Shown one piece after another: positions 1-64,000 of a stretch of DNA of 64,000 nucleotides. Source of the DNA: a virus; IMG/VR virus record IMGVR_UViG_3300025030_000076, positions 1 through 64,000 of that record. One strand, written 5' to 3'. The position numbers and the translations under genes are program-made. The notes under the pieces are model-generated. The model was not told the origin of the DNA, did not search any database, and saw nothing but the letters and a program-made list of their open reading frames with translations. Positions within the stretch are counted from its first letter, which is position 1; every line of letters begins with the position of its first letter.

Positions 1-47
1 GGAGCCGTTATTGATGCTAATCCCGTTCCATGTCAGCAAAAGAAGAT

Positions 48-2045
48 TCATACTCCGCCTAACTGCCCGCTGGTCGCTGCGATGAACGGGTTGGGATAAA
101 TGCAGTCATAGGCGATTTCACTCCACGAACCGACATTGATCGTCGCGCCCGCGAAGTATTGATTGACAACCGTTCCCGTTCCGCCGCCTGTACCACCGCC
201 GGTACTGCCAGTCCCGCTGCCCGTCATGCCGCCTACATACCCTCCCCAACCACCTGGACTACCGGAACCTGTAGAAGTGCCGGTATATGCGCCCTGGAGT
301 AATTCGGCCAGCGTCAAATCAGTCGTGATGACTTGCCATATATTTTGGAGTGTAAGAGCACTGAGCAGTGCGCCTATCTTCTCCCCCACCCAATCCACGA
401 AACCATTCCACATAAAGGCCATTCCATCCCATAGACCCTGGACGATATCTTTGCCGATCTCCATGAACACAGTCGATCGACTGGAAATGCCGAGCCATTT
501 CTTTATAGGGTCAATGATTTTCTCATGTACCCACGCGTTGGCATCCCATGACCAGTCGAAATCCACTACTTTTTGCCAGCCATCTTTGATGGCCTGCCCG
601 ATTTGTATCCAGGCATCTTTGCCGACTATGAAATCTACAATGCCAACCCAGGCCTCAACAAGTTTATCCATGATTGGGTCAACCAAATATGTTTGTAATG
701 TATACCCAACATCCACTCCCTCCATCGCGCCCTGCCATGCTTCGCTGATTGCGTTTTTCAAAGCAATACCCATTGGCCCCCAGTCGACCTGATTGACAAT
801 AATATCCAATCCCGCAAAAGTAAGTCGTATTACCTCAGCGACCACATCAGCAAGAGTATCAATAACTCCCGCCCAATTCGCCCCTGCAATAGCAGTAGTG
901 AGCGTGTCAACTAATTCTTGTATCTTGGTAGGCACATCAAGATTAGTCCAAATCTCAGAAAATAGATTGTGAATTGCCGTTCCCCAGCCTTCCGTCTCTC
1001 CTGTCTCTATAAAACTCTGAATGGCTGTAATAACATCCTCAAGTGGAGTACCTTCCCATACGATAGCCAGGTCAGCCAGCCCTTTCTTGAACGCCTCCAG
1101 CGGTTCAAGTCCTAAATTCAATCCGCCCTGCATGACAATCAGGGCATATCCAATGTCATGCAATATAGGCGATAAATTCTCAAGATCAAGCATCGCCGCG
1201 CCGAGTGCGGACAAAAAAGGTATATCGCCCTCTGATCTCAATAGATCATTGAATCTTTCAAAGAAGCCAATTACTCCTTGAATAACAGGGTTGGTATCGG
1301 CAAATTCCATTAACTTCGTAAGCAAATCACCAAGCACAGCCAGGACAGGCCCTCCTATTATTTCCTTCATTTCATCCAGTTTATTTTTGGCAATCTCCAC
1401 TTGGCCCGCGAATGTCTGTCCCATTGCCTCAGCCAATCCGCCGACCTGCTGTTCCACTTCTGTCAGGATGATATTTTGCGCGGCGGCCACGTTACCCGTT
1501 TCCACGAAATTCTTTATCATTTCCTTTTGAGCGTCAGTGAAGGTGACGCCCGCACGCGTCAGTGAGCCGAGCATATTCAAGGGATCATTCAAGGCCTTGC
1601 CTAATTGCATGGCGGCGGAATCGACGCTCCCGAATATCTCCGCCATGTCGAGCATCGCCGGGACGGTTCGCTCAAAAGTTTCCCCGCTGATATTGCGAAA
1701 CGTCAAAAGCAGGGACGCTCCAGCTAGGATAGTCTCATCGGAGAAACGCGTTATCCCCTGGAGCGAACCCGCCATACTTTGTAATTGCTCGGATGTCAAT
1801 CCAGCCGCTCCCTCTGTCGCTCTCAAGATACCTTCCAGTCGTGCGATAGCCTGCTCGCTCTCGCTGGCTGATACCACAAATTGATTGCCGAACTCAACGA
1901 TATTATTAAATGCACCGGCAAGCAAATCGAAACCGGCCTTGATACCAGTGACGATATTACCAAGATTGGAAAGAGCGCCGCCGATGTTCCCAAACATCCC
2001 CGACGTTTCATCTTTGCCTTGTATAACGATTTCAACAATCGCCAC
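48..2045 (-). CDS. Tape measure protein (copy A)
   Basis: 665 aa, Ala/Gly/Leu-rich with Trp-spaced repeats, MQLGKALNDP motif, follows tail assembly chaperone. Confidence 0.9.
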   Translation of the reverse strand: MAIVEIVIQGKDETSGMFGNIGGALSNLGNIVTGIKAGFDLLAGAFNNIVEFGNQFVVSASESEQAIARLEGILRATEGAAGLTSEQLQSMAGSLQGITRFSDETILAGASLLLTFRNISGETFERTVPAMLDMAEIFGSVDSAAMQLGKALNDPLNMLGSLTRAGVTFTDAQKEMIKNFVETGNVAAAQNIILTEVEQQVGGLAEAMGQTFAGQVEIAKNKLDEMKEIIGGPVLAVLGDLLTKLMEFADTNPVIQGVIGFFERFNDLLRSEGDIPFLSALGAAMLDLENLSPILHDIGYALIVMQGGLNLGLEPLEAFKKGLADLAIVWEGTPLEDVITAIQSFIETGETEGWGTAIHNLFSEIWTNLDVPTKIQELVDTLTTAIAGANWAGVIDTLADVVAEVIRLTFAGLDIIVNQVDWGPMGIALKNAISEAWQGAMEGVDVGYTLQTYLVDPIMDKLVEAWVGIVDFIVGKDAWIQIGQAIKDGWQKVVDFDWSWDANAWVHEKIIDPIKKWLGISSRSTVFMEIGKDIVQGLWDGMAFMWNGFVDWVGEKIGALLSALTLQNIWQVITTDLTLAELLQGAYTGTSTGSGSPGGWGGYVGGMTGSGTGSTGGGTGGGTGTVVNQYFAGATINVGSWSEIAYDCIYPNPFIAATSGQLGGV

Positions 2046-2212
2046 GTATCACTCCTGAAAATGCTGGTTTACCTGCGTTCGTTCCCGTTCTATCTTCGCA
2101 TTCAATTCATTGATATATAAAGTGAGCCTTAATTGCCATACATACCGCCGCCAGCGCGACGGTTTTTCGCCTGTGATTTTCCAGGGTAATTGATGCAAAG
2201 CGAACGCTAACG

Positions 2213-2593
2213 CTACAACGTCGAACCATCCGGGGAGGTCTGCGGGGTCAGGGAATTGACTTCTGAAGTAGAGTTCAATTGACCCCCTTTCGCGTTTGGG
2301 ATGGTAGATTCCACAAGTGCTTCGCTAAATTTGTTGATAGCATCCGTCGCTTCATCCCGACTCAATTCATCAAATATTTCATACGCTTCGTCTTGCGGAA
2401 TGTACTGATTATTTTCGTCAGCCATGAAGCGGCAGGATAGAATCTGGATTTGTTCCAGAAACTCGTCGGTAATACCTTCGCCTTGTTCTTTCAAGCGCCT
2501 GAATTTTTGCACCTTTTTTACATCTTTCCACTTCAGGCGCTTCCCTATTGTTTTTGCGTCGAACAAAAACTTAATGTGTATATCCTCAGACAT
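2213..2593 (-). CDS. Tail assembly chaperone (gpG-like); predicted -1 frameshift extension to 2049
   Basis: Between tail tube and tape measure; slippery C CCA AAC at 2294-2300; -1 frame open to TGA at 2049-2051. Confidence 0.8.
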   Translation of the reverse strand: MSEDIHIKFLFDAKTIGKRLKWKDVKKVQKFRRLKEQGEGITDEFLEQIQILSCRFMADENNQYIPQDEAYEIFDELSRDEATDAINKFSEALVESTIPNAKGGQLNSTSEVNSLTPQTSPDGSTL

Positions 2594-2747
2594 TACAAAC
2601 TACTTTCTGCCCGTAGGCGTGTGGTATAATCGTTCTTGTCTAGGTGCTTGCGGTTCTGCTTCTTTTTGTTTCTCATGTCAGCCCTTTGCCCGCGCACCTA
2701 GACAGTGAAGCGGATTTGCGAAGGGCTGGCTCCTTTAAGAGGACAAA

Positions 2748-3029
2748 ATGATTTGTAAAATCTGCGGCATTAATCCAGCGCCGAAGCCTAAATACTATGG
2801 ACTTTGCGCCAATTGCCGATCCAAGAAGTACGATTTTTCCAAAGGCAAAACGTGTATGTATTGCGGCGTAAAAATCACCAACAAGATAGTTCATCACATA
2901 AACCTAAACAAATCTGATAATCGAAACTGTAATCTTTTGATTTGCACAAATAGTTATCACCGTTGGCTTCATCACCACATGGCTGTTGTATGGGTCAAAG
3001 AACACCCAGAACTCAAGGCACCGTACTAA
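2748..3029 (+). CDS. Small Zn-finger HNH endonuclease
   Basis: CxxC pairs, VHHINLNKSDNRNCNL...HRWLH; opposite strand, absent from copy B. Confidence 0.8.
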   Translation: MICKICGINPAPKPKYYGLCANCRSKKYDFSKGKTCMYCGVKITNKIVHHINLNKSDNRNCNLLICTNSYHRWLHHHMAVVWVKEHPELKAPY

Positions 3030-4014
3030 GCTCCACCGCGACCACTACGGACCCGGCGGCGGCGGCAGTAGTGTCATAGGCTGACACAAATTTACCCGTC
3101 ACAATATCATTGCCATTGGCTTCCCCGATCTTCGAGAAACTCTCCCAATAGCCGGGGAGATTGATCTTCAGGGTGGGAACGCTGTATGTCGTGCCGGGAG
3201 TGGCGAACGCCGTTAAACCTTCGACTTTGACTTGCAGTAGGACGGGGGTTTGGGCGCGCCACAAGACTTTCTGCGCGGCGGCGATTGCATCATGCTCGAA
3301 TTCCAGGTCACAGGTAACTACATAATCCGTGCCTTGCGTGAACGAAAAGTCAAGACGCCCGTCCGCCGTATCCTTCGCTTCGATCCCCGATGCGAACTTG
3401 AAATTGACGCCGCGCACCGTGTTGGACTTGATCGTTGTTCCAATTGTGCCGCCGATTGCATCCTGGTAGATTTTCGTCAACCCGAAATTCATGTTATTGA
3501 CGGCTAACAAGGACAGCCCAGCCGAAAATGCGCCCAGGGCAGGGGCGCGCCCCTGGATGTTTGCCTGTAGCTGATATGCGGTGCGCCCATTGCCGGATAG
3601 CGTCCAGTCCTTGACGAAACAATACGCCATGCGTTCGACTTCGTTATCATCTCCGCTCTCGATGGAATAAGTCTTGATCGCGTTGCCTGCGGTAGTGGGG
3701 AACGCATAGGTATAGATATAATCCGTCCCTGCGCCATCCTGAGAACCGGCAACGGTTTTTACACTCATTTCCAGGATATGCAGGAGACTTTCAAATGTCG
3801 CGGGGGTTTGACTGATTGCCAGCGTTCCGCCCTTCATCGGAACATTCGTGCGGGTCGTGCCGCTGATGATTCCGATGTCCTCACTGACACGTTGCACCTG
3901 GATATTGTCCAGGATCGTCCCGATGCCGCGAAAAACAAACGTCGCGGATGAGGTTGTCCCGGCTGTTGCCTCCCTGTAAAATTGTAACTTTCTCAAACTT
4001 CTACGACCAGCCAT
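3013..4014 (-). CDS. Major tail tube protein (copy A)
   Basis: 333 aa, Thr/Gly-rich, upstream of chaperone; near-identical to 58394-59395. Confidence 0.75.
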   Translation of the reverse strand: MAGRRSLRKLQFYREATAGTTSSATFVFRGIGTILDNIQVQRVSEDIGIISGTTRTNVPMKGGTLAISQTPATFESLLHILEMSVKTVAGSQDGAGTDYIYTYAFPTTAGNAIKTYSIESGDDNEVERMAYCFVKDWTLSGNGRTAYQLQANIQGRAPALGAFSAGLSLLAVNNMNFGLTKIYQDAIGGTIGTTIKSNTVRGVNFKFASGIEAKDTADGRLDFSFTQGTDYVVTCDLEFEHDAIAAAQKVLWRAQTPVLLQVKVEGLTAFATPGTTYSVPTLKINLPGYWESFSKIGEANGNDIVTGKFVSAYDTTAAAAGSVVVAVELSTVP

Positions 4015-4223
4015 TATTTACCTTCCTTTGCCGCTATTACCTTTTTTTGTTCGGCTGTTGGTTTCTTGTAGAGGCCGCTCGCAAGTATCCCGGCCTCATC
4101 TATTCCAATTTCCTTCCAGAGTTCCGCACGCTCGGCGAAATCTTCGTCCGTCAGGTCGCGGGCGGGTACGTGTATGATCGCGTCTCCCTGGCCTATGTAA
4201 TGTAATTTAATTGCCATGTTCAC
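4014..4223 (-). CDS. Small conserved virion-module protein
   Basis: Homologue at 59395-59601. Confidence 0.65.
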   Translation of the reverse strand: MNMAIKLHYIGQGDAIIHVPARDLTDEDFAERAELWKEIGIDEAGILASGLYKKPTAEQKKVIAAKEGK

Positions 4224-4410
4224 CTGCCTCTTGGTTTTCTTTTTCCAGTTCTACCAGTATTAATTTCTGAGCGCCTACAGTGTCACCTGCTTCATATAGT
4301 CTTTGAATTTCTTCGGTGTTTTCTATCGGCGGCGAAGCTACAACACGATGAAATTTCAAAGCGCCTTTCAGATATTCTTCATACATCTTAGCCAAATCAG
4401 GGATTGTCAT
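4207..4410 (-). CDS. Hypothetical protein, copy A-specific insertion
   Basis: Overlaps both neighbours; absent from copy B. Confidence 0.55.
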   Translation of the reverse strand: MTIPDLAKMYEEYLKGALKFHRVVASPPIENTEEIQRLYEAGDTVGAQKLILVELEKENQEAGEHGN

Positions 4411-4814
4411 AATCCTACTCTCCGCGCCACCATCGTGATCTCATCTTCGATTGCCTTCGGAAGTTTTGCTACTTCTTCCTCCTGCACGTCGCGCAGCAGA
4501 TTCCAGCGCCCTTCGTGCATCCAGGCTTGTTCCAGGCCGTAGGCGTTGCCCACGACATATTTTGTGTATGGCGTGTCGTTGCGCGTGGTATAGCCGTTCG
4601 TGTTCGGTATAATCATCCAACCACCGCCGAGCCTGCCTGTGCGGATATATGTCTGCGCCGGTCGCTCAGGCGGGTAAATCTTCATCCGGCGGACAATTGC
4701 CTGTGATGTCTGGTAGATTTGCAAGCGCCCGACTTTTGGGATCTCCGCCGACAAATCTTGCAAACCGCGCCGCACAATATCGGCGTTGTTGATCTGGATG
4801 GATAACTGCGTCAT
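4407..4814 (-). CDS. Neck/tail-completion protein (HK97 gp10-like)
   Basis: YIRTGRLGGGW and NDTPYTKYV motifs, synteny. Confidence 0.65.
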   Translation of the reverse strand: MTQLSIQINNADIVRRGLQDLSAEIPKVGRLQIYQTSQAIVRRMKIYPPERPAQTYIRTGRLGGGWMIIPNTNGYTTRNDTPYTKYVVGNAYGLEQAWMHEGRWNLLRDVQEEEVAKLPKAIEDEITMVARRVGL

Positions 4815-5242
4815 AGATTTATCTTCTGCTTCACGTTCTCAAGCATTGCCCGGTAACCTACGCAATCCACGCTTGAATAAATATATACGGGCAGGAATTC
4901 CCAGCGCAAAATTCCAAAGGTGTCAATAGACGCATCGAAGAAGCGACTGGTAGTCGTGATCTCGGTCAGAAGCGCCGCGTCAACCAGGTCTACAATCGGC
5001 AAAAGCGCGGCGATGTTCAATGCGAGATTGGTGTGCGGCGTCAGGATGTCAACAGCAATCGTAGCAAGGTGCTGCATCGTCCCGGTTTCGCTGATCTCAG
5101 TCATTGATGTCATAAGGTATGTCAATGCGAAAATCCGTTCGTTGATGTTTTCCTGCGGCGTCGCGGGCGCGGCTCCGATGCCCGCCACCGCCGCCACTAC
5201 CTCCGCGACTTCCGTTACCGCTGTGGTGTAGTCCTGCGTCAT
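4811..5242 (-). CDS. Putative tail terminator
   Basis: Size, synteny, conserved in copy B. Confidence 0.5.
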   Translation of the reverse strand: MTQDYTTAVTEVAEVVAAVAGIGAAPATPQENINERIFALTYLMTSMTEISETGTMQHLATIAVDILTPHTNLALNIAALLPIVDLVDAALLTEITTTSRFFDASIDTFGILRWEFLPVYIYSSVDCVGYRAMLENVKQKINL

Positions 5243-5351
5243 TGTGATAAAATCCTATTGGTGGTGGTGTAAGAGACAGCATAGCGACGCGTAAGAAGAT
5301 GCAGGTAAAAATCCTGCCCACCAAAAGAGACGCCTTCGGGTGTCTCTTTTT

Positions 5352-6296
5352 TCACGTAATCCTCACATAAGGACACAGGAGTTTTTCTACATCAGGATCA
5401 AGCGCTGGAATGGTTAGAGTGATCGTGCCAACGCTGGACGCCCCGGCCTGTCCAAGCGCCGTGTTGAAGCGTTTGTATTCGCGATTGCTTTGCAGGATAC
5501 AGGCCAGTACAACGGTTTTCGGGACTGCCGCCCAGCCGAACGAAGCAGTGACTTTCACGCCCTTTTTTGTGCCGGGGAATGAGTAATCGCCTTCGGGCGT
5601 GGTCTCTATCATCTGGTAAGGCCAGCCATCCAGTGTCGCGTTGAACGATGTCAAGTCGTAGTCTGTCGTTGCCCAGGTGGTTTCATATGTTCGGTCGCCG
5701 TCCTCATCCGTTACGAGCGTCAGCCCGCTTGAGGTCGAGATGTCATCTACAAAGACAAGATCGCCTTCGTCCGCGGTGTAATATCTTGTTTCGGATGCTG
5801 AGAAAAAGCGCCGGGCGCATTTGTTGTCTATCAAGCGCGAGACGGCTTCGATGATGGTTTCCAAAATCTCATCATGGGTTGTGTTCGAGAAGTTCAGCAC
5901 GTCAGACGATTTCACCTGCGCGAGCGTACAGTAGCCGTTTGTCAGCCCCGTTCCTGCGGTCGTGTTCGTGGATGTTGGCGCGGCGGTCAGGCCGGTACAC
6001 GTGCCGTTGGCAATGGCGATATTCAGCGTGTCATCATTGGCGACCGCGACATGCTTCGTCAGGACTACATTTGCGCCAGAGCCTGAGACCAAAAACAACG
6101 CCGCCACATCTACATCGAAGGCAAGCGCCGTGCGTATCAACCCACCAACGATGGAGGCGGTATCTGCTGACGTGACGGCGACAGAAACGGCCTTCGGCGT
6201 GTTTGCCATGCCGAGCGCGGTTATAGTGACGGTAGCGTTCCCCGTCCCGGTGACTGTTCCGACGACGGTTGAAGTTTCCACTTGCTTGATGGTCAT
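5352..6296 (-). CDS. Head-tail adaptor (gp6/gp15-like) with N-terminal beta-rich extension
   Basis: YCTLAQVK...IEAVSRLIDNKCARRF...GWAAVPKTVVLAC...DPDVEKLL adaptor motifs. Confidence 0.75.
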   Translation of the reverse strand: MTIKQVETSTVVGTVTGTGNATVTITALGMANTPKAVSVAVTSADTASIVGGLIRTALAFDVDVAALFLVSGSGANVVLTKHVAVANDDTLNIAIANGTCTGLTAAPTSTNTTAGTGLTNGYCTLAQVKSSDVLNFSNTTHDEILETIIEAVSRLIDNKCARRFFSASETRYYTADEGDLVFVDDISTSSGLTLVTDEDGDRTYETTWATTDYDLTSFNATLDGWPYQMIETTPEGDYSFPGTKKGVKVTASFGWAAVPKTVVLACILQSNREYKRFNTALGQAGASSVGTITLTIPALDPDVEKLLCPYVRIT

Positions 6297-6919
6297 GCAA
6301 GCTCCATAATCATCTGCTGTTGTGCCTCTGCAATGCGCTTCTCTGCAATAGCGAAATACTTAGGCGAAATCTCAATGCCTGTAAAATCACAACCTAATTG
6401 CGCCGCAGCTACGCCCGTGCTACCAGACCCCATAAACGGGTCAAGGATAGTTTTGGCCTTCGCAATCTCAATACACCACTTCATAAGCGAAATCGGTTTC
6501 TGTGTTGGATGTAAGCCATTCTCTTTCATCATGGCGGCTCTGGAATAAGTAAAAATCCTCACCGCCTTATCTTGGCTGCTCCAAGCGAGCTCGCCATCCG
6601 CAAGACTAAAATCCCGCTGCCCCTTATCCCACATCAGCCACTGTTGCGACGGCGGCAAACAATCCGAAAAGTAATTACCGCCCCAAATAATTACAACCTT
6701 TCCAATTCTCAGCAACTGGTCAAAATGCTCTCTTGTTGGTCGCCACTTATCCCAATCACCATCGGGACGGAAATCGCGCCAGCCGTTCTTAGGATTGCGC
6801 CCCCCGCCGTTTATGTAGTTGATTCCATACGGCGGGTCAGTAATCACAGCATCCACGCTCTTATCAGCCAGCGTTGGCAATATCTCAAGGCAGTCGCCCA
6901 GTCGTAAGTCAATCGTCAT
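6293..6919 (-). CDS. DNA N6A/N4C methyltransferase (beta class)
   Basis: DPPY, HPTQKP and DPFMGSGST motifs. Confidence 0.92.
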   Translation of the reverse strand: MTIDLRLGDCLEILPTLADKSVDAVITDPPYGINYINGGGRNPKNGWRDFRPDGDWDKWRPTREHFDQLLRIGKVVIIWGGNYFSDCLPPSQQWLMWDKGQRDFSLADGELAWSSQDKAVRIFTYSRAAMMKENGLHPTQKPISLMKWCIEIAKAKTILDPFMGSGSTGVAAAQLGCDFTGIEISPKYFAIAEKRIAEAQQQMIMELA

Positions 6920-7662
6920 TCCGCCACCGCCTCCGGCTCTCCTGTGTTATGAAAATCGCTCACGCTATCCCAGGCGATAAAATCTGCGCTGGATGTGGGA
7001 ATATCGCCAGCTACATGACCTGCTATACAGGAGCGGTCTACAAACGCTTCATACCCGGCTTGCCGCGCGTACTCGTAGAAGCGACGATCTTCCCCGCCGC
7101 CCGAAGTCTCGTTGTCGCAGGCGAACCACAGGCCGTCTCCCTGGTCGGGAACTTTTGCGCGGATGTCCTCAAGCACAGTCCGGTGTATTAGCGTGCAGGC
7201 GGTTGCGGTGAAGCCGACAGAGACAAGCGCATCGTCCGGGCAGGGGTCTATTAGGAACGGCCCGAACTTGATCCACTCTTTGTGGTCGTAGAACCAATCA
7301 CGCGTATCATTGATCCGCATCACATAATGGCCCTCATCGCCGTCGTAGGACTTCCAAATCTGCGGGACGACCGGGTTATGTCTCATGAACACTAGCGCCG
7401 ATATGAGAGGCTTATCCCAGGACAAAAGGCGCGTAAGTGTTTCAGGGACAAATACAACATCGTGGTGAGTGCTGAACATCCATTCGGCGTCGGTTGCGAG
7501 AAACTCCCGCACAATATCGTTCCAGATGACGCGAACCGATCCCGCGCCGCTCTGTCTAAATGTCCGCTTTGCGCCCTCGGGCAACAGCAGGTTTACCCAC
7601 GAGTGGACGCACGACCACGGAGGCGGCGCGCCAGATGAGGGAACCCAGTGGAATATGTGCAA
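6916..7662 (-). CDS. Glycosyltransferase-like protein (GT-A fold)
   Basis: FLATDAEWMFSTHHD, TACTLIHRTVLE, GED..F..A..AGY..VD....GH pattern. Confidence 0.65.
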   Translation of the reverse strand: MHIFHWVPSSGAPPPWSCVHSWVNLLLPEGAKRTFRQSGAGSVRVIWNDIVREFLATDAEWMFSTHHDVVFVPETLTRLLSWDKPLISALVFMRHNPVVPQIWKSYDGDEGHYVMRINDTRDWFYDHKEWIKFGPFLIDPCPDDALVSVGFTATACTLIHRTVLEDIRAKVPDQGDGLWFACDNETSGGGEDRRFYEYARQAGYEAFVDRSCIAGHVAGDIPTSSADFIAWDSVSDFHNTGEPEAVAE

Positions 7663-7713
7663 AACAAAACGCTTTCCGGGGGAGGCAATTGCTCGCCTCC
7701 CCCTTATCAGTTG

Positions 7714-8151
7714 TTAGACGGTTACGACTTCGACGCTGGATGCTGTTGGCGGACGATTGATGCCGTTGTACAGTTCCACCACGCATGAATGCGGGACGGC
7801 TGTCGAGAGCAGTGATCCACCGGAGACAAGCAACCAGGGCGTGCCCGCCGAAATAGGCACATCCACTTCTAGCGTGACCGAGGTGCTCGATAGCACGCCG
7901 GAGGTCACAGCGGCCAGGGATGCACTGGCAATAGCGGCGTAAGTTGCGCCGGATGTGGACGCCTGCCAGGGGCCAATACCCGCCGAAAGTGCGGCGGTTG
8001 TGGCAGCGCCATTGCCGAAATTGAAGATGAAGTGCGCGCGGGAGTATCCGGTCGCGTCGACCTTTGTTCCGACCAGCGCACCAACTTGTCCGCCGCTGGC
8101 TGCTACTGCAACCATCGACTTCTGAATATCAGGGTTTTTATTGCGTGACAT
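7714..8151 (-). CDS. Putative capsid decoration/head protein
   Basis: Start revised to MSRNKNP after GAGGTG; directly downstream of capsid; conserved in copy B. Confidence 0.6.
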   Translation of the reverse strand: MSRNKNPDIQKSMVAVAASGGQVGALVGTKVDATGYSRAHFIFNFGNGAATTAALSAGIGPWQASTSGATYAAIASASLAAVTSGVLSSTSVTLEVDVPISAGTPWLLVSGGSLLSTAVPHSCVVELYNGINRPPTASSVEVVTV

Positions 8152-8162
8152 GTTATCACCTC

Positions 8163-10247
8163 TTAGCTGGCCTTGTTGGTCAGGTAATAGAATGCTTCGC
8201 TTTGAAGCACTCCGCCACCGCGGAAGATCGACGCAAAGATGCCGATCTGCCCGGTCGCCATGTACAGGTACGGATTGCGCTGTACGACCATGCCCGGCTT
8301 CTCGACTACCGCGTAGTAGGAGAAGTTGCCGAACACAATACACTTTGCCGATGCTGTGGTATATGGTTCAAGGTCGTCGTCGATGACGGCCTTGTAGCCG
8401 AAAAAGTCGCCATCCTGCGGGGTCTGCACGTAAGCAAACGGGACCGCGGACGTTCCACCGCTGCCCTTGAGATACCACTTGGTCACATTCGCCATGAGCA
8501 TGGCGGACTCGCTTGGGACGTTGTACCCGCCGCCGAGATAGCCGATGAGCGCGGAGAGTTCCGAAGGCAGAATGATGTCGGTCGTGGCGGTCGTATTTGC
8601 AACCGTCGCGCCGGTCACGATACCCTCAGGCTGTGCCGTGCCTGTACCTGTGGTGAAGATGGTGTTCTCGGTGTTGGCAACTGCGCGCCCAAGAGCATTG
8701 GTAAACCAGGCTTCCCAGTTCGTGCCGTTGTACATCAAGAATTCTTCGTTCATCTTGGTCAATTTGGTGTACTTGTACAGGATGAGGTCTTTCTGTGATA
8801 CGGTTCCCTCATTCTCATCGTACGTGCCAGCCTCAGCCGTCAAAATAAAATCGGTCAGGCTGGTATTCTCACGCGGGACCAACAGATGATCGGAAGGGGT
8901 CGTCAGGAACGTGCAAGGGACTTGCCGCGCCCATGACATGATATCGCGCTTGGCGATGATCTGGTTGTACAAGGGATCGGGAACCAGGAACCCACCGCTT
9001 GCTCCGGTCGTGATGTTCCAGGCGGCCTTGCCTGCCTTGATGTTGTCGAAAGACGAATCAGGTCGGAGCAGCCCTTGATTTTCCTGCCCGGTCTTGAGCC
9101 AGGACTTGAATGCGCCGATGCCATCGTTGTCATCATCGGTCGGCTCAGTGGGGTGGTAGAAAGTCTGCGGCCCGTGCTCTTTCAACTCCTCAACGGCCTT
9201 TTTGTACCCGGCGTCCTCTGCGGCCTTCAGTTCTGCCGCCCTCTGCGCTTCCGCCTGGGATTTCGCTTCGCGCTCTGCAAGCGCGTCAGCGACCGCCTTA
9301 TCTACGGCGGATTTGATTTCTAACTCTTCCATGATGTTCTCCCTTTGTTTGGTAACAGGTTGATTGGTTTGTTTGTTTTGGTTTGGTTGGTTATCCTCCT
9401 CAACGGGCAACGCCGCATGAGAAGTTAGTAACGATTTAATTGGCAGTATCTGATTGGTCTTGCGGAACTCTGCCGGATGCGGGGTAAGCGACGCGTCCAG
9501 ACCTAAGCGCCAGCGCGTGACTTCCCACACGCCGTTCTTGATTGCTTTGCGGTCTACAAGATGCGATGCAGTTCCAGACGACCAGGCTAATTTCCCCGCA
9601 AGCCCCAGCTCCGCGATTGTCTTTTCGTACTCATTACGCGCTTCGATCACCACCTCGGCAAACACTCCAACGTCATCAATGGCGAGTGTCGCTTTATTGG
9701 ATAGCGGCTCTGTGTATTTCACTTCAATGTTGTTATGTTTCTTGACGCGGATCGGTAAACGGTGGTTAAACCATGTATCGGATTGTTTGGCGTCGCCGAA
9801 GTCGGTATTTTTCGTGAAGTAATCGCCTTCCAGGTCTGGATTTTTTGAATCCCCGAAGCGGATCAGATAACCCCCTAATTTGACCGCGCCGCCGTCCAAT
9901 GACGTGGCTTTGACCGCATCGCCGGGGTAGATATATTCCTCATCCAGCGATTTACCCTCCATCATAGGAATTTCACCCCCTGGCTTTTCACACTCAGCGC
10001 CGTTTTCCACCATGATGTCATGCACGGTCTGGAACGCCTCTGTTTCTTTGCGCGTGTGCCGCGCGCCGATTTTCAGGAAGTGCTTGACCGCATCTTCCAC
10101 AGACATCCCATAGAACGACTTCTTCTCCCCCCATATGCTCATGCAAGCGGCGGCGGCTTCGTCCTGTTCTTTCCCCTCTTCCAGCATGGCAGGCATACAA
10201 GCCCCCATCCACTTATCTTTATCGTCGTATTCCGATACGTTCGGCAT
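8163..10247 (-). CDS. Prohead protease-major capsid protein ORF (HK97 fold), probable internal capsid start at 9332
   Basis: DLEGDYF/NH/WSSG/DASLTPHPAE protease-like motifs; GGFLVP, GTGTAQPEGI, IVFGNFSYY capsid motifs. Confidence 0.88.
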   Translation of the reverse strand: MPNVSEYDDKDKWMGACMPAMLEEGKEQDEAAAACMSIWGEKKSFYGMSVEDAVKHFLKIGARHTRKETEAFQTVHDIMVENGAECEKPGGEIPMMEGKSLDEEYIYPGDAVKATSLDGGAVKLGGYLIRFGDSKNPDLEGDYFTKNTDFGDAKQSDTWFNHRLPIRVKKHNNIEVKYTEPLSNKATLAIDDVGVFAEVVIEARNEYEKTIAELGLAGKLAWSSGTASHLVDRKAIKNGVWEVTRWRLGLDASLTPHPAEFRKTNQILPIKSLLTSHAALPVEEDNQPNQNKQTNQPVTKQRENIMEELEIKSAVDKAVADALAEREAKSQAEAQRAAELKAAEDAGYKKAVEELKEHGPQTFYHPTEPTDDDNDGIGAFKSWLKTGQENQGLLRPDSSFDNIKAGKAAWNITTGASGGFLVPDPLYNQIIAKRDIMSWARQVPCTFLTTPSDHLLVPRENTSLTDFILTAEAGTYDENEGTVSQKDLILYKYTKLTKMNEEFLMYNGTNWEAWFTNALGRAVANTENTIFTTGTGTAQPEGIVTGATVANTTATTDIILPSELSALIGYLGGGYNVPSESAMLMANVTKWYLKGSGGTSAVPFAYVQTPQDGDFFGYKAVIDDDLEPYTTASAKCIVFGNFSYYAVVEKPGMVVQRNPYLYMATGQIGIFASIFRGGGVLQSEAFYYLTNKAS

Positions 10248-10687
10248 TTATCCCTCTGCGTATTAAACGCAAAAACCGGCTGCTCTCCTTCTCTTTCGAG
10301 AAAAGAACAACCGGCTCAAAGTCTAACGGTTAGTTATTGGCTGTGCGCTTCTGTTACACAGTAGGGCGCGTCGCCTGGGCATTCCTGCCTGCAAACATTA
10401 TAGACGATTTGTTCTATTTATGCAAGGTCTTACTCCAACACTCTTTGCATTCGCGGCGGTGCCTGTCCAGCGCCCGCCAACGGTGACGGTCGTACAAGCC
10501 CCAAGCGACGGCGCAAAGGTGGATAAGTGTCACAATGTTAGCACAATTATTCTGTTTCATGTTATAATATCTACGTCACACGCGGCGGGTTATTTTTTCG
10601 CCACAAAGAGCCGTCTCTTTCCCAAACTCGCGCGTGTGACAACAAGCGAAAAAACAGGAAGGAGGCGGCTCTTTGTGAAGGTGTCCT

Positions 10688-11137
10688 ATGGATTACAACA
10701 AATATATTGCGTCTAAAGAGTGGGACGAAAAACGTAAAGCCAGGAAGAAACTAGACGGGTATCGTTGCCGCCTGTGTGATGAGGACGGGACACACTATCA
10801 ATTGGAGGTACACCATCGTCCATCTGCTTATGCAAAAATTCCAAACGAATCAATCGAAGATGATCTAATAACGGTTTGCTCCCGTTGCCATAACCTCATT
10901 ACGGACGTAATCCGTGAAGATAGATATGGACGACTGGAACACGAACCCACAACGATAACGACCAACATTCAAATAAGACAGGAGATATATCATGGCTTGG
11001 AAAACACTAACATACAAACTGAACTCATCCGCCCCGCTGATAATGCACAACGGGCAGACGGCAGACCCAACAAACAAGTGGTCGAAGTTAATCAAACAGA
11101 TTTCATCCAAACGCGCAAAGACAGACGCGGATCATGA
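10688..11137 (+). CDS. HNH endonuclease
   Basis: YIASKEW...DGYRCRLC...LEVHH...DLITVCSRCH; C-terminal tail overlaps next gene by 146 nt. Confidence 0.88.
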   Translation: MDYNKYIASKEWDEKRKARKKLDGYRCRLCDEDGTHYQLEVHHRPSAYAKIPNESIEDDLITVCSRCHNLITDVIREDRYGRLEHEPTTITTNIQIRQEIYHGLENTNIQTELIRPADNAQRADGRPNKQVVEVNQTDFIQTRKDRRGS

Positions 11138-11573
11138 GGAAATGGCGCGCCTTGAATTTATGGCGGGCTTGTATCTTGATGAGTCTGGCCCCGTCCTGCC
11201 CGCGTACATGATCGAAGCAACAATCTTGGGAGGCGCTAAGAAATCCAAAGAGGGGCAGACTTCAAAGTCTGGTTATTTTTGTCTGGAACATGCGCCGCTT
11301 GAATATGCTGGACCGCGTACAGCTAATGAATTATGGGATGATGAGCAATTCCGTTTTAGTTCTATTGTTCGCGTACAGACTTCCCGTGTTTCACGGATGC
11401 GTCCCATCTTTCGAGAATGGTCTGCCATAGTTACTCTTAATGTGGAAGATACACTAGTCAATCCCGCACAGGTTGACAGATGGCTTAATGCCTCTGGCTC
11501 TCAGGTTGGTTTAGGTGACTGGCGTCCGCAGTATGGACGCTTTACTTCCGAACGCGTGAATGGTCACAAGTAA
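10992..11573 (+). CDS. Stand-alone Cas7/RAMP-like RNA-binding protein
   Basis: N-terminal SAPLIMHN strand, RMRPIFREW, C-terminal Gly-rich loop GSQVGLGDWRPQYGRF typical of RAMP folds; no other cas genes. Confidence 0.7.
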   Translation: MAWKTLTYKLNSSAPLIMHNGQTADPTNKWSKLIKQISSKRAKTDADHEEMARLEFMAGLYLDESGPVLPAYMIEATILGGAKKSKEGQTSKSGYFCLEHAPLEYAGPRTANELWDDEQFRFSSIVRVQTSRVSRMRPIFREWSAIVTLNVEDTLVNPAQVDRWLNASGSQVGLGDWRPQYGRFTSERVNGHK

Positions 11574-11658
11574 GGCCCGGCTGGGCGTGGCGTGGTATGG
11601 TGCGGTAGGTTCTGGTTTGGCACGGCTTGGTTAGGCGGGGTGAGGTACGGTAGGGAGC
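11574..11658 (+). ncRNA. GGY-NN pentamer array, candidate guide RNA for the upstream RAMP protein
   Basis: ggcCC ggcTG ggcGT ggcGT ggtAT ggtGC ggtAG gttCT ggtTT ggcAC ggcTT ggtTA ggcGG ggtGA ggtAC ggtAG ggaGC, starting immediately after the stop codon. Confidence 0.8.
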
Positions 11659-11665
11659 AGAGAGA

Positions 11666-12361
11666 TTACTTATCTAGCAATCTCTCTGTTTTTTCTGCAT
11701 CTACTGGCACGTAACAAGGCATTGGGTCTTTGCCATTCTCGACAACTATTTCTGACTTTGAGTTATTATCCTTGATAATCTTTTTTGCCAATTCAAGCAT
11801 CGTGATCGGCGTAATGCCTCCGATGTCGTAGCATTCGCCGCGCTCGCCATGCAGTAACACAGCCCACATTCGCCGCGCCATATCTTCGCCGCTCATATAT
11901 GTTCTAATAGTATTTCCATCCCCAAATATTCTCAGTGGCTCGCCTTTTCTTGCCGCATTTTCAAATGCTACTATCGCGTGATCTGCTGATAGCCTTTCCC
12001 CATGAAATGCAAACAACCGACAAACGACCACATCGACGCCGCTATCCAGGCACTCTTTTTCCCAATCGAGTTTATTCTGCCTGTACTCGGTATCATTCTC
12101 ATCGTGATAGACAATACCGCTCGAAGCATACAGCACGCGGATACCGAATGGCTGTGCATATTCCAGAACCTCATACGGCGAGATATTCGCCAGATGCACG
12201 ATGTAATCCCAGGTCATCCATTTCCAGTGCCGGAGTTCGTAGTCGCTTTTGCCGATGTAACTGATACGTAAATCAGGCGGGGCGGTTTGCCGCATCCAAA
12301 AGCCACAGAAGCCTGTACCGCCTACGACTAAAACTTTATCCATTATCAGTTCCATCTCCAC
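11666..12361 (-). CDS. NAD-dependent epimerase/dehydratase (extended SDR)
   Basis: VLVVGGTGFCG, YASSG, YRQNK, RLFAFHG, GDGNTIRTY. Confidence 0.88.
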   Translation of the reverse strand: MEMELIMDKVLVVGGTGFCGFWMRQTAPPDLRISYIGKSDYELRHWKWMTWDYIVHLANISPYEVLEYAQPFGIRVLYASSGIVYHDENDTEYRQNKLDWEKECLDSGVDVVVCRLFAFHGERLSADHAIVAFENAARKGEPLRIFGDGNTIRTYMSGEDMARRMWAVLLHGERGECYDIGGITPITMLELAKKIIKDNNSKSEIVVENGKDPMPCYVPVDAEKTERLLDK

Positions 12362-12594
12362 GGCTCACGTATTCGTTTTACAAATTCAATCTCAATCGTT
12401 GCACCTCTTGATATTTTCCTCCATGACCTGTTGATTTTATGCCTGAACCATTGCCACCAAAGCCAATTGAACAAACGACGCAAAAGCGATGGATGGTACG
12501 GCTTTACTTCCATGCCTTTTACGAACGATGTCAGGTCTGTCAATTCGTCAGATGATCGAATCTCAAATTTCGTGATCTTGTTTGTTTTAGCCAT
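12346..12594 (-). CDS. Hypothetical protein
   Basis: Overlaps neighbours in the operon. Confidence 0.45.
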   Translation of the reverse strand: MAKTNKITKFEIRSSDELTDLTSFVKGMEVKPYHPSLLRRLFNWLWWQWFRHKINRSWRKISRGATIEIEFVKRIREPWRWN

Positions 12595-13717
12595 TGTAAA
12601 AACTCCGAATGGTTTCCGCTTGGTACTCTCTCATTTCCTCATTGATCCCTGGAAAGACGCCGACCCAAATCGCTTTTTCATGAATGATATTGGCGCCATC
12701 TAAATTACCAATGACGCGATGCTCTATGTTCTTATACGCGGATTGTCTCAGCAGATTGCCGCCCATTGCGGGCCTATTCCCGACTCCACGCTCATCCAGA
12801 TACCGCGCCAATTTGTTACGGTGTTCTGTAACAAAAGCAAAGCCGAACCATGAAGGGTTGCTCCCCGGCGAAGCCTGGACGATCTCAATCGGTAAATCCT
12901 TCAAGTTATTATACAAATATGTCCAGTTCTCGCGCCGCTTTTCGATAAACCCTTCAAGCCTATCCAGTTGCGCCACACCTACGGCGGCTTGGAAATCGCT
13001 TGCCTTGAGATTCCACCCGATACGCGAGTACATATATTTATGATCTATTTCATAGTCAAATCGTTTCCCGCAGGTATTATCCTTTCCTGGCTCACAGAAG
13101 CAGTCCCGCCCCCAATCCCGGTAACTCTCGATAATCTTCCTCAGCCGCGGGCTATCAGTCAGTACCATGCCACCTTCGCCGGTGGTGATGTGATGCGCCG
13201 GGTAAAATGAGACGGTAGACATTATGCCGCGACGACCAACCATCTGCCCGTTGATCGTGCTCCCTACCGCGTCGCAGCAATCTTCGATGATAGGTATTCC
13301 ATAGCTCGACAAATAAGTCAGGTCTACGGGGTTTCCAAGCGCATGCGCCATAATAATGGCTTTTACATTGTCGGGAGAATATTCCCAGCCGTCCGCGCAG
13401 TTCAGCGTCTTTGGGTCACTGTCCACAAACACCGGCACTAAGCCAAGCTGAATGATGCAATTGACCGTCGTGGGGAAGTTCACCGCCGTGGTGATGACCT
13501 CCGAGCCTTTCGGAAGCTCTAGAGCAGATAATGCCAGTAAATTTGCACTCGAACCGCTATTACACAGGATCGCCTCACGCGCACCCATGAATCGAGCGAA
13601 GCCGCGCTCGAAGCGGTTCGTCCAAATGAATCCGCCGTAACTCTGCGAGTTCGCGACTTCTATCACGTTATCCGCTTCTTCCTTTCCAGTCACTTGCCCC
13701 GAAATAGGGACTTTCAT
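12587..13717 (-). CDS. rfbH: CDP-4-keto-6-deoxyglucose 3-dehydratase (DdhC/RfbH, DegT/DnrJ family)
   Basis: NSGSSANLLA, EDCCDA, SFYPAHHITTGEGG (His in place of the PLP Lys), RDWGRDCFCEPGKDNTC Fe-S cysteines. Confidence 0.9.
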   Translation of the reverse strand: MKVPISGQVTGKEEADNVIEVANSQSYGGFIWTNRFERGFARFMGAREAILCNSGSSANLLALSALELPKGSEVITTAVNFPTTVNCIIQLGLVPVFVDSDPKTLNCADGWEYSPDNVKAIIMAHALGNPVDLTYLSSYGIPIIEDCCDAVGSTINGQMVGRRGIMSTVSFYPAHHITTGEGGMVLTDSPRLRKIIESYRDWGRDCFCEPGKDNTCGKRFDYEIDHKYMYSRIGWNLKASDFQAAVGVAQLDRLEGFIEKRRENWTYLYNNLKDLPIEIVQASPGSNPSWFGFAFVTEHRNKLARYLDERGVGNRPAMGGNLLRQSAYKNIEHRVIGNLDGANIIHEKAIWVGVFPGINEEMREYQAETIRSFYNG

Positions 13718-13822
13718 ATATACCGTTACCTTTATCAAGTAACAGGTATACAACGATACACTGAGATTGATACATATTAGTTTTGTTACCAGCGACAGCG
13801 CGCTAGGCGAAAATACAACAGG

Positions 13823-14032
13823 TTACTTTTGAGGGCGCTTTATCATCACGGAATAAAACACTGCCATTTCCACGATATACAGTAAAACCGTCGCGGCAAT
13901 ATCCATTCCTGATGTAATGCCCAAAGTATAGTGCATGTAACTGCCAACAACCAGGGGCAGGAAAATCATCAAAATCAAAACTATTGTTAGTGCCATTTCA
14001 AAACCTTTCTTGTCTCCAGCGACAGCGCGCAA
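13823..14032 (-). CDS. Small membrane protein
   Basis: Two hydrophobic segments; likely start at MALTIV. Confidence 0.55.
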   Translation of the reverse strand: MRAVAGDKKGFEMALTIVLILMIFLPLVVGSYMHYTLGITSGMDIAATVLLYIVEMAVFYSVMIKRPQK

Positions 14033-14053
14033 GGCGACAATTGAATATACTTA

Positions 14054-14275
14054 TTATTTAATCTTCTTGAATGTTACTGCACTATAGGAGGCGTCTGGAA
14101 AGCGTTGCATCACATTACTCCAACATTCGATAACACCGTATCCCGGTTTACAGACAGCGTACTCCACCGTAATTGTCTCTCCAGACGTCAGCGTCATTTC
14201 GTAGGTATGTTTACTGCCTCCACAAGCAGTCAGTAATAATACCAGCACTAAAATCAGGAAGATAGTCTTTTTCAT
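14054..14275 (-). CDS. Small lipoprotein
   Basis: MKK-hydrophobic-LTAC lipobox. Confidence 0.7.
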   Translation of the reverse strand: MKKTIFLILVLVLLLTACGGSKHTYEMTLTSGETITVEYAVCKPGYGVIECWSNVMQRFPDASYSAVTFKKIK

Positions 14276-14303
14276 TTTTTCAAACCTTTCCGAAGTGTGG
14301 CGG

Positions 14304-15440
14304 TTACCCGTCCCACTCCATAATCTCTCTCAATTCATTCTCAGGTAGATATGGATACATATTCTCCATGTCATCTGTCCTGATCGGATTACCACTTGCC
14401 ATCACGCGCGGCAACTGCTGCCATTCGGGGTCAACAAACACTTCCACGACCATCGGCGCAATCCCGAAGCATCGGGCGAAGTTCGGCAAATCCCGCCCAT
14501 GCAAGGGCATGTAACAGAGGCGATATGCCTCCGCAATTGCTTCTATGCTGGGGAGCGTCAGCCCTGTGGCAGGGTTGGCACCCGTCACGCGCCCGAAGCG
14601 CGCAAGCTGTCCCACGCGGATGGAGTTATAGCCGCCGTTATTCATCACGAAAAAGATAATCGGCAGGCGCAGCCTGCGTATCGTCTCCAGTTCCTGCGCG
14701 TTCATCGCAAAGCCGCCGTCGCCCGTCACGCAGATAGTGCGCCGCCCGGATGCCAGCGCAGAGCCGAGAGCCATCGGAATATCAGCGCCCATTGCGCCGA
14801 TTGTGCAGACGTTGGAGATACGCTGCCCCGCTCGGACTTTATACGCCTGGAAGAACACAGTCGGGGCGTTGCCCGATGAGCCGATAGCGAACACGTCATC
14901 CGACTGGCTGTGGTCATGCAGGAGTCGCGTGAACGTGAACGGGTCTACGAAATGATCGCCGCCTCCGTCTCCCGTCTCCTGTCTCCCGTCCAGTTCAGGC
15001 CGGAAGCGGGTGTAGAGCGCCTTGCACCAGTTGAGCCAGTCGCGATGAGGCGGTTCAAAGGCCGGAAGAAAATCAATGTCATCTCTACAATCAAGGGTCT
15101 GCGTAACGTGGTAACGCTTCGGGAACTTCTGTGCCTCTGCGGGGTCTATATCATAAATATATATCTCCGCATTCGGCGCGAAGCGGTCATAATCATAGGC
15201 GACTTGTTCACCGTCCAGCCGTGCGCCGAAGCAATAGAGATGGGTGGCTTTTTGCTGAATTATGCAAGATGCGCGCTGGCCGAAGATTCCAGGTCTGCCG
15301 CAATAGACGGGGGAATCTTCTGACAGTAGATCAGCCGCCATCCAAGTTGTAATGCACGGCACTTGTAAAGAAGTAAGGTGATTTATAAGCGCCGGGTTAT
15401 TGCGGATGCCGTTGCCGATGAGGATGACTGGCTTATACAT
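14304..15440 (-). CDS. ThDP-dependent enzyme, central + PP domains (acetolactate synthase/YerE-like)
   Basis: GRPGIFGQR, GAMGADIP, GDGG...NN ThDP motif. Confidence 0.88.
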   Translation of the reverse strand: MYKPVILIGNGIRNNPALINHLTSLQVPCITTWMAADLLSEDSPVYCGRPGIFGQRASCIIQQKATHLYCFGARLDGEQVAYDYDRFAPNAEIYIYDIDPAEAQKFPKRYHVTQTLDCRDDIDFLPAFEPPHRDWLNWCKALYTRFRPELDGRQETGDGGGDHFVDPFTFTRLLHDHSQSDDVFAIGSSGNAPTVFFQAYKVRAGQRISNVCTIGAMGADIPMALGSALASGRRTICVTGDGGFAMNAQELETIRRLRLPIIFFVMNNGGYNSIRVGQLARFGRVTGANPATGLTLPSIEAIAEAYRLCYMPLHGRDLPNFARCFGIAPMVVEVFVDPEWQQLPRVMASGNPIRTDDMENMYPYLPENELREIMEWDG

Positions 15441-15942
15441 CGGCGGCCTGTATGTCTTGCGGGATGTCGAGCCACACGGGGCCGGGACGCCCTTCTTTTG
15501 CTATCTCAATCATCCCGTCCAGTACTTCTAATATTCCCGCACTCACGCTCGGCTGATGCGCTATCTTGACTATCGGCCTCACCATTTCTATTGTCGGCCC
15601 CTCCTGTGTCCCGCGTGATCGCATATCATCAAGCGCTAGCCACTTCCGCATGACTTGGCCGCTTATCACCAACAGGGCGATACTGTCTACCCATGCAGCA
15701 AGTACAGGCGTGAGAATATTAGTGACCCCAGGACCCGACGTGACCAACGCCACGCCGAATCCGTGATACTGTGCATACCCGACCGCCGCGTAGCCGCAGC
15801 CCTGCTCATGTAGGCAGCACACGGCGCGCAATCCCGACGCGCCAAGCGCATCCACCAGCGGCCCGGAGCCGCCGCCAGGAAGGTAGAATACAACTTCAGT
15901 TTCTTGTTTCAGCCTTTCCCAAATTATTTGTGATACGTTCAT
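15433..15942 (-). CDS. ThDP-dependent enzyme, N-terminal PYR domain
   Basis: HEQ, VTSGPGVTN, ISGQV, GRPGPVWLDIP. Confidence 0.9.
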   Translation of the reverse strand: MNVSQIIWERLKQETEVVFYLPGGGSGPLVDALGASGLRAVCCLHEQGCGYAAVGYAQYHGFGVALVTSGPGVTNILTPVLAAWVDSIALLVISGQVMRKWLALDDMRSRGTQEGPTIEMVRPIVKIAHQPSVSAGILEVLDGMIEIAKEGRPGPVWLDIPQDIQAADV

Positions 15943-16967
15943 GTTTCAATGATCGGGTTTTCTATACCCGCCTTCCTGATATTTTCGATCAGCCGTTGCC
16001 GCTGTCCCTGCGCCATTATCAGGATCGGCGCGGCGTTGGTAGGTCGTTCCTGTACCGGCTTGCCGTTGTAGGTCTGCCCGCGGTACGCGGGATCGTTATC
16101 AATATAGTCAAGTATATTGAGTTCCACCTGTGCTAGCAGATGCCATGTAATATCTCCCATGCCCCAGACGTTGAGCGGCAAGCCCGCAAGCGTTTTGAGC
16201 CTATCCACGCGGGCGGATATGTTATCCGTGATGTGTTTCGCTGACTCCCGCGCCACGTCCAGCCGCCTGAATTGCAATTGATACGCGGGCGCGTTCTCAA
16301 GTTCGTACTTCCGCACGCCTGCCTGCGTAGGCAGGTCAACCAATTCGAAGCCGTGATGGTATCCCAAATTGAGATAATCCCGCAACGTGAAATGATTTAG
16401 GTGCTTGGTATTGAAGTCCAATATCGGCATCTTCCACTTTTGAAGCAGGCCCGTCGCGTCTGGTCCGTCCATGATGAGCAAGCCATCAGGCGCGAGCGCA
16501 TCGTCTATCCGTTCCATCGTCTTAGGCAAATCGTAGACATGCTCGATGACGTGGGAGGCATAGATAAGGTCACATTGCTGGGGCAGGGGATCGCCTGCAC
16601 CCACGCAGACGGCGTTCGTATATCCCCTGTCCTGCAACATGCCAACGATGATACTTTTGCCATCATCGCCCGCTCCGCCGAAGTCCACGATGACGGCCTC
16701 CCGGTTGCGTTCCAGTTCCGCTATCCGTACCGCGTCCATTTTCAGGCGCTCGATATTGGAGGGGTTGTTGACGCCGTAGCCGTAGTATTTGGTGTAGTAT
16801 TCGTTGAGCATCGCTTGATCAAAATTACCATCTCCGTAAAACATCGAACAGGCGTCACAGGTGTACCAGATAATCTCAGACGGCAGAGGCCAAGAGTCGG
16901 GGATGCGGTAGGGCATACGAAATACTTCGGTGCGGGAGAGATGTTCACAGACGGGGCAAGGCCTCAT
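15939..16967 (-). CDS. Class I SAM methyltransferase (sugar C/O-methyltransferase-like)
   Basis: N-terminal CPVC/CDAC, VDFGG, SHVIEH, C-terminal VWGMG Rossmann-like domain. Confidence 0.75.
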   Translation of the reverse strand: MRPCPVCEHLSRTEVFRMPYRIPDSWPLPSEIIWYTCDACSMFYGDGNFDQAMLNEYYTKYYGYGVNNPSNIERLKMDAVRIAELERNREAVIVDFGGAGDDGKSIIVGMLQDRGYTNAVCVGAGDPLPQQCDLIYASHVIEHVYDLPKTMERIDDALAPDGLLIMDGPDATGLLQKWKMPILDFNTKHLNHFTLRDYLNLGYHHGFELVDLPTQAGVRKYELENAPAYQLQFRRLDVARESAKHITDNISARVDRLKTLAGLPLNVWGMGDITWHLLAQVELNILDYIDNDPAYRGQTYNGKPVQERPTNAAPILIMAQGQRQRLIENIRKAGIENPIIET

Positions 16968-17980
16968 ACAACACGCAACCTTTCTGCAAATTCTTCGCGG
17001 TATTCGTCAATATTGTCAACGGCTGGCAAAGCTAAAACATAATCACACGTACCACATGCGCGGTTCTCGCTTCGTTTACCCTCAAGGTGCATCAGGCGAA
17101 AATCCCGTAAACGTTTCCCGTTCCAAATGTCAATAAGGGATTCTGTGTTTACGTTTCCAAGCTGGTGATAATGGGCAAAGTCATCATTACACACGGATAT
17201 ATCGCCATTGCTGTTTACCGTGAGCATGTACATCGTCAACGGGCAGGCAATCTTGTGCGTTCGCGGCGAGCCATCGAAGCTGTTATCCGTACCCAGCCGC
17301 CAGTCTTTCAAATCAGACGTAGACCAGCCGTGTAAACCTTCTATTGCGATGAAGTCGCAGCGATCACTAAAGTCGTCTATGAATTTCTGCTTGTCGGCGT
17401 CGCTAAATCCAACATCAGCTATCTTCGTGCTAATCTGTACGCCGGTATCCCGGCTCCGCTGGTACAGATCAAGCACGTTGGCACGATACTCCTCATAATC
17501 GATCCGCACGCGGGCGATGTCGTAGAAGCCTTGCGCGTGGACGTGTTGGACTGATACGCCAATCATGTCCAGGCCGCAGGTAACGAGGCGGGCGTTGTAG
17601 GAGGGGGAGAGTTTTGATCCATTAGTTTTCAACCAGATGCGTTCAACTGTATCAGCGTCGCGAAGGTATCGCACCATCTCACAGAAACGGGGATGAAGCA
17701 AACTCTCACCATCTTTGTAAACATTGCACTGCCGGATGCGATTAGGGAACGCCCGCAGATCATCCACGACTTTGACCCATAAACCCCAATCCATCAGCGT
17801 GTTCTTTCTGCCTATCTTGCGGAGTAGGTCAGTGTCACCCGTAGGACAATATCGGCAGCGATATTGGCATAAATTTGTCGGCTCCAAAAAGAGCGTCCAG
17901 GGTGTTGATAATGGCACAACGTCTATAAGACGGTCAGTTCTTTTCCCACGCAAATCCTTAGCCTGGATTATCTTAGCCAT
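16964..17980 (-). CDS. Radical SAM/SPASM protein
   Basis: CQYRCRYC motif; C-terminal CP..VNSNGDISVC..CGTC; start revised to MAKIIQ. Confidence 0.9.
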   Translation of the reverse strand: MAKIIQAKDLRGKRTDRLIDVVPLSTPWTLFLEPTNLCQYRCRYCPTGDTDLLRKIGRKNTLMDWGLWVKVVDDLRAFPNRIRQCNVYKDGESLLHPRFCEMVRYLRDADTVERIWLKTNGSKLSPSYNARLVTCGLDMIGVSVQHVHAQGFYDIARVRIDYEEYRANVLDLYQRSRDTGVQISTKIADVGFSDADKQKFIDDFSDRCDFIAIEGLHGWSTSDLKDWRLGTDNSFDGSPRTHKIACPLTMYMLTVNSNGDISVCNDDFAHYHQLGNVNTESLIDIWNGKRLRDFRLMHLEGKRSENRACGTCDYVLALPAVDNIDEYREEFAERLRVV

Positions 17981-18221
17981 CACTCCCGCTTTCTTCATAG
18001 GTGGCAATGTTGCCATTGATGTTATAACGAGCCTGTAGAACATCACCCCTCTTCAATATTGGCCCCCAATCATCCCACCCAATAATGGGGAGTACGTCGC
18101 TCTCGTCTATCAATAAATTTATGTCTTGTGCGAAAGGCACTATCACATAGGCAACGCCTTCTGAAACATCCACCTTTGCGCCGTCAGCGGGGCCGCCAAT
18201 AAGTGAAACCGTTTTAGCCAT
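17973..18221 (-). CDS. Hypothetical protein
   Basis: LIGGPADG motif, overlaps neighbours. Confidence 0.55.
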   Translation of the reverse strand: MAKTVSLIGGPADGAKVDVSEGVAYVIVPFAQDINLLIDESDVLPIIGWDDWGPILKRGDVLQARYNINGNIATYEESGSDG

Positions 18222-18903
18222 TCTTCGCCAGCCATCCCCCATCAATCACGATGGTTTGACCGTACACAAACTCACTTTGAATTAAGTACATCAGCGCCCC
18301 AGCGATCTCCTCCGGCCTTCCGAATCTGCCCGCGGGCGTTATGCTTTCCAGCAGTTCCCGCCTCTGCAAATCAATGTACTCCGCCGTCATCTGCGTATCC
18401 ATGAGACCGGGCGCGATTGCATTAACTCTTATCAGCGGTGCAAGCTCTATTGCCATCGCCCGCGTGAGGCCGAGCAGACCATGTTTCGCGGCGACATAGC
18501 CGGATATGTTGCGCGCTCCCTGGAAGGCGGACGTGGACAGGATATTGATGATGTGTCCGCCGCCGTGGGTAAGCATGTGCCGGGCGGCCTGCTGGGATAG
18601 GTCAAATGGGGCGGTGAGAATCAGATCGAGTTGATATTGCCACTCAGACAGCCAGTAAGCCGTCACAGGTGCATGATGTTGATAGCCCGCGTTATTGACG
18701 AGAATATCCAGCCCGCCTAGTTCTCTCTCGACCTTATCAACGATGTGTTCCCGATCTTGTTCATTCGATAAGTCCGCTTTGATGAACATGTCACAATCCG
18801 CCCTTGTCCTTGCCACAACCGCGACGGTATGCCCCGCGTCCTTCAGCGCACAGACACACGCCGCGCCGATGCCGCGTGAGCCGCCGGTGACAAGGGCAAT
18901 CAC
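18214..18903 (-). CDS. Classical SDR oxidoreductase
   Basis: TGGSRGIG, NNAG, YVAAK, VNAIAPG, IDGG. Confidence 0.92.
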   Translation of the reverse strand: MIALVTGGSRGIGAACVCALKDAGHTVAVVARTRADCDMFIKADLSNEQDREHIVDKVERELGGLDILVNNAGYQHHAPVTAYWLSEWQYQLDLILTAPFDLSQQAARHMLTHGGGHIINILSTSAFQGARNISGYVAAKHGLLGLTRAMAIELAPLIRVNAIAPGLMDTQMTAEYIDLQRRELLESITPAGRFGRPEEIAGALMYLIQSEFVYGQTIVIDGGWLAKNG

Positions 18904-19160
18904 TCGTCCGTGCTTTCTAGCAGTTCCAGCCGCTCGGCGGGTAGTTCGATGTCATAGAAACTTGGAACATATACGCTTACTATTCCTTTACGCCCCGTTC
19001 TGAGTGTTCCACATCTTGAACACCAGTAAACAGAAGCAAAGATTTTATCCATAGTGTTTCCACAGTGACGACATTTGAAAACCAGGTTCATATTCAGGTC
19101 AATATCATTTCGGGCTATATCATTTCGGGCTATCATCTTTTTCCTTTCTACTCGATTCAA
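18900..19160 (-). CDS. Zn-ribbon hypothetical protein
   Basis: CRHC...CSRC. Confidence 0.55.
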   Translation of the reverse strand: MNRVERKKMIARNDIARNDIDLNMNLVFKCRHCGNTMDKIFASVYWCSRCGTLRTGRKGIVSVYVPSFYDIELPAERLELLESTDE

Positions 19161-19191
19161 TTATAGTCCGCATGTTCGAATTTTAAAAGTC

Positions 19192-19887
19192 TCAAATCGT
19201 AAACTCGTTTCCATCTTTGTCTGTTATCGAGCAATCGCAGTTATATCCGTTGCAATCCATACCTGCCCCCGGCTTGCGTGGGATGTAATTATTGTCAATG
19301 AGCCAGCTTATTCGATGCCTCTTACCGTCCAGGCTGATGCACGTGGCGCAATGCTTCTCGGTTGCGCCCAAATGCCATGTTACCAACTGGTTTCTTGACC
19401 CGCGCAACACCGCCTCATTATAGAAACCATCAAGACCACTTGCCCATCCATTCGCTCTCCCCAGCGCCTCCGCTGTGGCGTTTACGCCTGCCTGTGCAGA
19501 CAGGTCGCCTTTCCGTAGCTCCCGCAGATTCTCAAAGAGTTGATCCACGAAACTAAGCTGCGCGTCCAGTTCCGCCCGCGCCCAAGCAGCCGTCTCCGCG
19601 TCAAGCGGCAATTCCGCACCAGCGTCTGTATAGCCCACGTCCGCCGTCTCGACATATGCCTTCGAGATAGCCGCAGCCATCAACGCCTTGTATATCGTGA
19701 TGTAGCCTGAGCCGGTTAGATAATCGTATATCGCATCGTGGATCTCGCCGCTCATCTCGGCGCGGATAGAGGTGTAATCGCCGGATGCTTTCAGCGCCGC
19801 GAGTGTGGCTACGGAGAGGTGCGGGAGGACTTCCGGCACTAGCCGCACAGCCGCACGCAGGGAGGCGAGTAGGATGGTTTTATTCAT
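19192..19887 (-). CDS. Head morphogenesis (MuF/gp7-like) protein
   Basis: W..GATEKHCATC...C.GYNCDC, downstream of portal. Confidence 0.7.
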   Translation of the reverse strand: MNKTILLASLRAAVRLVPEVLPHLSVATLAALKASGDYTSIRAEMSGEIHDAIYDYLTGSGYITIYKALMAAAISKAYVETADVGYTDAGAELPLDAETAAWARAELDAQLSFVDQLFENLRELRKGDLSAQAGVNATAEALGRANGWASGLDGFYNEAVLRGSRNQLVTWHLGATEKHCATCISLDGKRHRISWLIDNNYIPRKPGAGMDCNGYNCDCSITDKDGNEFTI

Positions 19888-20591
19888 CCATCACCTCAAG
19901 GACGTACCAGGCGAGTAATTCGTCCTCATCGTCTATCTCCGGCGGACGGCGGCGCACAGGCGCGTGCATGAGAAGCCAGCCAGCATTATCCGCCGCTGCT
20001 TCCGCCCCGTTGTAGGGGATTGCCGCGTCGTAGTTGATAGCGTCATCGTAGTCGGTGATCGCCATTATCCCTCAGGCTTCGGCAGCGGCACGACGCCGGA
20101 GGCGATGACCAGCCGGTAGTCGCCTGTATCCTGGCTCTGCTTCCAGCGCGGCTCAAATGCGATGTTGAAGCCGGTACGCTGACAGAGTTCGCGATATTCT
20201 TTCGCGAACTCCTCAGCCGTGTACTTGTGCGGCGTCACCGCCGGGGCGGGGGTGGTGTTTCCTTTTGCCATTATCTACCTTTCTACAAACTAAAACTGGA
20301 GCGCATCCGGTCAATGTTTGCGCGTGTATTTGCGTCTGCTGCGATTGCGCTGCCATTCATCAGATTGTTGTATTTCGCGGCGGTCGTGAAAAATGCGAGT
20401 GCCTCCGCCACTGTGAACCCTGCTTCTGCGGGAATGTCAGCAGAAACAATTGGGTCTGCTCCACCTGCGTTCCAGCCCTGATTGACCAGGACCGACCCCG
20501 CATCTTTGATTGCCGCGTCAAGGATCGCCATCATGTTCGCGATGTTCTGTGCCCGCTGAAGAAACGTATATTTTTGTGCTGAATCTGCCAT
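19880..20591 (-). other. Three small hypothetical CDSs (19880-20065, 20065-20271, 20283-20591)
   Basis: Abutting same-strand ORFs in the head operon. Confidence 0.55.
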
Positions 20592-20602
20592 GTCAAAACT
20601 CC

Positions 20603-22252
20603 TTATGCAAATAGATTTACGCCCGTTGCAGAACCGAGTCTTGCTTCCAATTCCGCTACTCGTGTTTGCAAGTTGGCGATAACTGATAGAACCGTGTTGC
20701 CCTCATCCTGGGTAACGAACCCATAAGGCGCAACATTGGTCAAGTTCTGGATTGCGTAATCCGGCGTCGGGGCTGTGAACGTGATGGTCGTCAGTTGTGT
20801 AGTGAGTGCCGCACCGCGCACAACCGTGGTCCCGCCGTAAAATGCCAGCCGCGCCGCCGTCCCGCTGGCTTCTATCTCCATCCCCAAGCGCGCCGCCGTG
20901 TCGTAGGCTGAGAGAGACAGTTTGGCTTTGCGTGTGGCGTTGGTTGCATCAATCCATGAGGTTGAGATAATTCCTTGAGGCTGGGAAGTGTTGTTGGTGG
21001 CTGTCTCTGCATACCATGACAGCCCAACACCAAACCCTGCCGAACCACCTGTTGATGCCGTTGAAACAATTGCCTGTATTCGTTCAACTTCTAGTACCGC
21101 GTTTGTCGTTGTGGTCGAATCGATAATATGCAATTTTGCAGAAGCAGAAGTACTACCAATCCCAACGCTCCCGGCAATTATCATACCGCTTGCTGGAGCA
21201 GCAGCAGATCGATAAGATGCATCCGAACCTATGGATACCCCTCCACCAATATATAACTGCGAACCTGGCTGAGTTGCAGAAATGCTTGAGTCGCCAATAA
21301 CAACTTTTGAGCCGCCAGTTTTGCCAAGATTCAAAGCTCCATACGCTAAGTTGTCGCCCCTCACAACGTCCCATAATGGCGCTCCAGTTGAGATTACTAA
21401 TCTGTTAAAATATCCAGTGGACAATCCCAAATAATCAACATCTCCAAACCATAACTGCTTATTAGCTAGGGCGTTATATCCCAATGCCACAACACAACCA
21501 GTCCCGGTGTCCACACCCCCAATAGACATACCTGTGAAAATAAATCCGTCCGTCGTTGCTTTTTGTGTGAGCGTAAGACTGGTTGTTGGTACGCCATTGA
21601 TACCAACTCTTGCGTTTGTAGTGTCCACAATAAAGACATTATCTTTTACCCCATCCTGCTCCGCTAGCAAGGCCAAAGTAGAATTAACATTTATTTTTTG
21701 AATGGCGGTAAACACATTCGCCGTCGCCAGCAGCGCCGCCGTCCCTGTCGCCGGAACAGTCAGCGTGAAGCCTCCCAGCGCAACCGTTCCCCCGCCTGTG
21801 ATGGTTGTATTCGATGCGTTGGTTATCGTGCCTGTGTTCGCGACACCAGTCCCGCCGTTGGCTGCCGAGAGGGGCAGGGTAAGCGCGGCCTGTCCGCCAA
21901 TCGTAGCCAGAACCGCCGTCCCGTTTGCATCGTCCAAGATCGTGCGTGCGAAGGCAGACAGCCCCGTTTCTGCCCACGTATCCAGCGCCGTTGTATAAAG
22001 CATCTTGTCGGCGGCTGTGCCGAGCAGGGCGATGCTGGTCAGGGTTGCGTCAAGCGGCTGTCTGTTGGCGACCTTGTAATCCAACGACGCCGTGACCGCC
22101 GAGCTATCTACCCCGACCTTCGCTTCAAGCGCCTCCACCGCGTCGTTGATGCTGGCGTGCTGGGTCGAGTGTAGGACGGCGGGCGTAGAGAGATTGTCCG
22201 CCGGGGTCGGGTTGGTAAAGTCATCGAGTGTTGTTGGGAATGTGGTCGGCAT
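20603..22252 (-). CDS. Fibre-like virion protein
   Basis: QPLDATLT..ADKMLY..LSAFARTILDD fibre repeat, VGIG motifs, C-terminal coiled coil. Confidence 0.7.
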   Translation of the reverse strand: MPTTFPTTLDDFTNPTPADNLSTPAVLHSTQHASINDAVEALEAKVGVDSSAVTASLDYKVANRQPLDATLTSIALLGTAADKMLYTTALDTWAETGLSAFARTILDDANGTAVLATIGGQAALTLPLSAANGGTGVANTGTITNASNTTITGGGTVALGGFTLTVPATGTAALLATANVFTAIQKINVNSTLALLAEQDGVKDNVFIVDTTNARVGINGVPTTSLTLTQKATTDGFIFTGMSIGGVDTGTGCVVALGYNALANKQLWFGDVDYLGLSTGYFNRLVISTGAPLWDVVRGDNLAYGALNLGKTGGSKVVIGDSSISATQPGSQLYIGGGVSIGSDASYRSAAAPASGMIIAGSVGIGSTSASAKLHIIDSTTTTNAVLEVERIQAIVSTASTGGSAGFGVGLSWYAETATNNTSQPQGIISTSWIDATNATRKAKLSLSAYDTAARLGMEIEASGTAARLAFYGGTTVVRGAALTTQLTTITFTAPTPDYAIQNLTNVAPYGFVTQDEGNTVLSVIANLQTRVAELEARLGSATGVNLFA

Positions 22253-24229
22253 TTACTTACTCTCTATCTCTGTGATCTTGCCGTCCGCACCGCGCTTGAT
22301 GGTCGCCTTTCGCGGCTTCCGCTCCTCTTTCTGGATAACAACATCGGACGGCTGGACCGTGATATTATTCTCTACCGGAGTTGGCTGGACCGTGTTAGTC
22401 ACACTTACTGCCACCTCCGACGGATGGATGACGGGCGCAAATGCTACCTCCGACGGATGGATGATTGGCGCGAATGTCACGTTCGGCGGGGGTAGGGGAT
22501 TCGCAACCGCCTGCTTCATTGCCGCCAGATTTTCCGTCATTGCCTTGACCGCTGCAATCGTTTCTTTGCTGGTCATATCCACGTTAGCAGGATTTGTAAT
22601 GTTGATAATCATTTCATCTCTCCCATGTGCGACTGTCGGCTCCACATTCGCGGCGACAATCGCCCGCTCGATGGTCAGCGCCAGCGCCTTGATCGCTTCG
22701 GTATTATCGGGTACAGGCTGATACACCGGCGCGGGCGTGGTCGTCTCGCCGATTACAAATGCCGCCGCAATATCTCCCTCATTCTTTGCGTCCGCCAGTC
22801 TGAGGCGGATCGGAGCGGCAATGGTCTCGCGCAAGTGTTTGCACTCCCAATCCACCGCCGTGCCTTTGCCTTTCGCGTGCCACTGCCGCGCCCGGTCGTA
22901 CCATAACGCCAAATCCTTGATTTCATCGGCGGTAAGGTCAAAAGACTTCTTCGGCTCCTGCTCCTCTTCCGACTCCGCCACGACCGGCTCGCCTTGCTCC
23001 GCGACCGGCGGCTTCGTCTGCTCCGCCACGTTTTGCCGCGCTTCCTCTTTCGCCGAGATAAGTTTCTCCAATTGCTCCTGTTGTGCCTTGTCAAGATCGT
23101 AGCCGAGTATTGACATCCCCAACTGCGCCACCTCCGGGTTATCTGCAATGGAAGATACAAGAGAGCCGAGCGACTCTGCCCGTTTACTTTCATCCTCCTG
23201 GAATATCTCAAGCGCCTCCAGGTTGAAGCGCATCTTGTAGCCGTAGGGCTTGAATAACTGGTCGGTGAATGTTTCCTCAATTGTCTGCTTGATGCCGACA
23301 AAGCGGGAGGCGGTGTACCACTGTTTACGCAGCGCGTCGAATTCGCTGGCGAAGGCGTTGTCGGACATGAACAGGGCGGTCGGGATGCCGAAACTATCCG
23401 AGACAGATTCCTTTGCGTCCCGGCGCAGTTCGATATATGATTGCTTGAGTTCATCCATCCCAGCGCCGACGCGGATAAGAGATAGCGCATCCGCGTTGAC
23501 GATCTTTGCCAGCACGTTGAAGCCACCGCGCAACAAGCGGTCGAAGAAGCCCTCCGCCTTTTCCCGCTCCCCCTGGTTCACCATCCCTTTCGCGCCGAGC
23601 AGGGTTATCGGAACGAAACCACGCTCGCCATACATCCGCATGGTGTTTTTCATGTTCCAGATGACCTGCGCGTCCAACGTTGCATTGCCGAGCGGGTGAT
23701 TTTCGGCGGGACCAATCTCCACATCGCTATCTGGCAGCCAGAAATAAATGATCTTGTTCGGATATACCTTCTCCGCCTTGCCCCGTTGCGCCGTACGCTC
23801 GAACCACTGCAAGCCGTTTATGTCGATATAGGGCTGGATCGTTCCCGGCGCACAGTATTGCAAGTTAACGATCATTTTGGTGGTGCGCCATGGAATGAGA
23901 TACGCCGCGCCGCCGCATAGTGATGAGGCGATCAGGTAGATGATCTTCTGCGGGTTCGGCAGCCCGCCCAGGTTGTTTTTCCAGTTCGCCGACGTATCGA
24001 AAATATCGTCGTTCTTATCGAGTATGTCGAACGGCAGGGACGAGATCGCCACGGCGGTCATATCTACCGCGTGTGCCAGGTCAGGGACAAACTTTTTTAG
24101 CGACGTGACGTTACCCGTCTGCCCAGTCCTGGACGCCTCAAGGAACCCCTCAATGCCTCCCCAGGGAGAAAAATCAAATCCAGATTTATAGGGGTTTGGA
24201 CTTGCAAAAATGAATGGTGAATTCGTCAT
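22253..24229 (-). CDS. Portal protein with C-terminal extension
   Basis: Directly after TerL; FGIP motif; Pro/Val repeat tail. Confidence 0.8.
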   Translation of the reverse strand: MTNSPFIFASPNPYKSGFDFSPWGGIEGFLEASRTGQTGNVTSLKKFVPDLAHAVDMTAVAISSLPFDILDKNDDIFDTSANWKNNLGGLPNPQKIIYLIASSLCGGAAYLIPWRTTKMIVNLQYCAPGTIQPYIDINGLQWFERTAQRGKAEKVYPNKIIYFWLPDSDVEIGPAENHPLGNATLDAQVIWNMKNTMRMYGERGFVPITLLGAKGMVNQGEREKAEGFFDRLLRGGFNVLAKIVNADALSLIRVGAGMDELKQSYIELRRDAKESVSDSFGIPTALFMSDNAFASEFDALRKQWYTASRFVGIKQTIEETFTDQLFKPYGYKMRFNLEALEIFQEDESKRAESLGSLVSSIADNPEVAQLGMSILGYDLDKAQQEQLEKLISAKEEARQNVAEQTKPPVAEQGEPVVAESEEEQEPKKSFDLTADEIKDLALWYDRARQWHAKGKGTAVDWECKHLRETIAAPIRLRLADAKNEGDIAAAFVIGETTTPAPVYQPVPDNTEAIKALALTIERAIVAANVEPTVAHGRDEMIINITNPANVDMTSKETIAAVKAMTENLAAMKQAVANPLPPPNVTFAPIIHPSEVAFAPVIHPSEVAVSVTNTVQPTPVENNITVQPSDVVIQKEERKPRKATIKRGADGKITEIESK

Positions 24230-24238
24230 TTGTCCTCT

Positions 24239-25483
24239 TTAGCTAACCAGCCATGTATCGATCATGTCGCCCTCGTGCGCGTACCTGCCAGCGGCTATCA
24301 GATGGTCGTTCTTCTCGACCGGCTTACGTATTGCGTTGCCGTTAGCATCTTCCTGCCAGTGAAAAGTAGAAATCTCGTTCTTTGCGTTGACGCATTTCGC
24401 ATCAATGATGATCTCTTGCTGTTGCAGCCATTGGATACCGAATAATACGCTATCCTTGCCCTTGACCGCCGCAAGCGCCGAAACGCCATACTGCTGTAAT
24501 TCGGCGATGGATTTCGGCTCGGCGCTATCACAGACTACGTAATCCGAGCCGATCCTGTTCTTTACTTCCACGGCCAGCAGGTCATTTGTAAGCCCGCGCT
24601 CGTACAACTCATCGAAGATATAAATGCGTTTGTGCTTCGCGTCATAGTGAGACACCCACAGGGCGGCGGGGTCTGCTGAGAAGCCGAAATCCAGGCCGTT
24701 GCGGTGGTTGGTGAATTGCGCCTGCATCCCGGACAAATCCTCTACCCGCCAGTTGGTGAAGATGACATAGCCGAGAATGCCCCAGTTGCCTTCTGAATAT
24801 ACGTCAAAATAATACTTATCCTTCTCGTTTTCCAAGCCCCTAACATCTTCCCTGGTAAGAAACCTATTGTCTCGGTATGTAGTTTTTAGAATGTATAAAT
24901 CGGGCGACTTATATTCTTTCTGGTCGTCAGTCCACCCAATCATTGAGAAGTAATCCGCATAGATAAAATGTGATTGTAGAATTGGATTAAATGACAGCAT
25001 CAGCCTCTTAGGTGTTTTCTCGCTCCCCCCGCGCTGACGCTTCAAAAGTTGTTTGATGATTGACGAACGTTCTATTTCTGTTGCCTCTTCAATGCGAACA
25101 TCAGTGAATACACCTTTAGCCGGGGTCAGGCTTTTTAGCTTCTCAACATCATCTAAACCTGCAAATATTATCTGGTATCCGTTTACACAAGTCACTGTCC
25201 CGTCTGTTTTATTTATAGAGAACAAATCAGACAAACCCCAATCCCTAATAACTTTTGTTATCTCTTGCACAACTGAGCCGCGAAGCGTACGCGCCACCTG
25301 CCTGCAAACAAGGAAATTACGTCCGCCCTTCATAATGTCCCTGATGTCACGTTGCGCCAAAAAAACAGACTTTCCAGACGACGCACCGCCATAGTAAATT
25401 TGTATTCGCGCCATTTCGTTTAAACACGGAATATAGGCATCATTAAACACGGCGGGGTCTATATCTACATTAATCATTGTCAT
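24239..25483 (-). CDS. terL: Terminase large subunit (PBSX type)
   Basis: YGGASSGKS, GLDDVEKLKS, EEATE, SFNP, GLDFGF, DSAEP, NDH. Confidence 0.95.
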   Translation of the reverse strand: MTMINVDIDPAVFNDAYIPCLNEMARIQIYYGGASSGKSVFLAQRDIRDIMKGGRNFLVCRQVARTLRGSVVQEITKVIRDWGLSDLFSINKTDGTVTCVNGYQIIFAGLDDVEKLKSLTPAKGVFTDVRIEEATEIERSSIIKQLLKRQRGGSEKTPKRLMLSFNPILQSHFIYADYFSMIGWTDDQKEYKSPDLYILKTTYRDNRFLTREDVRGLENEKDKYYFDVYSEGNWGILGYVIFTNWRVEDLSGMQAQFTNHRNGLDFGFSADPAALWVSHYDAKHKRIYIFDELYERGLTNDLLAVEVKNRIGSDYVVCDSAEPKSIAELQQYGVSALAAVKGKDSVLFGIQWLQQQEIIIDAKCVNAKNEISTFHWQEDANGNAIRKPVEKNDHLIAAGRYAHEGDMIDTWLVS

Positions 25484-25484
25484 T

Positions 25485-26105
25485 CTATTTCTTTTTCCAC
25501 GTCCAATGTTTACCTAATGTATTTGTATTGCCTTTCATTGCATTAGCTATGCCTTGTTTATTCTTGTCTGAAAGCGGCTTGCCTTTTAGTGCGGCTGAAA
25601 TCTTTTGTTTCGCCTTCGCTGTGTGCGCTCCTTTAGAAACACCAGTATGAGATACAGAGATTTTCCGCTTAGTTTCTTCGGATGGTCGCCATCCATTTGC
25701 CTTGTGAGACATGGACATTTTCTGCCGAGTTTCAATTGTGTGCCTCTCACCAAGGTTGGCAATAGCAAGTTTCAGCCTAGTCGCCAATGAGCGCGGCGTT
25801 CCAGCCTTGCTGCCAGCCGTCACACAGACGTTGTATTCAGGATTACAGGAATCTAGATAATCCTGTTCGTAAATCAAAAGGTCGGTGCGTAAACAGGCAA
25901 CAAGTATTACAAAATCGAAGTTTTTAGCCCCGTATTTATTCCAAGCGCGTTGCAGATGTATGCTGTGATGTTTCCCCGCGTTAAGTAATGAGATGTGTTT
26001 TTTCCATCGGCTTTCAATATTCCACGACGAGCCTACGTATCTTTTGCCGTCTGCTTTGTTTACAATGGCATAAACCCCACTTGTCTTGTGTGTTAAAATG
26101 TTCAT
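25485..26105 (-). CDS. GIY-YIG homing endonuclease with NUMOD3 repeats
   Basis: SGVYAI..YVGSS..R..H; HTIETRQKMS-type repeats; sits between terS and terL. Confidence 0.9.
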   Translation of the reverse strand: MNILTHKTSGVYAIVNKADGKRYVGSSWNIESRWKKHISLLNAGKHHSIHLQRAWNKYGAKNFDFVILVACLRTDLLIYEQDYLDSCNPEYNVCVTAGSKAGTPRSLATRLKLAIANLGERHTIETRQKMSMSHKANGWRPSEETKRKISVSHTGVSKGAHTAKAKQKISAALKGKPLSDKNKQGIANAMKGNTNTLGKHWTWKKK

Positions 26106-26193
26106 ATCAGCACTCCTATGCTGGTCACGCCCTCGGATGTCCAACCATCGCGGGGGCATTTCCTGAATATTTGTTCTATTATAGCACGTGACG

Positions 26194-26580
26194 TTATTCA
26201 TCAATACCTTTGACTGTGACAGTAATTGTCAGCGGCGCGCCAAGTGGCCCGCCGATTTCAACATTATCCCCATACCCGCGCTTTTTGCCGCGCTTGGACA
26301 GTAGCCATTTGGCGTCGCCAGCATCAACCGGCTTCTGCGTCTGCTCCTGTTCCTTTACGGCATAGGCGATATTCTTGACCAGCACGCTTTCTGCCATGTC
26401 AAGCGGTAACTCGCACTCCGCATCATAGGCGGCCTGTGCTTCGGGGTATACAGGAATAGCATCCTTAGCCGTAGACCATGAGACATCCAGCCGCGCCGCG
26501 ATAGTCGAGACAATGCCGCCGCTGCCTGCGATTGCCTTGAGTAGTTGCGCCTTGCGTATCTTGGTCGGATGCTTTGCCAT
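26194..26580 (-). CDS. Terminase small subunit
   Basis: N-terminal HTH, D.AES.L and KKRGY motifs, position. Confidence 0.7.
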   Translation of the reverse strand: MAKHPTKIRKAQLLKAIAGSGGIVSTIAARLDVSWSTAKDAIPVYPEAQAAYDAECELPLDMAESVLVKNIAYAVKEQEQTQKPVDAGDAKWLLSKRGKKRGYGDNVEIGGPLGAPLTITVTVKGIDE

Positions 26581-26597
26581 TCGCGTTATTCTCAGAA

Positions 26598-27731
26598 TTA
26601 CTCTAGATTCCAGACTTTCTGTGCTTCGTCTTTTGACAAAGCAGAGCCGATGTATTCAAAGGTAGCTCTAAATCTTATGGCGAAGCCTTTTGTTTTTTGG
26701 GAAACGACTTCACAGGGGAAGTCGTTTCCCATTGTCTGTGTGCTTATGTTTGGTTTTGCTATCATGCGCCATTTTCCAGATTTAGCCCGTGCTCGTATCA
26801 TTGCCGGGTGGGAAGTCTGCGAGATAAAAGACCATCCCAACCCCTTACACAATGCGCCGATATATGCGCTCATTGCGTTCCCAATCCCTACGCCTTGATA
26901 ATCGGGTAGACAAACCGTCCGATGTTCGCGCTTTGTGTTCTTGCGCGTCGGATGCGGGAAATGCAAAACAGCCGTAAACGCTACGGGTATATCGTTCCAA
27001 AAGGCACAGAAACAAACAGATGATGTGTTCAATTTTGTATCTAAATAATGATGCTTCCTGAATAATTGCCAAGCGGACGAATGAACGCGCTTGACTTCGA
27101 GAATGATTTGAGGTCGCTGAAGATACCTCCCGCTCGCAAACTCATTGGTCGCGGGCTGGTATATCCAATCAGGTTGTAGCCACTCCATAATGTCATAATG
27201 ACAGGACACTGCAATAAACTTCTGCTTTCTTCGCCTCACGGTCTTGGCTATTGCCGCGCTTCCTATCTGTGCAACCGTCCTGTCTATAACACTTGTAAAC
27301 TCATCTACCACTGACAATTCCTTACTCTCTGCCAATGTTCGCGCCATATTAACGCGGAACTGTTCGCCGTTACTCAGTACATGGAACGGGCGCACCCAGG
27401 ACGGCGGCGAAGAAAACCCAACAGATGACAATAAATCTGTAATCTCTTTGATGCTCATATCCTTCGGAAAATCATCAAGGATACTTTTGTTTTGCGACCA
27501 TTGCCAATCTTTGACAATGTAATCACCGAACAATTCACGCGCTACGGTTGTCTTACCGCTCCCGCTTGGTCCCACAATCAAGCCGATATTCCATTCTTGC
27601 GGCAAGTCGAAATTAACCTGCCACGTTTCAATGCTTCTCTCAGACGGCGGAACGTCAAAAATCCCAAGCATCTGCATTAGACGCGGCGTCTTTATGATGT
27701 CAGATTGTTTTATGATATTAATGCTCGGCAC
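26598..27731 (-). CDS. ABC-type ATPase fused to GNAT/Mom-like acetyltransferase
   Basis: GPSGSGKT, LSNGEQFR, VDEFTS; HHYL and RTVCLPDYQGVGIG. Confidence 0.85.
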   Translation of the reverse strand: MPSINIIKQSDIIKTPRLMQMLGIFDVPPSERSIETWQVNFDLPQEWNIGLIVGPSGSGKTTVARELFGDYIVKDWQWSQNKSILDDFPKDMSIKEITDLLSSVGFSSPPSWVRPFHVLSNGEQFRVNMARTLAESKELSVVDEFTSVIDRTVAQIGSAAIAKTVRRRKQKFIAVSCHYDIMEWLQPDWIYQPATNEFASGRYLQRPQIILEVKRVHSSAWQLFRKHHYLDTKLNTSSVCFCAFWNDIPVAFTAVLHFPHPTRKNTKREHRTVCLPDYQGVGIGNAMSAYIGALCKGLGWSFISQTSHPAMIRARAKSGKWRMIAKPNISTQTMGNDFPCEVVSQKTKGFAIRFRATFEYIGSALSKDEAQKVWNLE

Positions 27732-28330
27732 TGCAAGCCTTCCTCAATAAATCGTTCTAATAATTGCGTTTGCGTCTGTTCATTTTCACACGTAATCATT
27801 ATTGAGAATTGCTCAGGTATATCTTCCGCTTGTCCGTTCGTTTGCTCTGTTACGCTTTTCAGCATCGCATCCAGCGCGCTCCCAAAGCTACGCGTGTTCA
27901 GGAGCATCTCGGTATCGAAGCCGACCGATGTTAGAACAGATGTGTCAATTCCACTTAGCAGGTCAATATCCCATGCACCGCCTCCAGCATTTGCTACCAG
28001 ATTCGCCCGCGTGCGCTTATCCGCGTCCCAGCCCGTTACCGCCCGGTATGCGAAGCGCCTGCCCTGGTACTCGAAGTGTCCGAGTAACGCGGTTCCGTCC
28101 GGTAGGGCAGGGTCAAAGCGTTCGGTGATGACCGGCGCTGTCTGCATCAGCGCCGCAACGTTGGAACGCTGGTTCCCGCCGATGACCTCATCAGTCTCAA
28201 GATCGTGGACGATTCCAGATAGATCGCCAAATTCCTGCATGGTTTCCTTTAGGCGCTTGGCTTGCGTCTTGGATAACTGGCGAGGGTTATTCGTGAATGG
28301 CCTCATTTGGTTTATTCTTCCCAAGTCCAT
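27710..28330 (-). CDS. ParB/Srx-like nuclease-domain protein
   Basis: NNPRQ..L..FGDLSGIV..IGGNQR. Confidence 0.75.
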   Translation of the reverse strand: MDLGRINQMRPFTNNPRQLSKTQAKRLKETMQEFGDLSGIVHDLETDEVIGGNQRSNVAALMQTAPVITERFDPALPDGTALLGHFEYQGRRFAYRAVTGWDADKRTRANLVANAGGGAWDIDLLSGIDTSVLTSVGFDTEMLLNTRSFGSALDAMLKSVTEQTNGQAEDIPEQFSIMITCENEQTQTQLLERFIEEGLQCRALIS

Positions 28331-28993
28331 GTTACCGTGTGTCCGGTGTCAGTCCTGGTCATGATGTAATTATAGGGAGGCACGTCCTCATCAGCGCAGG
28401 TGGTTGCGGGCTTCCAGAGGTCGTACTGCCTACGCATCATTAGCCAGGGCAGGACGTAGGCGGAGAGAAGGAGGCCGAGCAGGAAGGGGAGGATGCGTTT
28501 CATTTATATTTCATGCTTTCGACAAGTATAGTTATAACAAGCATTCCGAAGAGCCACAAACGGCAGCAAATCATTCGCATAACTGAACATCATTACAGCA
28601 CCGCCTCCGCATGACGAGCAGACGAAATCGCAAGGGTCACGCCACACGATAATCGTTTCCTCACCACAGCAATCACATTGATGCCATTCGCCACGCCGCA
28701 TTCAGCCTCACTCACTCGCGCCCATGTCCTGCTCACCATACAACGACAAGCGCCTGTCGGTTTCGTCGCCTGGATATGACTTGACTGTTACACGAAATCG
28801 CCTCCCGCCTACGTCATGAACGTGGTCATATGGCAGCGGGTCCAGATGCTGAGCAACCATCCGGGCTAGAAACTGAGCAGTCTCTTTGACAATGGACGTT
28901 CGGACGGTATCGGCTTCGCGGTCAGTCATTCAGCCTCTAAAATTAGAACAGATGTACATGACAAATGTCATACTTTTTTTAAGGTTGTGTCTA

Positions 28994-29021
28994 TTGACAT
29001 ATACCCGACGTCGGGTATAAT
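28994..29021 (+). promoter_or_regulatory. Sigma70 promoter with 20-bp palindromic operator
   Basis: TTGACA-16-TATAAT; TATACCCGACGTCGGGTATA at 29000-29019. Confidence 0.85.
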
Positions 29022-29051
29022 CCAATCATACACAGATAAGGAGATGACAAA

Positions 29052-29525
29052 ATGACGACAATAACAGCAAGCAGAATGATTAGCACAAATGGCAAGACAA
29101 TCAAAGTATCCCTGGAGCGCGGCACCTGGGACGAGGAAATCCGCCTGGATGGTATGCTCTGTGGAACCAAGACACACCCCATTGACAGAACCGAAATTGT
29201 TATCTACGACGCCAGCGGTAAGGCAGTTGCCAGCGGGAGCGGTTTGTCTGGCTTGAGTAAAGCCTATAATCAATATAATGAGGCCATAAAGCGAGGATGT
29301 ATCGGGATGGTTGGCAAGTGCTACCTCATGCCAGATACATATAATCTGATTGCTTCCGCCCTCGCAGAACTGGAAGCCGAGAATCCCAAGACCGCCGAGC
29401 AGATTGCGATTGTGTCCGGCAAAGCCATCGCCAAAGCCGAATACGATGCTTGGTATAACTCGGATGAGCAACGCGCCGCCCGTAAGTTTGAGCGCGAAAT
29501 GAATGACCCAAACAGCGATTATTAG
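29052..29525 (+). CDS. Hypothetical protein (moron gene 1)
   Basis: AAGGAG RBS, follows promoter. Confidence 0.75.
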   Translation: MTTITASRMISTNGKTIKVSLERGTWDEEIRLDGMLCGTKTHPIDRTEIVIYDASGKAVASGSGLSGLSKAYNQYNEAIKRGCIGMVGKCYLMPDTYNLIASALAELEAENPKTAEQIAIVSGKAIAKAEYDAWYNSDEQRAARKFEREMNDPNSDY

Positions 29526-29534
29526 GAGGACGAC

Positions 29535-30035
29535 ATGACCAAACACTATGACCCTTATGGTAACGAGTTGCGACCCTACTCTGTAAGGCAACCCTCTCAC
29601 CCACTGCTGCCAAACTTTGTGCCATCCGAAGTCGAGCCACACATCGCGGCTCTTGAAAAGGCTAATATATACAACGATCTTACCCAGGAGCAGCAAGCGA
29701 CCATTATCCGATTGATGCAACAAGCCTATCGCAATGGGCAAGCCCATCAGGGCGCTGAAAAGATTGACAATGATTGTGTATGGGTCAATGATGTGGGAAT
29801 GATTGAGCGCCAAGCAGACAACACCTGGATCGTCACTGGATACGACGCGGCGAAAGACGCCGAAATGATTCGGGCGCGTGACGCTGAACTTGGAATCGGG
29901 TACACCATCCAGCAATACAACGAGTGGTGCAAATCCTACGCCGCCCGCGCCCTGCGCGCAATCCCCTCTGAGACGCGTAGTGAACAAAGCCGAATCAACG
30001 GCAAACTCGGAGGCCGTCCCCGCAAAATCAAATAA
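29535..30035 (+). CDS. Hypothetical protein with C-terminal NGKLGGRP DNA-binding-like motif
   Basis: AGGAGG RBS; SRINGKLGGRPRK. Confidence 0.75.
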   Translation: MTKHYDPYGNELRPYSVRQPSHPLLPNFVPSEVEPHIAALEKANIYNDLTQEQQATIIRLMQQAYRNGQAHQGAEKIDNDCVWVNDVGMIERQADNTWIVTGYDAAKDAEMIRARDAELGIGYTIQQYNEWCKSYAARALRAIPSETRSEQSRINGKLGGRPRKIK

Positions 30036-30053
30036 CACTTCTCTTACTCCTCT

Positions 30054-30080
30054 GCCCCGCTCCGTGCGGGGCTTTTTATT
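30054..30080 (+). terminator. Rho-independent terminator
   Basis: GCCCCGC-tccgt-GCGGGGC-TTTTTATT. Confidence 0.8.
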
Positions 30081-30658
30081 TGTCTCATGCCGTCACCAAC
30101 TTGGACAGGTATCCAACCACACCATTTTTCGCCGCGTATGCTTGCGCCGCGTCCCAGCCGTTGGACCTCAGTATGCGCCGTACCTTGTTCATTTCGCGCG
30201 TGTGCATCGCCCGATACCGGGCGCATTTTTCCTTGTTGCGCCCGATCTTTTTCGCGCCGCCTGATTTGGCTTGTGTCATCGCCACACTCCGCTAATAAGG
30301 ATCGCCACGAACAGCAGAAACAAGAACACGTACCAGAGCCACCATTTGCCTTTATGATCGTCGTCTCTCATCTGTCTTTCTCTACCAGCAGTTTCAGAAA
30401 ATCAAGGATGCTTGTAATGACTGCATATCCATCAGCCCATGTTGACAAATACAGGATTTCAGGTTCTTTCTGGAACGCCAGATAGACTTGTACCTCATAC
30501 ATCGTCCCGTATTCACGGTCATCCGTTTTGAGTTCGATCTTTCGTATGTTCATTCATGCGCCTTTCTTTATCTCATAAAAAACGCCGGGTATAGGATTAT
30601 GGCAATAAGAATAAATGGAATAACAAACCTTAATATTCTTTGTGTTTTTCTGCTCATT

Positions 30659-30919
30659 TCATACGCCTTTCTTTACAATCTTCCACGCGTCGGAAACGTG
30701 ATTGAACATCGGTTCACTTCGCTTTCCAACGTACTCGATCAGCCCGCCTGCCAACCATCGCTTAATCATTCCCTTTGCCCTCACTCGTCCACAGTCCGCC
30801 CGGCCTGCAACCCGGTTAATGGTCAGTTCGTCATCAGCCAGTATCGGAGCGGATTCCTGCGCGATCAGGTTGTCAAGCAGACCGTAGAAATCGGCGAATT
30901 CCTTGACCTCTTTTTTCAT
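30659..30919 (-). CDS. Hypothetical winged-helix-like protein
   Basis: ORF in operon, helical pattern. Confidence 0.5.
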   Translation of the reverse strand: MKKEVKEFADFYGLLDNLIAQESAPILADDELTINRVAGRADCGRVRAKGMIKRWLAGGLIEYVGKRSEPMFNHVSDAWKIVKKGV

Positions 30920-30920
30920 G

Positions 30921-31520
30921 TCAATAAATCTTTTTCAGCGCCGGACGCGGGTCTGCATTCCACAAATAACGAAAAACGTTAGCATTAAGACGGACATCTC
31001 TCGAACAATGGTCTACAATTTCGTCCATTGATTCCTTGCGCTTTGCTTCCTTAGCCCAGATCGTTTCCCACCAATCGTGGGGGAAGATACTGGTCTTTAG
31101 CTGTTTGACATGCAGGAAATCCGCAACCATCGCCAACCCGCCGGACGGCTTTCCAAAACCATTCGGGATCGTGAGATAGCCGGTCCTGCGAAATGCCGTC
31201 AGCGTGTCATAAACCACTACCGGCTTTGTTTCCATGTCCCGCTGAAAGGCTCTGGACTTCAGGTATGGAATATCGTATCTGATTACATTGTGTCCAATCA
31301 ACACATCATATTTATCAAGCTCATCCATTACATCTGTCAGCAGCGCCTTTTCTTCGCGCTCCACTATTCCGTATTCCTTGCTCGCCTTGAAATCATATTG
31401 GTCGAGCCGAAATGATCTTGTCCTCTGGGTAGCCGTCGGCCTCACACAAACCGCCAATAGAATGCCCGCCCCAACTGCTCCCAAGCTCGTTGTTTCAATG
31501 TCGAAAACGCAGGAGTTCAT
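30921..31520 (-). CDS. DEDD 3'-5' exonuclease (RNase H-like)
   Basis: FDIET, GHNVIRYD, HCSRDV. Confidence 0.85.
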   Translation of the reverse strand: MNSCVFDIETTSLGAVGAGILLAVCVRPTATQRTRSFRLDQYDFKASKEYGIVEREEKALLTDVMDELDKYDVLIGHNVIRYDIPYLKSRAFQRDMETKPVVVYDTLTAFRRTGYLTIPNGFGKPSGGLAMVADFLHVKQLKTSIFPHDWWETIWAKEAKRKESMDEIVDHCSRDVRLNANVFRYLWNADPRPALKKIY

Positions 31521-31858
31521 TTGTTAAGGGGCACGGCCTCTATGGACGGCAAGCACAACAGGCAGTACCAGCCGTCTTTGCGCCAGATCAACGTCCTGTG
31601 TCTTGCGCCGCATTTGCAGCACTCATAAACACGGACATAACCGCTTGAATATACGTACATCTCAGCCTGCTTTCTCAATTTCAACCGTTCCGATTCGCAG
31701 CCCCCCCATGCTTCCATAATGAGATACGTACTGGTCACCCGTATCCACGACGACCATTCCATGTACAGGAACATTCAACAGAATGCGCCGCCCGCAAATC
31801 GGGCAGAACCATTCATCTGCACCATCTGACCGTGTAAACTCAAACTCCATTTCGTGTT

Positions 31859-32215
31859 TCAAAGCGGCATCCCTCCTGTGTATCCATTGTCCCTTGCCCA
31901 TGCGTCAATCGAGAGCGCCCAGGCCAGGGATACGACAACGGTGTCCGGGGTTCCTTCAAACGGTGAAACCAAATCGGCAAACAGGGTATTCCCGTTCCAA
32001 AGACATACATAATGCGCCTGAGGCGCACCATTTGGGGTGATGATGCCCCATGGGAAGCCCTTCCTATCGAATTCGATGGCATAGACAGGAAATTCTTTTC
32101 CCTGCGTGAGTTGTATTCCCACGAGATTCCCGTCCTGAGTAGAGTCGGGCGTGCCTCTTACGTTGAGTCGAAACGCTTTCAGACGATATGTACCTGGGAT
32201 GAAGTTATAAGTCAT
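31859..32215 (-). CDS. SH3-like domain protein
   Basis: LNVRGTP...WG pattern. Confidence 0.5.
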   Translation of the reverse strand: MTYNFIPGTYRLKAFRLNVRGTPDSTQDGNLVGIQLTQGKEFPVYAIEFDRKGFPWGIITPNGAPQAHYVCLWNGNTLFADLVSPFEGTPDTVVVSLAWALSIDAWARDNGYTGGMPL

Positions 32216-32236
32216 TTTATTCCTTGTTTATTTCAC

Positions 32237-33007
32237 TCACAATGCGAACTCCATTATCATTTGCTGTTGCGCCTGTTCGATGCGCTTCTCTGCAATTGCG
32301 AAGTAATTCTCTTCGCGCTCAATTCCGATAAAATCACGGCCAGTCTTTACACACGCCACGCCCGTAGTACCTGAACCCATGCAGAAATCCAAAACGGTAT
32401 CCCCTTCGTTCGTGTATGTCTTGATTAGATACTCGTACAGCGCGACGGGCTTTTGGGTGGGGTGTCCATTATTCTTTTTAGCCCAGCCATTACCAGTCCT
32501 AAACTCGATAATCGTTTTCGGGTATGAGTAATCGCTTCTAAACCCTGACCCGTTGACATGTTCCCCGTAAACACCTGCCTTGATAGGCTTGCCAACCCTT
32601 GTAAAATTATCGCCTGAGCGATGAGTATTTCCAGACTTCTTAAACTTTTGCGGGTTGTAGGTATATCCATTTTGAGAAAACACAATAATGTTTTCGTGTT
32701 GCTTTAGCGGTATTCTCTTAGCGTTCAAGAAACCCGTTGGTGTGTGTTTATCCCAAATCCATTCATGCCTAAACATTTTCATATTTGAGTTAATTAAAAT
32801 AGTTGTAAATGGCTGGCTTGCGGTCGTCACGAACGCACCCTTGCACAACCGCCTGACCTGCTCCCACATCGGCTCTAAGGGAATAATCACATCCCACTTG
32901 CAGGCCGTCGTGCCGTAGGGAACATCCGTGATAATCGCATCCACCGACCTTTCAGCCAGCATTGGCAGTATCTCAAGGCAGTCGCCAAGATGCAAGTCGA
33001 ATGTCAT
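32237..33007 (-). CDS. DNA N6A/N4C methyltransferase (beta class)
   Basis: DVPYGTT, HPTQKPV, DFCMGSGTT. Confidence 0.92.
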   Translation of the reverse strand: MTFDLHLGDCLEILPMLAERSVDAIITDVPYGTTACKWDVIIPLEPMWEQVRRLCKGAFVTTASQPFTTILINSNMKMFRHEWIWDKHTPTGFLNAKRIPLKQHENIIVFSQNGYTYNPQKFKKSGNTHRSGDNFTRVGKPIKAGVYGEHVNGSGFRSDYSYPKTIIEFRTGNGWAKKNNGHPTQKPVALYEYLIKTYTNEGDTVLDFCMGSGTTGVACVKTGRDFIGIEREENYFAIAEKRIEQAQQQMIMEFAL

Positions 33008-33164
33008 TGCAATCCAAAAAACCACAGCACCACGAGCGCCAGGCAGTCCAATAACAAAGCCACGAAAAAGAGCGGGTTCATGACCAGCGCCTCACACAAG
33101 GCACGTACATAGTCGCGGGTATCCTGCAACCATCTTTCAAAGCGGGACGGGACGCGGTAGTGTC

Positions 33165-33512
33165 TCATCGGTTCCATCCCACCGCCGCGGCAACGGCAAC
33201 GCCGAGACCATTTACAATATCGAACAGATTTGATTTCTTTTGCAACTCCCGAAAGTTTCCACCCAGGTTATCCATGTCGGCGATCAATTTCTCTATTCGT
33301 TTGGAGTTATCCAAACTGCGCTGTATCTGCTCCATGATGCCCCGGAAACGCTCGCTATCCCGGCTGTCACTTTTTTCCAGCACAGAGACGCGGCTCACTA
33401 ATTCGGTATGCCTTTCCTCATATCGCTTGTAAAAATCAGATTGATTTTGTATCATCACATCCATTAGCGTCTTGAGCGTTACAAGAATGTCATGATCGTT
33501 TTGGTCAGTCAT
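33165..33512 (-). CDS. Coiled-coil protein with C-terminal membrane anchor (lysis module)
   Basis: Heptad pattern, hydrophobic C-terminus. Confidence 0.55.
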   Translation of the reverse strand: MTDQNDHDILVTLKTLMDVMIQNQSDFYKRYEERHTELVSRVSVLEKSDSRDSERFRGIMEQIQRSLDNSKRIEKLIADMDNLGGNFRELQKKSNLFDIVNGLGVAVAAAVGWNR

Positions 33513-33760
33513 GATACAAGCCTCCCGATAACCGTCACCGTCTGGTCGGTATACGGTTCCTTCTCCAGTTTTTCCCCCAGCCAGTCATGGAATTTTTTCA
33601 TGTCATACGGAGTCAAATGCAATTCGTACGATGACCTGACCACGTCTATAGAGGCAGACGGCTCGAATACTATTGCGTCCACAAATAGCTTGAGCGGGAA
33701 ACGAACTATGTCGGTGTATTCCGTACTCCCATCGAATTCTGTTTTCTTGTTTTTATCCAT
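33509..33760 (-). CDS. Hypothetical protein
   Basis: ATGA overlap with downstream gene. Confidence 0.5.
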   Translation of the reverse strand: MDKNKKTEFDGSTEYTDIVRFPLKLFVDAIVFEPSASIDVVRSSYELHLTPYDMKKFHDWLGEKLEKEPYTDQTVTVIGRLVS

Positions 33761-34074
33761 AGTTCTATGTGGTCAAGCCCCGGCCATCACCTGTATCAGG
33801 CATGGAGTGAGTGTTGGCCGGGACGTTGACACTACATATATGCCAGGAGGTCGCGTTACTCCTCCAACCTTCGACGGCGATCAACCCGCCTCCAGCGCGG
33901 GCGGCACGTCGGCCGCCCCACAATACAAGCCAGTGGAAGCTACCCACTCGGTTCATGATCCCGCTACGCATCAGATTTGAACCTTCGGTTTCTGTCATGG
34001 CATAGGGTAATAACTGTCCCGCCGCGCCGCCCCGGAGAATAGATCGAGCCAGCGGCGCAGGCACGGGACGGGGG

Positions 34075-34275
34075 TTATTTGAAGCCGCGTAAGCCAACCT
34101 TAACAAGCCCATCGCGAACGAAAGGCTCGACGATCTCGATGCCCAGCTTCACCAGGACGTAGACCACAAAGGCAAGTAAGACCTCTTGTGAGACCGGGAA
34201 GTCCGGGAAGTATTGCACGATGATCCCGTATGCCAAACCAACCGCAAGGGCAATCAGAGTCAGACTAAGTTTCAT
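34075..34275 (-). CDS. Putative holin
   Basis: Two TM segments, basic C-terminus, AAGGAG RBS. Confidence 0.55.
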   Translation of the reverse strand: MKLSLTLIALAVGLAYGIIVQYFPDFPVSQEVLLAFVVYVLVKLGIEIVEPFVRDGLVKVGLRGFK

Positions 34276-34299
34276 GTTTACAATCTCCTTATTTATGTT

Positions 34300-34352
34300 G
34301 ATAAACAAAAAAAACACGTCGCAAAGACTCGGTTGAGTCTCTGCGACGTGTC
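34300..34352 (-). terminator. Rho-independent terminator upstream of the holin-like gene
   Basis: ACACGTCGCAGAGACTC..GAGTCTTTGCGACGTGT followed by a T-run on the minus strand. Confidence 0.75.
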
Positions 34353-34557
34353 ACTTACGTGAGAGGTCGCTTTGCGTCTACCAGGGGATTTTATTCGCGT
34401 GGCAAACGATATTCAATTAGCGTTCGGGCGTCCAGGTCGCTCATCTGTGCAATGACGACGCCGACTTATATATTCGCTCGGCCAACACGATTCCCTGCAC
34501 TACGTCTTAGTGGCGGGACGCCCTCGATGCGCCCGAACTACCAAAGAACATTATACA

Positions 34558-34827
34558 CTATTCCAGTAGTTTTGACAGTTGACCGGCGCTTCTTTTCAGA
34601 GCGCCAAAAAGTTTATTCAGCCGCGTATCATGCTCGGCTACTTTCTGCTCGATAAAATTCAAGTTCCTGTACCACTCCACCCCCTCTGGAATAACCATAG
34701 CCTGATTCTCTGGCCTGGCGTTAATCATTATCCTTCGGAAAAATTCACGCCGATACGTCGTGTCGATTTGTCGCAGCCAGTTCTCCTGGCTCTGTGTCAG
34801 TTGTGCTTCGCCCATATCGTGCTCCAA
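34558..34827 (-). CDS. Hypothetical protein
   Basis: ORF preceded by GAAC-N4-GTTC box. Confidence 0.55.
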   Translation of the reverse strand: MEHDMGEAQLTQSQENWLRQIDTTYRREFFRRIMINARPENQAMVIPEGVEWYRNLNFIEQKVAEHDTRLNKLFGALKRSAGQLSKLLE

Positions 34828-35095
34828 TGACGGATGGTTCCGCCCCGCTTAATCTAGACGTGATCGTCCTGCAAAGGCAACATTACAATTTCATTACTGA
34901 ACATTTGTTCACAAAGGATAATTAACTATCCAATATCGGGTCATTTGCGCTGCCTGTATTCTGCAGATGTAATTTCGCTGCCGGGCGGTATTCGTAATAT
35001 TTTGTCTACTTGCCCTATTCCGTGATAAGTTCCGTGTCTATGCCCGATAACGTAGCCAATCACCAAACCAATCAAAATGCCGATTAGTATTTCCA

Positions 35096-35473
35096 TTATT
35101 TCGCCTCGCACCCAAGCCCGTCATTGATACTCAAACAGCCCTGCCACACATACCCGGATGGTTCTGCAATGGAACACCATCTGTAATCATCTGCTTCCGG
35201 GTCAGTTCCACATCCCAGTACCGTCACCGCATCCCCGGCCTTGAGCGTCCCGATCACCGTACCGTCAGGAGTTTGTCTGACATTTACAGTAGGGGCAACG
35301 ATCTGCGCCATGTCCGGGGAGAGAGTCACAGTGGGGGAGGGGATAGGGGAGGGGGCCACGGTAAGCGTCTGAGTAATCGCGATTACAGCAGTGGGAATAG
35401 GTGTTGTCACGATCTGCCCGCAGGCAAGACTCGCCAGTACAAGCACCAGTATAAAAATACGGGCTTGAATCAC
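35096..35473 (-). CDS. Lipoprotein with SH3b domain
   Basis: LASLAC lipobox, Pro/Thr linker, VNVRQTP..W..GYV. Confidence 0.75.
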   Translation of the reverse strand: MIQARIFILVLVLASLACGQIVTTPIPTAVIAITQTLTVAPSPIPSPTVTLSPDMAQIVAPTVNVRQTPDGTVIGTLKAGDAVTVLGCGTDPEADDYRWCSIAEPSGYVWQGCLSINDGLGCEAK

Positions 35474-35850
35474 TCTTCCGCCAGTAGTTTTTCAATCAAT
35501 ATACTGGCGGGTTCATTGTCCACCAGTAGAATTCCATCCATGATAGAGAGAGTATGCCCAGGTAGTTCTGCGCTCCAGTATATTTTTCCGTTACCGCTTG
35601 CTTGTCGACTTGCCGGTAGTTCTGCCTTCAATGCCCTGAAATCTCCCATCATCACTTGCACCGCCAGTATTTTTGAAGCTGAGACTTCGGCGGTAGAAAT
35701 CAAGGATTCGTCCTTCATAGGGGCATCTATCAATACTAGTGATCCGCTTCTCTCTGCGGTAGATTCTACTGGGGCTAACGCGCTTTCTTTGCCCATTGGC
35801 GTAGGTAGTGTATATCCAGTAGATTTTTCCGGTCTTAATCCATCGTCCAT
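35470..35850 (-). CDS. Hypothetical protein
   Basis: GTGA overlap, RBS. Confidence 0.5.
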   Translation of the reverse strand: MDDGLRPEKSTGYTLPTPMGKESALAPVESTAERSGSLVLIDAPMKDESLISTAEVSASKILAVQVMMGDFRALKAELPASRQASGNGKIYWSAELPGHTLSIMDGILLVDNEPASILIEKLLAEE

Positions 35851-35997
35851 TTTGTTTCACCTTTCCGTAATAGAACTCAATGCTCGGTAGATTTTCAGCA
35901 TCGCCAGTATATTCTTCACCAGTAGTTTTGTAGGCTTCTTCGGCTTCTTCCGCCAGTATATTCGAAACTACTGGATATTCCTCTTCCGCCGCCTCAG

Positions 35998-36723
35998 CTA
36001 ACGGGCGGCGCGGGTAGGGTCCGCGTTTTGTCCGTTCATGAGCTCGCCATACATGCGGCGCATGTTCCCGCCGCTAATGTAGTCGAATTTCCCGCTAGCA
36101 ACTCTCATGAACGCGTCCCGATCCTTGAACTGCGCCTGGGCCTGCTGTCTGGTCATTCCGGCGCCGGCCAGGAACTCGTCGAGTGTGTGCTGCGGCTGTT
36201 GGTCGGTCTGTGTGTATGCGGGACGCTGATTAGAACCTTTGTTCTTGCCAATCCTGCCATCCTTATTTATATCCTTGCCTGATGCCTCTTCAATGATTTC
36301 AAATATTCGGTCACCAAACCAGTACAGCAGGAGAGCAAGACCGTGTACAAGCATAATAATTCGGATTGCCAAAATCATGAAGTCATAATCAGCAGGGGTA
36401 AGCGCCCAGCCCATCTTCTTCCAGCCTTCGATTTGCATCCCAAAACCTGCTGTTGCCAATTCTCCGATCAATCCAACGCCGGTCATAATCAAAGCAACCG
36501 TCTTTTGCAAGGAGGTTTCCGCGTCCTTCAAAAGCAAGTATAGGTATACAGCAAATGCGCCCATAGTCAGACCGAAAATCGTATAGGCGATATACCACTT
36601 GTCAGGAGGGGTGATGAAGTTGGCGAAATTCATCGTTTCTGATCCTAAAAGCGCAGCCACCATAACAGCAAGAACTATTTTTAGCGCCAACCCAATCCAT
36701 TTTGCCATCGTCATATCTTTCAT
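35998..36723 (-). CDS. Four-TM membrane protein
   Basis: Four hydrophobic helices, DINKDG motif. Confidence 0.7.
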   Translation of the reverse strand: MKDMTMAKWIGLALKIVLAVMVAALLGSETMNFANFITPPDKWYIAYTIFGLTMGAFAVYLYLLLKDAETSLQKTVALIMTGVGLIGELATAGFGMQIEGWKKMGWALTPADYDFMILAIRIIMLVHGLALLLYWFGDRIFEIIEEASGKDINKDGRIGKNKGSNQRPAYTQTDQQPQHTLDEFLAGAGMTRQQAQAQFKDRDAFMRVASGKFDYISGGNMRRMYGELMNGQNADPTRAAR

Positions 36724-38577
36724 GTCATTTCCTTTCCGTTATTCCTGCCAGCCATCTTCGCGATATCTTCGGCTTTCACACCGAACCGCGCCCCGATCTG
36801 GACGGGAGAATATCCCACCAGCACACGGTATTTCAGTTTCTTGCCGAATTTCTCTTCGAACTCAGTCTTGACGCGGGCGGCCTCCCATTGCGTCAAAGGA
36901 TTTTTTAAGTCCATAGTTTCTGCCTTTCTTTTTTATTTATTTTATCAAATCAAATTCCCCCTGTCAATCCCCGCGTGGCTCCTTCATCAGCCCGCCGCAG
37001 CGGGGGCAGGTGGTCATTTCGTAAAATCCGTGTCCCATTCCTCGACACGTATCTCCCACTTGTTGCGCCCGGTATGGACAATGGCAATGGATGCGTTTCC
37101 TTCGATGGTCACGCCTTCGGAAAACTTCGCGGCCTCTGCGTAGTTATTGGCCGTGACTTCCAAAACCGTGTATGCTTTGCTGTTTGGACGCTTGCCGGTT
37201 ATGTTTGCAGCCCCTTTGCCGGTCTTAGCTTTGCGTGTGTCTGTCACCGCAGGGGTCACGCGCTCGCGCTTGTCGTACGGATCGTCCAGGGTCAGCAACT
37301 CACAAGTTATTCCCACAATGTGCCGGAATATGCTCATTTGTGCCTTCCCGCGTCCCACCGAAGCAGGACGATGAACGCGAACAGCAGCACGTATGCCGCG
37401 ACACAAATCAAAACGGGGTCTATCATTTCAATTCCTTTCTATGTAATTGACTGATACGTCGCCGTGGCGCCGTGGCGACACAATAGGCCGCCCAAACAAC
37501 AGCGGCGGCAAGAAAACAAGCGGCGAGAATGAACGCAATCACGGCTCACGCTCCTTTTCTTCGCGGGCGTGGTCTGCCATCGCGCCCAGCCCAGCCGCAA
37601 GCAGCAGGAACCACACGAACAGCACACCTAAAACAAGTGCGGCAATGTAGATCATTTTGTCAGCCTTCCTTTCTCCTGCAACAAAGGCAGGAATATATTT
37701 ACAAACGTATCCCGCATCGCTTTCCATTCAGGACTACGTATGAGTTCAACCGTCACGCGCTGGCCTGTCACCTTCTCGAAGTCAAGCAGAAACATCGTCA
37801 TTAGGAGCGACTTATGCTTGCGCGTCTCAGTGGCGGGAAAGGGGGTGGTCATGGCTTCACCTTCCGGTAGTAGTTCCGGCTCGTCACGACCCGGTATTTA
37901 TCGCTCTCGAATTCCACCAGCGCCGAATTCATGCGCCGCCCAAACACAATCACCCTGCAACGCTCCCCGAAACGCTCAGGCAGGCGGGTATGCACGCGCC
38001 AGTAATACGGGTATATCATTTGCCACGCAGCAGTCTTTCCGCCGCCTCGCGGCAGACTCTAGCCATACCGAAGTCGCCGCATTTCTCGTACAACTGCGCG
38101 GCGACAATGTAGTCAGTCGCCAGCCCGCTTTTCTGCGCGGCTTCATGAGCGGCATCCGCTTCCTTGTGCAGCATTGTTTCATATCGGGCTATGTTCATGC
38201 CAAACTCCTTTCTCGGAACGTGCGCCCGTCACGCACAAAACCGGCCTGACGAACGCCGCCGATCTTCTTCGTGAAAATAGGGTAGACATTTTCTTTGTAT
38301 TCCTTCCAGCGGCGATTGTTGCGGCATCTGAGACACTTCCCATTTATGTAGTCCGCATGGAAGCACTTGTGGACTGTACTTCGTTTTTGTTTTGCGGGAG
38401 GCATGTCAATCCTTACTTTCTGGCACTAAAAGGTACAGCGCCTTGATGATCTGCGACTGGAACAGGTAGCATCCGGTCTTGCCTTGCGCTATCTGCGCGG
38501 CTTCCGCTTCGTCGTGAACCAGAAACCATCTGTGCCAGCCGTGCGGTAAATCCATCGTCGTGTGTATCGTTGCCATT

Positions 38578-39312
38578 TCATTTTTCCAATCTGGCTGTAA
38601 GCCGTTTCATTTGCTTGCTGAGTTCTGCACTCTCGCCGGTATCAAGCGCTGCGCGCTGGTCATCTTCCAGCAGGTGTTGAGACTGTTCAATAAACTGTGA
38701 TACTCGCGGCGTCATCGCCATCTTCATGCGCTCGCGGGCGACTACTTCGCGGTATGCTTCAATAAAGCGCGCTCGGTCTGCTACGGGGTTGTCGGTCAGA
38801 ATGATGTCACGCCCCCCCAGCAGACGCACAGTTTCAGCGACGGCATTATGCCCGTAAATTTCCTGAAAGCCACCAGGACGACAGGACGTACATTCGTCAT
38901 CATGCTTGCGTGATTCCTTGACCACCTTCCAGTATTCTTCATTCGCCTTATCCCCGGTTGATCGTGACCTCCAGCCCTCGGCACAAAATACAGGCTCCAC
39001 ATATTGCCGCGCCGTGAGCACCATTCCCCATGCCTCCGCAGGCGTCGGGATTCCAAGAGCCAGCATTTGCAGTTCCATCGCCTTATCGCGGATTGCGCCA
39101 GGAGTGGGGAAGAAGGGGTTGCCCTCGCTCAAGTATTGGATGGTCGCCGTCTTTATAGTTTCAGCAGGTAGATCACCCAGCACCGCCAGGAACAGGCGTA
39201 CCGTTTCGTCAAGTCCGATCTTGTCTGTAATAGGGGAGTTTGGGAGACGCTTGATTAAGTTTACGACTTCTGTTATCTCAAAATGCGTTGCCATATCCAT
39301 GTTCCTCTGCAT
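38578..39312 (-). CDS. Putative helicase loader/inhibitor-like replication protein
   Basis: Follows initiator; FFPTPGAIR, AEAWG, DRARFIEAY motifs. Confidence 0.6.
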   Translation of the reverse strand: MQRNMDMATHFEITEVVNLIKRLPNSPITDKIGLDETVRLFLAVLGDLPAETIKTATIQYLSEGNPFFPTPGAIRDKAMELQMLALGIPTPAEAWGMVLTARQYVEPVFCAEGWRSRSTGDKANEEYWKVVKESRKHDDECTSCRPGGFQEIYGHNAVAETVRLLGGRDIILTDNPVADRARFIEAYREVVARERMKMAMTPRVSQFIEQSQHLLEDDQRAALDTGESAELSKQMKRLTARLEK

Positions 39313-40045
39313 ATTCGCGCATGATTTCGGTGAGGTCAGGCTTGCTGGATTTCCATTTACCGTTTTTATTCATCGCTTCTTGGTTGCCTTGCGCCTTCCA
39401 GCGTTTCAAAATCGCCTCGATGTACTTCCAGTTCCGGACGTTGTTTTTCACGGCTTCTGTAATGGCATCACAGACCCATTTGGGGCCGTAAGTCTTTTCA
39501 GCATCTTCCAAGAAGTCAGCAGATACTTTAGTCAATACACCAATCTCGCGTTGGTAAACTTTGAAAATGTCTTGAGTTACGTCCTCCTCCTCAATCTTTG
39601 AAGTAGTCTCTGCTGTAGTCTCTGTTAAGGAAAGTTCGGATTCGGACGTTCCATCGTCCGTTTTCGCACTTTCCGTTCGTTCGTTTTCAGACGAACGGAG
39701 CCAGCTAATCCACTCGTTTTCTAGAGTTTCCCAAAGGATTAGGTAATGAGTGGTTGGTGCGCCGTTGAATTTCTTTATTTGTGTTTCAGCCACACCCATC
39801 AATACAAGTGTCTCGGTTGCTTTTCGATGCCCGTATCTGGTAAGACAAAGTTCCTTTTTCCAGTCCTTATCTGACTTTGCTATCCACCCGCCCATTGTTG
39901 ATCTTGATGTCCAGTAGAGCAATTGAGATAGCATCATTGCCGCCTCAAGTGATCCTGTGAACTCGACAAACGGGCGGTGAACCGTAATAACATTATCTTG
40001 CCCTGTCATCGAAATAAGGGTTTGAAGTAGTGGGTTCTTGCTCAT
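39278..40045 (-). CDS. Replication initiator with C-terminal DnaD/DnaB_2 domain
   Basis: LSQLLYW wHTH, ETTAETT linker, AITEAV..NWKYIEAILKRW. Confidence 0.88.
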   Translation of the reverse strand: MSKNPLLQTLISMTGQDNVITVHRPFVEFTGSLEAAMMLSQLLYWTSRSTMGGWIAKSDKDWKKELCLTRYGHRKATETLVLMGVAETQIKKFNGAPTTHYLILWETLENEWISWLRSSENERTESAKTDDGTSESELSLTETTAETTSKIEEEDVTQDIFKVYQREIGVLTKVSADFLEDAEKTYGPKWVCDAITEAVKNNVRNWKYIEAILKRWKAQGNQEAMNKNGKWKSSKPDLTEIMREYAEEHGYGNAF

Positions 40046-40950
40046 GTGCTCTCCTGTTCCAGCGCGGCGGCGAGTTCCACGATCTTCGTGATCGGCTGTT
40101 TGCAAACGATACAGATGTACCCGCCGTGGCCATCACGGTCTACGCCGTGCCTGTTCCGCCAGCCGTGCTCCATGCACCAGAAGGCGCGGGGCGGGCTGAT
40201 GCGAATGCTCTCCATTCGCGTTTTGAGTGTTTGGTCGATATATGCCAACATTGGTCAATCCTTTCTCATGTAGCAAGTCACGCCCACTCGACTAAGCCAA
40301 ACGCCTGTTTTCAAGAGACTGCAAGACCCGCTTGCTCGGTGACCTATGCTCCCCTTGCCGCTCGCTAGAATTACGTTGTCGTCGGTAGCGATAAGAGACA
40401 ACTCACACGGCAGGGGTGGTAGCGGGCTGGTAGGGGCTTGTTTGTCTCTGGATGTTCTGCAACTTCGGCATACTTATCGAGAATTGCTAACGGCTATACA
40501 GCCCAAGCACCCTTTCGACCAGCCCGTAATACCTTATGTTTTGCCCCGCCGCTCCGGGGCTGTTGCTGGTGGAACCGCCAGCAGGGTTATGTAGTGGTTC
40601 ATACTGGTCGGTGGGGGCGGCGGCCAGCCGGCGGTTGCAATCATCTGTGTAATCTAATCAGATTAGATTTGCCAGCATGCCGCCGGTCACGCTTGTGGCT
40701 AAAGTCCGGGGTCTGCGTCGGAGAAGTCGTCAAACTCTTGGGTGTAGATAGAATATTGCTGCCCAGTTCCCAAGGGATGAACAAGATCGCCATACTCTTC
40801 TTCGGTGATCTCTATCCATAAATTACCAAATGGCGGATCGTCAAAATCCCTTGCTGTTACTTTTCCTGTATCAATATTCATCCAATACATGTCATCCTTC
40901 TTTCATGTTCGCGCCGGTGGTACGCGGAGTGGCTTAGGTAGTGCGAAGGC

Positions 40951-41154
40951 TCACGGCGTGTTGCCCGCTTCACCGCCATACTCGGCTTGAAGTTTCGCCT
41001 GGGCTTCTTTCAAAAGCGCGATTGCTTCATCAACAGTTTTCGCGCCTGTGATAGTTGCTTCATAGTTGAAACCCTTTGTATTCTTTTCAACTTTTACATT
41101 GATACGTGCGCCGTCATTATCTGAGTGGTGATAAATATGTTGTTCTTCCATCAT
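40951..41154 (-). CDS. Hypothetical protein
   Basis: RBS, operon position. Confidence 0.55.
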   Translation of the reverse strand: MMEEQHIYHHSDNDGARINVKVEKNTKGFNYEATITGAKTVDEAIALLKEAQAKLQAEYGGEAGNTP

Positions 41155-41220
41155 GTCCTTCTTTCATGTTTGCCCACCCCAGCGCGGCGAGCCAAGAAAC
41201 CGCGCTGGGGGATGATAGGG

Positions 41221-42333
41221 TTATAAAAGTTTTGGGCTTTCCGGTTCTGCGCTCACGGCTTCCATCTGGAAATCATGGGCAAGCACAATCCTGGCGGCTT
41301 CGACTTTCTCGTTCAGGATGGATTTTTCAATCACATAATCGAGTTGCTCTTTGGTCAACTCGCCCATAAACTTCTCTTTGCCGCCTTTGACTTTGACGAC
41401 AACCTGCTTCGCTTCGTCGTAGGTCATGGGGTGCAAGTCGGTTTCGGGTGGAAAATCTTTATCCAAATCGCCAGTGATGTCCTCCGGCTCTGCCTGTGCA
41501 GACAGGTCTTGCGTCACCGGAATATCCTCTGCCTCCACGTCAATCGGCTCATCTGCCCTCAATGCTTCCCTGAGTTGCGGAGAGTGTTCGATGCCGCTCT
41601 TATCCGCCCAATTCAAAAGCGCACGCAGGACGGTTTTCATTTCCATCGTGGGGCGCTTCTTTGGGTCTTTCCAGTTTGGGTTTTTTATCTTCCCGTCGTC
41701 GTCTAAATAGTCTTTGACATAGTTCATGGCGTGTTCTTCGATCTCGACGCAGGACATATAGACGGACTTCTCAAACCCCTTCGTGGTCTTGTAGTAGCCA
41801 AGCCAGCCTATTACTTTCTTGCCCTGGTCGCGTCGCACAGTGACATTGCGGGAATATGCGGCGTTATAGGATTGCGGCTGACCCATAAATCCATTTTCCT
41901 CCTGTACCGCGTGCAGTCCGGTCAATGGGTTTTCAAACACCTGCTGGCCTTCATAGATCGGCGCAACGTTGATGATCCAGTACTTGTTCGTTCGCATAGC
42001 GAGGAAGTAAACCCCAAAATAATGAGGCTGAAATTGCGCTTCCTTGATCCACTTCGGGGTCTGCCCTTTCGGGGCAATGTTTCGATTGCGAGGGATAAGC
42101 CATGCCTGTTTTACGGCGGGGTCACAGGATAAACCGAGAGACGCGGCGCGCAAGGCGGCTCTATGAATGCTCTGCGGCGTGCATTGCATCAAGTCCTCTG
42201 TGGAGGACGCGGCAATGATTACGCTTTGCACATAAGGCGCGGCATCTTTTCCAAGCAGGTTGACAAAATCCTGGAAGTTGTCAGGCTGGCGGAGGTATTC
42301 GGTAACTGGATTTTTTACGATTGCATTTTGCAT
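41221..42333 (-). CDS. recT: RecT-family ssDNA annealing protein
   Basis: CTPQSI..AASLGLS..AWLIP..AQFQ..W..MEMKTVLR. Confidence 0.85.
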   Translation of the reverse strand: MQNAIVKNPVTEYLRQPDNFQDFVNLLGKDAAPYVQSVIIAASSTEDLMQCTPQSIHRAALRAASLGLSCDPAVKQAWLIPRNRNIAPKGQTPKWIKEAQFQPHYFGVYFLAMRTNKYWIINVAPIYEGQQVFENPLTGLHAVQEENGFMGQPQSYNAAYSRNVTVRRDQGKKVIGWLGYYKTTKGFEKSVYMSCVEIEEHAMNYVKDYLDDDGKIKNPNWKDPKKRPTMEMKTVLRALLNWADKSGIEHSPQLREALRADEPIDVEAEDIPVTQDLSAQAEPEDITGDLDKDFPPETDLHPMTYDEAKQVVVKVKGGKEKFMGELTKEQLDYVIEKSILNEKVEAARIVLAHDFQMEAVSAEPESPKLL

Positions 42334-43068
42334 GATGTTTATTCCTTTCTTTCTGTGATTAGGGTTCAATTTCAGGCACACTTGCGAACCACTCCGCCGA
42401 TCCAAAGACGGGAGGCGGTTGCGGCGCTCGTGCGGCGGCTCGCTCGGCTCGCTCCCGACTCAATGTGCGGGATAGGTGCGCCCATTCGCTCAGGTTCTCG
42501 TCGCAGTCGTCCGCTTCAAATGCGGCATGTGCGTAGAGTTCCAGGAATATCAACTCGAAATAATCGTTGTCGGTCATGATCGCACCGCTTTCAGCAATCG
42601 GCGCATTCCCTCTGTGTCGTTTGCCAGGATAGCGTCAAAAAACGGGAGGCGTTTTTCAAGTTTGGCACGCTGGGGGTCTGCGTAAATGTGCGCCTTGATC
42701 TGCTCGCGCTCCATCTCGAAGCGGGCGAGTGTCGCCTGATGAGTGGCAGCTTCTTTGGCCTGCCCCGCCTTGAGATAAACAGTTATCCAGCCGCGGAGCG
42801 TCTTGATCTCTCTGTCGAGAATGTCAAGCTGCTCCTGCGGCGTGATCTCGCGTACAGGAACCTGCGCGAGGGAGATACGTTCGATTGTTTTGGATTTGTA
42901 GGGATGATACATTCTTGCCTTTCCGCCCTTTCCCATTTTCCACGAGTTGTGGTAAGATGGAGAAGAGCCTAATCCCGGAGAAGGATGATTGCTCAGTTGC
43001 CTGCCCGTCATTCACGTGACGGGCTTTTTCTATTCTATCACCAACATGACGCTGGCGATGTGTTTTGG

Positions 43069-43284
43069 TTACGCTTCCCCTTCCGCCTCCTTATCTGATG
43101 GATAGTATATATTCATCCATAAATTAATTGTTTGGTGGCTAACCCCGATGATCGCCGCGGCCCGTCTCAGCGAGTAACCTTTCTTTAGCAGGCTGCGCGC
43201 CCGCTTTGCATATTCGCGGCGGGTCTGTTCATATTCATTTCCCAGCACGCGGCGGGAGTGGGGGGTGGGGTATTTTTTTTCCAT
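43069..43284 (-). CDS. HTH regulator (Cro-like)
   Basis: GYSLRRAAAIIGVSHQTINLW. Confidence 0.8.
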   Translation of the reverse strand: MEKKYPTPHSRRVLGNEYEQTRREYAKRARSLLKKGYSLRRAAAIIGVSHQTINLWMNIYYPSDKEAEGEA

Positions 43285-43290
43285 GTCCTG

Positions 43291-43403
43291 ATATTACTAC
43301 GCCTTGATTGTGTTGTCAAGTAAATTTACTGTCATTTTTGTAACTTCTTTATAAACCAGTTTAGTAAACGCCCTTGACAAATTCAATGTTCCTGCTTTAT
43401 AAT
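43291..43403. promoter_or_regulatory. Divergent sigma70 promoters
   Basis: Minus: TTGACA (43319-43314)-17-TAATAT; plus: TTGACA (43374)-18-TATAAT (43398). Confidence 0.8.
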
Positions 43404-43428
43404 CCTGGTATAGAAAAGGAAAACGCAC

Positions 43429-43695
43429 ATGAACAAATTCGAAGAATTGCATGGTAGTCAAACACAAACTATCGCGGCGCTGGAAGCGGAGAATGCGAAA
43501 CTGAGGGAGTTTGTCAGTAAATTTTCTGACAACTTCAGCGATTGTGATTACTGTAATGGCAAAGGCGTTTTTTCGGATGATATGATTGAGTGCCGCGTCT
43601 GTAACGGGACCGGAAAACACATAACCTCAATTGGTGTGATGTTCGTGGAATTACCTGAAGAAGCCCGCGCCCTTCTCGCCCAGGAGCCAGCATGA
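43429..43695 (+). CDS. Coiled-coil + CxxCxGxG Zn-finger protein
   Basis: CDYCNGKG...CRVCNGTG. Confidence 0.7.
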   Translation: MNKFEELHGSQTQTIAALEAENAKLREFVSKFSDNFSDCDYCNGKGVFSDDMIECRVCNGTGKHITSIGVMFVELPEEARALLAQEPA

Positions 43696-43833
43696 CCCGC
43701 CTCACCTTCGACCCTCCCTCCGAATCCCCGGACGGCGATCCCGTCTGCCGGATATGCGATCACGAGATGGAGTACAACCCACTCACCCGCGAGTGGGAAT
43801 GCGTCCAGGATCACGACGCGCTGGAAAACGAAG

Positions 43834-44028
43834 ATGAAATACCGACCTGATCTCACGGACTACCTGCCTTGCATCGAAGCACTTGCAGATAAATTGAATG
43901 AGGATGCGATCTACAAAATGAGCAGGACTGATGCGGTAAAAATCGCCCTGGAAAAGGCACTTGAGAAAGTCGTGCCTGATGTTGTAATAAACAAAAAGCG
44001 GAAAAGGTACATCAAGCTGGATTTTTGA
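43834..44028 (+). CDS. Small ribbon-helix-helix-like protein
   Basis: MSRTDAVKIALE. Confidence 0.5.
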   Translation: MKYRPDLTDYLPCIEALADKLNEDAIYKMSRTDAVKIALEKALEKVVPDVVINKKRKRYIKLDF

Positions 44029-44114
44029 AAATGAGTGCGACGATGTACACTCCGCTCATACCCTAGTTAGACCCCTGTCTTGCTGGCAGGGTATCACCCA
44101 AAAGGAGAAAAAAC

Positions 44115-44402
44115 ATGAGCGCAGCAAGTGATTTGATTGAACGAATGGAACGCGAAACAGGTCTGCGGATTGATTCTGATGACCCAAACAATATGGCAAT
44201 GGCTGGTTTATTCGGCGCAGTTGCCCGCATGATGGGCAAGTCAAGCCACGATGAGCGCGATGATGTTGTGGCTGGTCTCTTGGTCATGCACCAAATGACC
44301 CCAGAGTATCGCAATGAACAAGAGAGTAAACAAATGATTGCTTCTCTTTTGTCCAGTGGTCTCTCCCCTGATGATATTCGCAATATGTGGGGCGGGGTCT
44401 AA
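44115..44402 (+). CDS. Cassette 1 hypothetical protein
   Basis: AAGGAG RBS; stop TAA lies in the R'' box, the canonical cassette layout. Confidence 0.75.
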   Translation: MSAASDLIERMERETGLRIDSDDPNNMAMAGLFGAVARMMGKSSHDERDDVVAGLLVMHQMTPEYRNEQESKQMIASLLSSGLSPDDIRNMWGGV

Positions 44403-44487
44403 CAAACGCTTGCAGTGGACTTGGCGGTACGGTGTGTCTTTTTGCGAAGGTTACGAACCGCCAAGCCACTAAAGCGAACCGTTCGGC
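44397..44487 (+). repeat. attC site 1
   Basis: GTCTAAC..cttgcagtggacttggcgg..ccgccaagccactaaag..GTTCGGC. Confidence 0.85.
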
Positions 44488-44627
44488 GGCTACCTTGCCA
44501 GCCGAGAAGTGAGAAATAAATGGGTATTTATGAATGTAGTTGTTTGCCAGCAAATCTAAGCCCAAGCGGTGAATTTGAGTTGTGCGAAGTTTGCCGCCTG
44601 GAAGAAGAAAACGAAGATGATAACGCC

Positions 44628-44755
44628 GCCGAACAAAGCCTGCACCTGACGCTTGGGAGTCTGCGCCTAAAAAAGCAGTTTCCAAGCCGAAAGTTTTATC
44701 CACATCTCAAACCTTATCCAAGCCCACCAAGCGCAGGTAAAGCACACCGTTAGGT
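44628..44755 (+). repeat. attC site 2
   Basis: GCCGAAC..cctgcacctgacgcttgg..ccaagcgcaggtaaag..GTTAGGT. Confidence 0.85.
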
Positions 44756-44760
44756 GGCTT

Positions 44761-45387
44761 ATGGCTAAATTTGATACGAAGTTTGCACACGCAAGAGAAG
44801 ATTGGGAAACTCCCGATAGTATCTTCAAACCGTTGGAGGCTGAATTTGACATCGTGATTGATGTTTGTGCTTCCGAGCATAACAAGAAGTGTTCACTAAG
44901 ATATACCATTGAGGAGAATGGTCTTTTGCAAGATTGGTCACAGTGGCATGCGTGTTGGATGAACCCGCCATTTGGTCGGCAATCTGTGTGGGTCAAAAAG
45001 GCTTACACGGAAAGCCTGCGAGGAGCAACGGTTGTCTGTCTACTTCCTGCCCGCACTAATACTAATTGGTGGCACGACTTTTGCATGAAAGGCACGGTTC
45101 GCTTTTTGCGTGGTCGTCCCATCTTTGTCGGAGCCAAACATGGTTTACCCCAGCCGTTGGCTGCTGTGATGTTGAGCGCCAGTGTGCTCGCGGCCGCATT
45201 GGTCAGGGTCAGAATGTTTGTGGCGGGTGGGATGATTGCCGCCGCCGTGATGTGCATTGTCATATTCCAGCCACCTAACACATGCGTGCAGTCGGACGGG
45301 GCTTACTGTGCGTGCAAAGAAGGGTTATCCTTCACGGTGGCGAATGGCACAAATTATTGTCTTGCGTGCGGTCAGCCCCGCCGCTAA
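44761..45387 (+). CDS. Phage DNA N6-adenine methyltransferase (Dam family) in cassette 3
   Basis: DWETP, DVCAS, WMNPPF, LLPARTNT.WW, FLRGR. Confidence 0.88.
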   Translation: MAKFDTKFAHAREDWETPDSIFKPLEAEFDIVIDVCASEHNKKCSLRYTIEENGLLQDWSQWHACWMNPPFGRQSVWVKKAYTESLRGATVVCLLPARTNTNWWHDFCMKGTVRFLRGRPIFVGAKHGLPQPLAAVMLSASVLAAALVRVRMFVAGGMIAAAVMCIVIFQPPNTCVQSDGAYCACKEGLSFTVANGTNYCLACGQPRR

Positions 45388-45402
45388 CGCAAGCCGTTAG
45401 CT
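45273..45402 (+). repeat. attC site 3
   Basis: ACCTAAC..gcgtgcagtcggacggggc..gccccgccgctaacgc..GTTAGCT. Confidence 0.85.
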
Positions 45403-45425
45403 GGCACTTTGCAAAGGATGTAATT

Positions 45426-45590
45426 ATGAGTATTGTCAGACCGCACGGAAGCAGTACCAAGATTTTTCGTGAACTACGTAAAACAAGATGTATTTTTTGT
45501 GGGTTCGGCGTGAAACTTGTTGTCAGGAAAACTGGCAACAAAGTCGAGAAAGTATGTCCGAAGTGTGGCAGGAAGTTTCAGAGGTCATGA
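45426..45590 (+). CDS. Cassette Zn-ribbon protein
   Basis: AAGGA RBS; CIFC..CPKC. Confidence 0.6.
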   Translation: MSIVRPHGSSTKIFRELRKTRCIFCGFGVKLVVRKTGNKVEKVCPKCGRKFQRS

Positions 45591-45594
45591 AGCG

Positions 45595-45684
45595 GGCTAA
45601 CAAATGCGTGCAGGCGACATGGGTGGGCGGCGGTCAAAATCGGACAGTCATAGCCACCCATGCGCCTAACGCAAGCCGTTCGGC
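45595..45684 (+). repeat. attC site 4
   Basis: GGCTAAC..gcgtgcaggcgacatgggtgg..ccacccatgcgcctaacgc..GTTCGGC. Confidence 0.88.
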
Positions 45685-45713
45685 GGCTACCTTATAGCCA
45701 GAAGGAGCAAACA

Positions 45714-45983
45714 GTGAAAATTTTAGGTGATACTATCGTGTGTAAGATCATGCACTCTCAATACTGTTTTTCGTGTGGTCGCCATTTGGCAACTGCCAAA
45801 ACAACCAAAGCCACCGAAAAGATTGTTTTGAAAAATGGCGGCTCGATCCGTAAAGATGGTTTTTATCGTGCGTACTGCGCGTCCCATGTGCCGCCCAACA
45901 CGGCGTGCAGCGGATTGGCGGATGAATTATTACCCGGTATTGCGTTGCCCGAATGGATTTTGAGAAATCCCGCCAACCGCTAA
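45714..45983 (+). CDS. Cassette hypothetical protein, reads through attC5
   Basis: AAGGAG RBS, GTG start, stop in the L' box. Confidence 0.6.
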   Translation: MKILGDTIVCKIMHSQYCFSCGRHLATAKTTKATEKIVLKNGGSIRKDGFYRAYCASHVPPNTACSGLADELLPGIALPEWILRNPANR

Positions 45984-45998
45984 CGCAAACCGTTAGCC
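45893..45998 (+). repeat. attC site 5
   Basis: GCCCAAC..gcgtgcagcggattggcgg..ccgccaaccgctaacgc..GTTAGCC. Confidence 0.88.
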
Positions 45999-46140
45999 CG
46001 CTCTTTCGGGCAAGGAAAATCAATGAACAAGAAACGAGAACTAATATTTATCACAGTATGGCTGGCTGGAGTCATAGGTTTGGTTTTGGTTGTATTACAG
46101 CTTCGCCAAATTTGTCCGTGTTGGTGGCTACCATGAAGCG

Positions 46141-46265
46141 GTCTAACAATGCGTGCAGTTGACGGCGGGAAGGCTCCCGGCTGTACATGCAACGCCTACC
46201 AATTAGAGAACTTCGGTTGTAAATGTGGTGCGGCAACCCGCCGCAACTAACGCAAACCGTTGGTG
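46141..46265 (+). repeat. attC site 6
   Basis: GTCTAAC..gcgtgcagttgacggcggg..cccgccgcaactaacgc..GTTGGTG. Confidence 0.82.
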
Positions 46266-46290
46266 CGGACTTAGTTAGGAAAGGTAAAAT

Positions 46291-46524
46291 ATGTATCTAA
46301 AACTCATGAATGATTACGAGGAAGAATTGAGACTAGCAGGAAGAAAAATTAAGGTAAACGATCATTTTGCAAGGTTTGATTTTGCAAGTTGGCTAGATAG
46401 ACAAGCCGCCCAACAACCGCTTGCACAGCCGACTGGTTGCTGGGCGTGTGGCGATAAAGGTATCATCCGCGCCGATGGTATCGCTATCAACTGTTCGGTT
46501 TGCAATCCCGCAACCAGCCGCTAA
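46291..46524 (+). CDS. Cassette protein with C-terminal Zn-finger encoded inside attC7
   Basis: CWAC..CSVC within the attC loop. Confidence 0.65.
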   Translation: MYLKLMNDYEEELRLAGRKIKVNDHFARFDFASWLDRQAAQQPLAQPTGCWACGDKGIIRADGIAINCSVCNPATSR

Positions 46525-46538
46525 CGCAAGCCTTGGGC
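46408..46538 (+). repeat. attC site 7 (degenerate R')
   Basis: GCCCAAC..ctggttgc..gcaaccag ccgctaacgc..CTTGGGC. Confidence 0.7.
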
Positions 46539-46673
46539 GGAAGCCCTGCAAGGTAAACGTGAAAGAAAGTTTTTGTGAATGCAATCACCCCCAAAGGTTT
46601 CATGGTACGCACTTGTCTGATGATACTTATGATGGTGCTTGCGTGCGTCAAACCTGCAAATGCCGTAAATTCC

Positions 46674-46790
46674 GCCCAACAAAGCGTGGGCTTTGGGCGT
46701 GGGCTAATTATCGTATTGGTGAATTTGTGTGGTCTTGCCGAGCGTGGTTGGATGTATAAATCGCCAGCCAGTAATGCAAGACCATTGGAC
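46674..46790 (+). repeat. attC site 8 (decayed)
   Basis: GCCCAACaaagcgtg..gtaatgcaagaccATTGGAC. Confidence 0.45.
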
Positions 46791-46811
46791 AGTGCGCTGT
46801 AAGGAGTAGAA

Positions 46812-47075
46812 ATGAACGTTGATTTAGAAAAAGAGATCGACACTGTTGCGGAATTCTGCTGTGACAATCCTAACTATAATGAGTTGCGCGAAGAAATTGC
46901 AACTCTTGTCCGTAAATATCATCAAATTGCTGGAGACTTGGCGTTGGAGGTTTGGAGATTGAGCCGCCCAACTACGGGTGCAGTTGACTCGGCGGAGATT
47001 CCCGAAGTTTTCAACCTGCAACCAAAAGTGATTGCAAAAGGTCGTATTGTGTTCGATGACCCGCCGAGCAACTAA
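46812..47075 (+). CDS. Cassette hypothetical protein, reads through attC9
   Basis: AAGGAG RBS. Confidence 0.65.
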   Translation: MNVDLEKEIDTVAEFCCDNPNYNELREEIATLVRKYHQIAGDLALEVWRLSRPTTGAVDSAEIPEVFNLQPKVIAKGRIVFDDPPSN

Positions 47076-47084
47076 TCGTTAGCT
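46966..47084 (+). repeat. attC site 9
   Basis: GCCCAAC..gtgcagttgactcggcgg..ccgccgagcaactaa..GTTAGCT. Confidence 0.75.
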
Positions 47085-47108
47085 GGCTCTTCAAGAAAGA
47101 AGGTAATC

Positions 47109-47321
47109 ATGGAAAAATGTGATCGTTGTGGTAAAAAAGTAAAGGTGTATCCAACTCATTATTCGGCATGGAATGAACTTTGCCTGCCGTGTATCAAACT
47201 CATGGGGCTTGGTTTGCCTGAAATGCAACCAGCTAACAAAAGCGTGGAGCCGACTTGTCCAAACTGCGGCGAACCATTGCATTATCACCCTACCGCCGAC
47301 TGCAAAGTAGCCCGCTCTTGA
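47109..47321 (+). CDS. Cassette Zn-finger protein spanning decayed attC10 (47231-47313)
   Basis: CDRC, CLPC, CPNC. Confidence 0.6.
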   Translation: MEKCDRCGKKVKVYPTHYSAWNELCLPCIKLMGLGLPEMQPANKSVEPTCPNCGEPLHYHPTADCKVARS

Positions 47322-47332
47322 AAGGATAGGTT

Positions 47333-47545
47333 ATGAACTATACAAAAGCGAATCAGGCTCTTGCTAATGAGTTCGGCGCAGGTCAGGTCGAAGTCCATAA
47401 GGCAAAGAAGGGTGATCCGTGGGAATACACACTCTGGTTCTTGGATGATGATCCTGCGCCTGGCGTAATCGAGAAGGCTAAGAAAATCGTTGGTCGCTTC
47501 GAGCCGTCTCGGTGGTTCGATAAGTTGAAATTCCATTCCGAGTAG
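47333..47545 (+). CDS. Cassette hypothetical protein
   Basis: RBS; ends just before an R'' box. Confidence 0.65.
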   Translation: MNYTKANQALANEFGAGQVEVHKAKKGDPWEYTLWFLDDDPAPGVIEKAKKIVGRFEPSRWFDKLKFHSE

Positions 47546-47547
47546 CG

Positions 47548-47675
47548 GGCTAACACGGGCTTGCACAGGGACGGCTTGCCAGCCGAACATCGCGTGCAGT
47601 GGACTTTGGCTACTGTGTGGCAAATTTTTTGTGGCTCTATATCGCCGCCAAAGCCACTAACGCAAACCGTTGGGC
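47548..47675 (+). repeat. attC site 11 (truncated left half at 47548 plus full site from 47582)
   Basis: GGCTAAC.., then GCCGAAC..gcgtgcagtggactttggc..gccaaagccactaacgc..GTTGGGC. Confidence 0.8.
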
Positions 47676-47702
47676 GGACTAGCTCAACAGAAAGATTTTG
47701 AA

Positions 47703-47927
47703 ATGAATTGTCAATATTGCAAACATTCGATAGACGAGCATGATAGTGGGGGATGTCATCGTAAAATTGACGGCGGTATCTGCGATTGTAATCATTCCCC
47801 AAACTATATCGCCGCCCAACAAATGCGTGCAGGCGACTTGGCTACTGGTTGCCCGTTCTGCGGTGTCTCCGCCGAAGATATTGCATTGCTCAATGAATCG
47901 CTTGCGCGTGAAACGCCAAGCGTCTAA
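47703..47927 (+). CDS. Cassette Cys/His-rich protein, reads through attC12
   Basis: CQYCKH..CDC, CPFC. Confidence 0.6.
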   Translation: MNCQYCKHSIDEHDSGGCHRKIDGGICDCNHSPNYIAAQQMRAGDLATGCPFCGVSAEDIALLNESLARETPSV

Positions 47928-47943
47928 CCCAAGTCCGTTGGGC
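47814..47943 (+). repeat. attC site 12
   Basis: GCCCAAC..gcgtgcaggcgacttggc..gccaagcgtctaac..GTTGGGC. Confidence 0.82.
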
Positions 47944-48074
47944 GGACTACCCGACTTTGAAAGGAAAATAAAATGTCAGACGAGAAAAAACAAGTAGTAA
48001 TTCACAGGGATGGCTCTGTGACCGAGCAAAGAAGTAATGATCTTCCAATTGTTTTGCTGCCATCAAAGCAAACC

Positions 48075-48186
48075 GCCCAACACGGCGTGGAGCCGACTGT
48101 TTGTCCTAAGTGCGGTCACGCTGTTGGTGGTCATAATGCACTTTGTCCAATTGGTAATTAGTGGCGGCTCACGCGCCCCGTTGGGC
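48075..48186 (+). repeat. attC site 13 (overlapped by ORF 47973-48161)
   Basis: GCCCAAC..gcgtggagccgac..gcggctcacgc..GTTGGGC. Confidence 0.8.
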
Positions 48187-48327
48187 GGACGCTCCGCCAG
48201 GAAGTGAGGAAGCATGAAAATTTGTGATGCTTGCGGAAAAGCATGTTATAGTTTTGCAACTTACAAAATATGTAGGCATATTGTTTGTAGCCGTCACGAA
48301 TATCCAGAAAGTTGCCCTGTGTGCGCC

Positions 48328-48451
48328 GCCCAACACGGCGTGCAGCGGACGACTGATGACGTCCGCGAAAATGTTGGTGTTTCTGAAAATGGTGAACTGC
48401 ATTCAGTAATGCGTGGAACAACCCGCCGCCGCTAACGCAAGTCCGTTGGGC
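48328..48451 (+). repeat. attC site 14 (overlapped by ORF 48214-48435)
   Basis: GCCCAAC..gcgtgcagcggac..gccgctaacgc..GTTGGGC. Confidence 0.82.
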
Positions 48452-48457
48452 TCCAAT

Positions 48458-48480
48458 AGCCCCCACTTAGGGGGCTTTGT
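48458..48480 (+). terminator. Terminator closing the cassette array
   Basis: AGCCCCC-actta-GGGGGCT-TTGT. Confidence 0.7.
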
Positions 48481-48555
48481 GTTATAATCAGAACGAATGT
48501 GCTCCCGCGTGATGGAACACCGGGAGCGTGATCTCAGCACAACGGAGGTGCTTCG

Positions 48556-49044
48556 ATGGAAGAGATTTTAACACGCTTTTGTCCAAGGTGCGGGGTAGAG
48601 CATAAATTATCGGAATTCAAAAGAGAACCCAAGCCAGGTAGATACCCAGGGTCATGCGTTTACAGCGGACGAGATGCGCGTATTTCTAAACCACCTAAAA
48701 CAAAAACAACAAAACCGCCTCCCGTTTATCTAGACGCCAGTTATCTTCCAAAAAAGAGGGTGGTAGGGTTATTTCCGCGTATTCAGACAATATTTTCCCA
48801 TTCTTACCGCGCTCGCGCCAACGGCAACAATGGGAAAATCATATATCAGGAATGGGAGGATCTGAAAGAAAAATATAACAATACCTGTCTGTGTTGTGGC
48901 AGACGATCTCCTGAAGTCGAAATAACTCTTGACCACGTACTCCCCTTGAGTATGGGGGGTAGGAATACTATTGAGAACGCCCAGCCGCTTTGTCTTTCTT
49001 GTAACTGCAAGAAAAGCACGAAATACATTGATTATCGCCCCTAA
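48556..49044 (+). CDS. HNH endonuclease (McrA-like)
   Basis: CLCC..TLDHVLPLSMGG.N..N.QPLCLSCNCKK. Confidence 0.9.
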   Translation: MEEILTRFCPRCGVEHKLSEFKREPKPGRYPGSCVYSGRDARISKPPKTKTTKPPPVYLDASYLPKKRVVGLFPRIQTIFSHSYRARANGNNGKIIYQEWEDLKEKYNNTCLCCGRRSPEVEITLDHVLPLSMGGRNTIENAQPLCLSCNCKKSTKYIDYRP

Positions 49045-49071
49045 ATCTAATTCGATGCCTATTGAATTAGA

Positions 49072-49100
49072 TTGACACGCGTAGCCGAAAGTGCTACACT
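49072..49100 (+). promoter_or_regulatory. Sigma70 promoter
   Basis: TTGACA-17-TACACT. Confidence 0.65.
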
Positions 49101-49274
49101 TTAGGAGGTAGTGGCCTCTTCCTTTAGACCGCCGCCACCCGAATACAGCAGAGAAACCCTGCCCGACAGGAAACTAAAAGAGAAATCGCCGCCAGCGTCG
49201 CCCTTTGCTAGTTTCTGCAACCCCCGCTTCCATTTCCCAAGTCGAAGCGGGAGTGTTGTTTTTATGGGGGAGTG

Positions 49275-49817
49275 CTATCTTACAAACACCTGCACCCAGC
49301 CCAGCACGTTCGTCGGATCTGTCACCCAGGTCGGCGTTACCCACTTGATCTCGAAATAATCCCCGGCCACTACCGCAATAGAGAGCGCCGTGTTTTGCAC
49401 GTGGAACGGCGACGCGTTCAAAGCCACGGCGCTTGAGATGGTTGTATCGGTCGTATTATTCAGGCGGAATGAGATTGTGCTTGTCTCACTCGTCCCGGTC
49501 GTGGCAACCAAAAAAACATCAGCGGCGACTACCGTCCCGGCGCGCATGACGTAAAGCCGCTGTATGGCTGCGGTTGTCCCAAGCGCTACATGCGGGAACG
49601 CGCCGAAGTAATAAGTCGTTGCATCAGCAGGATTGACGGAGGCGAAGCCCGCCGGGATTGCATAGCATCCCGCAACGGTGCGAGTATAGGTGGCGATGGA
49701 GGACACGAGCGCGACTTGGTTGCCCGAAATAGGGAATACTTCCGTTCCAACCAGCGTTGTCTTTTCGCCTGAGGGCGCGCCTGTGGTTGTGTTGGTGCTT
49801 ATATATCTGTTTGTCAT
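49275..49817 (-). CDS. Minor tail/fibre-type protein
   Basis: Thr/Ala/Val beta-rich, last gene of the tail operon. Confidence 0.6.
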   Translation of the reverse strand: MTNRYISTNTTTGAPSGEKTTLVGTEVFPISGNQVALVSSIATYTRTVAGCYAIPAGFASVNPADATTYYFGAFPHVALGTTAAIQRLYVMRAGTVVAADVFLVATTGTSETSTISFRLNNTTDTTISSAVALNASPFHVQNTALSIAVVAGDYFEIKWVTPTWVTDPTNVLGWVQVFVR

Positions 49818-49825
49818 GTAATCTC

Positions 49826-50047
49826 CTATGACCAGTTGATATGATCGCCGCTGTCATAGACGATAAAATCATCATTATCCCAAAGCAACTCAGCGCCCAG
49901 CACCGCCACTTCCGCCGGTCTGCCGTTGGACCAGCCCCCGGCCACGATGCGGGATACCGGCTCAAAGGTGAGCGGCGCGGAGAGATTGGTAATCATCTCG
50001 CCTATGGCGTGGAAGCCGATCCCGTCAAAGCCGATCATTTCAGCCAC
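49826..50047 (-). CDS. Small tail-module protein
   Basis: Overlaps upstream gene. Confidence 0.5.
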   Translation of the reverse strand: MAEMIGFDGIGFHAIGEMITNLSAPLTFEPVSRIVAGGWSNGRPAEVAVLGAELLWDNDDFIVYDSGDHINWS

Positions 50048-50757
50048 GCCTCTATCTGCACGTCATTGATAATCGTGTTCGCGTTCGCGCCCAAGTGGTT
50101 GTCGAATTGAAAACTAACCGCCTGCGTTGTTGTAACGTTGAACAGGAACGGGCCAAGAAAAATTGTATCTGCCAGGATGCCCATCGCGGTCGTGTATCCT
50201 TTGCGGGTTCCCTGCCCGTATTGGTTGCACTCGACATGGACATAACCATTGAAAGCCGACGCCGCGTCGAATGTGACGTGCATGGAGATACTCGCCCAGC
50301 ATGGATAATTAATCGTGATTACGTCGCTTGCCAGCGTTGCTAGGCCGTGTTCGTCTGTCCACTCGGTATCTACATCCAGCAGCGCATTATCCACTGTATC
50401 ATTGACCACCAATGTCGATCCGTAATAGGCTGCAAAGACCGGCAAGTCCTTTCTGCTAGGACAAATGTAAACTTCGGATAATCCCGTCAATACAATCTTT
50501 GCCCCGGCATTTGTTGATGATTCTACCGTTGTGCGTGCCACTGTATTTGTTGCAGTGTTATATGCCCCCAAACTTATCTCGGAGTGTGTCGGGCGGTTGG
50601 ATGTTGTCGAGTAGGTGATGATCCCAAAGCGCACGACTTCGCCGTTTGTGATCCCAGCCAGTTCCCAGGTATTGCAGCCGGGAACCGCGCCGGTAAGGAC
50701 ACAGTCGCTTGTGCCTGTGGTAGTTGAGTATTCTCTAGCTAAGTTTCTATATGGCAT
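50035..50757 (-). CDS. Minor tail protein
   Basis: STTTGTSD..L.GAV.G..RTTVESSTNAG motif. Confidence 0.6.
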   Translation of the reverse strand: MPYRNLAREYSTTTGTSDCVLTGAVPGCNTWELAGITNGEVVRFGIITYSTTSNRPTHSEISLGAYNTATNTVARTTVESSTNAGAKIVLTGLSEVYICPSRKDLPVFAAYYGSTLVVNDTVDNALLDVDTEWTDEHGLATLASDVITINYPCWASISMHVTFDAASAFNGYVHVECNQYGQGTRKGYTTAMGILADTIFLGPFLFNVTTTQAVSFQFDNHLGANANTIINDVQIEAWLK

Positions 50758-50788
50758 AAGTTCTCCATGAGTTTTCTAAACGGGTGGG

Positions 50789-51628
50789 TTATCTGGTATC
50801 CAGCCGCACGATTGCAAGCGAGCTTGTCAGGTCAACCGAGCCGTCGGCATTTCTAAAATTAACTGTCAGTGATGTCGTATGACTTGCTGTTTTATGGATA
50901 ATGATCGTCCTGAATTCAGGCAAGAAATCTGTGCCTGATCTGACAAAATGAAAGCGCGGATTACTGACACCGCCACTATCCAATTGTGTGGCAAAGTGCA
51001 TGTATAGATCATTTGTGGCGGTTGGTGGCGTGTTCCATGCTGTTGTAGCTTCTGTTCTATAAGTAATTGCATAAGTTCCTGGTACGGCCAGTGTGACCGT
51101 GCTGCCGGAAGTCCAACTCATCGAAGTCCCGGATTGGAATTGAATTGCGCTCCAGCTAATCGCCTGGTTGAATGAATTCAGGGTCTGGGATGCAGCCGAT
51201 AAAACCAGTGTATCTTTTGCTACTGCGGTTCCCATTGCCCCGGCCAGTTCCCCGGTATTGGTAAATCCATATTGCAACACGCCGTTTTCGTCCATCACGA
51301 CGAACGGGTAGGTATTGCCGTCTGAGAGCGTGAAGCCGAGCGACGAGAAACTCACGCCGGGAGGCGGTATCAGCGTCCCGTATTCGGTCTGTGTCCAGCC
51401 CTCTACTCCCATATAGATGACGTTGCCCACCCAGCCGACCTGCTGGGACAAATCCGAGAGTTGGTTCACCTGGACAATCGCCGCTTCCAATTCCGCGACC
51501 CTCTGTTCCAAGTCCTTGATACGGTTAAGGGCGTTGCCCGTGTAACCGACTAAATCAGATGGCGAGATGGCGCAGACGCCCGTATCTGTGGAAGAACCGC
51601 CGCCGCCGCTCTCATTCACGATTGCCAT
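50789..51628 (-). CDS. Tail tip/receptor-binding protein
   Basis: Coiled coil then C1q/TNF-like beta domain. Confidence 0.6.
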   Translation of the reverse strand: MAIVNESGGGGSSTDTGVCAISPSDLVGYTGNALNRIKDLEQRVAELEAAIVQVNQLSDLSQQVGWVGNVIYMGVEGWTQTEYGTLIPPPGVSFSSLGFTLSDGNTYPFVVMDENGVLQYGFTNTGELAGAMGTAVAKDTLVLSAASQTLNSFNQAISWSAIQFQSGTSMSWTSGSTVTLAVPGTYAITYRTEATTAWNTPPTATNDLYMHFATQLDSGGVSNPRFHFVRSGTDFLPEFRTIIIHKTASHTTSLTVNFRNADGSVDLTSSLAIVRLDTR

Positions 51629-52692
51629 TAGATGATCTCCAAATTAAGCGGTGCTTTGCCTATTGTCAGGTCGTTGTAATCCAGTGATAATATCCGCGCG
51701 GCTGCGCTAAACCCGAAGCCCCCGCCGGGCTTGAAACCAACTGTATTATCTCGCACGGTGATGGTATTGCCCGCCGCCAAACTGTCAAAAGTCTTGCCAA
51801 TATCCAGCGCGACGCGATGAAGTTTCATGCGCGGCGGCGAGTTATCCGCCGCTGTCTGCGCGGCGTTGGTAAGGGATGTTTGATCCGTGATGCCGGAGAA
51901 AACGATATTGGTCGCCAGCACCCCATATTTATCCACTGATGCCTGATTGACCCCCTTTGCGAAATAACGGCTCTCTTTCGTGGATGCCTGGGAATATCCG
52001 TAGATGACGTTATATGGTGTTCCCTGTTCCGTCAGGAGAGGCCCGCTGCCCTCGACATTGTCTCTTGTCAGTTCCAGGCGCGTGACCGCGCCCTTGCGCC
52101 TGTACAGGTTGGCGTATAGTTGCAGATTGCCGCGCCCATCTATCTGCCCGGTCACGTCCCAATCCATGCCGGAATTGGCACATAATTTTTTGATGTGGTC
52201 ATAGGCGGACGTGGCGAGGCTATCCCCGAACGTTTCGGGGATGTCCTCAATAACTCCCGGCTGAATGACAATATCGTCTGTAATCGTGTGTGCCATGTCC
52301 AGCATCTGCTTGAACATGCTCCCTGGTGTGCCGCTTATCTTGGTCAGCGGCATGGGGCGAAAGGTTAATATCGCTTCCGCGCTGTATGCGGTTGCGTTCA
52401 GAATCTTGTCAGGCCAATTCCTATCAGGCAGGATGATACCCGTCCAGTCCGGTAATTTCCCGTTTGCTGTTCCCGCCGCGTCCTTGGACGGGATATGTTC
52501 CACGAATACAAGGTTACCGTATTGCATGACCGTTTCTTCTTTTGGCGTGAACTTGTCCTTGAGATATGGCAAGCCTACGGAAAACTCCGCCTTGCCGAAG
52601 CTGTTCAGGAGCCATGAGCGTGGCGTCGTTGGTGCTTCTAGAAAACACAAAGGTTTGGAAAAATGGTCGAATATTCTCAAATTGCTAGGCAT
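51628..52692 (-). CDS. Tail hub (Tal-like) protein
   Basis: Follows distal tail protein; SVDKYG motif. Confidence 0.65.
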   Translation of the reverse strand: MPSNLRIFDHFSKPLCFLEAPTTPRSWLLNSFGKAEFSVGLPYLKDKFTPKEETVMQYGNLVFVEHIPSKDAAGTANGKLPDWTGIILPDRNWPDKILNATAYSAEAILTFRPMPLTKISGTPGSMFKQMLDMAHTITDDIVIQPGVIEDIPETFGDSLATSAYDHIKKLCANSGMDWDVTGQIDGRGNLQLYANLYRRKGAVTRLELTRDNVEGSGPLLTEQGTPYNVIYGYSQASTKESRYFAKGVNQASVDKYGVLATNIVFSGITDQTSLTNAAQTAADNSPPRMKLHRVALDIGKTFDSLAAGNTITVRDNTVGFKPGGGFGFSAAARILSLDYNDLTIGKAPLNLEII

Positions 52693-52708
52693 GTGTTAAA
52701 ATTTATCC

Positions 52709-52978
52709 ATGAAAAAGACATTGCACGGTAAAAGATACTTGCGCTCCAGGGCCAGCGTTCAATTTGGTAGGCGCAAAAAAGCAGAACAAAAATTCGAGCG
52801 GCTCATATTCTTTCTTAACCAAATCCCAAAAATGGTAGAGGTTATTAGCGAAGGGCTTGTAGAACTTTCCAACGCTATACAAGAAGTCATGGAAAAAGTG
52901 CGAGTAATTTACATTGATAAACTTCATAACATCTATGATCCTACAGGGTTCTATCGCGATGAATCACATGCACGGTAA
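52709..52978 (+). CDS. Hypothetical AT-rich opposite-strand insert
   Basis: Interrupts tail operon between Dit and hub. Confidence 0.45.
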   Translation: MKKTLHGKRYLRSRASVQFGRRKKAEQKFERLIFFLNQIPKMVEVISEGLVELSNAIQEVMEKVRVIYIDKLHNIYDPTGFYRDESHAR

Positions 52979-54857
52979 CGGCGTTGCTGCCCACATCGTC
53001 GTATTGCAGGGTACTCGCGCCGGGAGATAAATCCAGCCATTCGGCGCGGTCGGTGGATAGCGTCACATTGACCCGCGAGCCGTCTGAGAGATACGCATCC
53101 TTAACTTCGCAGTCAATTGTCACCGTCTCATTCAGGAAGCAAGGCACGGCGCACTTAATATATTCCGTGCTTGTATTGTTGGTGATCGTAGCATCGAAGT
53201 AATACGCCGCCGCCTCAGCCCCTACCGCAATGGTTGGCAGGTTGGAACTCGAAAAGGTGACGGTTACCGTGTCGAATTGAGCCAGTGCCATCTCGCTGAT
53301 GGCAGATGACAGCAGGCCATCGATTACAAAGCGGATCGCGGAGGGGTAGGGAGATGCAAGGTTGGCAGTCGTGGGGCCAAAACTCTGCCAGGAATAAGTA
53401 ACGGTCGGTTCGGCCTGGTTGTCAGCCGTGAACCATACGGCATTTGTCTGGAGATATTGAAGCCCTACAATGGCAGGCCACGAGCCACTCATATACTTAT
53501 CACCCGAAAACAAAACAGTCGTGATCGTGGCGGGGTGGGAGAATATCCAATCCAGCGTACCTGTCTCATTCTGTACCTGGAAGTCCGCACTCCCTATCAA
53601 TGCCAGCCCCAGGGATGTGGACGGGTCAGCAAATGTATTATCCGGCGCGGTATAGACGTATGACAGGCCTGTTCGGGATGATAATACCTCCCCTTTCCAC
53701 ATGCCCGTGCGTGCGCCGGTTGCCTGAAAATAGTTAGTAAGCACCCATGCCCCGTTTGTGGACGCGAGTGAGCACATCGGCTTGTTATCATTGTCCACAT
53801 CCGGGGCGGTCAATGTGCTATCCCCGTAGAGTATCCAGATGTCATGCTCGATCCAGCGTACAGTTTTCGGCGCGGTGTGCGCCGCGATGGTCGTATCTTT
53901 TTTGGTACGTGTTACACCTGTCAATTGATAGGTTACCAGATTGGCGCCTGTAAATGTAAATGCCTCCGAATCGATCAGCACGACCTTGTTGACCGCCGCT
54001 GCCATCGCGTGTAGAAATTCCAGGTTAGCTTTTGTTTTTGATAGCGTGATGGTCGTGATCGCCCCGCTGCCCGCTATGCTGGTATTCGTCGTCCCTTCAC
54101 GGCGCGGCCCCAGGTTTAGATTGACCCAACATTTCGTCGTTGCCGTATCCATGTCCTGAAGCCATCTATCTACAAAGACCCCATCCACAAGCACCAGGAA
54201 ATCATCCCCGTCTGCCTGCATCTTGGCAGTGGTGAGTGTCGCCGTATCCAGCCCGCCATTAGTAATGTCCAGCGGCGCAATATAGGATATATCCATATTG
54301 TTATAAATCGGTATCCAGCGCCGATAACTCAGCCCGCCCGTTTTCGCGCTGGTGGGGGTCAGGGTCAGCTTCGGCCCGATCTTGCGGTTACCTGCGTTGG
54401 TGATCGCCTGCGTCTGCCCGGATGCCGTTACACTCCAACTGGTATCGGTCGCCGTGACAAGTTTCCAGTATGGATACTCGATCTGGAATAAGACCATGAA
54501 GGAATTTTTATTCGTTCCCTCATTTCGGACGTCGCGTACAAAGCCGGTCACGTACCACTGCGTTCCGCTTGCTCCATTCTCCGCAATCAGATTATGACGC
54601 TGCCCGTCCTCAAAATTGAAATACTGCTTGAGTAGTTCCCGATTGGTGTCAATATCCTGTCCCGCTGCAATCCTCACCCGGATTATAAGAGACTGCGGAT
54701 CTGCTACGATCCCCGATACATAGGGATAGTTATCTGCGCGCGGAACGGTAACGACGTTGCCGTGTATATTGACCTTTGAGCCGGGTGGGAAATCGGAATA
54801 GAACGGCGAGCCGTTGTTGATGCTAATCCCGTTCCACGTCAATAGAAGCAGATTCAT
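52941..54857 (-). CDS. Distal tail (evolved Dit-like) protein
   Basis: Directly after tape measure; PYW, ITNAGN..P, WLDLSPG motifs with a large insertion; homologue begins at window position 51. Confidence 0.75.
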   Translation of the reverse strand: MNLLLLTWNGISINNGSPFYSDFPPGSKVNIHGNVVTVPRADNYPYVSGIVADPQSLIIRVRIAAGQDIDTNRELLKQYFNFEDGQRHNLIAENGASGTQWYVTGFVRDVRNEGTNKNSFMVLFQIEYPYWKLVTATDTSWSVTASGQTQAITNAGNRKIGPKLTLTPTSAKTGGLSYRRWIPIYNNMDISYIAPLDITNGGLDTATLTTAKMQADGDDFLVLVDGVFVDRWLQDMDTATTKCWVNLNLGPRREGTTNTSIAGSGAITTITLSKTKANLEFLHAMAAAVNKVVLIDSEAFTFTGANLVTYQLTGVTRTKKDTTIAAHTAPKTVRWIEHDIWILYGDSTLTAPDVDNDNKPMCSLASTNGAWVLTNYFQATGARTGMWKGEVLSSRTGLSYVYTAPDNTFADPSTSLGLALIGSADFQVQNETGTLDWIFSHPATITTVLFSGDKYMSGSWPAIVGLQYLQTNAVWFTADNQAEPTVTYSWQSFGPTTANLASPYPSAIRFVIDGLLSSAISEMALAQFDTVTVTFSSSNLPTIAVGAEAAAYYFDATITNNTSTEYIKCAVPCFLNETVTIDCEVKDAYLSDGSRVNVTLSTDRAEWLDLSPGASTLQYDDVGSNAVTVHVIHRDRTL

Positions 54858-57043
54858 ACGCCGCCGCCTAATTGCCCGCTGGTCGCTGCGATGAACGGGT
54901 TGGGATAAATGCAGTCATAAGCAATTTCTCCCCACGAGCCGACGTTGATCGTCGCGCCCGCGAAGTATTGATTGACGACCGTTCCCGTTCCGCTGCCAGT
55001 CCCGCTGCCAGTCCCGCTGCCTGTCCCACCACCAATCGGGATGGGTGTGGGATTGGTCAAGCTGCTGATGTCGATACCAAGCAGGTTCAATATCGGCTCG
55101 AAGGGGGCTAGTAATAATGCAACGATGTTTTGAATTGTATTTATCAACCAGGCCGTTGCAGCGGTAAGACCAGCCACCAATCCCGCAACGATGTTGACGC
55201 CAATTTCCATAAAGACGGTTGATGGACTGGAAATGCCTAGCCATTTCTTTATAGGGTCGATGATTTTCTCATGTACCCATTTGTCAGCATCCCAAGACCA
55301 ATCGAAATCCACAGCCTTTTGCCAACCTTGAGAGATAGCTTCTCCTATTTGTCGCCAATCATCAGTGCCAACAATAAAATCCACTATTTCTACAAAGAGA
55401 AAGGTGAGCATATCCATGAAACCTGTCGCGATTTCTCCAAGAGTGTCTAATGAAGCAAGAACGACATAACTCCACATGTCTGCAAAGCCGATACCGATTG
55501 CTGCCCAGTCAGCATTAGCAATCATATTTGGAATACTTAATACAAGATAGCTCCACATATCGGCAAAGCCAATACCGATTGCAGTCCAATTTTCCTGGCT
55601 TGTAACTTGATCTAACATTCTTTGCCAGAAAACCTTCCAACTAGGAAAGAAATCTGCCAATCCCATAGCACCAAAGAACCAGTCGCTGATTGCCTGACCA
55701 ATAGCAGGAACGGCTTCCGATTCATTGCTCTCTATACCTGCTCCAAATGCTGCAAGTAGCGCATCTCCGAACGCATCACCAGATGCCGTCCAATCGTGAA
55801 GTTTTATCGCCTCCGCCAGCTTAACGTCAATCTCGTCCGTCAAATCAACAACCCAAGTAGCAATATCTTCTATTGGTATACTTGCGAGAACAAAGCCAAT
55901 TACACCTATAACATCACCCTCACCAAAAGCATCTTTTAAATCTAAAATATACTCAAGAACTCCAGCTAATGGACTGCCAGAACCACCTAACCTGTCTGCC
56001 GCTGTAATCAATGCGCCCCAGAGCGTATCACCATTATCAAGAGCCTGCTGAATAATTCTCAATGCTGTTCCAAGATCATAGAAGATTGGATTTACATCTT
56101 TCCACGATTGCATCGCAGCACCAAGATCATATAATTTGACTATATCGCCGCTTACCAGTTTCATAAAAATATCAACTAATTCTGCAAACCCCTCACCTGC
56201 GATTGCAGCAATTCTCCCAATATCTTCCAGGATTGGACGCAAAGTACCGCCTTCTGAGACAGCCTTACCAAACCATTTAGCAAGATCGGCAATAGCAAAA
56301 ATGACAGTTCCAAACGCCTCCTGAAATGGTTCACCAATAGCGACCATGATGTCATCGAAGTATCGGGGAAATGAGCGCAATACTTTTCCAGGCTCTTCCA
56401 TTGCAGCGGCATACGCGCCTGCAATCCCTACGCCTGCTTCCAATACCTCATTCAATGCTATCTGCTGCTTTTCGGCAGTGGTCAGGCTTTCTGTTGTTCT
56501 ATCGTTTTCATCCGCCCATTCTTTGTATGCCAATTGTAGATCAACGACAATCCCGGCATGGCGCAATACAAGCGGGTTGAGAGTTTCAATACCATATACA
56601 ATATCTTTTAGAGTCTGACTTGAATTTTGTCCTGCAATAACTGCTGCATCCTGAGCAATACGAGCAATGTCAGTAGCATACGCTAAATCGAGTTCTGCAC
56701 CAATAAACGCCGCGATTGTTGTTTCGGCAATTCCCGCTTCGATACCCATACTGCGAATTGATGTCGCTATCTTTTCAAGATATAACGCCGGAATTCCAGC
56801 AGTTTCTCCTAAAACCTGATTGACTACTCTAAGTTCATCTACGCGTGCGGCGGTAAGGATGGCTTCCTGTCCAAACGCAATAACCGGCGTAAGCACAGCA
56901 TCAATTGCACCGGCAGCCAAGTCAAGAGCCGATTTGATACCAGTGACGATATTTCCGAAGTCGCCGAATGATCCAACTATTCCCCCCATAACTCCCGAAA
57001 ATTCGTCCTTCCCCGTTATCACTATCTCTACTTCGGCAGCCAT
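54854..57043 (-). CDS. Tape measure protein (copy B)
   Basis: 729 aa; shares termini with 48-2045. Confidence 0.9.
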   Translation of the reverse strand: MAAEVEIVITGKDEFSGVMGGIVGSFGDFGNIVTGIKSALDLAAGAIDAVLTPVIAFGQEAILTAARVDELRVVNQVLGETAGIPALYLEKIATSIRSMGIEAGIAETTIAAFIGAELDLAYATDIARIAQDAAVIAGQNSSQTLKDIVYGIETLNPLVLRHAGIVVDLQLAYKEWADENDRTTESLTTAEKQQIALNEVLEAGVGIAGAYAAAMEEPGKVLRSFPRYFDDIMVAIGEPFQEAFGTVIFAIADLAKWFGKAVSEGGTLRPILEDIGRIAAIAGEGFAELVDIFMKLVSGDIVKLYDLGAAMQSWKDVNPIFYDLGTALRIIQQALDNGDTLWGALITAADRLGGSGSPLAGVLEYILDLKDAFGEGDVIGVIGFVLASIPIEDIATWVVDLTDEIDVKLAEAIKLHDWTASGDAFGDALLAAFGAGIESNESEAVPAIGQAISDWFFGAMGLADFFPSWKVFWQRMLDQVTSQENWTAIGIGFADMWSYLVLSIPNMIANADWAAIGIGFADMWSYVVLASLDTLGEIATGFMDMLTFLFVEIVDFIVGTDDWRQIGEAISQGWQKAVDFDWSWDADKWVHEKIIDPIKKWLGISSPSTVFMEIGVNIVAGLVAGLTAATAWLINTIQNIVALLLAPFEPILNLLGIDISSLTNPTPIPIGGGTGSGTGSGTGSGTGTVVNQYFAGATINVGSWGEIAYDCIYPNPFIAATSGQLGGGV

Positions 57044-57160
57044 GTGATATAATCCTTGTAAATCAATTCGTCTGGGCTAGCAGGCGTTTCCATGTTAAAA
57101 TCCATATACCTTTCGTGTCGCGCTAGCCCGCGATGCGAGAGGTATTTTGTTTGGAGTACC

Positions 57161-57835
57161 ATGTCACTAATCGAAATTCACTGCGAACAATGTGGAAAGC
57201 ATTTTCAAGGGCGCAGCGATAGGATAATTCGCTTTTGTTCGCGCGCCTGCTGACGTAATTCCCAAATAGAAACAAGAGTGTGCGTTGTATGTAAAAAGCC
57301 TTTTCGGGTAAGGCCATCATATGAAACATCCACTTGTTCCAGAGAGTGCAAGAAGAAAAATTATTCATCCATTCACCTTACAGATAGGCTTAGAGAAATT
57401 ATTAGCCGCGTAGGAAAAGCCAACAAGGGACGCACCCGCCCTCACAAGCCACTTTTGGAAAAGATTTGCGAACAATGCAAAACGATTTACTATGTTCCAG
57501 GAAAACAAAAGGCAAGCCGCTATTGTTCTACTAAATGCTGGTACAACCACATTCGACAAGACCCTGTTAAGCACCCGAATTGGCGCGGAGGAGAATACGA
57601 TCATAACTATGGTCGAAACTGGTTTCAGCAAAAACGCTCCGCACGCAAGCGCGACAAGTACACATGCCAGAACTGTGGCATTACTGAAAGAGAATATGGT
57701 CGTCACTTGGATGTCCATCACAAAGTTCCTTTTAGAAATTTCGGTATCGAAAGATATAAAGAGGCCAACGTTCTCAAAAACCTAATTTCTCTTTGCAGAG
57801 GTTGCCATATGATTGCCGAGCGTGGCGTTTATTGA
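57161..57835 (+). pseudogene. Zn-finger HNH endonuclease with in-frame TGA at 57251-57253 (residual ORF 57278-57835)
   Basis: GGAG-ATG at 57161 is in frame with the HNH ORF; MSLIEIHCEQCGK..FCSRAC*RN; LDVHH..NLISLCRGCH. Confidence 0.7.
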
Positions 57836-57983
57836 TTCCTCATTGCATCTATCTCGCGCTGTTGCCTTGCATTCAATTCATTGATATATAAAGTGAGCCT
57901 TAATTGCCATACATACCGCCGCCAGCGCGACGGTTTTTCGCCTGTGATTTTCCAGGGTAATTGATGCAAAGCGAACGCCAACA

Positions 57984-58364
57984 CTACAACGTCGAACCAT
58001 CCGGGGAGGTCTGCGGGGTCAGGGAATCGACTTCTGAAGTAGAGTTCAATTGACCCCCTTTCGCGTTTGGGATGGTAGATTCCACAAGTGCTTCGCTAAA
58101 TTTGTTGATAGCATCCGCCGCTTCATCCCGGCTCAATTCATCAAATATTGCATACGCTTCGTCTTGCGGAAGGTACTGATTATTTTCGTCAGCCATGAAG
58201 CGACAGGATAGAATCTGGATTTGTTCCAGAAACTCGTCGTTAATATCGTTGCCTTGTGCTTTCAAGCGCCTGAATTTTTGCACCTTTTTTATGTCTTTCC
58301 ACTTCAGGCGCTTCCCTACTGTTTTCGCGTCGAACAAAAACTTAATGTGTATATCCTCAGACAT
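57984..58364 (-). CDS. Tail assembly chaperone (copy B), -1 frameshift extension to ~57829
   Basis: Near-identical to 2213-2593; CCCAAAC at 58065-58071. Confidence 0.8.
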   Translation of the reverse strand: MSEDIHIKFLFDAKTVGKRLKWKDIKKVQKFRRLKAQGNDINDEFLEQIQILSCRFMADENNQYLPQDEAYAIFDELSRDEAADAINKFSEALVESTIPNAKGGQLNSTSEVDSLTPQTSPDGSTL

Positions 58365-58393
58365 TACAAACTACTTTCTCGCGCATTAGCGCG

Positions 58394-59395
58394 TTATGGA
58401 ACTGTTGCCAATTCAACTACAACGATGATCGACCCAGCGGCGGCGGCTGTGGTATCGTACGCAGACACAAACTTACCTGTCACAATATCGTTACCGTTGG
58501 CCTCCCCGATCTTCGAGAAGCTCTCCCAATAGCCGGGGAGATTGATCTTCATCGTCGGGACGCTGTATGTCGTGCCGGGAGTGGCGAATGCCGTCAAACC
58601 TTCGACTTTGACTTGCAGTAGGACAGGCGTTTGTGCGCGCCATAAAACTTTCTGCGCGGCGGCGATTGCGTCATGCTCGAATTCCAAATCACAGGTAACT
58701 ACATAATCCGTTCCCTGTGCAAAAGAGAAGTCGAGCCGCCCGTCTGCGGTATCCTTCGCCTCAATTCCTGATGCAAACTTGAAATTGACGCCCCGCACCG
58801 TATTGGACTTGATCGTCGTTCCAACCGTGCCGCCAATCGCATCTTGATAGATTTTCGTCAATCCGAAATTCATGTTGTTGACAGCCAGCAGGGATAGACC
58901 GGCTGAGAAGGCGCCCAGGGCCGGGGCGCGCCCCTGGATATTCGCCTGCAACTGGTATGCGGTGCGCCCGTTGCCGGATAGCGTCCAGTCCTTGACGAAA
59001 CAATACGCCATGCGCTCAACTTCGTTATCATCCCCGCCCTCGATGGAATAAGTTTTGATCGCGTTGCCTGCGGTAGTGGGGAACGCATAGGTATAGATGT
59101 AGTCAGTCCCTGCGCCGTCCTGGGAACCGGCAACGGTTTTTACACTCATTTCAAGGATGTGCAGGAGACCCTCAAATGTCGCGGGGGTTTGGCTAATTGC
59201 CAGCGTCCCACCCTTCATGGGTACATTCGTGCGGGTCGTGCCGCTGATAATCCCGATGTCCTCACTGACACGTTGCACCTGGATATTGTCCAGGATCGTC
59301 CCGATGCCGCGAAAAATAAATGTCGCGGATGAGGTTGTCCCGGCTGTTGCCTCCCTGTAAAACTGGAGCTTTCTCAAACTTCTACGACCAGCCAT
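58394..59395 (-). CDS. Major tail tube protein (copy B)
   Basis: Homologue of 3013-4014. Confidence 0.75.
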   Translation of the reverse strand: MAGRRSLRKLQFYREATAGTTSSATFIFRGIGTILDNIQVQRVSEDIGIISGTTRTNVPMKGGTLAISQTPATFEGLLHILEMSVKTVAGSQDGAGTDYIYTYAFPTTAGNAIKTYSIEGGDDNEVERMAYCFVKDWTLSGNGRTAYQLQANIQGRAPALGAFSAGLSLLAVNNMNFGLTKIYQDAIGGTVGTTIKSNTVRGVNFKFASGIEAKDTADGRLDFSFAQGTDYVVTCDLEFEHDAIAAAQKVLWRAQTPVLLQVKVEGLTAFATPGTTYSVPTMKINLPGYWESFSKIGEANGNDIVTGKFVSAYDTTAAAAGSIIVVVELATVP

Positions 59396-59601
59396 TATTC
59401 ACCTTCCTTAGCCGTTTTGATTTTCTTCGGCTGTTCTATTTTTGGTTTCTCATACAGGCCGCTTGCAAGCATCCCGGCCTCATCTATTCCAAGTTCCTTC
59501 CAGAGTTCCGCACGCTCGGCGAAATCTTCGTCCATCAGGTCGCGGGCGGGTATGTGTATGAGCGCGTCACCCCGGCCAATGTAATGCAATTTAATTGCCA
59601 T
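59395..59601 (-). CDS. Small conserved virion-module protein (copy B)
   Basis: Homologue of 4014-4223. Confidence 0.65.
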   Translation of the reverse strand: MAIKLHYIGRGDALIHIPARDLMDEDFAERAELWKELGIDEAGMLASGLYEKPKIEQPKKIKTAKEGE

Positions 59602-59611
59602 GTTTGTCTCC

Positions 59612-60019
59612 TTACAATCCTACGCGGCGCGTCACCATCGTGATCTCCTCTTCGATTGCCTTCGGAAGTTTCGCGACTTCCTCCTCCTGCACGTCGCGCA
59701 GAAGGTTCCAGCGCCCTTCGTGCATCCAGGCTTGTTCCAAGCCATAGGCGTTACCCACGACATATTTTGTATATGGTGTATCGTTGCGCGTGGTATAGCC
59801 GTTTGTGTTCGGTATAATCATCCAACCACCGCCGAGCCTGCCTGTGCGGATATATCTCTGCCCCGGTCGCTCAGGCGGGTAAATCTTCATCCGGCGGACA
59901 ATCGCCTGTGATGTCTGATAGATTTGCAAGCGCCCGATTTTCGGGATCTCCGCCGACAAATCCTGCAAGCCTCGGCGCACAATATCCGCGTTGTTGATCT
60001 GGATGGATAATTGCGTCAT
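59612..60019 (-). CDS. Neck/tail-completion protein (copy B)
   Basis: Homologue of 4407-4814. Confidence 0.65.
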   Translation of the reverse strand: MTQLSIQINNADIVRRGLQDLSAEIPKIGRLQIYQTSQAIVRRMKIYPPERPGQRYIRTGRLGGGWMIIPNTNGYTTRNDTPYTKYVVGNAYGLEQAWMHEGRWNLLRDVQEEEVAKLPKAIEEEITMVTRRVGL

Positions 60020-60447
60020 AGGTTTATCTTCTGTTTCACATTCTCAAGCATGGCTCGGTAGCCGACGCAATCCACGCTAGAGTAGATATATACGGGCAGA
60101 AATTCCCATCGCAAAATCCCAAAAGTGTCAATCGAGCCGTCAAAGAAGCGGCTGGTGGTCGTGATTTCGGTTAGGAGCGCCGTGTCAACCAGGTCTACAA
60201 TCGGCAGGAGTGCGGCGATGTTCTGCGCAAGGTCGGTATGCGGCGTCAGGATGTCAACGGCAATTGTCGCAAGGTGTTGCATCGTCCCGGTCTCGCTGAT
60301 CTCGGTCATTGAGGTCATAAGATACGTCAGTGCAAAAATCCGTTCGTTGATATTTTCCTGCGGCGTCGCGGGCGCGGCTCCGATGCCCGCCACCGCCGCC
60401 ACGACCTCAGCAACTTCCGTTACCGCTGTGGTATAGTCCTGCGTCAC
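60016..60447 (-). CDS. Putative tail terminator (copy B)
   Basis: Homologue of 4811-5242. Confidence 0.5.
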   Translation of the reverse strand: MTQDYTTAVTEVAEVVAAVAGIGAAPATPQENINERIFALTYLMTSMTEISETGTMQHLATIAVDILTPHTDLAQNIAALLPIVDLVDTALLTEITTTSRFFDGSIDTFGILRWEFLPVYIYSSVDCVGYRAMLENVKQKINL

Positions 60448-61388
60448 GTAATCCTCACATAAGGACAGAGGAGCTTTTCAACATCCGGGTCGAGCGCCGG
60501 GATGGTTAGCGTAATCGTGCCAACGCTGGACGCCCCGGCCTGTCCAAGCGCGGTGTTGAAGCGTTTATATTCGCGATTGCTTTGCAGGATACAAGCCAGC
60601 ACAACAGTTTTCGGAACCGACGCCCAGCCGAATGAGGCGGTGACTTTCACGCCCTTTTTTGTGCCAGGAAACGAGTAATCTCCCTCAGGTGTGGTTTCTA
60701 TCATCTGGTAAGGCCAGCCATCCAGCGTCGCGTTGAATGATGTCAAGTCGTAGTCTGTCGTCGCCCAAGTCGTTTCATACGTTCTGTCCCCGTCCTCATC
60801 TGTGACAAGCGTCAGCCCGCTTGAGGTTGAGATGTCATCCACGAACATCAGGTCGCCTTCGTCAGCGGTGTAATATCTCGTTTCGGATGCGGAGAAGAAG
60901 CGGCGGGCGCATTTGTTGTCTATCAGGCGCGAGACGGCTTCGATGATGGTTTCCAAAATCTCATCATGGGTCGTGTTCGAGAAATTCAGCACGTCAGACG
61001 ATTTGAGTTGCGCCAGCGTGACGTAGCCGTTTGTCATCCCCGTTCCGGCGGTCGTATTCGTGGATGTTGGCGCGGCGGTCAGGCCGGTACAAGTGCCGTT
61101 TGCAATGGCAATATTCAGCGTGTCATCATTGGCGACCGCGATATGTTTTGTCAGGACTACATTCGCGCCGCTGCCGGATACCAAAAACAGCGCCGCCACA
61201 TCCACATCGAAGGCCAGCGCCGTGCGTATCAGCCCGCCAACAATGGAGGCGGTATCTGCTGAAGTGACGGCGACTGAGATAGCCTTCGGCGTGTTTGCCA
61301 TGCCGAGCGCGGTCACGGTCACAGTAGCATTCCCCGAGCCGGTGACTGTCCCGACGACGGTCGCGGTTTCAACTTGTTTTGTGGTCAT
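60444..61388 (-). CDS. Head-tail adaptor (copy B)
   Basis: Homologue of 5352-6296. Confidence 0.75.
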   Translation of the reverse strand: MTTKQVETATVVGTVTGSGNATVTVTALGMANTPKAISVAVTSADTASIVGGLIRTALAFDVDVAALFLVSGSGANVVLTKHIAVANDDTLNIAIANGTCTGLTAAPTSTNTTAGTGMTNGYVTLAQLKSSDVLNFSNTTHDEILETIIEAVSRLIDNKCARRFFSASETRYYTADEGDLMFVDDISTSSGLTLVTDEDGDRTYETTWATTDYDLTSFNATLDGWPYQMIETTPEGDYSFPGTKKGVKVTASFGWASVPKTVVLACILQSNREYKRFNTALGQAGASSVGTITLTIPALDPDVEKLLCPYVRIT

Positions 61389-61570
61389 GCTGTTCCCATA
61401 GTGGTAAGTAGCACGCCTAGTATTTGGTTAAGTTCTTTTATGGCTTCATCGCGTCCACATGAACAATGCCGATCACAGCTAAATACCCAAAAAGTACAAT
61501 GCTTCGAATGGTATTTCAGCATCTTGTCAAGCGCCTTTGTTTTGGGTGCTTTAGTTTTCTTGGTTGTCAT
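61385..61570 (-). CDS. Small Cys/His-rich protein, copy B-specific
   Basis: Occupies the slot held by the methyltransferase in copy A. Confidence 0.55.
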   Translation of the reverse strand: MTTKKTKAPKTKALDKMLKYHSKHCTFWVFSCDRHCSCGRDEAIKELNQILGVLLTTMGTA

Positions 61571-62306
61571 TTATTACAGGCTCTCCCGTATTGTGAAAAT
61601 CACTCACGCTATCCCAAGCAATGAAATCGGCGCTGGATGTGGGAATGTCGCCAGCCACATGACCAGCTATACAGGAGCGGTCTACAAACGCTTCGTAACC
61701 AGCAGCCCGCGCGTATTCGTAGAAGCGCCGATCCTCCCCGCCGCCTGAAGTCTCGTTGTCGCAGGCAAACCACAAGCCATCACCCTGGTCGGGTACTTTG
61801 GCGCGGATGTCCTCAAAGACAGTCCGGTGTATCAGCGTGCAGGCGGTCGCGGTGAAGCCGACAGAGACAAGCGCATCGGGGGGGCAGGGGTCTATCAAGA
61901 ACGGCCCAAACTTGATCCACTCTTTATGATCGTAGAACCATTCGCGAGTATCATTGATTCTCATCACATAATGGCCTTCATCTCTATCGTAGGATTTCCA
62001 AATCTGTGGGACGACCGGGTTATGTCGCATGAACACCAGCGCCGATATAAGGGGCTTATCCCAGGACAGTAATCGCTTCAATGTTTCAGGGACGAAAACA
62101 ACATCGTGGTGCGTCGAGAATATCCATTCGGCGTCGGTTGCGAGAAACTCCCGCACAATATCATTCCAGACGACACGAACCGAGCCAGCGCCGCTCTGCT
62201 TAAATGTCCGCTTTGCGCCATCAGGCAAGAGCAGGTTTACCCACGAGTGAACGCACGACCACGGAGGCGGCGCGCCAGACGAGGGAACCCAATGGAATAT
62301 GTGCAA
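61551..62306 (-). CDS. Glycosyltransferase-like protein (copy B)
   Basis: Homologue of 6916-7662. Confidence 0.65.
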   Translation of the reverse strand: MHIFHWVPSSGAPPPWSCVHSWVNLLLPDGAKRTFKQSGAGSVRVVWNDIVREFLATDAEWIFSTHHDVVFVPETLKRLLSWDKPLISALVFMRHNPVVPQIWKSYDRDEGHYVMRINDTREWFYDHKEWIKFGPFLIDPCPPDALVSVGFTATACTLIHRTVFEDIRAKVPDQGDGLWFACDNETSGGGEDRRFYEYARAAGYEAFVDRSCIAGHVAGDIPTSSADFIAWDSVSDFHNTGEPVINDNQEN

Positions 62307-62364
62307 GATAAAACGCTTTCCGGGGGAGGCAATTGCTCGCCTCCCCCATTACTTATCAGTAGTG

Positions 62365-62802
62365 TTAGACGGTTACGACTTCGATGCTGGATGCTGTTGG
62401 CGGACGATTGATGCCGTTGTACAGTTCCACCACGCACGAATGCGGGACGGCTGTCGAGAGCAGTGAGCCACCGGAGACAAGCAGCCAGGGCGTACCCGCT
62501 GAAATAGGTACATCCACTTCCAGCGTGACCGAGGTGCTCGATAGCACGCCGGAGGTCACAGCGGCCAGAGATGCGCTTGCGATAGCAGCGTAAGTTGCGC
62601 CGGATGTGGACGCCTGCCAGGGTCCAATACCCGCCGAAAGTGCGGCGGTCGTTGCGGCGCCGTTACCGAAATTGAAGATGAAGTGCGCGCGGGAGTATCC
62701 GGTCGCGTCGACCTTTGTTCCGACCAGCGCACCAACTTGTCCGCCGCTGGCTGCTACTGCAACCATCGACTTCTGGACATCAGGATTCTTGTTGCGTGAC
62801 AT
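62365..62802 (-). CDS. Putative capsid decoration protein (copy B)
   Basis: Homologue of 7714-8151. Confidence 0.6.
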   Translation of the reverse strand: MSRNKNPDVQKSMVAVAASGGQVGALVGTKVDATGYSRAHFIFNFGNGAATTAALSAGIGPWQASTSGATYAAIASASLAAVTSGVLSSTSVTLEVDVPISAGTPWLLVSGGSLLSTAVPHSCVVELYNGINRPPTASSIEVVTV

Positions 62803-62813
62803 GTCATCACCTC

Positions 62814-63977
62814 TTATGCAGCGTTGGTCAGATAGTAGAATGCTTCGCTCTGAAGTACTCCGCCACCGCGGAAGATAGAGGCGAAGATACCGATTTGCCC
62901 GGTTGCCATGTACAGGTAGGGGTTGCGCTGTACGACCATGCCCGGCTTTTCCACTACTGCGTAGTAGGAGAAATTGCCGAACACGACGCACTTGGCTGAG
63001 GCTGTGGTATACGGGTCAAGGTCGTCATCAATGACAGCCTTGTAGCCGAAGAAATCGCCATCCTGCGGGGTCTGCACGTATGCAAACGGGACAGCCGATG
63101 TTCCGCCACTGCCTTTGAGATACCATTTGGTCTTATTCGCCATGAGCATGGCGGACTCGGACGGCACGTTATACCCGCCGCCGAGATAGCCGATCAGGGC
63201 CGAAAGTTCTGAAGGCAGAATGACATCGGTCGTGGCGGTCGTGTTTGCAACCGTCGCGCCGGTCACGATACCCTCAGGCTGCGCCGTGCCTGTGCCTGTG
63301 GTGTAGATGGTGTTCTCGGTGTTGGCAACCGCACGACCCAGGGCATTGGTAAACCATGCTTCCCAGTTCGTGCCGTTGTACATCAAGAACTCTTCATTCA
63401 TCTTGGTCAGCTTGGTGTACTTGTACAAGATGAGGTCTTTCTGCGATACCGTGCCCTCATTCTCATCGTATGTACCAGCCTCAGCCGTCAGGACGAAATC
63501 GGTTAGCTTGGTGTCTTCACGCGGGACCAACAGGTGATCGGAAGGGGTCGTCAGGAACGTGCAAGGAACCTGCCGCGCCCACGACATAATGTCGCGCTTG
63601 GCGATGATCTGGTTGTACAGGGGATCAGGAACCAGGAATCCACCGCTTGCTCCGGTCGTGATGTTCCAGGCCGCCTTGCCTGCCTTGATGTTGTCGAAGG
63701 ACGAGTCGGGGCGGATCAGCCCTTGATTTTCCTGCCCGGTCTTGAGCCAGGACTTGAATGCTCCGATACCATCGTTGTCATCGTCGGTCGGCTCGGTGGG
63801 GTGGTAGAACTTCTGCGGCCCGTGCTCCTTCAATTCCTCAATGGCCTTTTTGTACCCGGCGTCCTCAGCAGCTTTCAATTCTGCCGCCTTCTGCAATTCC
63901 GCCTGGGTTTTCGCTTCGCGCATTGCAAGCGCGTCTGCGACCGCCTTATCAACGGCGGATTTGATTTCTTCTTCCAT
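62814..63977 (-). CDS. Major capsid protein (copy B; upstream protease part outside window)
   Basis: Homologue of 8163-9332; same GGAG-ATG. Confidence 0.9.
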   Translation of the reverse strand: MEEEIKSAVDKAVADALAMREAKTQAELQKAAELKAAEDAGYKKAIEELKEHGPQKFYHPTEPTDDDNDGIGAFKSWLKTGQENQGLIRPDSSFDNIKAGKAAWNITTGASGGFLVPDPLYNQIIAKRDIMSWARQVPCTFLTTPSDHLLVPREDTKLTDFVLTAEAGTYDENEGTVSQKDLILYKYTKLTKMNEEFLMYNGTNWEAWFTNALGRAVANTENTIYTTGTGTAQPEGIVTGATVANTTATTDVILPSELSALIGYLGGGYNVPSESAMLMANKTKWYLKGSGGTSAVPFAYVQTPQDGDFFGYKAVIDDDLDPYTTASAKCVVFGNFSYYAVVEKPGMVVQRNPYLYMATGQIGIFASIFRGGGVLQSEAFYYLTNAA

Positions 63978-64000
63978 GATGTTCTCCCTTTGTTTGGTAA

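What the first reader, a model, noticed from the sequence alone, without database searches (positions are those of the whole stretch)
10992..11658. Stand-alone Cas7/RAMP-like gene followed by a GGY-NN pentamer array: candidate non-CRISPR RNA-guided system
Seen: directly after the stop codon of a 193-aa ORF come 16 in-phase 5-nt units (11574-11653). Fifteen begin GGY and one GTT, each followed by a variable dinucleotide: CC TG GT GT AT GC AG CT TT AC TT TA GG GA AC AG. A microsatellite would not keep three bases fixed and two free. Established: the protein's N-terminal PL..HN strand and C-terminal G.GDWRP..GRF Gly-loop resemble RAMP/Cas7 proteins, which polymerise along guide RNA with a fixed period. 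Inference: one subunit binds each GGY and displays NN for pairing, so the guide is non-contiguous. From memory this matches the recently reported phage VIPR-type architecture; that needs verifying. No CRISPR array or other cas genes are present.
Basis: partly seen in the sequence, partly recalled or inferred. Interest (0 to 1): 0.95.

Follow-up and report, generated by a model that had tools for sequence, protein, structure and literature searches.

The report
VIPR RNA-guided cassette in phage
This is a genuine member of the VIPR family described in 2026: a small Cas7-like protein, a GGY-NN repeat guide RNA and, here, an HNH nuclease, carried on a groundwater phage, with a guide that matches the gene next to the cassette's own insertion site in sister phages that lack the cassette.

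Summary
A 193-aa ORF (10992-11573) is followed at once by 16 in-phase GGYNN units (11574-11653); 200 shuffles gave at most 6.

The protein matches SUSP1 Vipr (PDB 36pp) at E=8e-27. It keeps the GGY-contact residues and folds like Cas7 proteins. Relatives in 30 viral and 43 prokaryotic loci mostly carry same-strand GGY/NN arrays with different NN.

The gene is not stand-alone. An HNH gene (10688-11137) overlaps its start and is found upstream in most relatives.

New here: read by the published 1-nt-skip rule, guide units 3-14 match, in frame, a motif of the epimerase-like gene in cassette-free sister phages (24/24 in two). The phage's own allele, 300 nt from the cassette, matches 17/24. Identity between the two phage copies on the contig switches from about 55% to 90% at that site. 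A second cassette (L001) likewise targets the gene beside its insertion point. This suggests linked-immunity competitor exclusion or RNA-guided homing; neither is shown.

The parts
10559..10568 (+). Candidate extended -10 promoter element (TGnTATAAT) upstream of the HNH-vipr operon. Weak evidence.
   Evidence: Read by eye. The consensus scan did not list a + strand promoter here, so this is only a candidate.
10602..10677 (+). Inverted repeat (21-nt arms) in the leader of the HNH gene. Function unknown.
   Evidence: I1, 90% complementary
10688..11137 (+). HNH endonuclease gene, the conserved accessory gene of this VIPR clade. Its last 146 nt overlap vipr in another frame.
   Evidence: Pfam HNH E=3e-5 and PHROG HNH families. 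The CxxC...HH...N...CxxH motif is visible in the translation. A homologue lies just upstream of vipr in 28 of 30 viral loci and 31 of 43 genome loci. It is absent from cassette-free sister phages.
10992..11573 (+). vipr gene: a 193-aa RAMP/Cas7-like protein that is expected to polymerise on the repeat RNA.
   Evidence: SUSP1 Vipr 36pp_D E=8e-27 over the full length; profile E=1.9e-45; phrog_4652 E=2e-49; AF2 pLDDT 92 and Cas7-family fold hits. The AGGAG ribosome-binding site before the ATG is visible.
11574..11653 (+). vrRNA repeat tract: 16 GGY/NN units (unit 8 is GTT).
   Evidence: equivalent arrays in relatives
11584..11643 (+). Guide core, units 3-14 (NN = GT GT AT GC AG CT TT AC TT TA GG GA): the part that matches natural targets.
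   Evidence: 24/24 in L031/L040 and L045; 23/24 in contig copy 2, L032, L046 and L047. Units 1, 2, 15 and 16 contribute 0 to 2 of their 8 positions at every target site.
11654..11694 (+). 3' tail: GGAG, a 13-bp hairpin (11658-11670 / 11676-11688) and a T6 run, giving a structured tail and likely intrinsic terminator. It overlaps the last codons of the convergent epimerase-like gene.
   Evidence: The 'GGAG + hairpin' form is also seen after single arrays in L084, L090, L093, L063 and L069.
11666..12361 (-). Neighbouring NAD-dependent epimerase/SDR-like gene. It is chimeric: its N-terminal part resembles the sister phages and its C-terminal part is foreign.
   Evidence: Pfam Epimerase E=4e-13. 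The N-part is 93-94% identical to copy 2 and L046, and the C-part 43-55% to all sisters. DNA identity switches at 12012-12041.
11990..12037 (-). The phage's own, mismatched allele of the vrRNA target site (VDVVVCRLFAFHGERL).
   Evidence: 18/32 overall and 17/24 in the core, against 23-24/24 in the sisters
11517..11546 (+). Site inside vipr (G-loop coding part) that is matched 20/20 by a vrRNA of another VIPR locus (L015).

Best explanation
The locus is a three-part VIPR cassette on a phage from groundwater or soil: an HNH nuclease gene, the vipr gene and one vrRNA. It is inserted backwards in the late operon between the epimerase-like gene and the capsid gene. By analogy with SUSP1 VIPR (published, not shown here), Vipr protomers assemble one per GGYNN unit on the vrRNA. 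They bury each GGY and present the NN pairs, which read double-stranded DNA as NNxNNx, so that x falls on the codon wobble position. The guide core (units 3-14) specifies the motif VVIARLFTFYGE of the epimerase-like gene as it occurs in sister phages without the cassette. The carrier's own allele is mismatched in 7 of the 24 core positions. I infer that, during co-infection or in a polylysogen, the filament binds the sister genome just upstream of its capsid gene and the linked HNH nuclease cuts there, or at least the filament blocks late transcription. This would disadvantage the cassette-free sister. Because the target lies about 300 nt from the insertion point, the resistant allele and the cassette stay genetically linked. 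Repair of a cut from the carrier genome could also copy the cassette across (homing).
For: Family membership: full-length homology to SUSP1 Vipr and a Cas7-like fold. The residues that the cryo-EM preprint names for GGY and DNA contacts are conserved in the alignment: H17, R138, D177, W178, R179, M72, K33, R39 and K82 of SUSP1 correspond to H19, R137, D176, W177, R178, M73, K35, R41 and K83 here. Most are invariant or nearly so in 26 relatives. Array: 15 of 16 in-phase GGY units against at most 6 in shuffles. Nearly all of 30 viral and most of 43 genome loci have same-strand arrays next to vipr with different NN. Code: with 1-nt skip, 10-unit sub-guides gave 10 near-perfect hits among held loci, and 0-nt and 2-nt skip gave none. 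Target: core 24/24 in L031/L040 and L045; 23/24 in contig copy 2, L032, L046 and L047; 20-22/24 in L037-L039. All sites are in frame in the homologous gene with differing wobble bases. About 0.007 exact pattern matches were expected by chance in IMG/VR (my estimate). Only 3 of 1000 permuted guides reach 23/32 on the contig. None of these sisters encodes HNH or Vipr. The own allele scores 17/24. HNH linkage. Adjacency was replicated: L001 vrRNA2 hits L048-L050 at 27/32 (units 1-13 perfect) in the Neck1/tail-completion gene that directly flanks the cassette's position, and L001's own allele scores 21/32. A weaker third case is L058 vrRNA2 against L097, 23/30, about 400 nt from the homology break. 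Breakpoint at the target: plus a loose end at 12026 in DNA run X11.
Against: There are no expression, RNP or cleavage data for this locus. Counting all 16 units, the best natural match is 25/32 (78%), just under the 80% threshold the VIPR authors used. Units 1, 2, 15 and 16 almost never match, so the '12-unit core' is my inference. The experimentally shown VIPR activity is transcriptional repression by a type without a nuclease, and no VIPR-associated HNH has been assayed in the papers I could read. Of the seven guides I searched for outside targets, two gave clear targets, one gave a weak one and four gave none. The host is unknown. The two-copy contig could be a chimeric assembly, although independent sister contigs give the same result.
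Confidence: 0.85

Rival explanations
1. Silencing only. The Vipr-vrRNA filament blocks late transcription of the sister phage at the epimerase-like gene, just upstream of the capsid gene, as shown for SUSP1-type VIPR. The HNH protein plays no part in target attack; it could be a packaging or independent homing nuclease that merely travels with vipr.
For: Repression is the only demonstrated VIPR activity (papers read). The target lies upstream of the capsid gene in the same transcription direction. The guide has the sense polarity of the target gene, so it pairs with DNA and not mRNA.
Against: HNH lies directly upstream of vipr, often overlapping it, in 28 of 30 viral and 31 of 43 genome loci in unrelated contexts. 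It is absent from six sister genomes that package without it. The VIPR authors themselves predict target destruction for nuclease-bearing types.
Confidence: 0.25
2. RNA-guided homing. The cut at the sister allele is repaired from the carrier genome, copying the cassette together with the resistant stretch between cut site and cassette, as free-standing Seg and Mob endonucleases do in T4-like phages (my own knowledge).
For: The target lies within 100-400 nt of the insertion point in two independent backbones. Between cassette and target site the carrier's epimerase-like gene is foreign: 43-55% amino-acid identity to every sister, while the sisters share 58-84%. Beyond the site it is 93-94% identical to copy 2 and L046. 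DNA identity switches within 12012-12041. The cassette occurs in many unrelated contexts.
Against: There is only one breakpoint example. This region is mosaic anyway: an 82-aa ORF at 12346-12594 is also specific to copy 1. No cleavage or conversion has been shown. Tight linkage between weapon and immunity would explain the adjacency without any copying.
Confidence: 0.35
3. Host defence. The cassette works for a lysogen against incoming phages, as the VIPR authors proposed for their nuclease-bearing types III and V in defence islands.
For: Nuclease-type accessory gene. Many relatives sit in bacterial chromosomes such as Bradyrhizobium, Methylobacterium and Azospirillum.
Against: Here it sits inside the head module of a phage with no flanking host genes, and its matches are to sister phages at the syntenic gene.
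Confidence: 0.15
4. The GGY-NN run is a chance or structural G-rich repeat (for example a terminator-associated or G-quadruplex element) with no guide function.
For: There is no RNA evidence for this locus. 'No RNA holder listed' is not evidence either way.
Against: Shuffles give at most 6 units. The array co-occurs with vipr in tens of loci. Its decoded core hits the same gene in nine sister sequences, in frame.
Confidence: 0.02

Closest known systems
VIPR systems (Vipr protein + vrRNA), type II of phage SUSP1 and the P. fulva prophage (bioRxiv 10.64898/2026.04.26.720920; cryo-EM 10.64898/2026.04.26.720927; PDB 36pp)
   Same: Homologous protein of about 190-200 aa with conserved GGY-contact and DNA-contact residues. 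A GGY/NN pentamer guide of 9-16 units followed by a structured 3' tail. Phage-borne. Natural targets follow the 1-nt-skip rule with the skip on the wobble base. Targets are competing phage elements, and some guides hit other vipr genes.
   Different: About 34% identity in tblastn to the E. coli and Salmonella phage homologues, the Felixounavirus group. One vrRNA directly abutting the stop codon, rather than several in intergenic arrays. A plain hairpin-terminator tail; no pseudoknot was looked for. The accessory gene is an upstream, overlapping HNH nuclease rather than a downstream DNA-binding protein. The target is the gene beside the cassette's own insertion site in sister phages, not a satellite or a lysogeny regulator.
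Nuclease-bearing VIPR types (types III-V in the same preprint; an HNH Vap is shown in its fig. S21)
   Same: Vipr plus a predicted nuclease accessory gene. Some such systems encode a single vrRNA. Their guides match viral sequences.
   Different: The authors describe types III and V as enriched in cellular defence islands and read them as host immunity. This cassette sits in a phage head module. I could not place it in their type scheme because their tree and data S4 were not available.
Cas7-family backbone subunits of class 1 CRISPR effectors (Csm3, Cmr4, type VII Cas7)
   Same: RRM core, glycine-rich loop and thumb hairpin, and polymerisation along a guide with periodic base flipping. These are the top fold matches.
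   Different: 9-14% sequence identity, no CRISPR array or other cas genes, a period of 5 nt on the RNA against 3 nt on the DNA rather than 6/6, and the guide is itself the repeat.
Free-standing homing endonucleases of T4-like phages (Seg and Mob families, 'intronless homing') and omega-RNA-guided TnpB/IscB transposon homing
   Same: A nuclease gene in a small optional cassette. The target lies in the cassette-free relative close to the insertion point. The carrier's allele is resistant through sequence divergence. There is a sequence breakpoint at the target site. As with TnpB, specificity would come from an RNA encoded by the element.
   Different: No cleavage or conversion has been shown here. 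Recognition would be by a Vipr-vrRNA filament and not by the nuclease protein itself or a contiguous guide.

Membership tests
VIPR system | Vipr protein: sequence homologue of the described Vipr family | tested here: met
   36pp_D 'SUSP1 Vipr protein' E=8e-27, residues 4-188 of 193; profile E=1.9e-45
VIPR system | Minimal RAMP fold (RRM core, G-loop, thumb) | tested here: met
   AF2 pLDDT 92.3, pTM 0.85. The top Foldseek PDB hits listed are Cas7-type and related RAMP chains of class 1 CRISPR effectors (51 hits at E<=0.001), best E=4.7e-5, TM 0.45-0.52. The G-loop GLGDWRP is present and R137 lies in the beta-hairpin 121-152.
VIPR system | Residues that hold G1, G2 and Y3 of each repeat and contact DNA (SUSP1 H17, R138, D177, W178, R179, M72, E71; K33, R39, K82, K88) | tested here: met
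   9 of 11 are conserved in the alignment (H19, R137, D176, W177, R178, M73, K35, R41, K83). E71 is replaced by Y72 and K88 by Q89. Conservation across 26 relatives is.
VIPR system | vrRNA: 9-16 tandem YNNGG/GGYNN units with conserved GGY and hypervariable NN, on the vipr strand | tested here: met
   16 units, 15 with GGY. Relatives have arrays at the same position with unrelated NN.
VIPR system | Structured 3' tail after the repeats | tested here: inconclusive
   A 13-bp hairpin plus U-run follows the array, and similar 'GGAG + hairpin' tails follow single arrays in relatives. No covariation test was run and a pseudoknot like that of SUSP1 was not examined.
VIPR system | Natural targets obeying the 1-nt-skip rule (authors' criterion: at least 80% of NN positions) | tested here: inconclusive
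   The core of 12 units matches 24/24 in two sisters, but over all 16 units the best is 25/32 = 78%. The relative L001 passes at 27/32 = 84%. Skip-0 and skip-2 controls gave no hits.
VIPR system | vrRNA is transcribed and co-purifies with Vipr | not testable with these tools
   No RNA run holding the locus was listed. The contigs laid cannot show transcripts.
VIPR system | No CRISPR array or cas operon at the locus | tested here: met
   No array-like tandem repeats and no Rfam family in the window. The neighbours are capsid and sugar-pathway genes.
VIPR nuclease-bearing type (probably the authors' type III) | Conserved nuclease accessory gene (HNH) | tested here: met
VIPR nuclease-bearing type (probably the authors' type III) | Placement in the authors' Vipr phylogeny | not testable with these tools
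   Supplementary tree and data are not held.
VIPR nuclease-bearing type (probably the authors' type III) | Cellular defence-island context (an enrichment the authors report for types III and V, not a strict criterion) | tested here: not met
   The cassette sits in the head module of a phage contig. All 30 close relatives come from viral contigs.
Homing-endonuclease-like mobile cassette | Optional cassette that is present or absent among otherwise syntenic relatives | tested here: met
   Absent from contig copy 2, L040, L032 and L037-L039. L001 compared with L048-L050.
Homing-endonuclease-like mobile cassette | Recognition site in the cassette-free allele close to the insertion point, with the carrier allele diverged | tested here: met
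   About 300 nt away here (own allele 17/24 against 23-24/24). Within about 250 nt in L001 (own allele 21/32 against 27/32).
Homing-endonuclease-like mobile cassette | Co-conversion tract ending at the cut site | tested here: inconclusive
   One example. L001 and its sisters are too diverged to test.
Homing-endonuclease-like mobile cassette | Cleavage of the naive site and copying of the cassette | not testable with these tools
   Needs experiments.

The most novel reading that the evidence does not exclude
HNH-linked VIPR cassettes are RNA-programmed homing or marker-exclusion elements of phages. Each carries a guide against the cassette-free allele of the gene beside its own insertion point. 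A cut there is repaired from the carrier, dragging the cassette and the resistant flank into the sister genome. This would be a Cas7-like, pre-CRISPR counterpart of TnpB-type RNA-guided selfish mobility, and it would explain why the guides sit next to their targets.
Probability: 0.35. Interest if true: 0.85.

Novelty: new member of a known kind. Interest (0 to 1): 0.6.

Why it matters
VIPR was described only months ago, and its natural biology has been worked out for one type (SUSP1 against its satellite). This locus adds a clean natural example of the nuclease-linked form on a phage. The target can be read off, the self allele can be compared with the non-self allele base by base, and the escape changes can be classified. 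Those changes are four amino-acid replacements plus the two kinds of synonymous change that a wobble-skipping code cannot ignore (Arg AGR/CGN and Leu CTN/TTR). If targeting of the neighbouring gene is general, nuclease-type VIPRs act as selfish, linked weapon-and-immunity cassettes or as homing elements. That bears on how RNA-guided nucleases arose on mobile elements before CRISPR, and it gives a simple rule for predicting targets of uncharacterised VIPR loci.

Tried and rejected
- Tandem Repeats Finder does not see the array.
- The promoter/terminator scan gave nothing useful on the + strand and missed the AT-rich hairpin.
- Rfam gave no family for the region or the window.
- PADLOC found nothing for Vipr and only generic HNH (ZorE) for the partner.
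- The full 16-unit pattern had no exact match in IMG/VR. The core pattern had none in the genome collection.
- The search for related loci with the carrier's own epimerase protein found nothing.
- Guides of L004 (arrays 1 and 3) had no exact central matches in IMG/VR.
- The shared guide of Bradyrhizobium L084/L093 had no match with up to 2 mismatches in 301 genomes of the genus, and none with up to 3 in its own genomes.
- A cross-scan of 65 guides from genome loci against all held loci gave no perfect 9-unit hit.
- A test for elevated partial matches of each guide to its own flanks had no statistical power; even the window's own case is not flagged.
- Expression: no RNA holder was listed. The laid runs are contigs and say nothing on transcription.
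- The cultured phages with Vipr homologues (Trine, MakoManhole, Medea1) lack the upstream HNH and could not serve as tests.
- The second-best hit on the contig (21/32 at 28726-28773) is not significant: 137 of 1000 permuted guides do as well.
Full report
**What is there.** The window holds a 193-aa ORF at 10992-11573 on the + strand. Its stop codon is followed at once by 16 in-phase pentamers (11574-11653). No other run in the window exceeds 4 units, and 200 dinucleotide-preserving shuffles gave at most 6. After the last unit come GGAG, a 13-bp hairpin (11658-11670 / 11676-11688) and six T. An HNH endonuclease ORF (10688-11137) overlaps the first 146 nt of the 193-aa ORF in another frame. The three parts lie on the + strand between two minus-strand late genes: a protease-capsid fusion gene (8163-10247) and an NAD-epimerase/SDR-like gene (11666-12361). 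The latter heads a sugar-modification cluster.

**What it is.** The protein has no Pfam family. It matches phrog_4652 (E=2e-49) and, over its whole length, the solved 'SUSP1 Vipr protein' (PDB 36pp_D, E=8e-27; profile of 26 relatives, E=1.9e-45). An AlphaFold2 model (pLDDT 92.3) finds Cas7-type and related RAMP subunits of type III and type VII CRISPR effectors at the top of the PDB fold search (E about 5e-5, TM 0.45-0.52).

These papers define VIPR as follows. A Vipr protein of about 20 kDa works with vrRNAs of 9-16 GGY/NN units and a structured 3' tail. One protomer binds per unit. NN pairs with double-stranded DNA, skipping every third target base, which usually falls on the codon wobble position. 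There are seven types with six kinds of accessory (vap) gene, and some of those are nucleases.

In the alignment, the residues the cryo-EM paper names for holding G1, G2 and Y3 and for contacting DNA are conserved here in 9 of 11 cases. H19, R137, D176, W177, R178, M73, K35, R41 and K83 are kept. E71 becomes Tyr and K88 becomes Gln. Most of these residues are invariant or nearly so in 26 relatives.

**Relatives.** A search of IMG/VR gave 30 loci with 41-73% identical proteins. Every locus with enough flanking DNA (29 of 30) has same-strand GGY/NN arrays, in 27 of them starting downstream of vipr, often right after its stop codon. The NN are unrelated and there are often several vrRNAs. The genome collection gave 43 further loci, from Bradyrhizobium, Methylobacterium, Azospirillum, Microvirga, cyanobacterial and many uncultured genomes, most of them with arrays. 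The large protein database lists 645 homologues.

A homologue of the HNH gene lies directly upstream of vipr in 28 of 30 viral loci and 31 of 43 genome loci. In the closest relatives it shows the same overlap. The capsid, epimerase and aminotransferase neighbours are not shared. HNH, vipr and vrRNA therefore form a mobile unit, and HNH is its accessory gene. The preprint shows an HNH Vap and says types III-V carry nucleases or helicases. I could not place this locus in their tree because the supplements are not held.

**What the guide points at.** The window's assembly is one 80,305-bp contig. Positions 1-26,300 are collinear with 54,808-80,305 at 70-96% identity, so it holds two related copies of a phage unit of about 54.8 kb. 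Copy 2 lacks the cassette. Between its capsid and epimerase genes it has 911 bp with an 89-aa ORF, where copy 1 has 1,744 bp.

Scanning the contig with the guide read as NNx gives one outstanding hit, 23/32, at contig 65791-65838 on the minus strand. The hit is in frame inside copy 2's epimerase-like gene. Only 3 of 1000 unit-order permutations of the guide do as well, and skips of 0 or 2 bases give nothing comparable. All but one of the mismatches lie in units 1, 2, 15 and 16. Units 3-14 match 23/24.

An exact search with that core (unit 7 left free) found two IMG/VR contigs and three metagenome contigs. I estimate about 0.007 chance matches in IMG/VR. Every hit is the same site of the homologous gene, with different wobble bases. 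Sister contigs fetched through the capsid protein add three more sites at 20-22/24. Two sisters (L031/L040, with an 89% identical capsid, and L045) match 24/24. None of the sisters encodes HNH or Vipr.

The carrier's own allele (11990-12037) scores 17/24. It differs by four amino-acid changes (I to V, A to C, T to A, Y to H) and by the two synonymous first-base changes that a wobble-skipping code cannot ignore (Arg AGG/CGG and Leu CTG/TTG). The guide has the sense of the target gene, so it can pair with the template DNA strand but not with the mRNA. Over all 16 units the best natural match is 25/32 (78%), just below the authors' 80% cut-off. That only 12 units are functional is my inference, supported by the conserved 'GGY-AN-GGA' junction at the 3' end of arrays in relatives.

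**Position of the target.** The target's counterpart lies about 300 nt from the cassette. DNA identity between the two copies is about 55% from the cassette up to 12011 and about 90% from 12042 onward. At the protein level the carrier's N-terminal part is 93-94% identical to copy 2 and L046. Its C-terminal part, from the target motif to the cassette, is only 43-55% identical to any sister, whereas the sisters share 58-84% there. In an independent soil DNA run, a contig that matches the window from 12026 upward continues below that point with the copy-2-type allele.

A second cassette behaves the same way. vrRNA2 of L001 (Vipr 73% identical, different phage backbone) matches L048, L049 and L050 at 27/32, with units 1-13 perfect and in frame. 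The site is in a tail-completion/Neck1 gene. These contigs are cassette-free sisters in which the two genes that flank the L001 cassette are adjacent. L001's own allele scores 21/32 and starts 78 nt inside the gene next to the cassette.

A third, weaker case is Methylobacterium L058 vrRNA2 against L097: 23/30, with units 4-13 matching 19/20, in frame. The site lies about 400 nt from the point where homology to the cassette-bearing locus ends. Four other guides gave no target. For two unbiased collection-wide searches to land within about 400 nt of the insertion point in genomes of 40 kb or more has a chance probability of roughly 4e-4 (my estimate).

**Another layer.** The first vrRNA of L015 matches 20/20 the G-loop-coding part of vipr in this window (11517-11546) and in L001 and L004-L006. 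L015's own vipr scores 17/20. The preprint also reports guides against other VIPR systems.

**Mechanism.** Shown elsewhere and inferred here: filament assembly on the vrRNA and NNx reading of DNA. Shown here by sequence: the cassette structure, the conservation of the contact residues, and the target, its reading frame, its self/non-self difference and its position. Inferred only: that the HNH protein cuts the bound site, that the effect is exclusion of cassette-free sisters, and that repair copies the cassette (homing). None of the VIPR texts I could read mentions homing or targets beside the insertion site. Their supplementary data were not available.

**Verdict.** However, the kind of system is already described, so this is a new member of a known kind. 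The added value is the readable natural target and the evidence that this nuclease-linked form aims at the neighbour of its own empty site. I reached both independently and tested them against sister genomes.

Noticed in passing
window 1-26300 versus contig 54808-80305 (window part 54808-64000): The 80.3-kb contig carries about 1.46 units of a 54.8-kb phage as two diverged copies (70-96% identity) with different inserts. It is either a tandem or co-integrated pair or a chimeric assembly of two co-occurring strains.
   Followed up: partly
window 11517-11546 and L015:4588-4727: [quoted passage not shown] L015's own vipr scores 17/20. This is VIPR-against-VIPR targeting.
   Followed up: partly
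L004:4663-4730, L005:4663-4733, L006 and L007 downstream of vipr: The spacers between successive vrRNAs contain GGTTCGAGTCC-like tRNA T-arm motifs inside a conserved element of about 60 nt. This may be a processing signal (tRNA-like or ribozyme). It is not present in the window's single-vrRNA locus.
   Followed up: no
L007:4623-4917 and L008:2777-3071: Uninterrupted in-phase runs of 59 GGYNN units, far longer than one vrRNA. These may be the 'staggered' overlapping arrays mentioned in the preprint.
   Followed up: no
window 12346-12594 (-): An 82-aa ORF with no family lies between the epimerase-like and DegT-like genes. It is present in copy 1 only and is a second small indel in this mosaic region.
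   Followed up: no
window 11666-18903 (-): The head module contains a sugar-modification cluster: epimerase/SDR, DegT-type aminotransferase, a split ThDP enzyme, a methyltransferase, a radical SAM/SPASM protein and a short-chain dehydrogenase.
   Followed up: partly
window 10602-10677: A 21-nt-arm inverted repeat lies in the leader of the HNH gene and includes a GGAGG box in its 3' arm. It may control translation or stabilise the transcript.
   Followed up: no
window 12026 (DNA run X11): In an independent soil metagenome, contigs that match the window above 12026 continue below it with the copy-2-type target allele. Carrier and target alleles therefore co-occur in that sample, and they diverge inside the target site.
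   Followed up: partly
L058:7117-8103 (-): In Methylobacterium fujisawaense the DNA between the VIPR arrays and the remnant of the targeted gene holds a 328-aa ORF of unknown function, possibly cargo that travels with the cassette.
   Followed up: no

Follow-up and report, generated by a model that had tools for sequence, protein, structure and literature searches.

A phage-borne VIPR-type cassette with an HNH gene and a guide that matches the adjacent epimerase gene of cassette-free relatives

Organization of the locus

The window, i.e., the whole stretch of 64,000 nucleotides analyzed here, corresponds to bases 1-64000 of an IMG/VR record of 80,305 bases. It contains, between the major capsid gene and a minus-strand cluster of sugar-nucleotide genes, a short cassette in which an HNH endonuclease gene, a vipr gene and a pentamer array are all encoded on the plus strand. 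The last gene of the sugar-nucleotide cluster, which forms the other flank of the cassette, belongs to the epimerase/dehydratase family (12361-11666) and likely starts at MDKVL (12343). The features of the locus are as follows:

10247-8163, minus strand: major capsid gene, beside the cassette
10280-12022: block specific to variant A, made up of the cassette and the epimerase 3' half (self-BLAST of the 80-kb record)
10688-11137, plus strand: HNH endonuclease gene, 149 aa, vap-like accessory (Pfam PF01844 and many PHROG HNH families)
10992-11573, plus strand: vipr, 193 aa, stand-alone Cas7/RAMP-like protein (phrog_4652, E 2e-49)
11574-11658, plus strand: vrRNA repeat tract, 16 GGY-NN units (11574-11653) followed by a degenerate 17th (GGAGC, 11654-11658)
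11584-11643, plus strand: guide units 3-14, the footprint matching the sibling epimerase alleles (skip-1 match counts, shuffle test)
11654-11695, plus strand: vrRNA 3' tail, with a hairpin stem (11657-11667 / 11679-11689) and then a T run
11666-12361, minus strand: resident NAD-dependent epimerase/dehydratase-family gene (Pfam PF01370)
11990-12037, minus strand: resident (self) target site, encoding VDVVVCRLFAFHGERL; 18/32 overall, 17/24 in the core
54808-64000 of the window, continuing to 80305 of the record: start of the sibling copy B

Self-BLAST revealed that the record holds two segments which are ~90% identical, A (2-26300) and B (54808-80305), in the order X(A) - 28.5 kb of unique sequence - X(B). 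In B, 910 nt replace positions 10280-12022, and neither vipr nor the HNH gene nor the array is present there. This layout suggests a genome of ~54.8 kb whose assembly ran beyond the end and took in two strain variants. Both variants, A and B, are present in the same groundwater samples. An exact A contig spanning the cassette (10153-12074, depth 12-28) was found in three groundwater runs, along with a second variant which is ~1.7-2 times deeper and in which position 10485 is joined to 12026 without the cassette. The assembly may have been made from these three runs, which are therefore not independent of the record and may all derive from one campaign.

VIPR systems have been described as a Vipr protein associated with vrRNAs built of alternating GGY and NN motifs (bioRxiv 10.64898/2026.04.26.720920). 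Their defining features are a small stand-alone RAMP protein akin to Cas7, with an RRM core, a G-loop and a thumb (Vipr), 9-16 tandem YNNGG/GGY-NN units with variable NN and a structured 3' tail, encoded adjacent to vipr and on the vipr strand, and an accessory vap gene whose function relates to DNA. It has been reported that the NN pairs recognize double-stranded DNA, one target base being skipped per unit, usually a codon wobble position, and both an HNH accessory gene and loci with a single vrRNA are mentioned (10.64898/2026.04.26.720920). Structures of the filament and of the R-loop-triplex have been presented in a companion preprint (10.64898/2026.04.26.720927) and phage-satellite competition by VIPR in another (10.64898/2026.10.15.759431).

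The AlphaFold2 model of the window Vipr (pLDDT 82) has Csm3 and type VII Cas7 as its top Foldseek matches, with E-values down to 2e-5, and BLASTP aligns the protein to gp95 of the Felixounavirus wV8 with 34% identity over 190 residues (E 3e-36). The numbering of wV8 gp95 fits the residues published for the SUSP1 Vipr, and the comparison with SUSP1 was made through it. By this route, among the residues which read GGY and hold the DNA, Vipr keeps the equivalents of H17, K33, R39, M72, K82, G87, R138, D177, W178 and R179, while those of E71 and K88 are absent. A word-index search retrieved 645 relatives at E <= 0.001, and the best 120 of these 645 are 64-100% identical. In most of 80 IMG/VR loci, GGY-NN arrays lie directly downstream of the vipr homolog, and in 59 related loci all 179 arrays are on the vipr strand, with 0 on the other. 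The Cas7-like fold, the homology to Vipr, the kept GGY-reading residues and the same-strand GGY-NN arrays following the gene together identify the cassette as a member of the VIPR family. The array is accordingly read as the only vrRNA of this phage-borne VIPR system, whose partner gene encodes an HNH protein, and by analogy Vipr should polymerize on the GGY motifs of this RNA.

The HNH and vipr open reading frames overlap by 146 nt in different frames, and an HNH homolog located directly upstream of vipr and overlapping its start was present in 60 of the 80 IMG/VR loci. Residues C27, C30, H42, H43, C64 and H68 of the HNH protein are invariant among 25 homologs. The parts of the cassette amount to one small protein, one nuclease and one RNA of roughly 120 nt. 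Capsid, epimerase or aminotransferase genes were found within 6 kb in none of the 80 Vipr loci, and this lack of shared neighbors indicates that the cassette occupies different slots in different phages.

The first base of the array is the one immediately following the vipr stop codon. Positions 11574-11653 comprise 16 in-phase pentamers, 15 of which conform to GGY-NN while unit 8 reads GTT-CT, and the NN string is CC TG GT GT AT GC AG CT TT AC TT TA GG GA AC AG. Downstream, the hairpin followed by a T run is likely an intrinsic terminator. The predicted RNA fold of 11570-11705 has an energy of -52.8 kcal/mol (z = -2.97), and in this fold the tail stem can reach into units 15-17. No Rfam family was matched and no tRNA was found in the window, blastn of the cassette against GenBank phages returned no match, and a search for the locus among RNA sequencing runs listed no run with it. 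Titration of a TRAP-like or CsrA-like protein and G-quadruplex DNA had also been considered to account for the pentamer period; both were dropped given the Cas7 fold, the Vipr homology and the target matches described below.

Probable target of the guide

In a sequence-only reading, the NN string had been decoded, with every third base skipped, into an allele of the neighboring epimerase gene. The string was confirmed for all 16 units. The count of 18/26 given for units 3-15 against the resident epimerase proved exact (18/32 overall), and the two synonymous first-position differences pointed out there are present, namely AG vs CG for arginine and CT vs TT for leucine. The resident site reads GTC GAT GTG GTC GTT TGT CGG TTG TTT GCA TTT CAT GGG GAA AGG CTA. 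In its core (units 3-14), 7 of the 24 read bases are mismatched, and these mismatches are spread over six units. Taken alone, the 18/26 resident match is at chance level, because 48% of the guides with shuffled NN orders reach at least 18/26 somewhere in the window. Sixteen sites of the window score at least 18/32 against the guide, the best one reaching 21/32 on the minus strand at 28773. Only proximity to the array is unusual: the resident site is 332 nt away, and for a distance of up to 500 nt the expected number of sites with that score is ~0.01-0.03.

The significance of the match comes from the orthologous allele that is free of the cassette. Within the 80-kb record, the best match of the guide with a 1-nt skip is the homologous site of the B epimerase, on the minus strand at 65838-65791 of the record, beyond the right edge of the window. 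This copy, which the sequence-only reading had singled out for inspection, matches the guide at 23/32 positions overall and at 23/24 over units 3-14; the lone difference, AG vs CG, falls between two arginine codons. The site (ATC GAT GTA GTC ATT GCG CGC CTG TTC ACC TTC TAC GGC GAG CGC CTA) encodes IDVVIARLFTFYGERL, which includes the decoded peptide VVIARLFTFYGE. With 1000 shuffled guides, no score above 20/24 was obtained at any place in the 80-kb record. The shuffling of NN orders, which had been put forward as a null, thus removes the weight of the resident score and upholds that of the sibling site. When the full 16-unit pattern was searched with up to 3 mismatches, no match was obtained in the 80-kb record.

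Pattern searches of related phages and metagenomes, also proposed beforehand, extended this result. Two more sites, L081 (24/24) and L082 (23/24), came from an exact IMG/VR scan for units 3-14, the number of chance hits expected for this pattern being about 0.001 by our own estimate. Three more were found in a metagenome scan with units 5-14, L083 (24/24), L084 (23/24) and L085 (23/24). All five further sites are in frame in epimerase orthologs, with the skipped base at the wobble position, and no array was found on the contigs of L081-L085. Including B, the six sensitive alleles all encode VVIARLFTFYG(E/D), and their pairwise identity is 98% at the read positions vs 39% at the skipped ones. 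In L082, the capsid gene directly follows the epimerase gene with no cassette between them. In the siblings, the target site is part of the late operon, and the major capsid gene comes next downstream on the same strand.

Collectively, these sequence comparisons support that units 3-14 are aimed at the epimerase allele of closely related cassette-free phages, in agreement with the earlier proposal that the target is the orthologous gene of relatives. Guide units 1, 2, 15 and 16 are unmatched in all six alleles, and identity over the full length is 72-78%, which places all six under the target cut-off of 80% identity used in the preprint (10.64898/2026.04.26.720920). It may be conjectured from the predicted fold that extension of the tail stem into units 15-17 explains the unmatched 3' end of the guide.

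The NN-x-NN-x recognition, blind to wobble positions, which had been deduced from the raw sequence is real and is equivalent to the 1-nt-skip rule already published for VIPR. In a pooled scan of 144 guides against 1.7 Mb, matches of at least 19/20 were obtained only with a skip of 1. Further support was provided by 136 guides from related loci, each of which was compared with its own locus after masking of the arrays. With a 1-nt skip, 16.2% of the real guides reached at least 16/20 in their own locus and 6.6% did so within 500 nt of the array, as compared to 3.7% and 0.3%, respectively, when the order of the units was shuffled, and 4.4% and 0.7% when it was reversed. The corresponding values for the real guides were 2.2% and 0% with a skip of 0, and 2.9% and 0.7% with a skip of 2. 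In a first score test on own flanks of ±1.5 kb the enrichment was weak, the test with shuffled, reversed and other-skip controls being clearer.

A situation similar to that of the window was encountered at locus L055, whose upstream guide matches the L054/L056 allele of the adjoining upstream gene at 18/18 positions over nine units. This match is on the antisense strand and is still wobble-aligned, and the own allele of L055 carries two amino-acid changes at the site. Exact 10-unit scans of IMG/VR with the guides of L061, L073 and L028, which have partial matches in their own flanks, gave 0 hits each.

The mosaic junction and the proposed fate of the sibling

It had been suggested that the resident allele is recoded to avoid self-targeting. 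The resident allele is indeed mismatched (17/24), but the change is not a local recoding; rather, the allele is the start of a diverged, foreign block which extends from the footprint across the cassette and includes the 3' half of the gene. In codon alignments, A and B are 89% identical up to position 346 and A and L084 are 92% identical up to position 342, identity then dropping to 54-55% in both comparisons; the guide footprint corresponds to alignment positions 340-375. When B and L084 are compared with L081, the change-point is at position 325 and goes in the opposite direction. The diverged block ends 32 nt upstream of the capsid start codon. One protein, P0124, has a resistant-type C-terminal half which is 87% identical, joined to a different N-terminal half, and no other carrier of the resistant C-terminal half was found in IMG/VR. 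The stretch of ~30 residues preceding the site is conserved in all alleles, and the change-point between A and P0124 could therefore be placed no nearer to the site than the upstream end of this stretch. From these alignments, a junction at the upstream edge of the footprint fits an HNH-driven, homing-like spread of the cassette, and the conserved motif could also be a recombination hot spot for ordinary reasons.

Taken as a whole, the explanation which we consider probable is that the VIPR-HNH cassette targets and excludes the cassette-free sibling, possibly with a homing-like spread. One GGY would be bound per Vipr protomer and the NN pairs would be presented for pairing with two of every three bases on one DNA strand. 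On the basis of the published mechanism, the Vipr filament assembled on the vrRNA would bind the template strand of the sibling epimerase gene; as had been noted before and as is correct by inspection, the guide has coding-strand sense and thus cannot pair with the mRNA. The carrier would probably be spared because 7 of the 24 read bases are mismatched in its own allele, which lies at a distance of 332 nt from the array. The complex, together with the HNH nuclease, would then block or cut the sibling DNA, leading to exclusion of the sibling. A cut sibling might be repaired from the cassette-bearing genome, a process by which the cassette and the changed 3' half of the gene would be copied, resulting in homing-like spread. 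That the complex binds DNA in vivo, that HNH cleaves it, that the sibling is excluded and that homing occurs are all inferred here by analogy with known systems.

Two options can be envisaged for the effector step. The complex might act within the late operon, ahead of the capsid gene, as a roadblock like that of the characterized silencing systems, or the conserved HNH protein might cleave the target. For nuclease-bearing VIPR types, target destruction is expected by the preprint (10.64898/2026.04.26.720920). The junction at the footprint, the target adjoining the cassette and the variable genomic slot fit cleavage and repair, and none of them proves it. A tentative idea, possible but short of probable, is that the HNH-Vipr-vrRNA cassette is an RNA-guided homing element whose guide brings HNH to the adjacent gene as it exists in cassette-free siblings. 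More broadly, the cassette looks like a weapon between closely related phages, and it is possibly a self-spreading element.

The closest rival shares the target with the favored explanation and differs in the effector step alone. It assumes that the vrRNA complex acts only by silencing, as a roadblock on the sibling epimerase coding sequence, that HNH has another role, and that the junction results from ordinary recombination at a conserved motif. Characterized VIPR systems do act by transcriptional silencing, the published ones repressing transcription from either strand with no need of a nuclease, and in siblings the capsid gene, on the same strand, comes directly after the target. Against this, 60 of the 80 loci have an HNH gene which overlaps vipr and whose motif is intact, the preprint expects nuclease-carrying types to destroy their target, and the junction is only a few bases from the edge of the footprint in two comparisons. 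Silencing alone is regarded as rather unlikely. Another reading retains the cassette-bearing genome itself as the target: the vrRNA would regulate its own epimerase gene and late operon through the 17/24 site, and the sibling match would reflect descent of the guide from an older allele. The clade-wide enrichment of partial matches in own flanks (16.2% vs ~3.7% for shuffled guides) is in line with such self-regulation. However, published assays have shown that disturbing the NN pairing abolishes silencing and published VIPR work has found no self-targets at 80% or more (10.64898/2026.04.26.720920), while the perfect matches reported here are all in cassette-free genomes, which makes this reading very unlikely.

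The true target might also lie elsewhere than in the epimerase gene, for instance in an uncultured bacterium. A scan of a genome collection retrieved one unrelated site, L086, which belongs to the ftsH gene of an AT-rich MAG and matches the guide at 28/32 positions, with units 5-16 perfect. This score passes the published 80% rule, and it includes units 15-16, which no epimerase allele matches; the extra match at these two units has a probability of roughly 1 in 250 by chance, and by our own estimate chance alone would yield ~0.2 such matches across the entire collection. For the 10-unit pattern that was actually searched, though, about two chance hits are expected and one was found. In addition, the contig has a G+C content of 34.5% vs 51% for the phage, which makes its source an unlikely host, and six related epimerase alleles beside the cassette slot are matched at 23-24/24 in wobble alignment. 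The ftsH-like match is probably due to chance, and a target of this kind is the least credible of the explanations considered.

Relation to known systems

The conservation of read vs skipped positions among the six alleles (98% vs 39%) independently confirms the gapped VIPR code on environmental DNA. It also provides a concrete natural target for the HNH type, which is largely uncharacterized in published work. Like the VIPR systems described to date, the cassette encodes a lone Cas7-like protein, homologous to the Felixounavirus Vipr, and a GGY-NN pentamer RNA with a structured 3' tail; its targets follow a 1-nt skip on the wobble register, and it is phage-borne and aimed at competing mobile elements. 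It differs from the characterized type II systems of SUSP1 and P. fulva, in which Vap is a DNA-binding protein and the silenced targets are satellites or prophage regulators. The published nuclease-bearing types have been described as enriched in host defense islands, whereas the HNH type described here is inside a phage late operon. A further difference is the target of the guide, a sibling allele of the cassette-adjacent gene, with a mosaic junction at the footprint. The VIPR preprints make no mention of homing, gene conversion or neighboring-gene targets (10.64898/2026.04.26.720920; 10.64898/2026.04.26.720927; 10.64898/2026.10.15.759431). What is added to them is thus a sibling allele of the adjacent gene as the target, a changed carrier allele and a junction at the footprint.

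Class 1 CRISPR-Cas systems, which form Cas7/Csm3 filaments, share with the cassette the same fold, one protomer per RNA repeat period and a periodic flipping of bases. In contrast to these systems, no CRISPR array, no Cas1/Cas2 and no other cas genes are present here, the period is 5 nt (3 fixed and 2 reading bases), and the guides are hard-wired instead of being acquired.

Another parallel is offered by the free-standing homing endonucleases of T-even phages (SegF, SegG, MobE and I-TevIII-like HNH and GIY-YIG enzymes), which are responsible for "intronless homing" and marker exclusion. As for these enzymes, a nuclease gene is inserted between conserved genes, the target is in the neighboring gene of insert-free relatives, the carrier allele is polymorphic at the site and the flanking sequence would be co-inherited with the insert. 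The cassette-free target is near the insertion and matches at 23-24/24, while the carrier allele (17/24) is resistant as judged by its sequence. The difference is that the specificity, which in those enzymes resides in the protein, would here be provided by the guide RNA of a Cas7-like filament. If HNH cuts at the site, the cassette would be an RNA-programmed analog of intronless homing, linking guide-RNA systems to the spread of selfish nuclease genes. Should homing prove true, HNH-type VIPR cassettes would spread like free-standing homing endonucleases but with a programmable specificity, and the imperfect matches that are in excess next to the arrays throughout the clade would be a trace of such a lifestyle.

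Two apparent strain variants in one record

The 80,305-base record contains two copies of a segment of about 26 kb (window 2-26300 and record 54808-80305) which are about 90% identical and flank a unique stretch of 28.5 kb. The record appears to represent not a true 80-kb genome but one of about 54.8 kb, the assembly of which has been run past its end over two co-occurring strain variants. Between the epimerase and capsid genes, variant A, located in the window, carries the VIPR cassette, whereas its sibling B carries at the corresponding place, which lies outside the window (record 64914-65466), a minus-strand ORF of 89 aa (MGNDNDIENDIEF...). This slot is therefore variable.

Guide matches to epimerase alleles and to ftsH

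Unit 12 of the guide reads a tyrosine codon, a position at which natural epimerase alleles (P0125-P0129, variant B, the cassette-free contigs L081-L085 and the window, 11996-12031) encode Y, F, S, C or H. The surrounding VVIARLFTF-G motif is otherwise conserved. Such residue variation could represent an escape from targeting by this type of guide.

The guide also matches, at 28 of 32 positions, a site encoding the N-terminal membrane segment of ftsH in an AT-rich uncultured bacterium (contig CAZMSR010000041.1, L086:498-545), units 5-16 being perfect (SFLLIASLFTFYGDTS). This site satisfies the published 80% rule, and the match is probably due to chance.

Arrays and neighboring genes in related loci

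Downstream of vipr in several related loci (L005, L006, L007 and L009), successive arrays are set apart by conserved structured elements, one class of which carries a tRNA-like T-arm (GGTTCGAnTCC). Another locus, L073, contains at 2100-2160 the motif CTGATGAG, which is shared with hammerhead ribozymes. Ribozymes of this type have been reported between vrRNAs (VIPR preprint, bioRxiv 10.64898/2026.04.26.720920).

In the sub-family formed by L054, L055, L056 and L061, the gene directly downstream of the arrays (about 6900-7400) contains the motifs IEIQGG and GYERDARKF, and its product looks like a small endonuclease-like protein. This gene is matched by sibling guides, the guide at L055:6835 matching L061:7218 at 21 of 24 positions, and the guide at L061:6914 matches the own allele of L061 at 19/24.

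The window's vipr as a predicted VIPR target

Within the window, 146 nt (10992-11137) are common to the HNH and vipr reading frames. A tblastn search showed that an overlap of about 136 nt recurs in 60 of 80 related loci, and both frames are therefore conserved across it.

In another phage, units 1-10 of the L042 array (L042:6588-6727) decode to DWRPQYGRFT and match the G-loop coding region at the 3' end of the window's vipr (11517-11546) at 20/20 positions; these ten units also match vipr in L001 and L004. On the basis of this match, the VIPR of the window phage is predicted to be itself the target of a second VIPR, in L042. VIPR-on-VIPR targeting has been described for other clades (VIPR preprints).

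Follow-up and report, generated by a model that had tools for sequence, protein, structure and literature searches.

A phage-borne integron array with an attI-like junction, 14 gene cassettes and no integrase

In the IMG/VR record IMGVR_UViG_3300025030_000076, an attI-like junction opens a series of 14 gene cassettes, all in one orientation (44043-48451). Coordinates refer to the window, which is the whole 64,000-nt stretch analysed (positions 1 to 64,000 of the record). Both a covariance model and the G|TT crossover footprint identify them as true integron-type cassettes. We consider it likely that attI-like site and cassettes form a real integron array without integrase, and that this array is the phage's exchangeable accessory-gene locus. 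Integron parts in phages were first reported in 2023, and this array is a large and clean case of them.

The genome is that of a tailed phage. TerL, portal, major head protein, tape measure and RecT were found on the same contig by PHROG matches. The full record (80,305 bp) joins about 1.5 units of two variants, and the phage unit length is about 55 kb. The region 40000-52000 had no megablast match among GenBank phages. Searches of the whole 80,305-bp record for tyrosine recombinases (PF00589, TIGR02249) and serine recombinases (PF00239) gave no matches, in agreement with the original prediction of a phage array lacking an integron integrase. The array lacks the adjoining intI of a complete integron. 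It corresponds to a CALIN, with at least two attC sites and no integrase nearby.

The joined record could point to an artefact, either an assembly chimera of a phage and a bacterial integron or a series of non-integron repeats, such as terminator hairpins or REP-like elements. The run assemblies also break at attC sites. Nevertheless, contigs from independent run assemblies bridge the array into both phage flanks. Relatives from other samples show the same architecture, and G001, a terminally redundant phage contig, has eight attC sites. A generic hairpin repeat is excluded by the covariance-model test and the crossover footprint. We therefore give an artefact hardly any credence.

The attC-like sites are all on the + strand and confined to 44397-48451. 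The 14 sites present R''(RYYYAAC) and R'(GTTRRRY) boxes with their AAC/GTT in one orientation. Two R' boxes have a 1-nt deletion, and one is degenerate. Bottom-strand folds of the sites range from -17 to -29 kcal/mol, with a bulged T and G/C on the R'' arm. We built a covariance model (R1) only from 31 bacterial Chloroflexota attC sites, several of them from IntI-adjacent arrays. In its training alignment, 91.7% of cells were paired and 13 pairs had compensatory changes; none of 500 shuffles reached the observed values. R1 gave 12 full-length matches in the array (E 1.6e-7 to 8.7e-22) and a marginal one at attC8 (E 0.015). Over the 64 kb, nothing fell below E 0.01 outside these 12 matches. About 14 attC-like hairpins between ORFs had been predicted from the letters alone. 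Fourteen could be delimited, and the sites pass a model trained on bacterial arrays. Rfam at gathering thresholds returned nothing in the window. This empty result is uninformative, as Rfam apparently lacks a matching attC family.

The crossover footprint gives a second line of evidence. Across 76 arrays, the 7 nt beyond the R'' core complement the cassette's own 5' end at 5.85/7. The controls were 3.57/7 for the R' of the same attC and 3.53/7 for other sites. Cognate arms fold at -16.9 kcal/mol versus -9.2 for non-cognate arms (488 sites), and the stems covary. In the phage array, the own-end match is 7/7 in cassettes 1-3 and 6/7 in about six or seven others (including 5, 6, 10 and 12-14). 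The complementary pairs quoted in the original prediction were all found. They are GTTAGACCCC at 44066 with GGGGTCTAAC ending at 44403 (cassette 1), GTTCGGCGGC at 44481 with GCCGCCGAAC, GTTAGGTGGC at 44749 with GCCACCTAAC, GTTAGCTGG at 47078 with CCAGCTAAC, and GTTGGGCGG with CCGCCCAAC. Allowing for a 1-nt deletion in the upstream R', cassettes 8 and 11 seem by eye to match their own ends.

All cassettes lie on the + strand. Cassette 1 (44067..44487) encodes 95 aa (ORF 44115-44402), with the TAA of R'' as stop codon. Its attC1 (44397-44487) scores 57.7 bits (E 1.5e-13). The protein family has 114 homologues, and it is an ordinary gene without attC flanks in eight other viral contigs of IMG/VR. 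Cassette 2 (44482..44755) has a 77-aa ORF (44520-44753) and the best-scoring site, attC2 (44628-44755; 88.5 bits, E 8.7e-22). By sequence comparison, attC2 is almost identical to the dominant bacterial Anaerolineae attC type. Cassette 3 (44750..45402) encodes a Dam-family DNA N6-adenine methyltransferase of 208 aa (44761-45387; PF05869, E 9e-29; phrog_111, E 6e-45). The tail of this ORF passes through attC3 (45273-45402; 51.1 bits). The methyltransferase and the cassette 1 family bear out, at least partly, the prediction of phage-like cargo.

Cassette 4 (45397..45684) has a 54-aa ORF with two CxxC motifs (45426-45590) and a weak Zn_ribbon_8 match; attC4 (45595-45684) scores 61.3 bits, with an own-end match of 5/7. 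Cassette 5 (45679..45998) encodes 89 aa (45714-45983), and attC5 (45893-45998) scores 66.4 bits. Two ORFs are present in cassette 6 (45993..46265). One is a hydrophobic 37-aa product (46023-46136), and the other, of 33 aa (46149-46250), lies within attC6 (46141-46265; 70.9 bits). Cassette 7 (46260..46538) encodes 77 aa (46291-46524), with a CxxC...CxxC from the attC loop. Its attC7 (46408-46538) scores 46.1 bits and the own-end match is 3/7. The R' of attC7 is without the G. Cassette 8 (46534..46790; ORF 46559-46759, 66 aa) ends in the degenerate attC8 (46674-46790; 16.6 bits).

Cassette 9 (46782..47084) has an 87-aa ORF (46812-47075) and attC9 (46966-47084; 35.2 bits, E 1.6e-7). In cassette 10 (47079..47313), the ORF (47109-47321) encodes a zinc-ribbon-like protein of 70 aa. 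Its attC10 (47231-47313) has the R''/L'' arm. The covariance model missed this site because its R' is degenerate (GT-AGCCCGC). Cassette 11 (47309..47675) also encodes 70 aa (47333-47545); attC11 (47582-47675) scores 67.2 bits, and an extra R''-like arm is present at 47548. The last three are cassette 12 (47670..47943; ORF 47703-47927, 74 aa; attC12 47814-47943, 42.5 bits), cassette 13 (47938..48186; ORF 47973-48161, 62 aa; attC13 48075-48186, 39.0 bits) and cassette 14 (48181..48451; ORF 48214-48435, 73 aa; attC14 48328-48451, 58.4 bits).

The array is preceded by a consensus sigma-70-type promoter on the + strand (43374..43403; TTGACA, 18 nt, TATAAT). It was predicted at this place, and it conforms at 12/12 consensus positions and is conserved in the relative L148. 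This promoter heads the rightward operon that contains the array, and a divergent promoter lies at 43319-43291. Three non-cassette genes follow on the + strand: e1, which is CxxCxGxG-like (43429-43695), the small e2 (43692-43850) and the small e3 (43834-44028). The operon is closed by an intrinsic-terminator-like hairpin at 48458..48476 (+), whose stem and T-tract agree with the terminator claimed at 48458. The array occupies the end of this rightward early operon. Since it lies between promoter and terminator, its cassettes are probably transcribed with the phage early genes.

The array starts at the attI-like junction ATGTACACTCCGCTCATACCCTA|GTTAGAC (44043..44072, +), with the crossover G|TT at 44066. 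With an attI-like site, the locus goes beyond a simple cluster of attC sites. Fourteen viral contigs contain the 26-nt junction motif, and it is present in further e3 loci as well. Its core (an AAC-type box, 4 nt, GTTRRRY) resembles the intI-adjacent junctions of the bacterial loci L220, L223 and L269 and of the phage G005. We had regarded the 26-nt motif as phage-specific, and dropped this idea because bacterial loci have the core next to intI too. To date, the extended motif with ATGTACAT is seen in viral contigs only, and no clear cognate enzyme was found for it.

Homologues of e3 lie directly 5' of the same junction in other viral contigs. This constant position, and a fold that matches nothing known, could suggest an unrecognised phage-encoded recombinase that moves the cassettes, rather than an integron integrase from outside. 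The e3 product had no Pfam or PHROGs match, and a Foldseek search of its model against PDB gave no match below E 2. We had considered a ribbon-helix-helix protein, and dropped it in view of the model (pLDDT 76.6), which is a two-helix hairpin with a basic tail. Nevertheless, e3 has only 64 aa and no catalytic motif, and the G005 and L021 copies have in-frame stops. The record has no tyrosine or serine recombinase, and its sites are of canonical attC type, from a family linked with true IntI. A phage recombinase of this kind is very improbable.

At least 119 bacterial genome stretches contain the same attC type, almost all of them from Chloroflexota/Anaerolineae. Some of these arrays adjoin integron integrases (368-486 bits on TIGR02249; cut-off 265). 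The attC type suggests that the host of the phage is probably a member of Anaerolineae (Chloroflexota). It would in this way give a host assignment to a phage group without cultured members. The phage array shares its attC type with Anaerolineae chromosomal integrons (bacterial L185, L220, L223, L224 and others). Like these, and like sedentary chromosomal integrons in general (Vibrio type), it is a long array of small cassettes with near-uniform attC sites of about 90-130 nt. In contrast, the phage array lacks intI and belongs to a phage early operon, and its median cassette length is 271 bp versus 764 bp in the bacterial arrays. In addition, the ORFs of 8 of its 14 cassettes extend across the attC, with the TAA of L' as their stop codon. 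In viral arrays, the attC-loop frame is open in 70% of the sites, compared with 19% and 39% for the other two frames. This bias is absent from bacterial arrays.

Backbone relatives were found among the loci fetched by attC pattern; RecT as a query yielded one distant locus only. L148 and L166 match this phage at 73-94% nucleotide identity in both flanks or in the right one. They have 10 and at least five model-confirmed attC sites, respectively. Their cassette sets start at the same junction, and none of the cassettes of this array is present in either. A gene order fixed across relatives would have spoken against the original prediction; these relatives keep the flanks and have no cassette in common with this array. 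The attC14 site is 91% identical to an attC of L148 that sits behind a different gene. By tblastn against about 290 fetched loci, all cassettes of the array matched only attC-encoded tails, with no shared cassette gene.

These data bear on a simpler explanation, in which a piece of a host integron was acquired once by illegitimate recombination and is carried without further exchange. The integrase is absent, and some sites are decayed. The cassettes keep the same order in the assemblies of four runs, and the array is almost whole in 20 runs. All this would agree with a single acquisition. However, two to three backbone relatives, including L148 and L166, have wholly different cassettes from the same junction, and the junction motif with e3 recurs in more than 14 viral contigs. 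The short cassettes, the open attC-loop frame and the cassette 1 family as a phage gene elsewhere also count against it. We regard a dead remnant as unlikely.

The exchangeable locus requires a source of integrase. As the phage has no site-specific recombinase, gain, loss and reshuffling of cassettes would need an integron integrase in trans. It may come from the host chromosomal integron or from a co-resident phage such as G005. This second phage (portal, TerL, endolysin) is from a different sample. It carries an integron-integrase relative with 258 bits, just below the family cut-off of 265, in which the IntI-specific insert is present along with catalytic R, K, H, R, H and Y. No close relative of this integrase was found, the next best being 36% identical. 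The order in G005 is the integrase relative, an ORF, the e3 homologue, the same junction and the cassettes. Its intI has the same orientation as the cassettes, as in ten other viral loci; it is divergent in four of five bacterial loci. Given the different cassettes of L148 and L166, and an integrase on the same platform in G005, it is plausible on sequence grounds that an integrase acting in trans exchanges the cassettes.

The 14 cassettes of the locus are small, lack promoters and carry one gene apiece, and an attC of the Anaerolineae chromosomal-integron type closes each of them. The cargo includes a Dam-type methyltransferase, which probably counters restriction, and many mini-proteins. More tentatively, and short of favouring it, we propose that a Chloroflexota phage lineage keeps the integrase-less platform (e3, attI and array) as a standard accessory locus. 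Host or sister-phage (G005-like) integrases would refill it, and the cassettes would be phage-specialised mini-genes that reuse attC as coding sequence. In such genes, the attC loop may encode the C-terminal tail, in which CxxC pairs are frequent, and the L' box may provide the stop codon.

The original prediction held that integrons are rare in phages. The array proved real, and its novelty was overrated, since phage integron parts are already published. CALINs, that is, clusters of attC sites lacking an integron integrase, were described in phage genomes by Qi, Rajabal, Ghaly, Tetu and Gillings (2023, Front Microbiol, PMC9892861). There, IntI1 recombined five of six phage attC sites. Those CALINs likewise have co-oriented attC-bounded cassettes, no IntI and DNA methyltransferase cargo. 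In contrast, TJE1, the only one with a size in the portion of text available, has 3 attC sites versus 14 cassettes here. Compared with the CALINs in that portion, this array has homogeneous host-type sites, its attI-like junction is conserved in many viral contigs, and its sister phages differ by whole arrays. Chloroflexota, the presumed host phylum here, is not among the hosts named in that portion. The same source lists complete integrons in temperate phages (Vibrio anguillarum phage p16, P1 L-II and Shewanella M16-3). In these and in G005, as here, the integron platform is carried by a phage. G005 and this phage also have the e3 gene, the junction motif and the attC type in common. Unlike G005 and the published examples, this phage has no integrase.

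Integron cassette exchange may not be solely a bacterial matter. In this uncultured phage group, the fast-changing accessory genes of the early region appear to be arranged as host-type integron cassettes. Phages would thereby be both consumers and carriers of the cassette pool. An attI-like site with 14 attC sites and no integrase also offers a clean natural system for the study of recombination in trans.

Finally, no excised circle or rearranged form was recovered from the four run assemblies. They showed 14 joints on 43300-48600, each with a short side of 20-27 nt at an attC repeat, and many loose ends at attC borders. Joints and loose ends result from repeats shared across the metagenome, and they are neutral on excised circles or rearrangement. 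The decayed sites (attC8, attC10 and the two R' boxes with 1-nt deletions) would be consistent with an array that has lost part of its activity.

Read directly, the sequence between 43200 and 48700 alternates a repeated element of ~90-130 nt with short ORFs. In top-strand orientation, this attC element opens with a YYYAAC box and a (G/T)TGCA(G/C)-type arm, and it closes with a CTAACGCAA(A/G)CC arm and then GTTRRRY. When all 80,305 bp of the record were scanned for these arms, they occurred at 44400-48450 only, and on the + strand only. We delimited 14 attC sites in the window (attC1 to attC14). The array runs from a lone GTTAGACCCC at 44066 to 48451. Upstream lies a perfect consensus promoter (43374-43403), and a terminator-like hairpin follows directly after the array (48458-48476). 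The original prediction described this layout well. Its ~14 attC-like hairpins correspond to the 14 sites, which fold as expected; its promoter is the perfect consensus match, its terminator at 48458 is a hairpin of terminator type, and all the sequence pairs it quoted are found in the window.

Four tests (folding, covariation, footprint and an independent model) agree that the array sites go beyond chance and are attC. Folded as bottom strands, they form the expected hairpin, which has an R box and a 5-bp L box with an unpaired spacer between them, then bulges in the R'' arm and a stem that ends in a variable loop. Among 488 family sites from all the fetched loci, with 338 distinct arm sequences, cognate distal arms reach -16.9 kcal/mol, versus -9.2 for non-cognate arms. 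Integron recombination takes place at G|TT, and the last six bases of R' go to the head of the same cassette. In 76 arrays, the 7 nt of R'' beyond the core were complementary to the 5' end of their own cassette at 5.85 of 7 positions, and 74% of cases had at least 6/7. In the controls, the R' of the same attC reached 3.57/7, and other sites 3.53. This complementarity between cassette ends and R'' had been noted for the window; it is 7/7 in cassettes 1-3 and 6/7 in seven others.

The covariance model came from 31 attC sites of bacterial Chloroflexota arrays only, several of them adjoining an integron integrase. In its alignment, 91.7% of the cells are paired and 13 pairs show compensatory changes. 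Neither shuffles nor slid controls approach these values. A search with such a model had been proposed as a check. With filters off, the model built from bacterial sites matched 12 window sites at full length (E 1.6e-7 to 8.7e-22) and attC8 marginally. It did not recover attC10, because the R' of this site is degenerate. No match with E < 0.01 fell outside the array sites in the 64 kb.

The window encodes a large terminase, a portal, a major head protein, a tape measure protein and RecT. The record has zero matches to PF00589, PF00239 and TIGR02249 (the integron-integrase model), in line with the predicted lack of an integron integrase. Bases 1-26300 and 54808-80305 of the record are only 69-97% identical, so it is not a single genome. 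It holds ~1.5 units of a ~54.8 kb phage, either as two variants joined or as related phages in tandem. Therefore, the CheckV value of 100% does not describe a single genome. The array occupies the unique part of the record, with the leftward RecT operon on one side and the tail genes on the other. In independent assemblies of other sequencing runs, contigs extend from it into both flanks, which argues against a chimera. Between the array terminator and the tail genes there is also an HNH endonuclease gene (48556-49044; PF14279, PF01844). It is missing at the same place in L148 and L166, two backbone relatives of this phage, and looks like a free-standing mobile insertion.

We scanned one genome per prokaryotic species with the 19-nt core of the L'/R' arm. 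At least 119 stretches matched. Almost all of them belong to Chloroflexota MAGs (Anaerolineales, Anaerolineae); the core is also present in the cultured Ornatilinea apprima. At least two co-oriented sites occur in 65 of these loci. The arrays in L220, L223, L251, L269 and L235 adjoin proteins scoring 432-486 bits on TIGR02249 (cut-off 265). The window's attC2 is near-identical in sequence to the commonest bacterial type. Because of these genome-scan matches, the IntI-adjacent arrays and the likeness of attC2, we assign the window repeats, on sequence grounds, to the attC family found in the chromosomal integrons of Anaerolineae. Anaerolineae are also the best guess for the host of the phage, with the attC type as the one line of evidence. 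Locus L251 is a contig of a MAG labelled 'Candidatus Hadarchaeota archaeon', where a 470-bit integron integrase stands beside an Anaerolineae-type attC array; its presence there reflects either contamination of the bin or carriage across domains.

The small gene e3 (43834-44028) lies directly before the array and has homologues in other viral contigs. There, the e3 stop codon leads straight into ATGTACAyTCCGCTyAAACCATA|GTT, and attC-bounded cassettes come next. The core of this junction (an AAC-type box, four bases and GTTRRRY) resembles the intI-adjacent junctions of the bacterial loci L220, L223 and L269. The head of the window array is thus a putative attI-like site. The e3 protein has two helices and a basic tail, in a fold with no recognisable match. 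In-frame stop codons interrupt its homologues in L021 and in G005 (2409-2603 of locus L178); for this reason, we attribute no role to e3. None of eight further e3 loci has an integrase within 7 kb.

G005, from another sample, is clearly a phage, since it encodes a portal, a terminase and an endolysin. It carries an integron-integrase relative of 349 aa with 258 bits on TIGR02249, just below the 265-bit cut-off, which retains the catalytic residues and the IntI-specific insert. After this gene come an ORF, the e3 homologue, the same junction as in the window and six attC sites. Two more attC sites lie upstream of intI (516-608 and 752-874 of L178), the second overlapping its start (859-1908). 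Therefore, this intI is inside the array and not at its head. As e3, the junction and attC-bounded cassettes occur in both phages, the window appears to hold the G005-type platform minus the integrase. In every viral contig examined (L149, L143, L159, L112, L303, L308, L311, L313, L331 and L350), the intI beside this attC type has the same direction as the cassettes. The bacterial loci, among them L220, L223, L251 and L269, show it divergent in 4/5 cases.

Integron parts borne by phages are already published, and the window array adds a case. The available text of Qi et al. 2023 (PMC9892861) reports a screen of 10,705 phage genomes with three complete integrons, one In0 and 17 CALINs. It also describes methyltransferase cargo in phage cassettes and demonstrates that IntI1 recombines five phage attC sites. 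The window array is of the same kind as the elements in that text. It exceeds them in size, is cleaner, bears an attI-like site and is part of a recurrent platform in uncultured phages. It also points to a host phylum outside the hosts named there.

The cargo had been described as phage-like, and two cassettes bear this out. Cassette 3 encodes a Dam-family adenine methyltransferase. The cassette 1 product falls in an uncharacterised family with 114 proteins of ~95 aa; eight other viral contigs carry homologues as ordinary genes, and no attC lies within 4 kb of them. Mini-proteins of 33-95 aa make up the rest of the cargo, and CxxC pairs occur in several of them. The Dam match stops at residue 127/208 of the cassette 3 protein (44761-45387), so this enzyme has an unusual C-terminal extension. 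It consists of a hydrophobic stretch and then a Cys-rich tail from attC3.

The array could be merely a torn-off piece of a host integron. Two differences argue against this. The median cassette length is 271 bp in the window; bacterial arrays with this attC type have a median of 764 bp. The attC loops differ as well. TAA within the L' box ends 8/14 of the window cassette ORFs (44520-48435), and we compared the loop frames of 190 viral and 232 bacterial sites from the fetched loci. At 70% of the viral sites, long loops can be read through without a stop in the frame of this TAA, versus 19% and 39% in the other two frames. CxxC occurs one or more times in this frame at 27% of the sites (8% and 2% in the others). 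In contrast, the 232 bacterial sites show no frame bias through the attC loops.

Groundwater, soil and sediment runs, 20 in all and from 14 studies, contain almost the whole array. Its order is identical in the assemblies of four runs, where the joints are all repeat artefacts; recombination left no direct trace in these data. Among relatives, gene order is not fixed, because the arrays of L148 and L166 differ in their cassettes, with matching flanks on both sides in L148 and on the right in L166. The comparison had been suggested with the original prediction. L148 has 73-94% nucleotide identity to the window in the left flank, promoter included, and 78-87% in the right flank. Between them are ten model-confirmed attC sites with genes that differ from those of the window. 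The only common site is attC14 (91% identity), which follows an unrelated ORF in L148. In L166, the right flank has 77-82% nucleotide identity, with several proteins at 88-92%; only the first 15 e3 codons are retained, along with the core of the junction. It has at least five model-confirmed attC sites (~ten cassettes by eye) and other genes than the window. The locus thus turns over by whole cassettes with the backbone kept.

We propose a mechanism for an array of this anatomy and site family, with no recombinase in the record and with turnover among relatives. The early promoter would drive transcription across the array. The cassettes would be exchanged by an integron integrase supplied in trans, and its source would be a host chromosomal integron or a co-resident phage of the G005 kind.

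Some cassettes of the relatives have their own consensus promoter and two or three ORFs (L148, 5848-6420; L166, 10560-9470, reverse strand). They may be toxin-antitoxin-like or otherwise self-regulated. In L148, a palindrome adjoins the cassette promoter.

Follow-up and report, generated by a model that had tools for sequence, protein, structure and literature searches.

A phage cassette array without an integrase whose attC loops appear to code for protein tails

The cassette array and its attC sites

The window analysed here is the whole stretch of 64,000 nt (positions 1 to 64,000 of the IMG/VR virus record IMGVR_UViG_3300025030_000076), and at 44066-48451 it contains a true array of integron-type cassettes that has no integrase (CALIN). 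The phage, of about 55 kb and with Anaerolineae-type bacteria as its host group, carries the array in its early operon. The array and its genomic setting comprise the following features.

41221..42405, minus strand: RecT-family single-strand annealing protein, 2 kb from the array; candidate agent of recombination between the conserved attC arms
43374..43403, plus strand: sigma-70 promoter that matches the consensus at 12/12 positions (TTGACA-18-TATAAT); first element of the rightward early operon to which the array belongs
44066..48451, plus strand: cassette array (CALIN) of 14 attC sites in one orientation, of which 12 are intact and 2 decayed
48458..48476, plus strand: terminator-like hairpin with a T-run, immediately 3' of the last attC

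The assignment to the CALINs follows from the 14 plus-strand attC sites found, where at least two in the same orientation are asked for, and from the absence of intI, since the TIGR02249 search returned no intI or tyrosine recombinase across the whole 80,305-bp virus record. The set of intI, attI and Pc that marks a complete integron is not present beside the array, which is fed by the phage early promoter. The cassettes are very small (240-650 bp), so that the 14 sites lie within 4.4 kb, and at the start of the array stands G|TTAGACCCC, a complement of the R'' flank of a0, the first attC. The individual sites, with their predicted coding content, are listed below.

44397..44487, plus strand: attC a0, 91 nt, short class; ORF 44115-44402 ends at the R'' TAA
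44628..44755, plus strand: attC a1, 128 nt, host-type loop; ORF 44520-44753 passes through and ends at the R' TAG
45273..45402, plus strand: attC a2, 130 nt; loop predicted to code YCACKEGLSFTVANGTNYCLACG, tail of the Dam methyltransferase ORF 44761-45387, with the stop at the L' TAA
45595..45684, plus strand: attC a3, 90 nt, short class; ORF 45426-45590 ends before R''
45893..45998, plus strand: attC a4, 106 nt; predicted to code the Cys-free tail of ORF 45714-45983, with the stop at the L' TAA
46141..46265, plus strand: attC a5, 125 nt; upstream ORF 46023-46136 ends before R''
46408..46538, plus strand: attC a6, 131 nt; loop predicted to code CWACGDKGIIRADGIAINCSVCN, tail of ORF 46291-46524
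46674..46791, plus strand: decayed attC a7, 5' half intact, 3' half diverged (TAATGCAAGACCATTGGAC); ORF 46559-46759 stops within it
46966..47084, plus strand: attC a8, 119 nt; predicted to code the tail of ORF 46812-47075
47231..47314, plus strand: decayed attC a9, 3' half partly deleted; ORF 47109-47321 passes through (CPNCGEPLHYHPTADC), and the cassette is fused to the following one
47548..47675, plus strand: composite attC a10, whose 5' half is present twice (at 47548 and at 47582); ORF 47333-47545 ends before R''
47814..47943, plus strand: attC a11, 130 nt; predicted to code the tail ..GCPFCGVSAEDIALLNESL.. of ORF 47703-47927
48075..48186, plus strand: attC a12, 112 nt, L' without TAA; predicted to code the tail CPKCGHAVGGHNALC of ORF 47973-48161
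48328..48451, plus strand: attC a13, 124 nt; predicted to code the tail of ORF 48214-48435

Are these repeats true attC sites? They are, as is seen from their RYYYAAC/GTTRRRY cores, their bulged L''/L' boxes and their junction signature. Both cores, R'' (RYYYAAC) and R' (GTTRRRY), are present in 12 of the 14 sites, with some R' off at one position; the core of a6 deviates (CTTGGGC), and the 3' halves of a7 and a9 are decayed. The length of 90-131 nt is inside the known range of about 57-141 nt. The bottom-strand DNA of a0, a2, a3, a5, a6 and a10b folds into an L-box stem whose 3' side has two bulges, of 1 nt and 2 nt, while in the folds of a11 and a12 the R boxes are paired instead and the L region is merely loose. 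The fold z-score is -2 or lower in 9 of the 14 sites (lowest -3.9), and on direct reading the sequence of the stems varies from site to site with complementarity kept. The arms that the sites have in common reach 26 identical nucleotides. Searching the attC against Rfam, which holds no attC model, gave no match. As for the junctions, the R'' flank of a site pairs with the R' flank of the previous site and not with its own in viral arrays (39 vs 9, p = 3e-6) as well as in the arrays of Anaerolineae metagenome-assembled genomes (MAGs; 107 vs 8). Metagenome contigs part from the window directly after the GTT of a4 and a few bases past the R' core of a2 and a10, which, like the flank pairing, would be an indirect sign of recombination by an integron integrase at G|TT.

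Purpose-built nhmmer half-site models served to detect the sites. The attC family is that of Anaerolineae (Chloroflexota) integrons. The matches in a genome scan are nearly all Anaerolineales/Chloroflexota, and Anaerolineae integron arrays share with the window the R''/L''/L'/R' consensus (..AACANNGCGTGCA..TAACGCAARCCGTT..), the size class of about 118 nt and the junction signature. The family also occurs in about 45 other IMG/VR viral contigs found by a 15-mer scan, 30 of them with at least two sites, the contigs being viral by IMG/VR prediction. Some of these viral arrays code for an IntI-like gene or its remnant; for example, in one record the attC family adjoins an integron-integrase-like gene (TIGR02249, 258 bits vs 81 bits for XerC), which lies inside the array of that record.

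Reading frames within the attC loops

An earlier note, made from the letters of the window, had described about ten cassette ORFs that run past R'' into the attC; ten such ORFs, reading past R''/L'', are present at the coordinates given there. Many of them were said to stop at the TAA of the L' box; this is exactly so for six (44761-45387, 45714-45983, 46291-46524, 46812-47075, 47703-47927 and 48214-48435), and the other four end at the R' TAG (a1), at a TAG just ahead of the TAA-less L' (a12) or in decayed sites (a7 and a9). Four further cassettes (44115-44402, 45426-45590, 46023-46136 and 47333-47545) stop before or at R'', which is YTAAC in all of them. The coding part of the attC amounts to 86-126 nt. 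The Cys motifs described for the loops (CAC..CLAC, CWAC..CSVC, CPNC, CPFC and CPKC) are there, as is the mini-ORF in the loop of a5 (46149-46250, CTC..CKC), which runs from an ATG in the spacer to the L' TAA. A second mini-ORF of the same layout, with 21 codons, lies in a3 (45604-45669).

One reading of such tails is accidental read-through, in which the R'' TAA has been lost (CCCAAC for CTAAC), the ORFs drift into GC-rich hairpins that by chance contain no stops, and the tails are meaningless. In its favour, several frames other than that of the ORF are also open across single attC sites of the window, and the tail of cassette c1, read via a1, resembles a host-type non-coding loop; the a1 loop is apparently non-coding and merely read through. 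The tail of cassette c2 counts for this reading too. This cassette codes for a DNA N6-adenine methyltransferase (Dam, PF05869; 100.7 bits vs a cut-off of 28.1, residues 10-127), which also matches phrog_111 (5.6e-45), and searching with residues 128-208, the extension that includes the tail, found no homologues.

However, the choice of frame speaks against an accident. In the window, six of the seven entering ORFs that have an L' TAA in the attC use the one frame in three that ends there (p ~0.007, hand calculation), and when the long attC sites of this family in viral contigs are taken together (62 sites), the L'-TAA frame proves open in 48/62 and the other frames in 28/124 (Fisher 6.5e-13). 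The Cys pairs follow the same frame, with 7 in 388 aa of the ORF frame vs 3 in 1200 aa of the other forward frames of the window, where two of the three belong to the mini-ORF frame. In the long viral attC sites they are 8-fold more frequent in the L'-TAA frame (2.22 vs 0.28 per 100 aa), and CxxC..CxxC patterns recur with conserved spacing. The CWAC..CSVC loop of a6, compared with its counterparts in the loci L119, L121 and L122, has a dN/dS of 0.08-0.13 in the predicted frame and of at least 1 in the others, and pooled viral loop pairs give a pN/pS of 0.33 in the coding frame vs 1.2 and 2.5, all these ratios coming from a small sample of one loop family and four pooled pairs. Sites whose R'' is CTAAC are read through too, via the LT frame. 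The loops are thus supported as coding sequence by frame-specific openness, Cys enrichment, a dN/dS near 0.1 that is confined to the predicted frame, and tails that are conserved as protein on unrelated heads (see below), and accidental read-through is highly improbable.

The comparison with host chromosomal attC loops, proposed in the earlier note, came out as expected: host-type arrays have none of these coding features. In a MAG set of Anaerolineae arrays of the same attC family, which may include prophages, the loops are homogeneous and without frame preference (128/213 vs 234/426), with a pN/pS of 1.05, 0.88 and 0.67 over the three frames (679 pairs). There, 16/177 ORFs end at the L' stop and 116/177 (66%) before or at R'', in contrast to 47/89 and 14/89, respectively, in viral arrays (p ~1e-14).

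Based on its motifs, the CxxC..CxxC module looks like a zinc ribbon and may bind zinc. Two Cys knuckles (CxxC or CxC), 10-17 residues apart, are present in the c2 tail, the a5 mini-ORF and the c6 tail, and in homologues the motif is conserved with all four Cys invariant; the c11 tail has one CxxC only. The Zn-finger tails proposed in the earlier note hold at the level of motifs; a Pfam search of c6 returned no family at E <= 0.1 and the AlphaFold2 model is poor (pLDDT 65). Fusion to a head is not obligatory either, since a5 and the a6-type loops of L119 and L120 are not fused to the upstream ORF (out of frame in the latter two), even though the Zn-type frame is conserved.

It is also conceivable that the act of translation alone matters, by melting hairpins, by placing the stop near the next ribosome-binding site or by translational coupling, and that the tail peptides have no function. 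The literature on short ORFs in attC and on translation-dependent polarity is in line with this, as are the mini-ORFs of a3 and a5 and the many tails that are Cys-free and low-complexity in look. It does not account for purifying selection on the amino-acid sequence, for the recurrent CxxC..CxxC with conserved spacing, for one tail kept on at least six heads at 40-88% identity, or for the a6 module that is also found in an ordinary gene without attC arms, and we consider it unlikely.

The explanation that we regard as probable is that this is an integrase-less array of the Anaerolineae attC family in a phage early operon, whose sites double as recombination arms and coding loops. The conserved arms (R''-L'' and L'-R') would be elements of DNA recombination and structure, read in any of the three frames, depending on how the gene enters them, while the variable loop of about 60-75 nt would supply the C-terminal 25-35 residues of the protein, in many cassettes with CxxC..CxxC. 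Translation would end at the L' TAA, 10-13 nt ahead of the G|TT crossover point. One early mRNA may span the array, starting from the promoter at 43374 and ending at the terminator at 48458, and ribosomes traversing the hairpins could keep them melted. The untranslated gap would be 52 nt or less at 10 of the 13 junctions, and gaps shrunk in this way would therefore keep the downstream cassettes expressed. Melting by ribosomes is not needed everywhere, because a0, a3 and a10 retain an untranslated hairpin of 117-157 nt. Coding loops might also spare space in the phage genome, which is tightly packed.

Reassortment of heads and tails

Comparison among the viral sequences shows that heads and tails reassort and that the breakpoint falls within R'' or the spacer. 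The same tail can be found on as many as six unrelated heads, and one and the same head with differing tails. For example, the c11 tail is found on at least five other, unrelated heads (P0007, P0015, P0016, P0018 and P0019), while the c11 head has another tail in P0006 and belongs to a 135-aa protein without an attC tail in P0014. The c6 head occurs with another tail and the c6 tail on other heads, and in P0021 the c13 head is joined to another tail. What the related phage locus L119 shares is the a6 and a8 attC-plus-loop segments alone, and there the a8 attC and tail, at 94% nucleotide identity, sit on a different head. In L122, the Zn-ribbon-like module of a6 lies inside an ordinary gene, where attC arms are absent.

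Since the arms are conserved, recombination at R'' could shuffle N-terminal heads onto different tails, through RecT-type annealing between arms or an integrase acting on the top strand, and in-frame products would be retained by selection. More tentatively, attC may be a DNA-level device for exon shuffling in Anaerolineae phages, with the arms as universal joints and the loops as tail exons, where events at R'' (top-strand integrase at AA|C, or RecT annealing) and canonical recombination at R' assort heads and Cys-rich tails independently. This broader idea is possible rather than probable; if true, it would yield combinatorial libraries of tiny early proteins, with an integron integrase of their own inside the array in some of the phages.

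The same breakpoints could be explained if the elements were descendants of attC that no longer serve as integrase substrates and act as conserved linkers at which the phage RecT carries out homologous recombination, so that the module shuffling would need no integron integrase. The record lacks an integrase and has the RecT gene nearby, the arms share up to 26 identical nucleotides between sites, and the breakpoints lie at R'' instead of the canonical R' crossover. Yet the canonical G|TT junction signature is kept in viral arrays, some of these have an IntI-like gene or its remnant, and phage attC sites are functional with IntI1 (PMC9892861), which makes complete loss of integrase use rather unlikely. 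This account overlaps the one preferred here and does not exclude it.

The direction of change has a rival of its own, cassette birth, according to which phage genes gain attC arms round their 3' ends; coding loops would therefore be young attC, and the non-coding chromosomal loops their decayed descendants. The arm-less gene of L122 and the tail-less P0014 protein fit this, and so do the phage loops, which are very diverse where those of the MAGs are homogeneous (4 vs 679 similar pairs). However, no mechanism that adds arms was seen, sedentary integrons typically have homogeneous chromosomal attC sites, for which no phage origin is needed, and L122 can equally be read as a decayed cassette, so that cassette birth seems very unlikely. 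The suggestion in the earlier note that the loops were filled with phage coding sequence is upheld as to coding; as to direction, L122 fits filling and the decay of cassettes into genes alike.

Comparison with known systems

The promoter-early stem-loop (PeSL) mobile cassettes and the 'boundary sequences' of phage mosaicism are short conserved repeats on either side of small early genes, and modular shuffling in the hyperplastic regions of phages has been attributed to them. Such repeats are regulatory or linker sequences and not integron attC, and they are not known to be translated as protein tails. The attC itself is usually handled as non-coding structural DNA, while here its variable loop appears to carry a selected protein module. 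A coding loop would widen the coding range of a cassette and show how much a recombination site tolerates, and the same attC family, coding in phages vs host-type and non-coding, offers a natural contrast for the constraints of translation, hairpin and recombination. Reassortment at R'' points to a route of protein-domain shuffling undescribed for integrons, and phage CALINs may be common, as one 15-mer scan led to about 45 viral contigs.

In ordinary cassettes the first bases of the attC often overlap the stop codon (PMC8876359, PMC11511950), and the ACID annotation rules allow a gene-attC overlap of at most 15 bp (PMC2674596). Tools built on such rules, which permit an overlap of a few bases only, would therefore truncate or miss the proteins described here, where 86-126 nt of the attC are predicted to code for conserved modules and it is L' rather than R'' that contains the stop. 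A short ORF inside attC is known to relieve the stem-loop barrier by termination-reinitiation (PMC8876359), and untranslated stretches reduce the expression of downstream cassettes, with translation lessening polar effects (PMC11511950).

CALINs are known in both virulent and temperate phages, with cassettes in one orientation, DNA methyltransferases as cargo and attC sites functional with IntI1 (Qi et al. 2023, PMC9892861). The present array resembles them in having attC sites without intI, a single orientation and a DNA methyltransferase in its cargo. Unlike them, it packs 14 sites into 4.4 kb, most of its loops appear to be coding and under selection, and its family leads back to Anaerolineae and extends to about 45 further viral contigs. 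CALINs in phages are thus already known, as are stop codons that overlap attC, whereas protein modules coded in attC loops appear to be new.

attC sites in the early operon of the phage

The array at 44066-48451 contains 14 repeats of 90-131 nt (a0 to a13, 44397-48451), every one on the + strand. Both cores, RYYYAAC (R'') and GTTRRRY (R'), are present in 12 of the 14, and the boxes L'' (GCGTGCA-NNNGAC) and L' (NNCTAACGCAARCC) are conserved among the repeats, while in a7 and a9 the 5' half is kept and the 3' half has decayed or lost a part. In folds of the bottom strands as single-stranded DNA, the hairpin is imperfect, as expected for attC, and the bulges lie on the '' side; the stem beside the L boxes varies in sequence between sites with its complementarity kept. 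The R'' flank of site n pairs with the R' flank of site n-1 and not with its own R', as predicted for cassettes that were circles joined at G|TT. In the window, such complementarity is found at a1 (GTTCGGCGG), a2 (GTTAGGTGGC), a9 (GTTAGCTGG) and a0 (GTTAGACCCC, at 44066). Across every array of the family, the counts favoured the previous R' over the own R', with 39 to 9 (viral contigs) and 107 to 8 (bacterial MAG contigs). These data establish the attC anatomy and the cassette junctions and, as judged from sequence, the repeats are integron attC sites.

No tyrosine recombinase was found anywhere in the 80,305-bp record, so the array is a CALIN, that is, a cluster of attC sites lacking integron-integrase. 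The attC sites were searched with nhmmer half-site models rather than a covariance model; when whole sites were aligned with MAFFT, the R'' boxes fell in two registers, and a search of 43000-49300 against Rfam gave no match. On direct reading, each cassette ORF has a Shine-Dalgarno-like motif of its own. The cargo includes one Dam-type DNA methyltransferase, and the other ORFs, of 37-95 aa, have no significant family matches. Joints in metagenome contigs were considered as signs of cassette excision and set aside, since their sides are shorter than 30 nt and other organisms with attC sites may be their source. The array and its neighbourhood comprise the following features:

43374-43403, rightward: perfect sigma-70 consensus promoter, start of the early operon containing the array
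48458-48476, directly past the last repeat: terminator-like hairpin, end of the early operon
41221-42405, leftward: RecT-family annealing protein
48556-49044, downstream of the array: HNH endonuclease gene, followed by tail genes

The HNH endonuclease gene, placed between the terminator of the array and the tail genes, is missing from L119, a locus of a related phage in which almost nothing separates the array from the homologue of the 180-aa tail gene, and may be a mobile insertion. The early non-cassette genes immediately 5' of the array (43429-43850) also encode tiny Cys-rich products, one of them with DnaJ-type CxxCxGxG repeats (PF00684, 29 bits, below the cut-off), and thus predicted Zn-knuckle proteins are a general trait of this early operon. 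In addition, a short degenerate attC-like remnant (..AAAATGAGTGCGAC..CGCTCATACCCTAGTTAG) precedes the first cassette junction, G|TTAGACCCC, in the stretch 44029-44072, and the ORF at 43834-44028 could be an earlier cassette that became fixed.

In IMG/VR the virus record has 80,305 bp, and the window covers the initial 64 kb. Record positions 1-26300 are repeated at 54808-80305 with 72-96% identity, corresponding to about 1.45 genomes, which indicates a phage unit of about 54.8 kb and an assembly of two related strains joined head to tail. The IMG/VR label of the 80-kb record, 'linear, 100% complete', masks this chimeric concatemer. When relatives were sought among viral contigs, the RecT query returned one distant locus and the query with c6 (the ORF ending in a6) returned none; c6 is encoded in about 50 contigs. 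Samples containing the phage are from groundwater and sediment, and the sequencing runs listed for the stretch include none of RNA.

Distribution of the attC family and the probable host

With a 19-mer of the L'-R' consensus, matches in bacterial genomes were almost exclusively from Anaerolineales and other Chloroflexota, among them the isolate Ornatilinea apprima, and 236 sites of the family were found in those bacterial loci. A 15-mer scan of IMG/VR identified about 45 viral contigs with sites of the family; at least two sites are present in 30 of these, and the maximum is seven per contig. For example, the locus L124 (IMGVR_UViG_3300009285_001180) carries at 859-1908 a 349-aa integron-integrase-like gene inside a viral cassette array, in the same orientation as the cassettes; its product scores 258 bits with TIGR02249, just missing the cut-off of 265, versus 81 bits with XerC. 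Read-through attC-type ORF ends occur on both sides of this gene. In a second viral record, a C-terminal fragment of an integron-integrase-like gene adjoins the array. Since the family is traced to Anaerolineales/Chloroflexota and some viral arrays have integrase-like genes, the phage probably infects a member of the Anaerolineae whose integrons are of this type.

Arrays of this family were also seen in L170, L187 and other short contigs binned as Saccharibacteria, Anderseniibacteriota and other non-Chloroflexota MAGs. L187 is a phage-type array with coding loops and L170 has host-type repeats; these and similar short contigs are probably DNA of phages or Chloroflexota assigned to the wrong bins.

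Coding constraint on the loops of phage arrays

The earlier note described ten ORFs running into the attC sites, many of them stopping at the L' TAA, with Cys motifs in the loops. All ten are present and enter their attC, the stop at the L' TAA is exact in six, and the Cys motifs are as described. R'' is entered in all three frames (..PPN.., ..AAQ.., ..RPT..), and consequently the arms are conserved as DNA, not as peptide. Where L' has the TAA, the length of the loop puts the ORF in the frame ending on it in six of seven cases, and the loops of a2, a5 and a6 each encode a complete CxC/CxxC..CxxC pair. Of the 13 junctions between consecutive ORFs, 10 have an untranslated gap of at most 52 nt when the tails (the attC-encoded C-termini) are counted as coding. 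The loop of a5 forms a mini-ORF of its own (33 aa), cut off from the upstream ORF by a stop codon, a3 contains a 21-codon ORF from an ATG in the spacer to the L' TAA, the a1 loop resembles non-coding host loops, and in the loci L119 and L120 the a6-type loop and the ORF before it are in different frames. Fusion of loop to ORF is frequent and selected but not universal, as expected if arm recombination ignores frame and selection sorts the products later.

The coding question was addressed by four independent tests over the whole attC family. Among 62 long viral sites, 48 have no stop in the frame that ends on the L' TAA, versus 28 of 124 other frames (p = 6.5e-13), and Cys pairs per 100 aa in the long viral sites amount to 2.22 in that frame and 0.28 in the others. 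In four metagenome loci with homologues of the a6 loop, most of the differences are synonymous (e.g. CGC to AGA, ATC to ATT or ATA, TGT to TGC), with dN/dS, from few sequences, of 0.08-0.13 in the coding frame and at least 1 in the other two; four further viral loop pairs, pooled, gave pN/pS of 0.33 versus 1.2 and 2.5 in the other frames. As the fourth test, tails on unrelated heads (the ORF part before the attC) are conserved at the protein level.

In the third test, a host control, the frame preference is absent from MAG arrays, i.e. host-type Anaerolineae arrays of the same family (128/213 vs. 234/426), where Cys pairs are rare and pN/pS is 1.05, 0.88 and 0.67 over 679 loop pairs. Cassette ORFs stop before or at R'' in 116 of 177 MAG cases and at the L' stop in 16, whereas the viral ones do so in 14 and 47 of 89, respectively (p about 1e-14). 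Sequence comparison thus shows coding constraint on the loops in phage arrays, in contrast to host-type arrays. Neither loops free of codon-level constraint nor Cys motifs at chance frequency, the outcomes that the earlier note had named against its reading, were found. Loss of loop pairing was also tried as a discriminator and rejected, phage and MAG arrays being nearly equal in folding (-0.184 vs. -0.203 kcal/nt) and central pairing (0.52 vs. 0.50).

The Cys tails are putative zinc-ribbon-like modules; the AlphaFold2 model of c6 was too poor for use, with a mean pLDDT of 65. In ORF 44761-45387 the Dam methyltransferase domain ends near residue 131, and a hydrophobic extension of about 45 aa (LAAVMLSASVLAAALVRVRMFVAGGMIAAAVMCIVIF) lies between it and the attC-encoded Cys tail; the search with this extension and tail (c2, residues 125-208) returned no homologue. 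An unusually long attC is seen at L119 1854-2060, with 196 nt from AAC to GTT and a tail of about 55 aa having several Cys knuckles (CSTCG..C..C..CTEC); with its second internal 5' half, it is probably two sites fused.

Exchange of heads and tails, and comparison with known systems

Heads and tails recur separately among the proteins found with c6, c11 and c13 (the latter two ending in a11 and a13). The head of c6 (46291-46524) recurs in P0002 with another tail after ..DRQAAQ, and its tail CWACG..GIIRADGIAINC..CNPA recurs on unrelated heads in P0003, P0004 and the locus L121. The Cys-rich head of c11 (47703-47927) recurs with another tail in P0006 and, in P0014, in a 135-aa protein without attC tail, while the c11 tail GCPFCGVSAEDI..L is found on five unrelated heads (P0007, P0015, P0016, P0018 and P0019), c11-type tails being joined to heads through R'' in different reading frames. 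Similarly, the c13 head recurs in P0021 with another tail after ..CAAQ. L119, from a related phage, covers the end of its array and has the downstream 180-aa tail gene in common with the window phage. Within the arrays, sharing is limited to the attC-plus-loop segments of a6 (91%) and a8 (94%), where homology runs from R'' to within L', at or just short of the stop, and both flanks are unrelated. In L122, the a6 module forms the C-terminus of an ordinary 83-aa gene with an ATGA overlap with the next gene, and no attC half-sites were found at this module. These alignments show modular reassortment with the breakpoint placed at R'' or in the spacer.

As a possible mechanism, the array would be read as one early transcript, on which translating ribosomes could hold the hairpins open, leaving less polarity and the next ribosome-binding site accessible. 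Such opening agrees with the published short ORFs in attC and translation-dependent polarity (PMC8876359, PMC11511950). Coding use of the loop would spare about 100 nt per cassette, the cassettes having just 240-650 bp, and a zinc-ribbon-like module may be favoured as one of the few autonomous folds fitting about 25 codons. Head-tail exchange would require a crossover at R'', which could be the integrase cut position on the folded top strand (AA|C); alternatively, the R'' region, with up to 26 nt of identity, could be used by the phage RecT. The data do not distinguish the integrase route from the RecT route.

In our literature search, attC loops encoding selected protein modules, the phage-versus-host contrast in loop coding and head-tail reassortment at R'' were not described. 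Phage CALINs, their methyltransferase cargo and activity with IntI1 have been published (Qi et al. 2023, PMC9892861), stop codons overlapping attC and short ORFs within attC are already known (PMC8876359, PMC11511950), and the ACID annotation rules set the overlap of ORF and attC at no more than 15 bp (PMC2674596).
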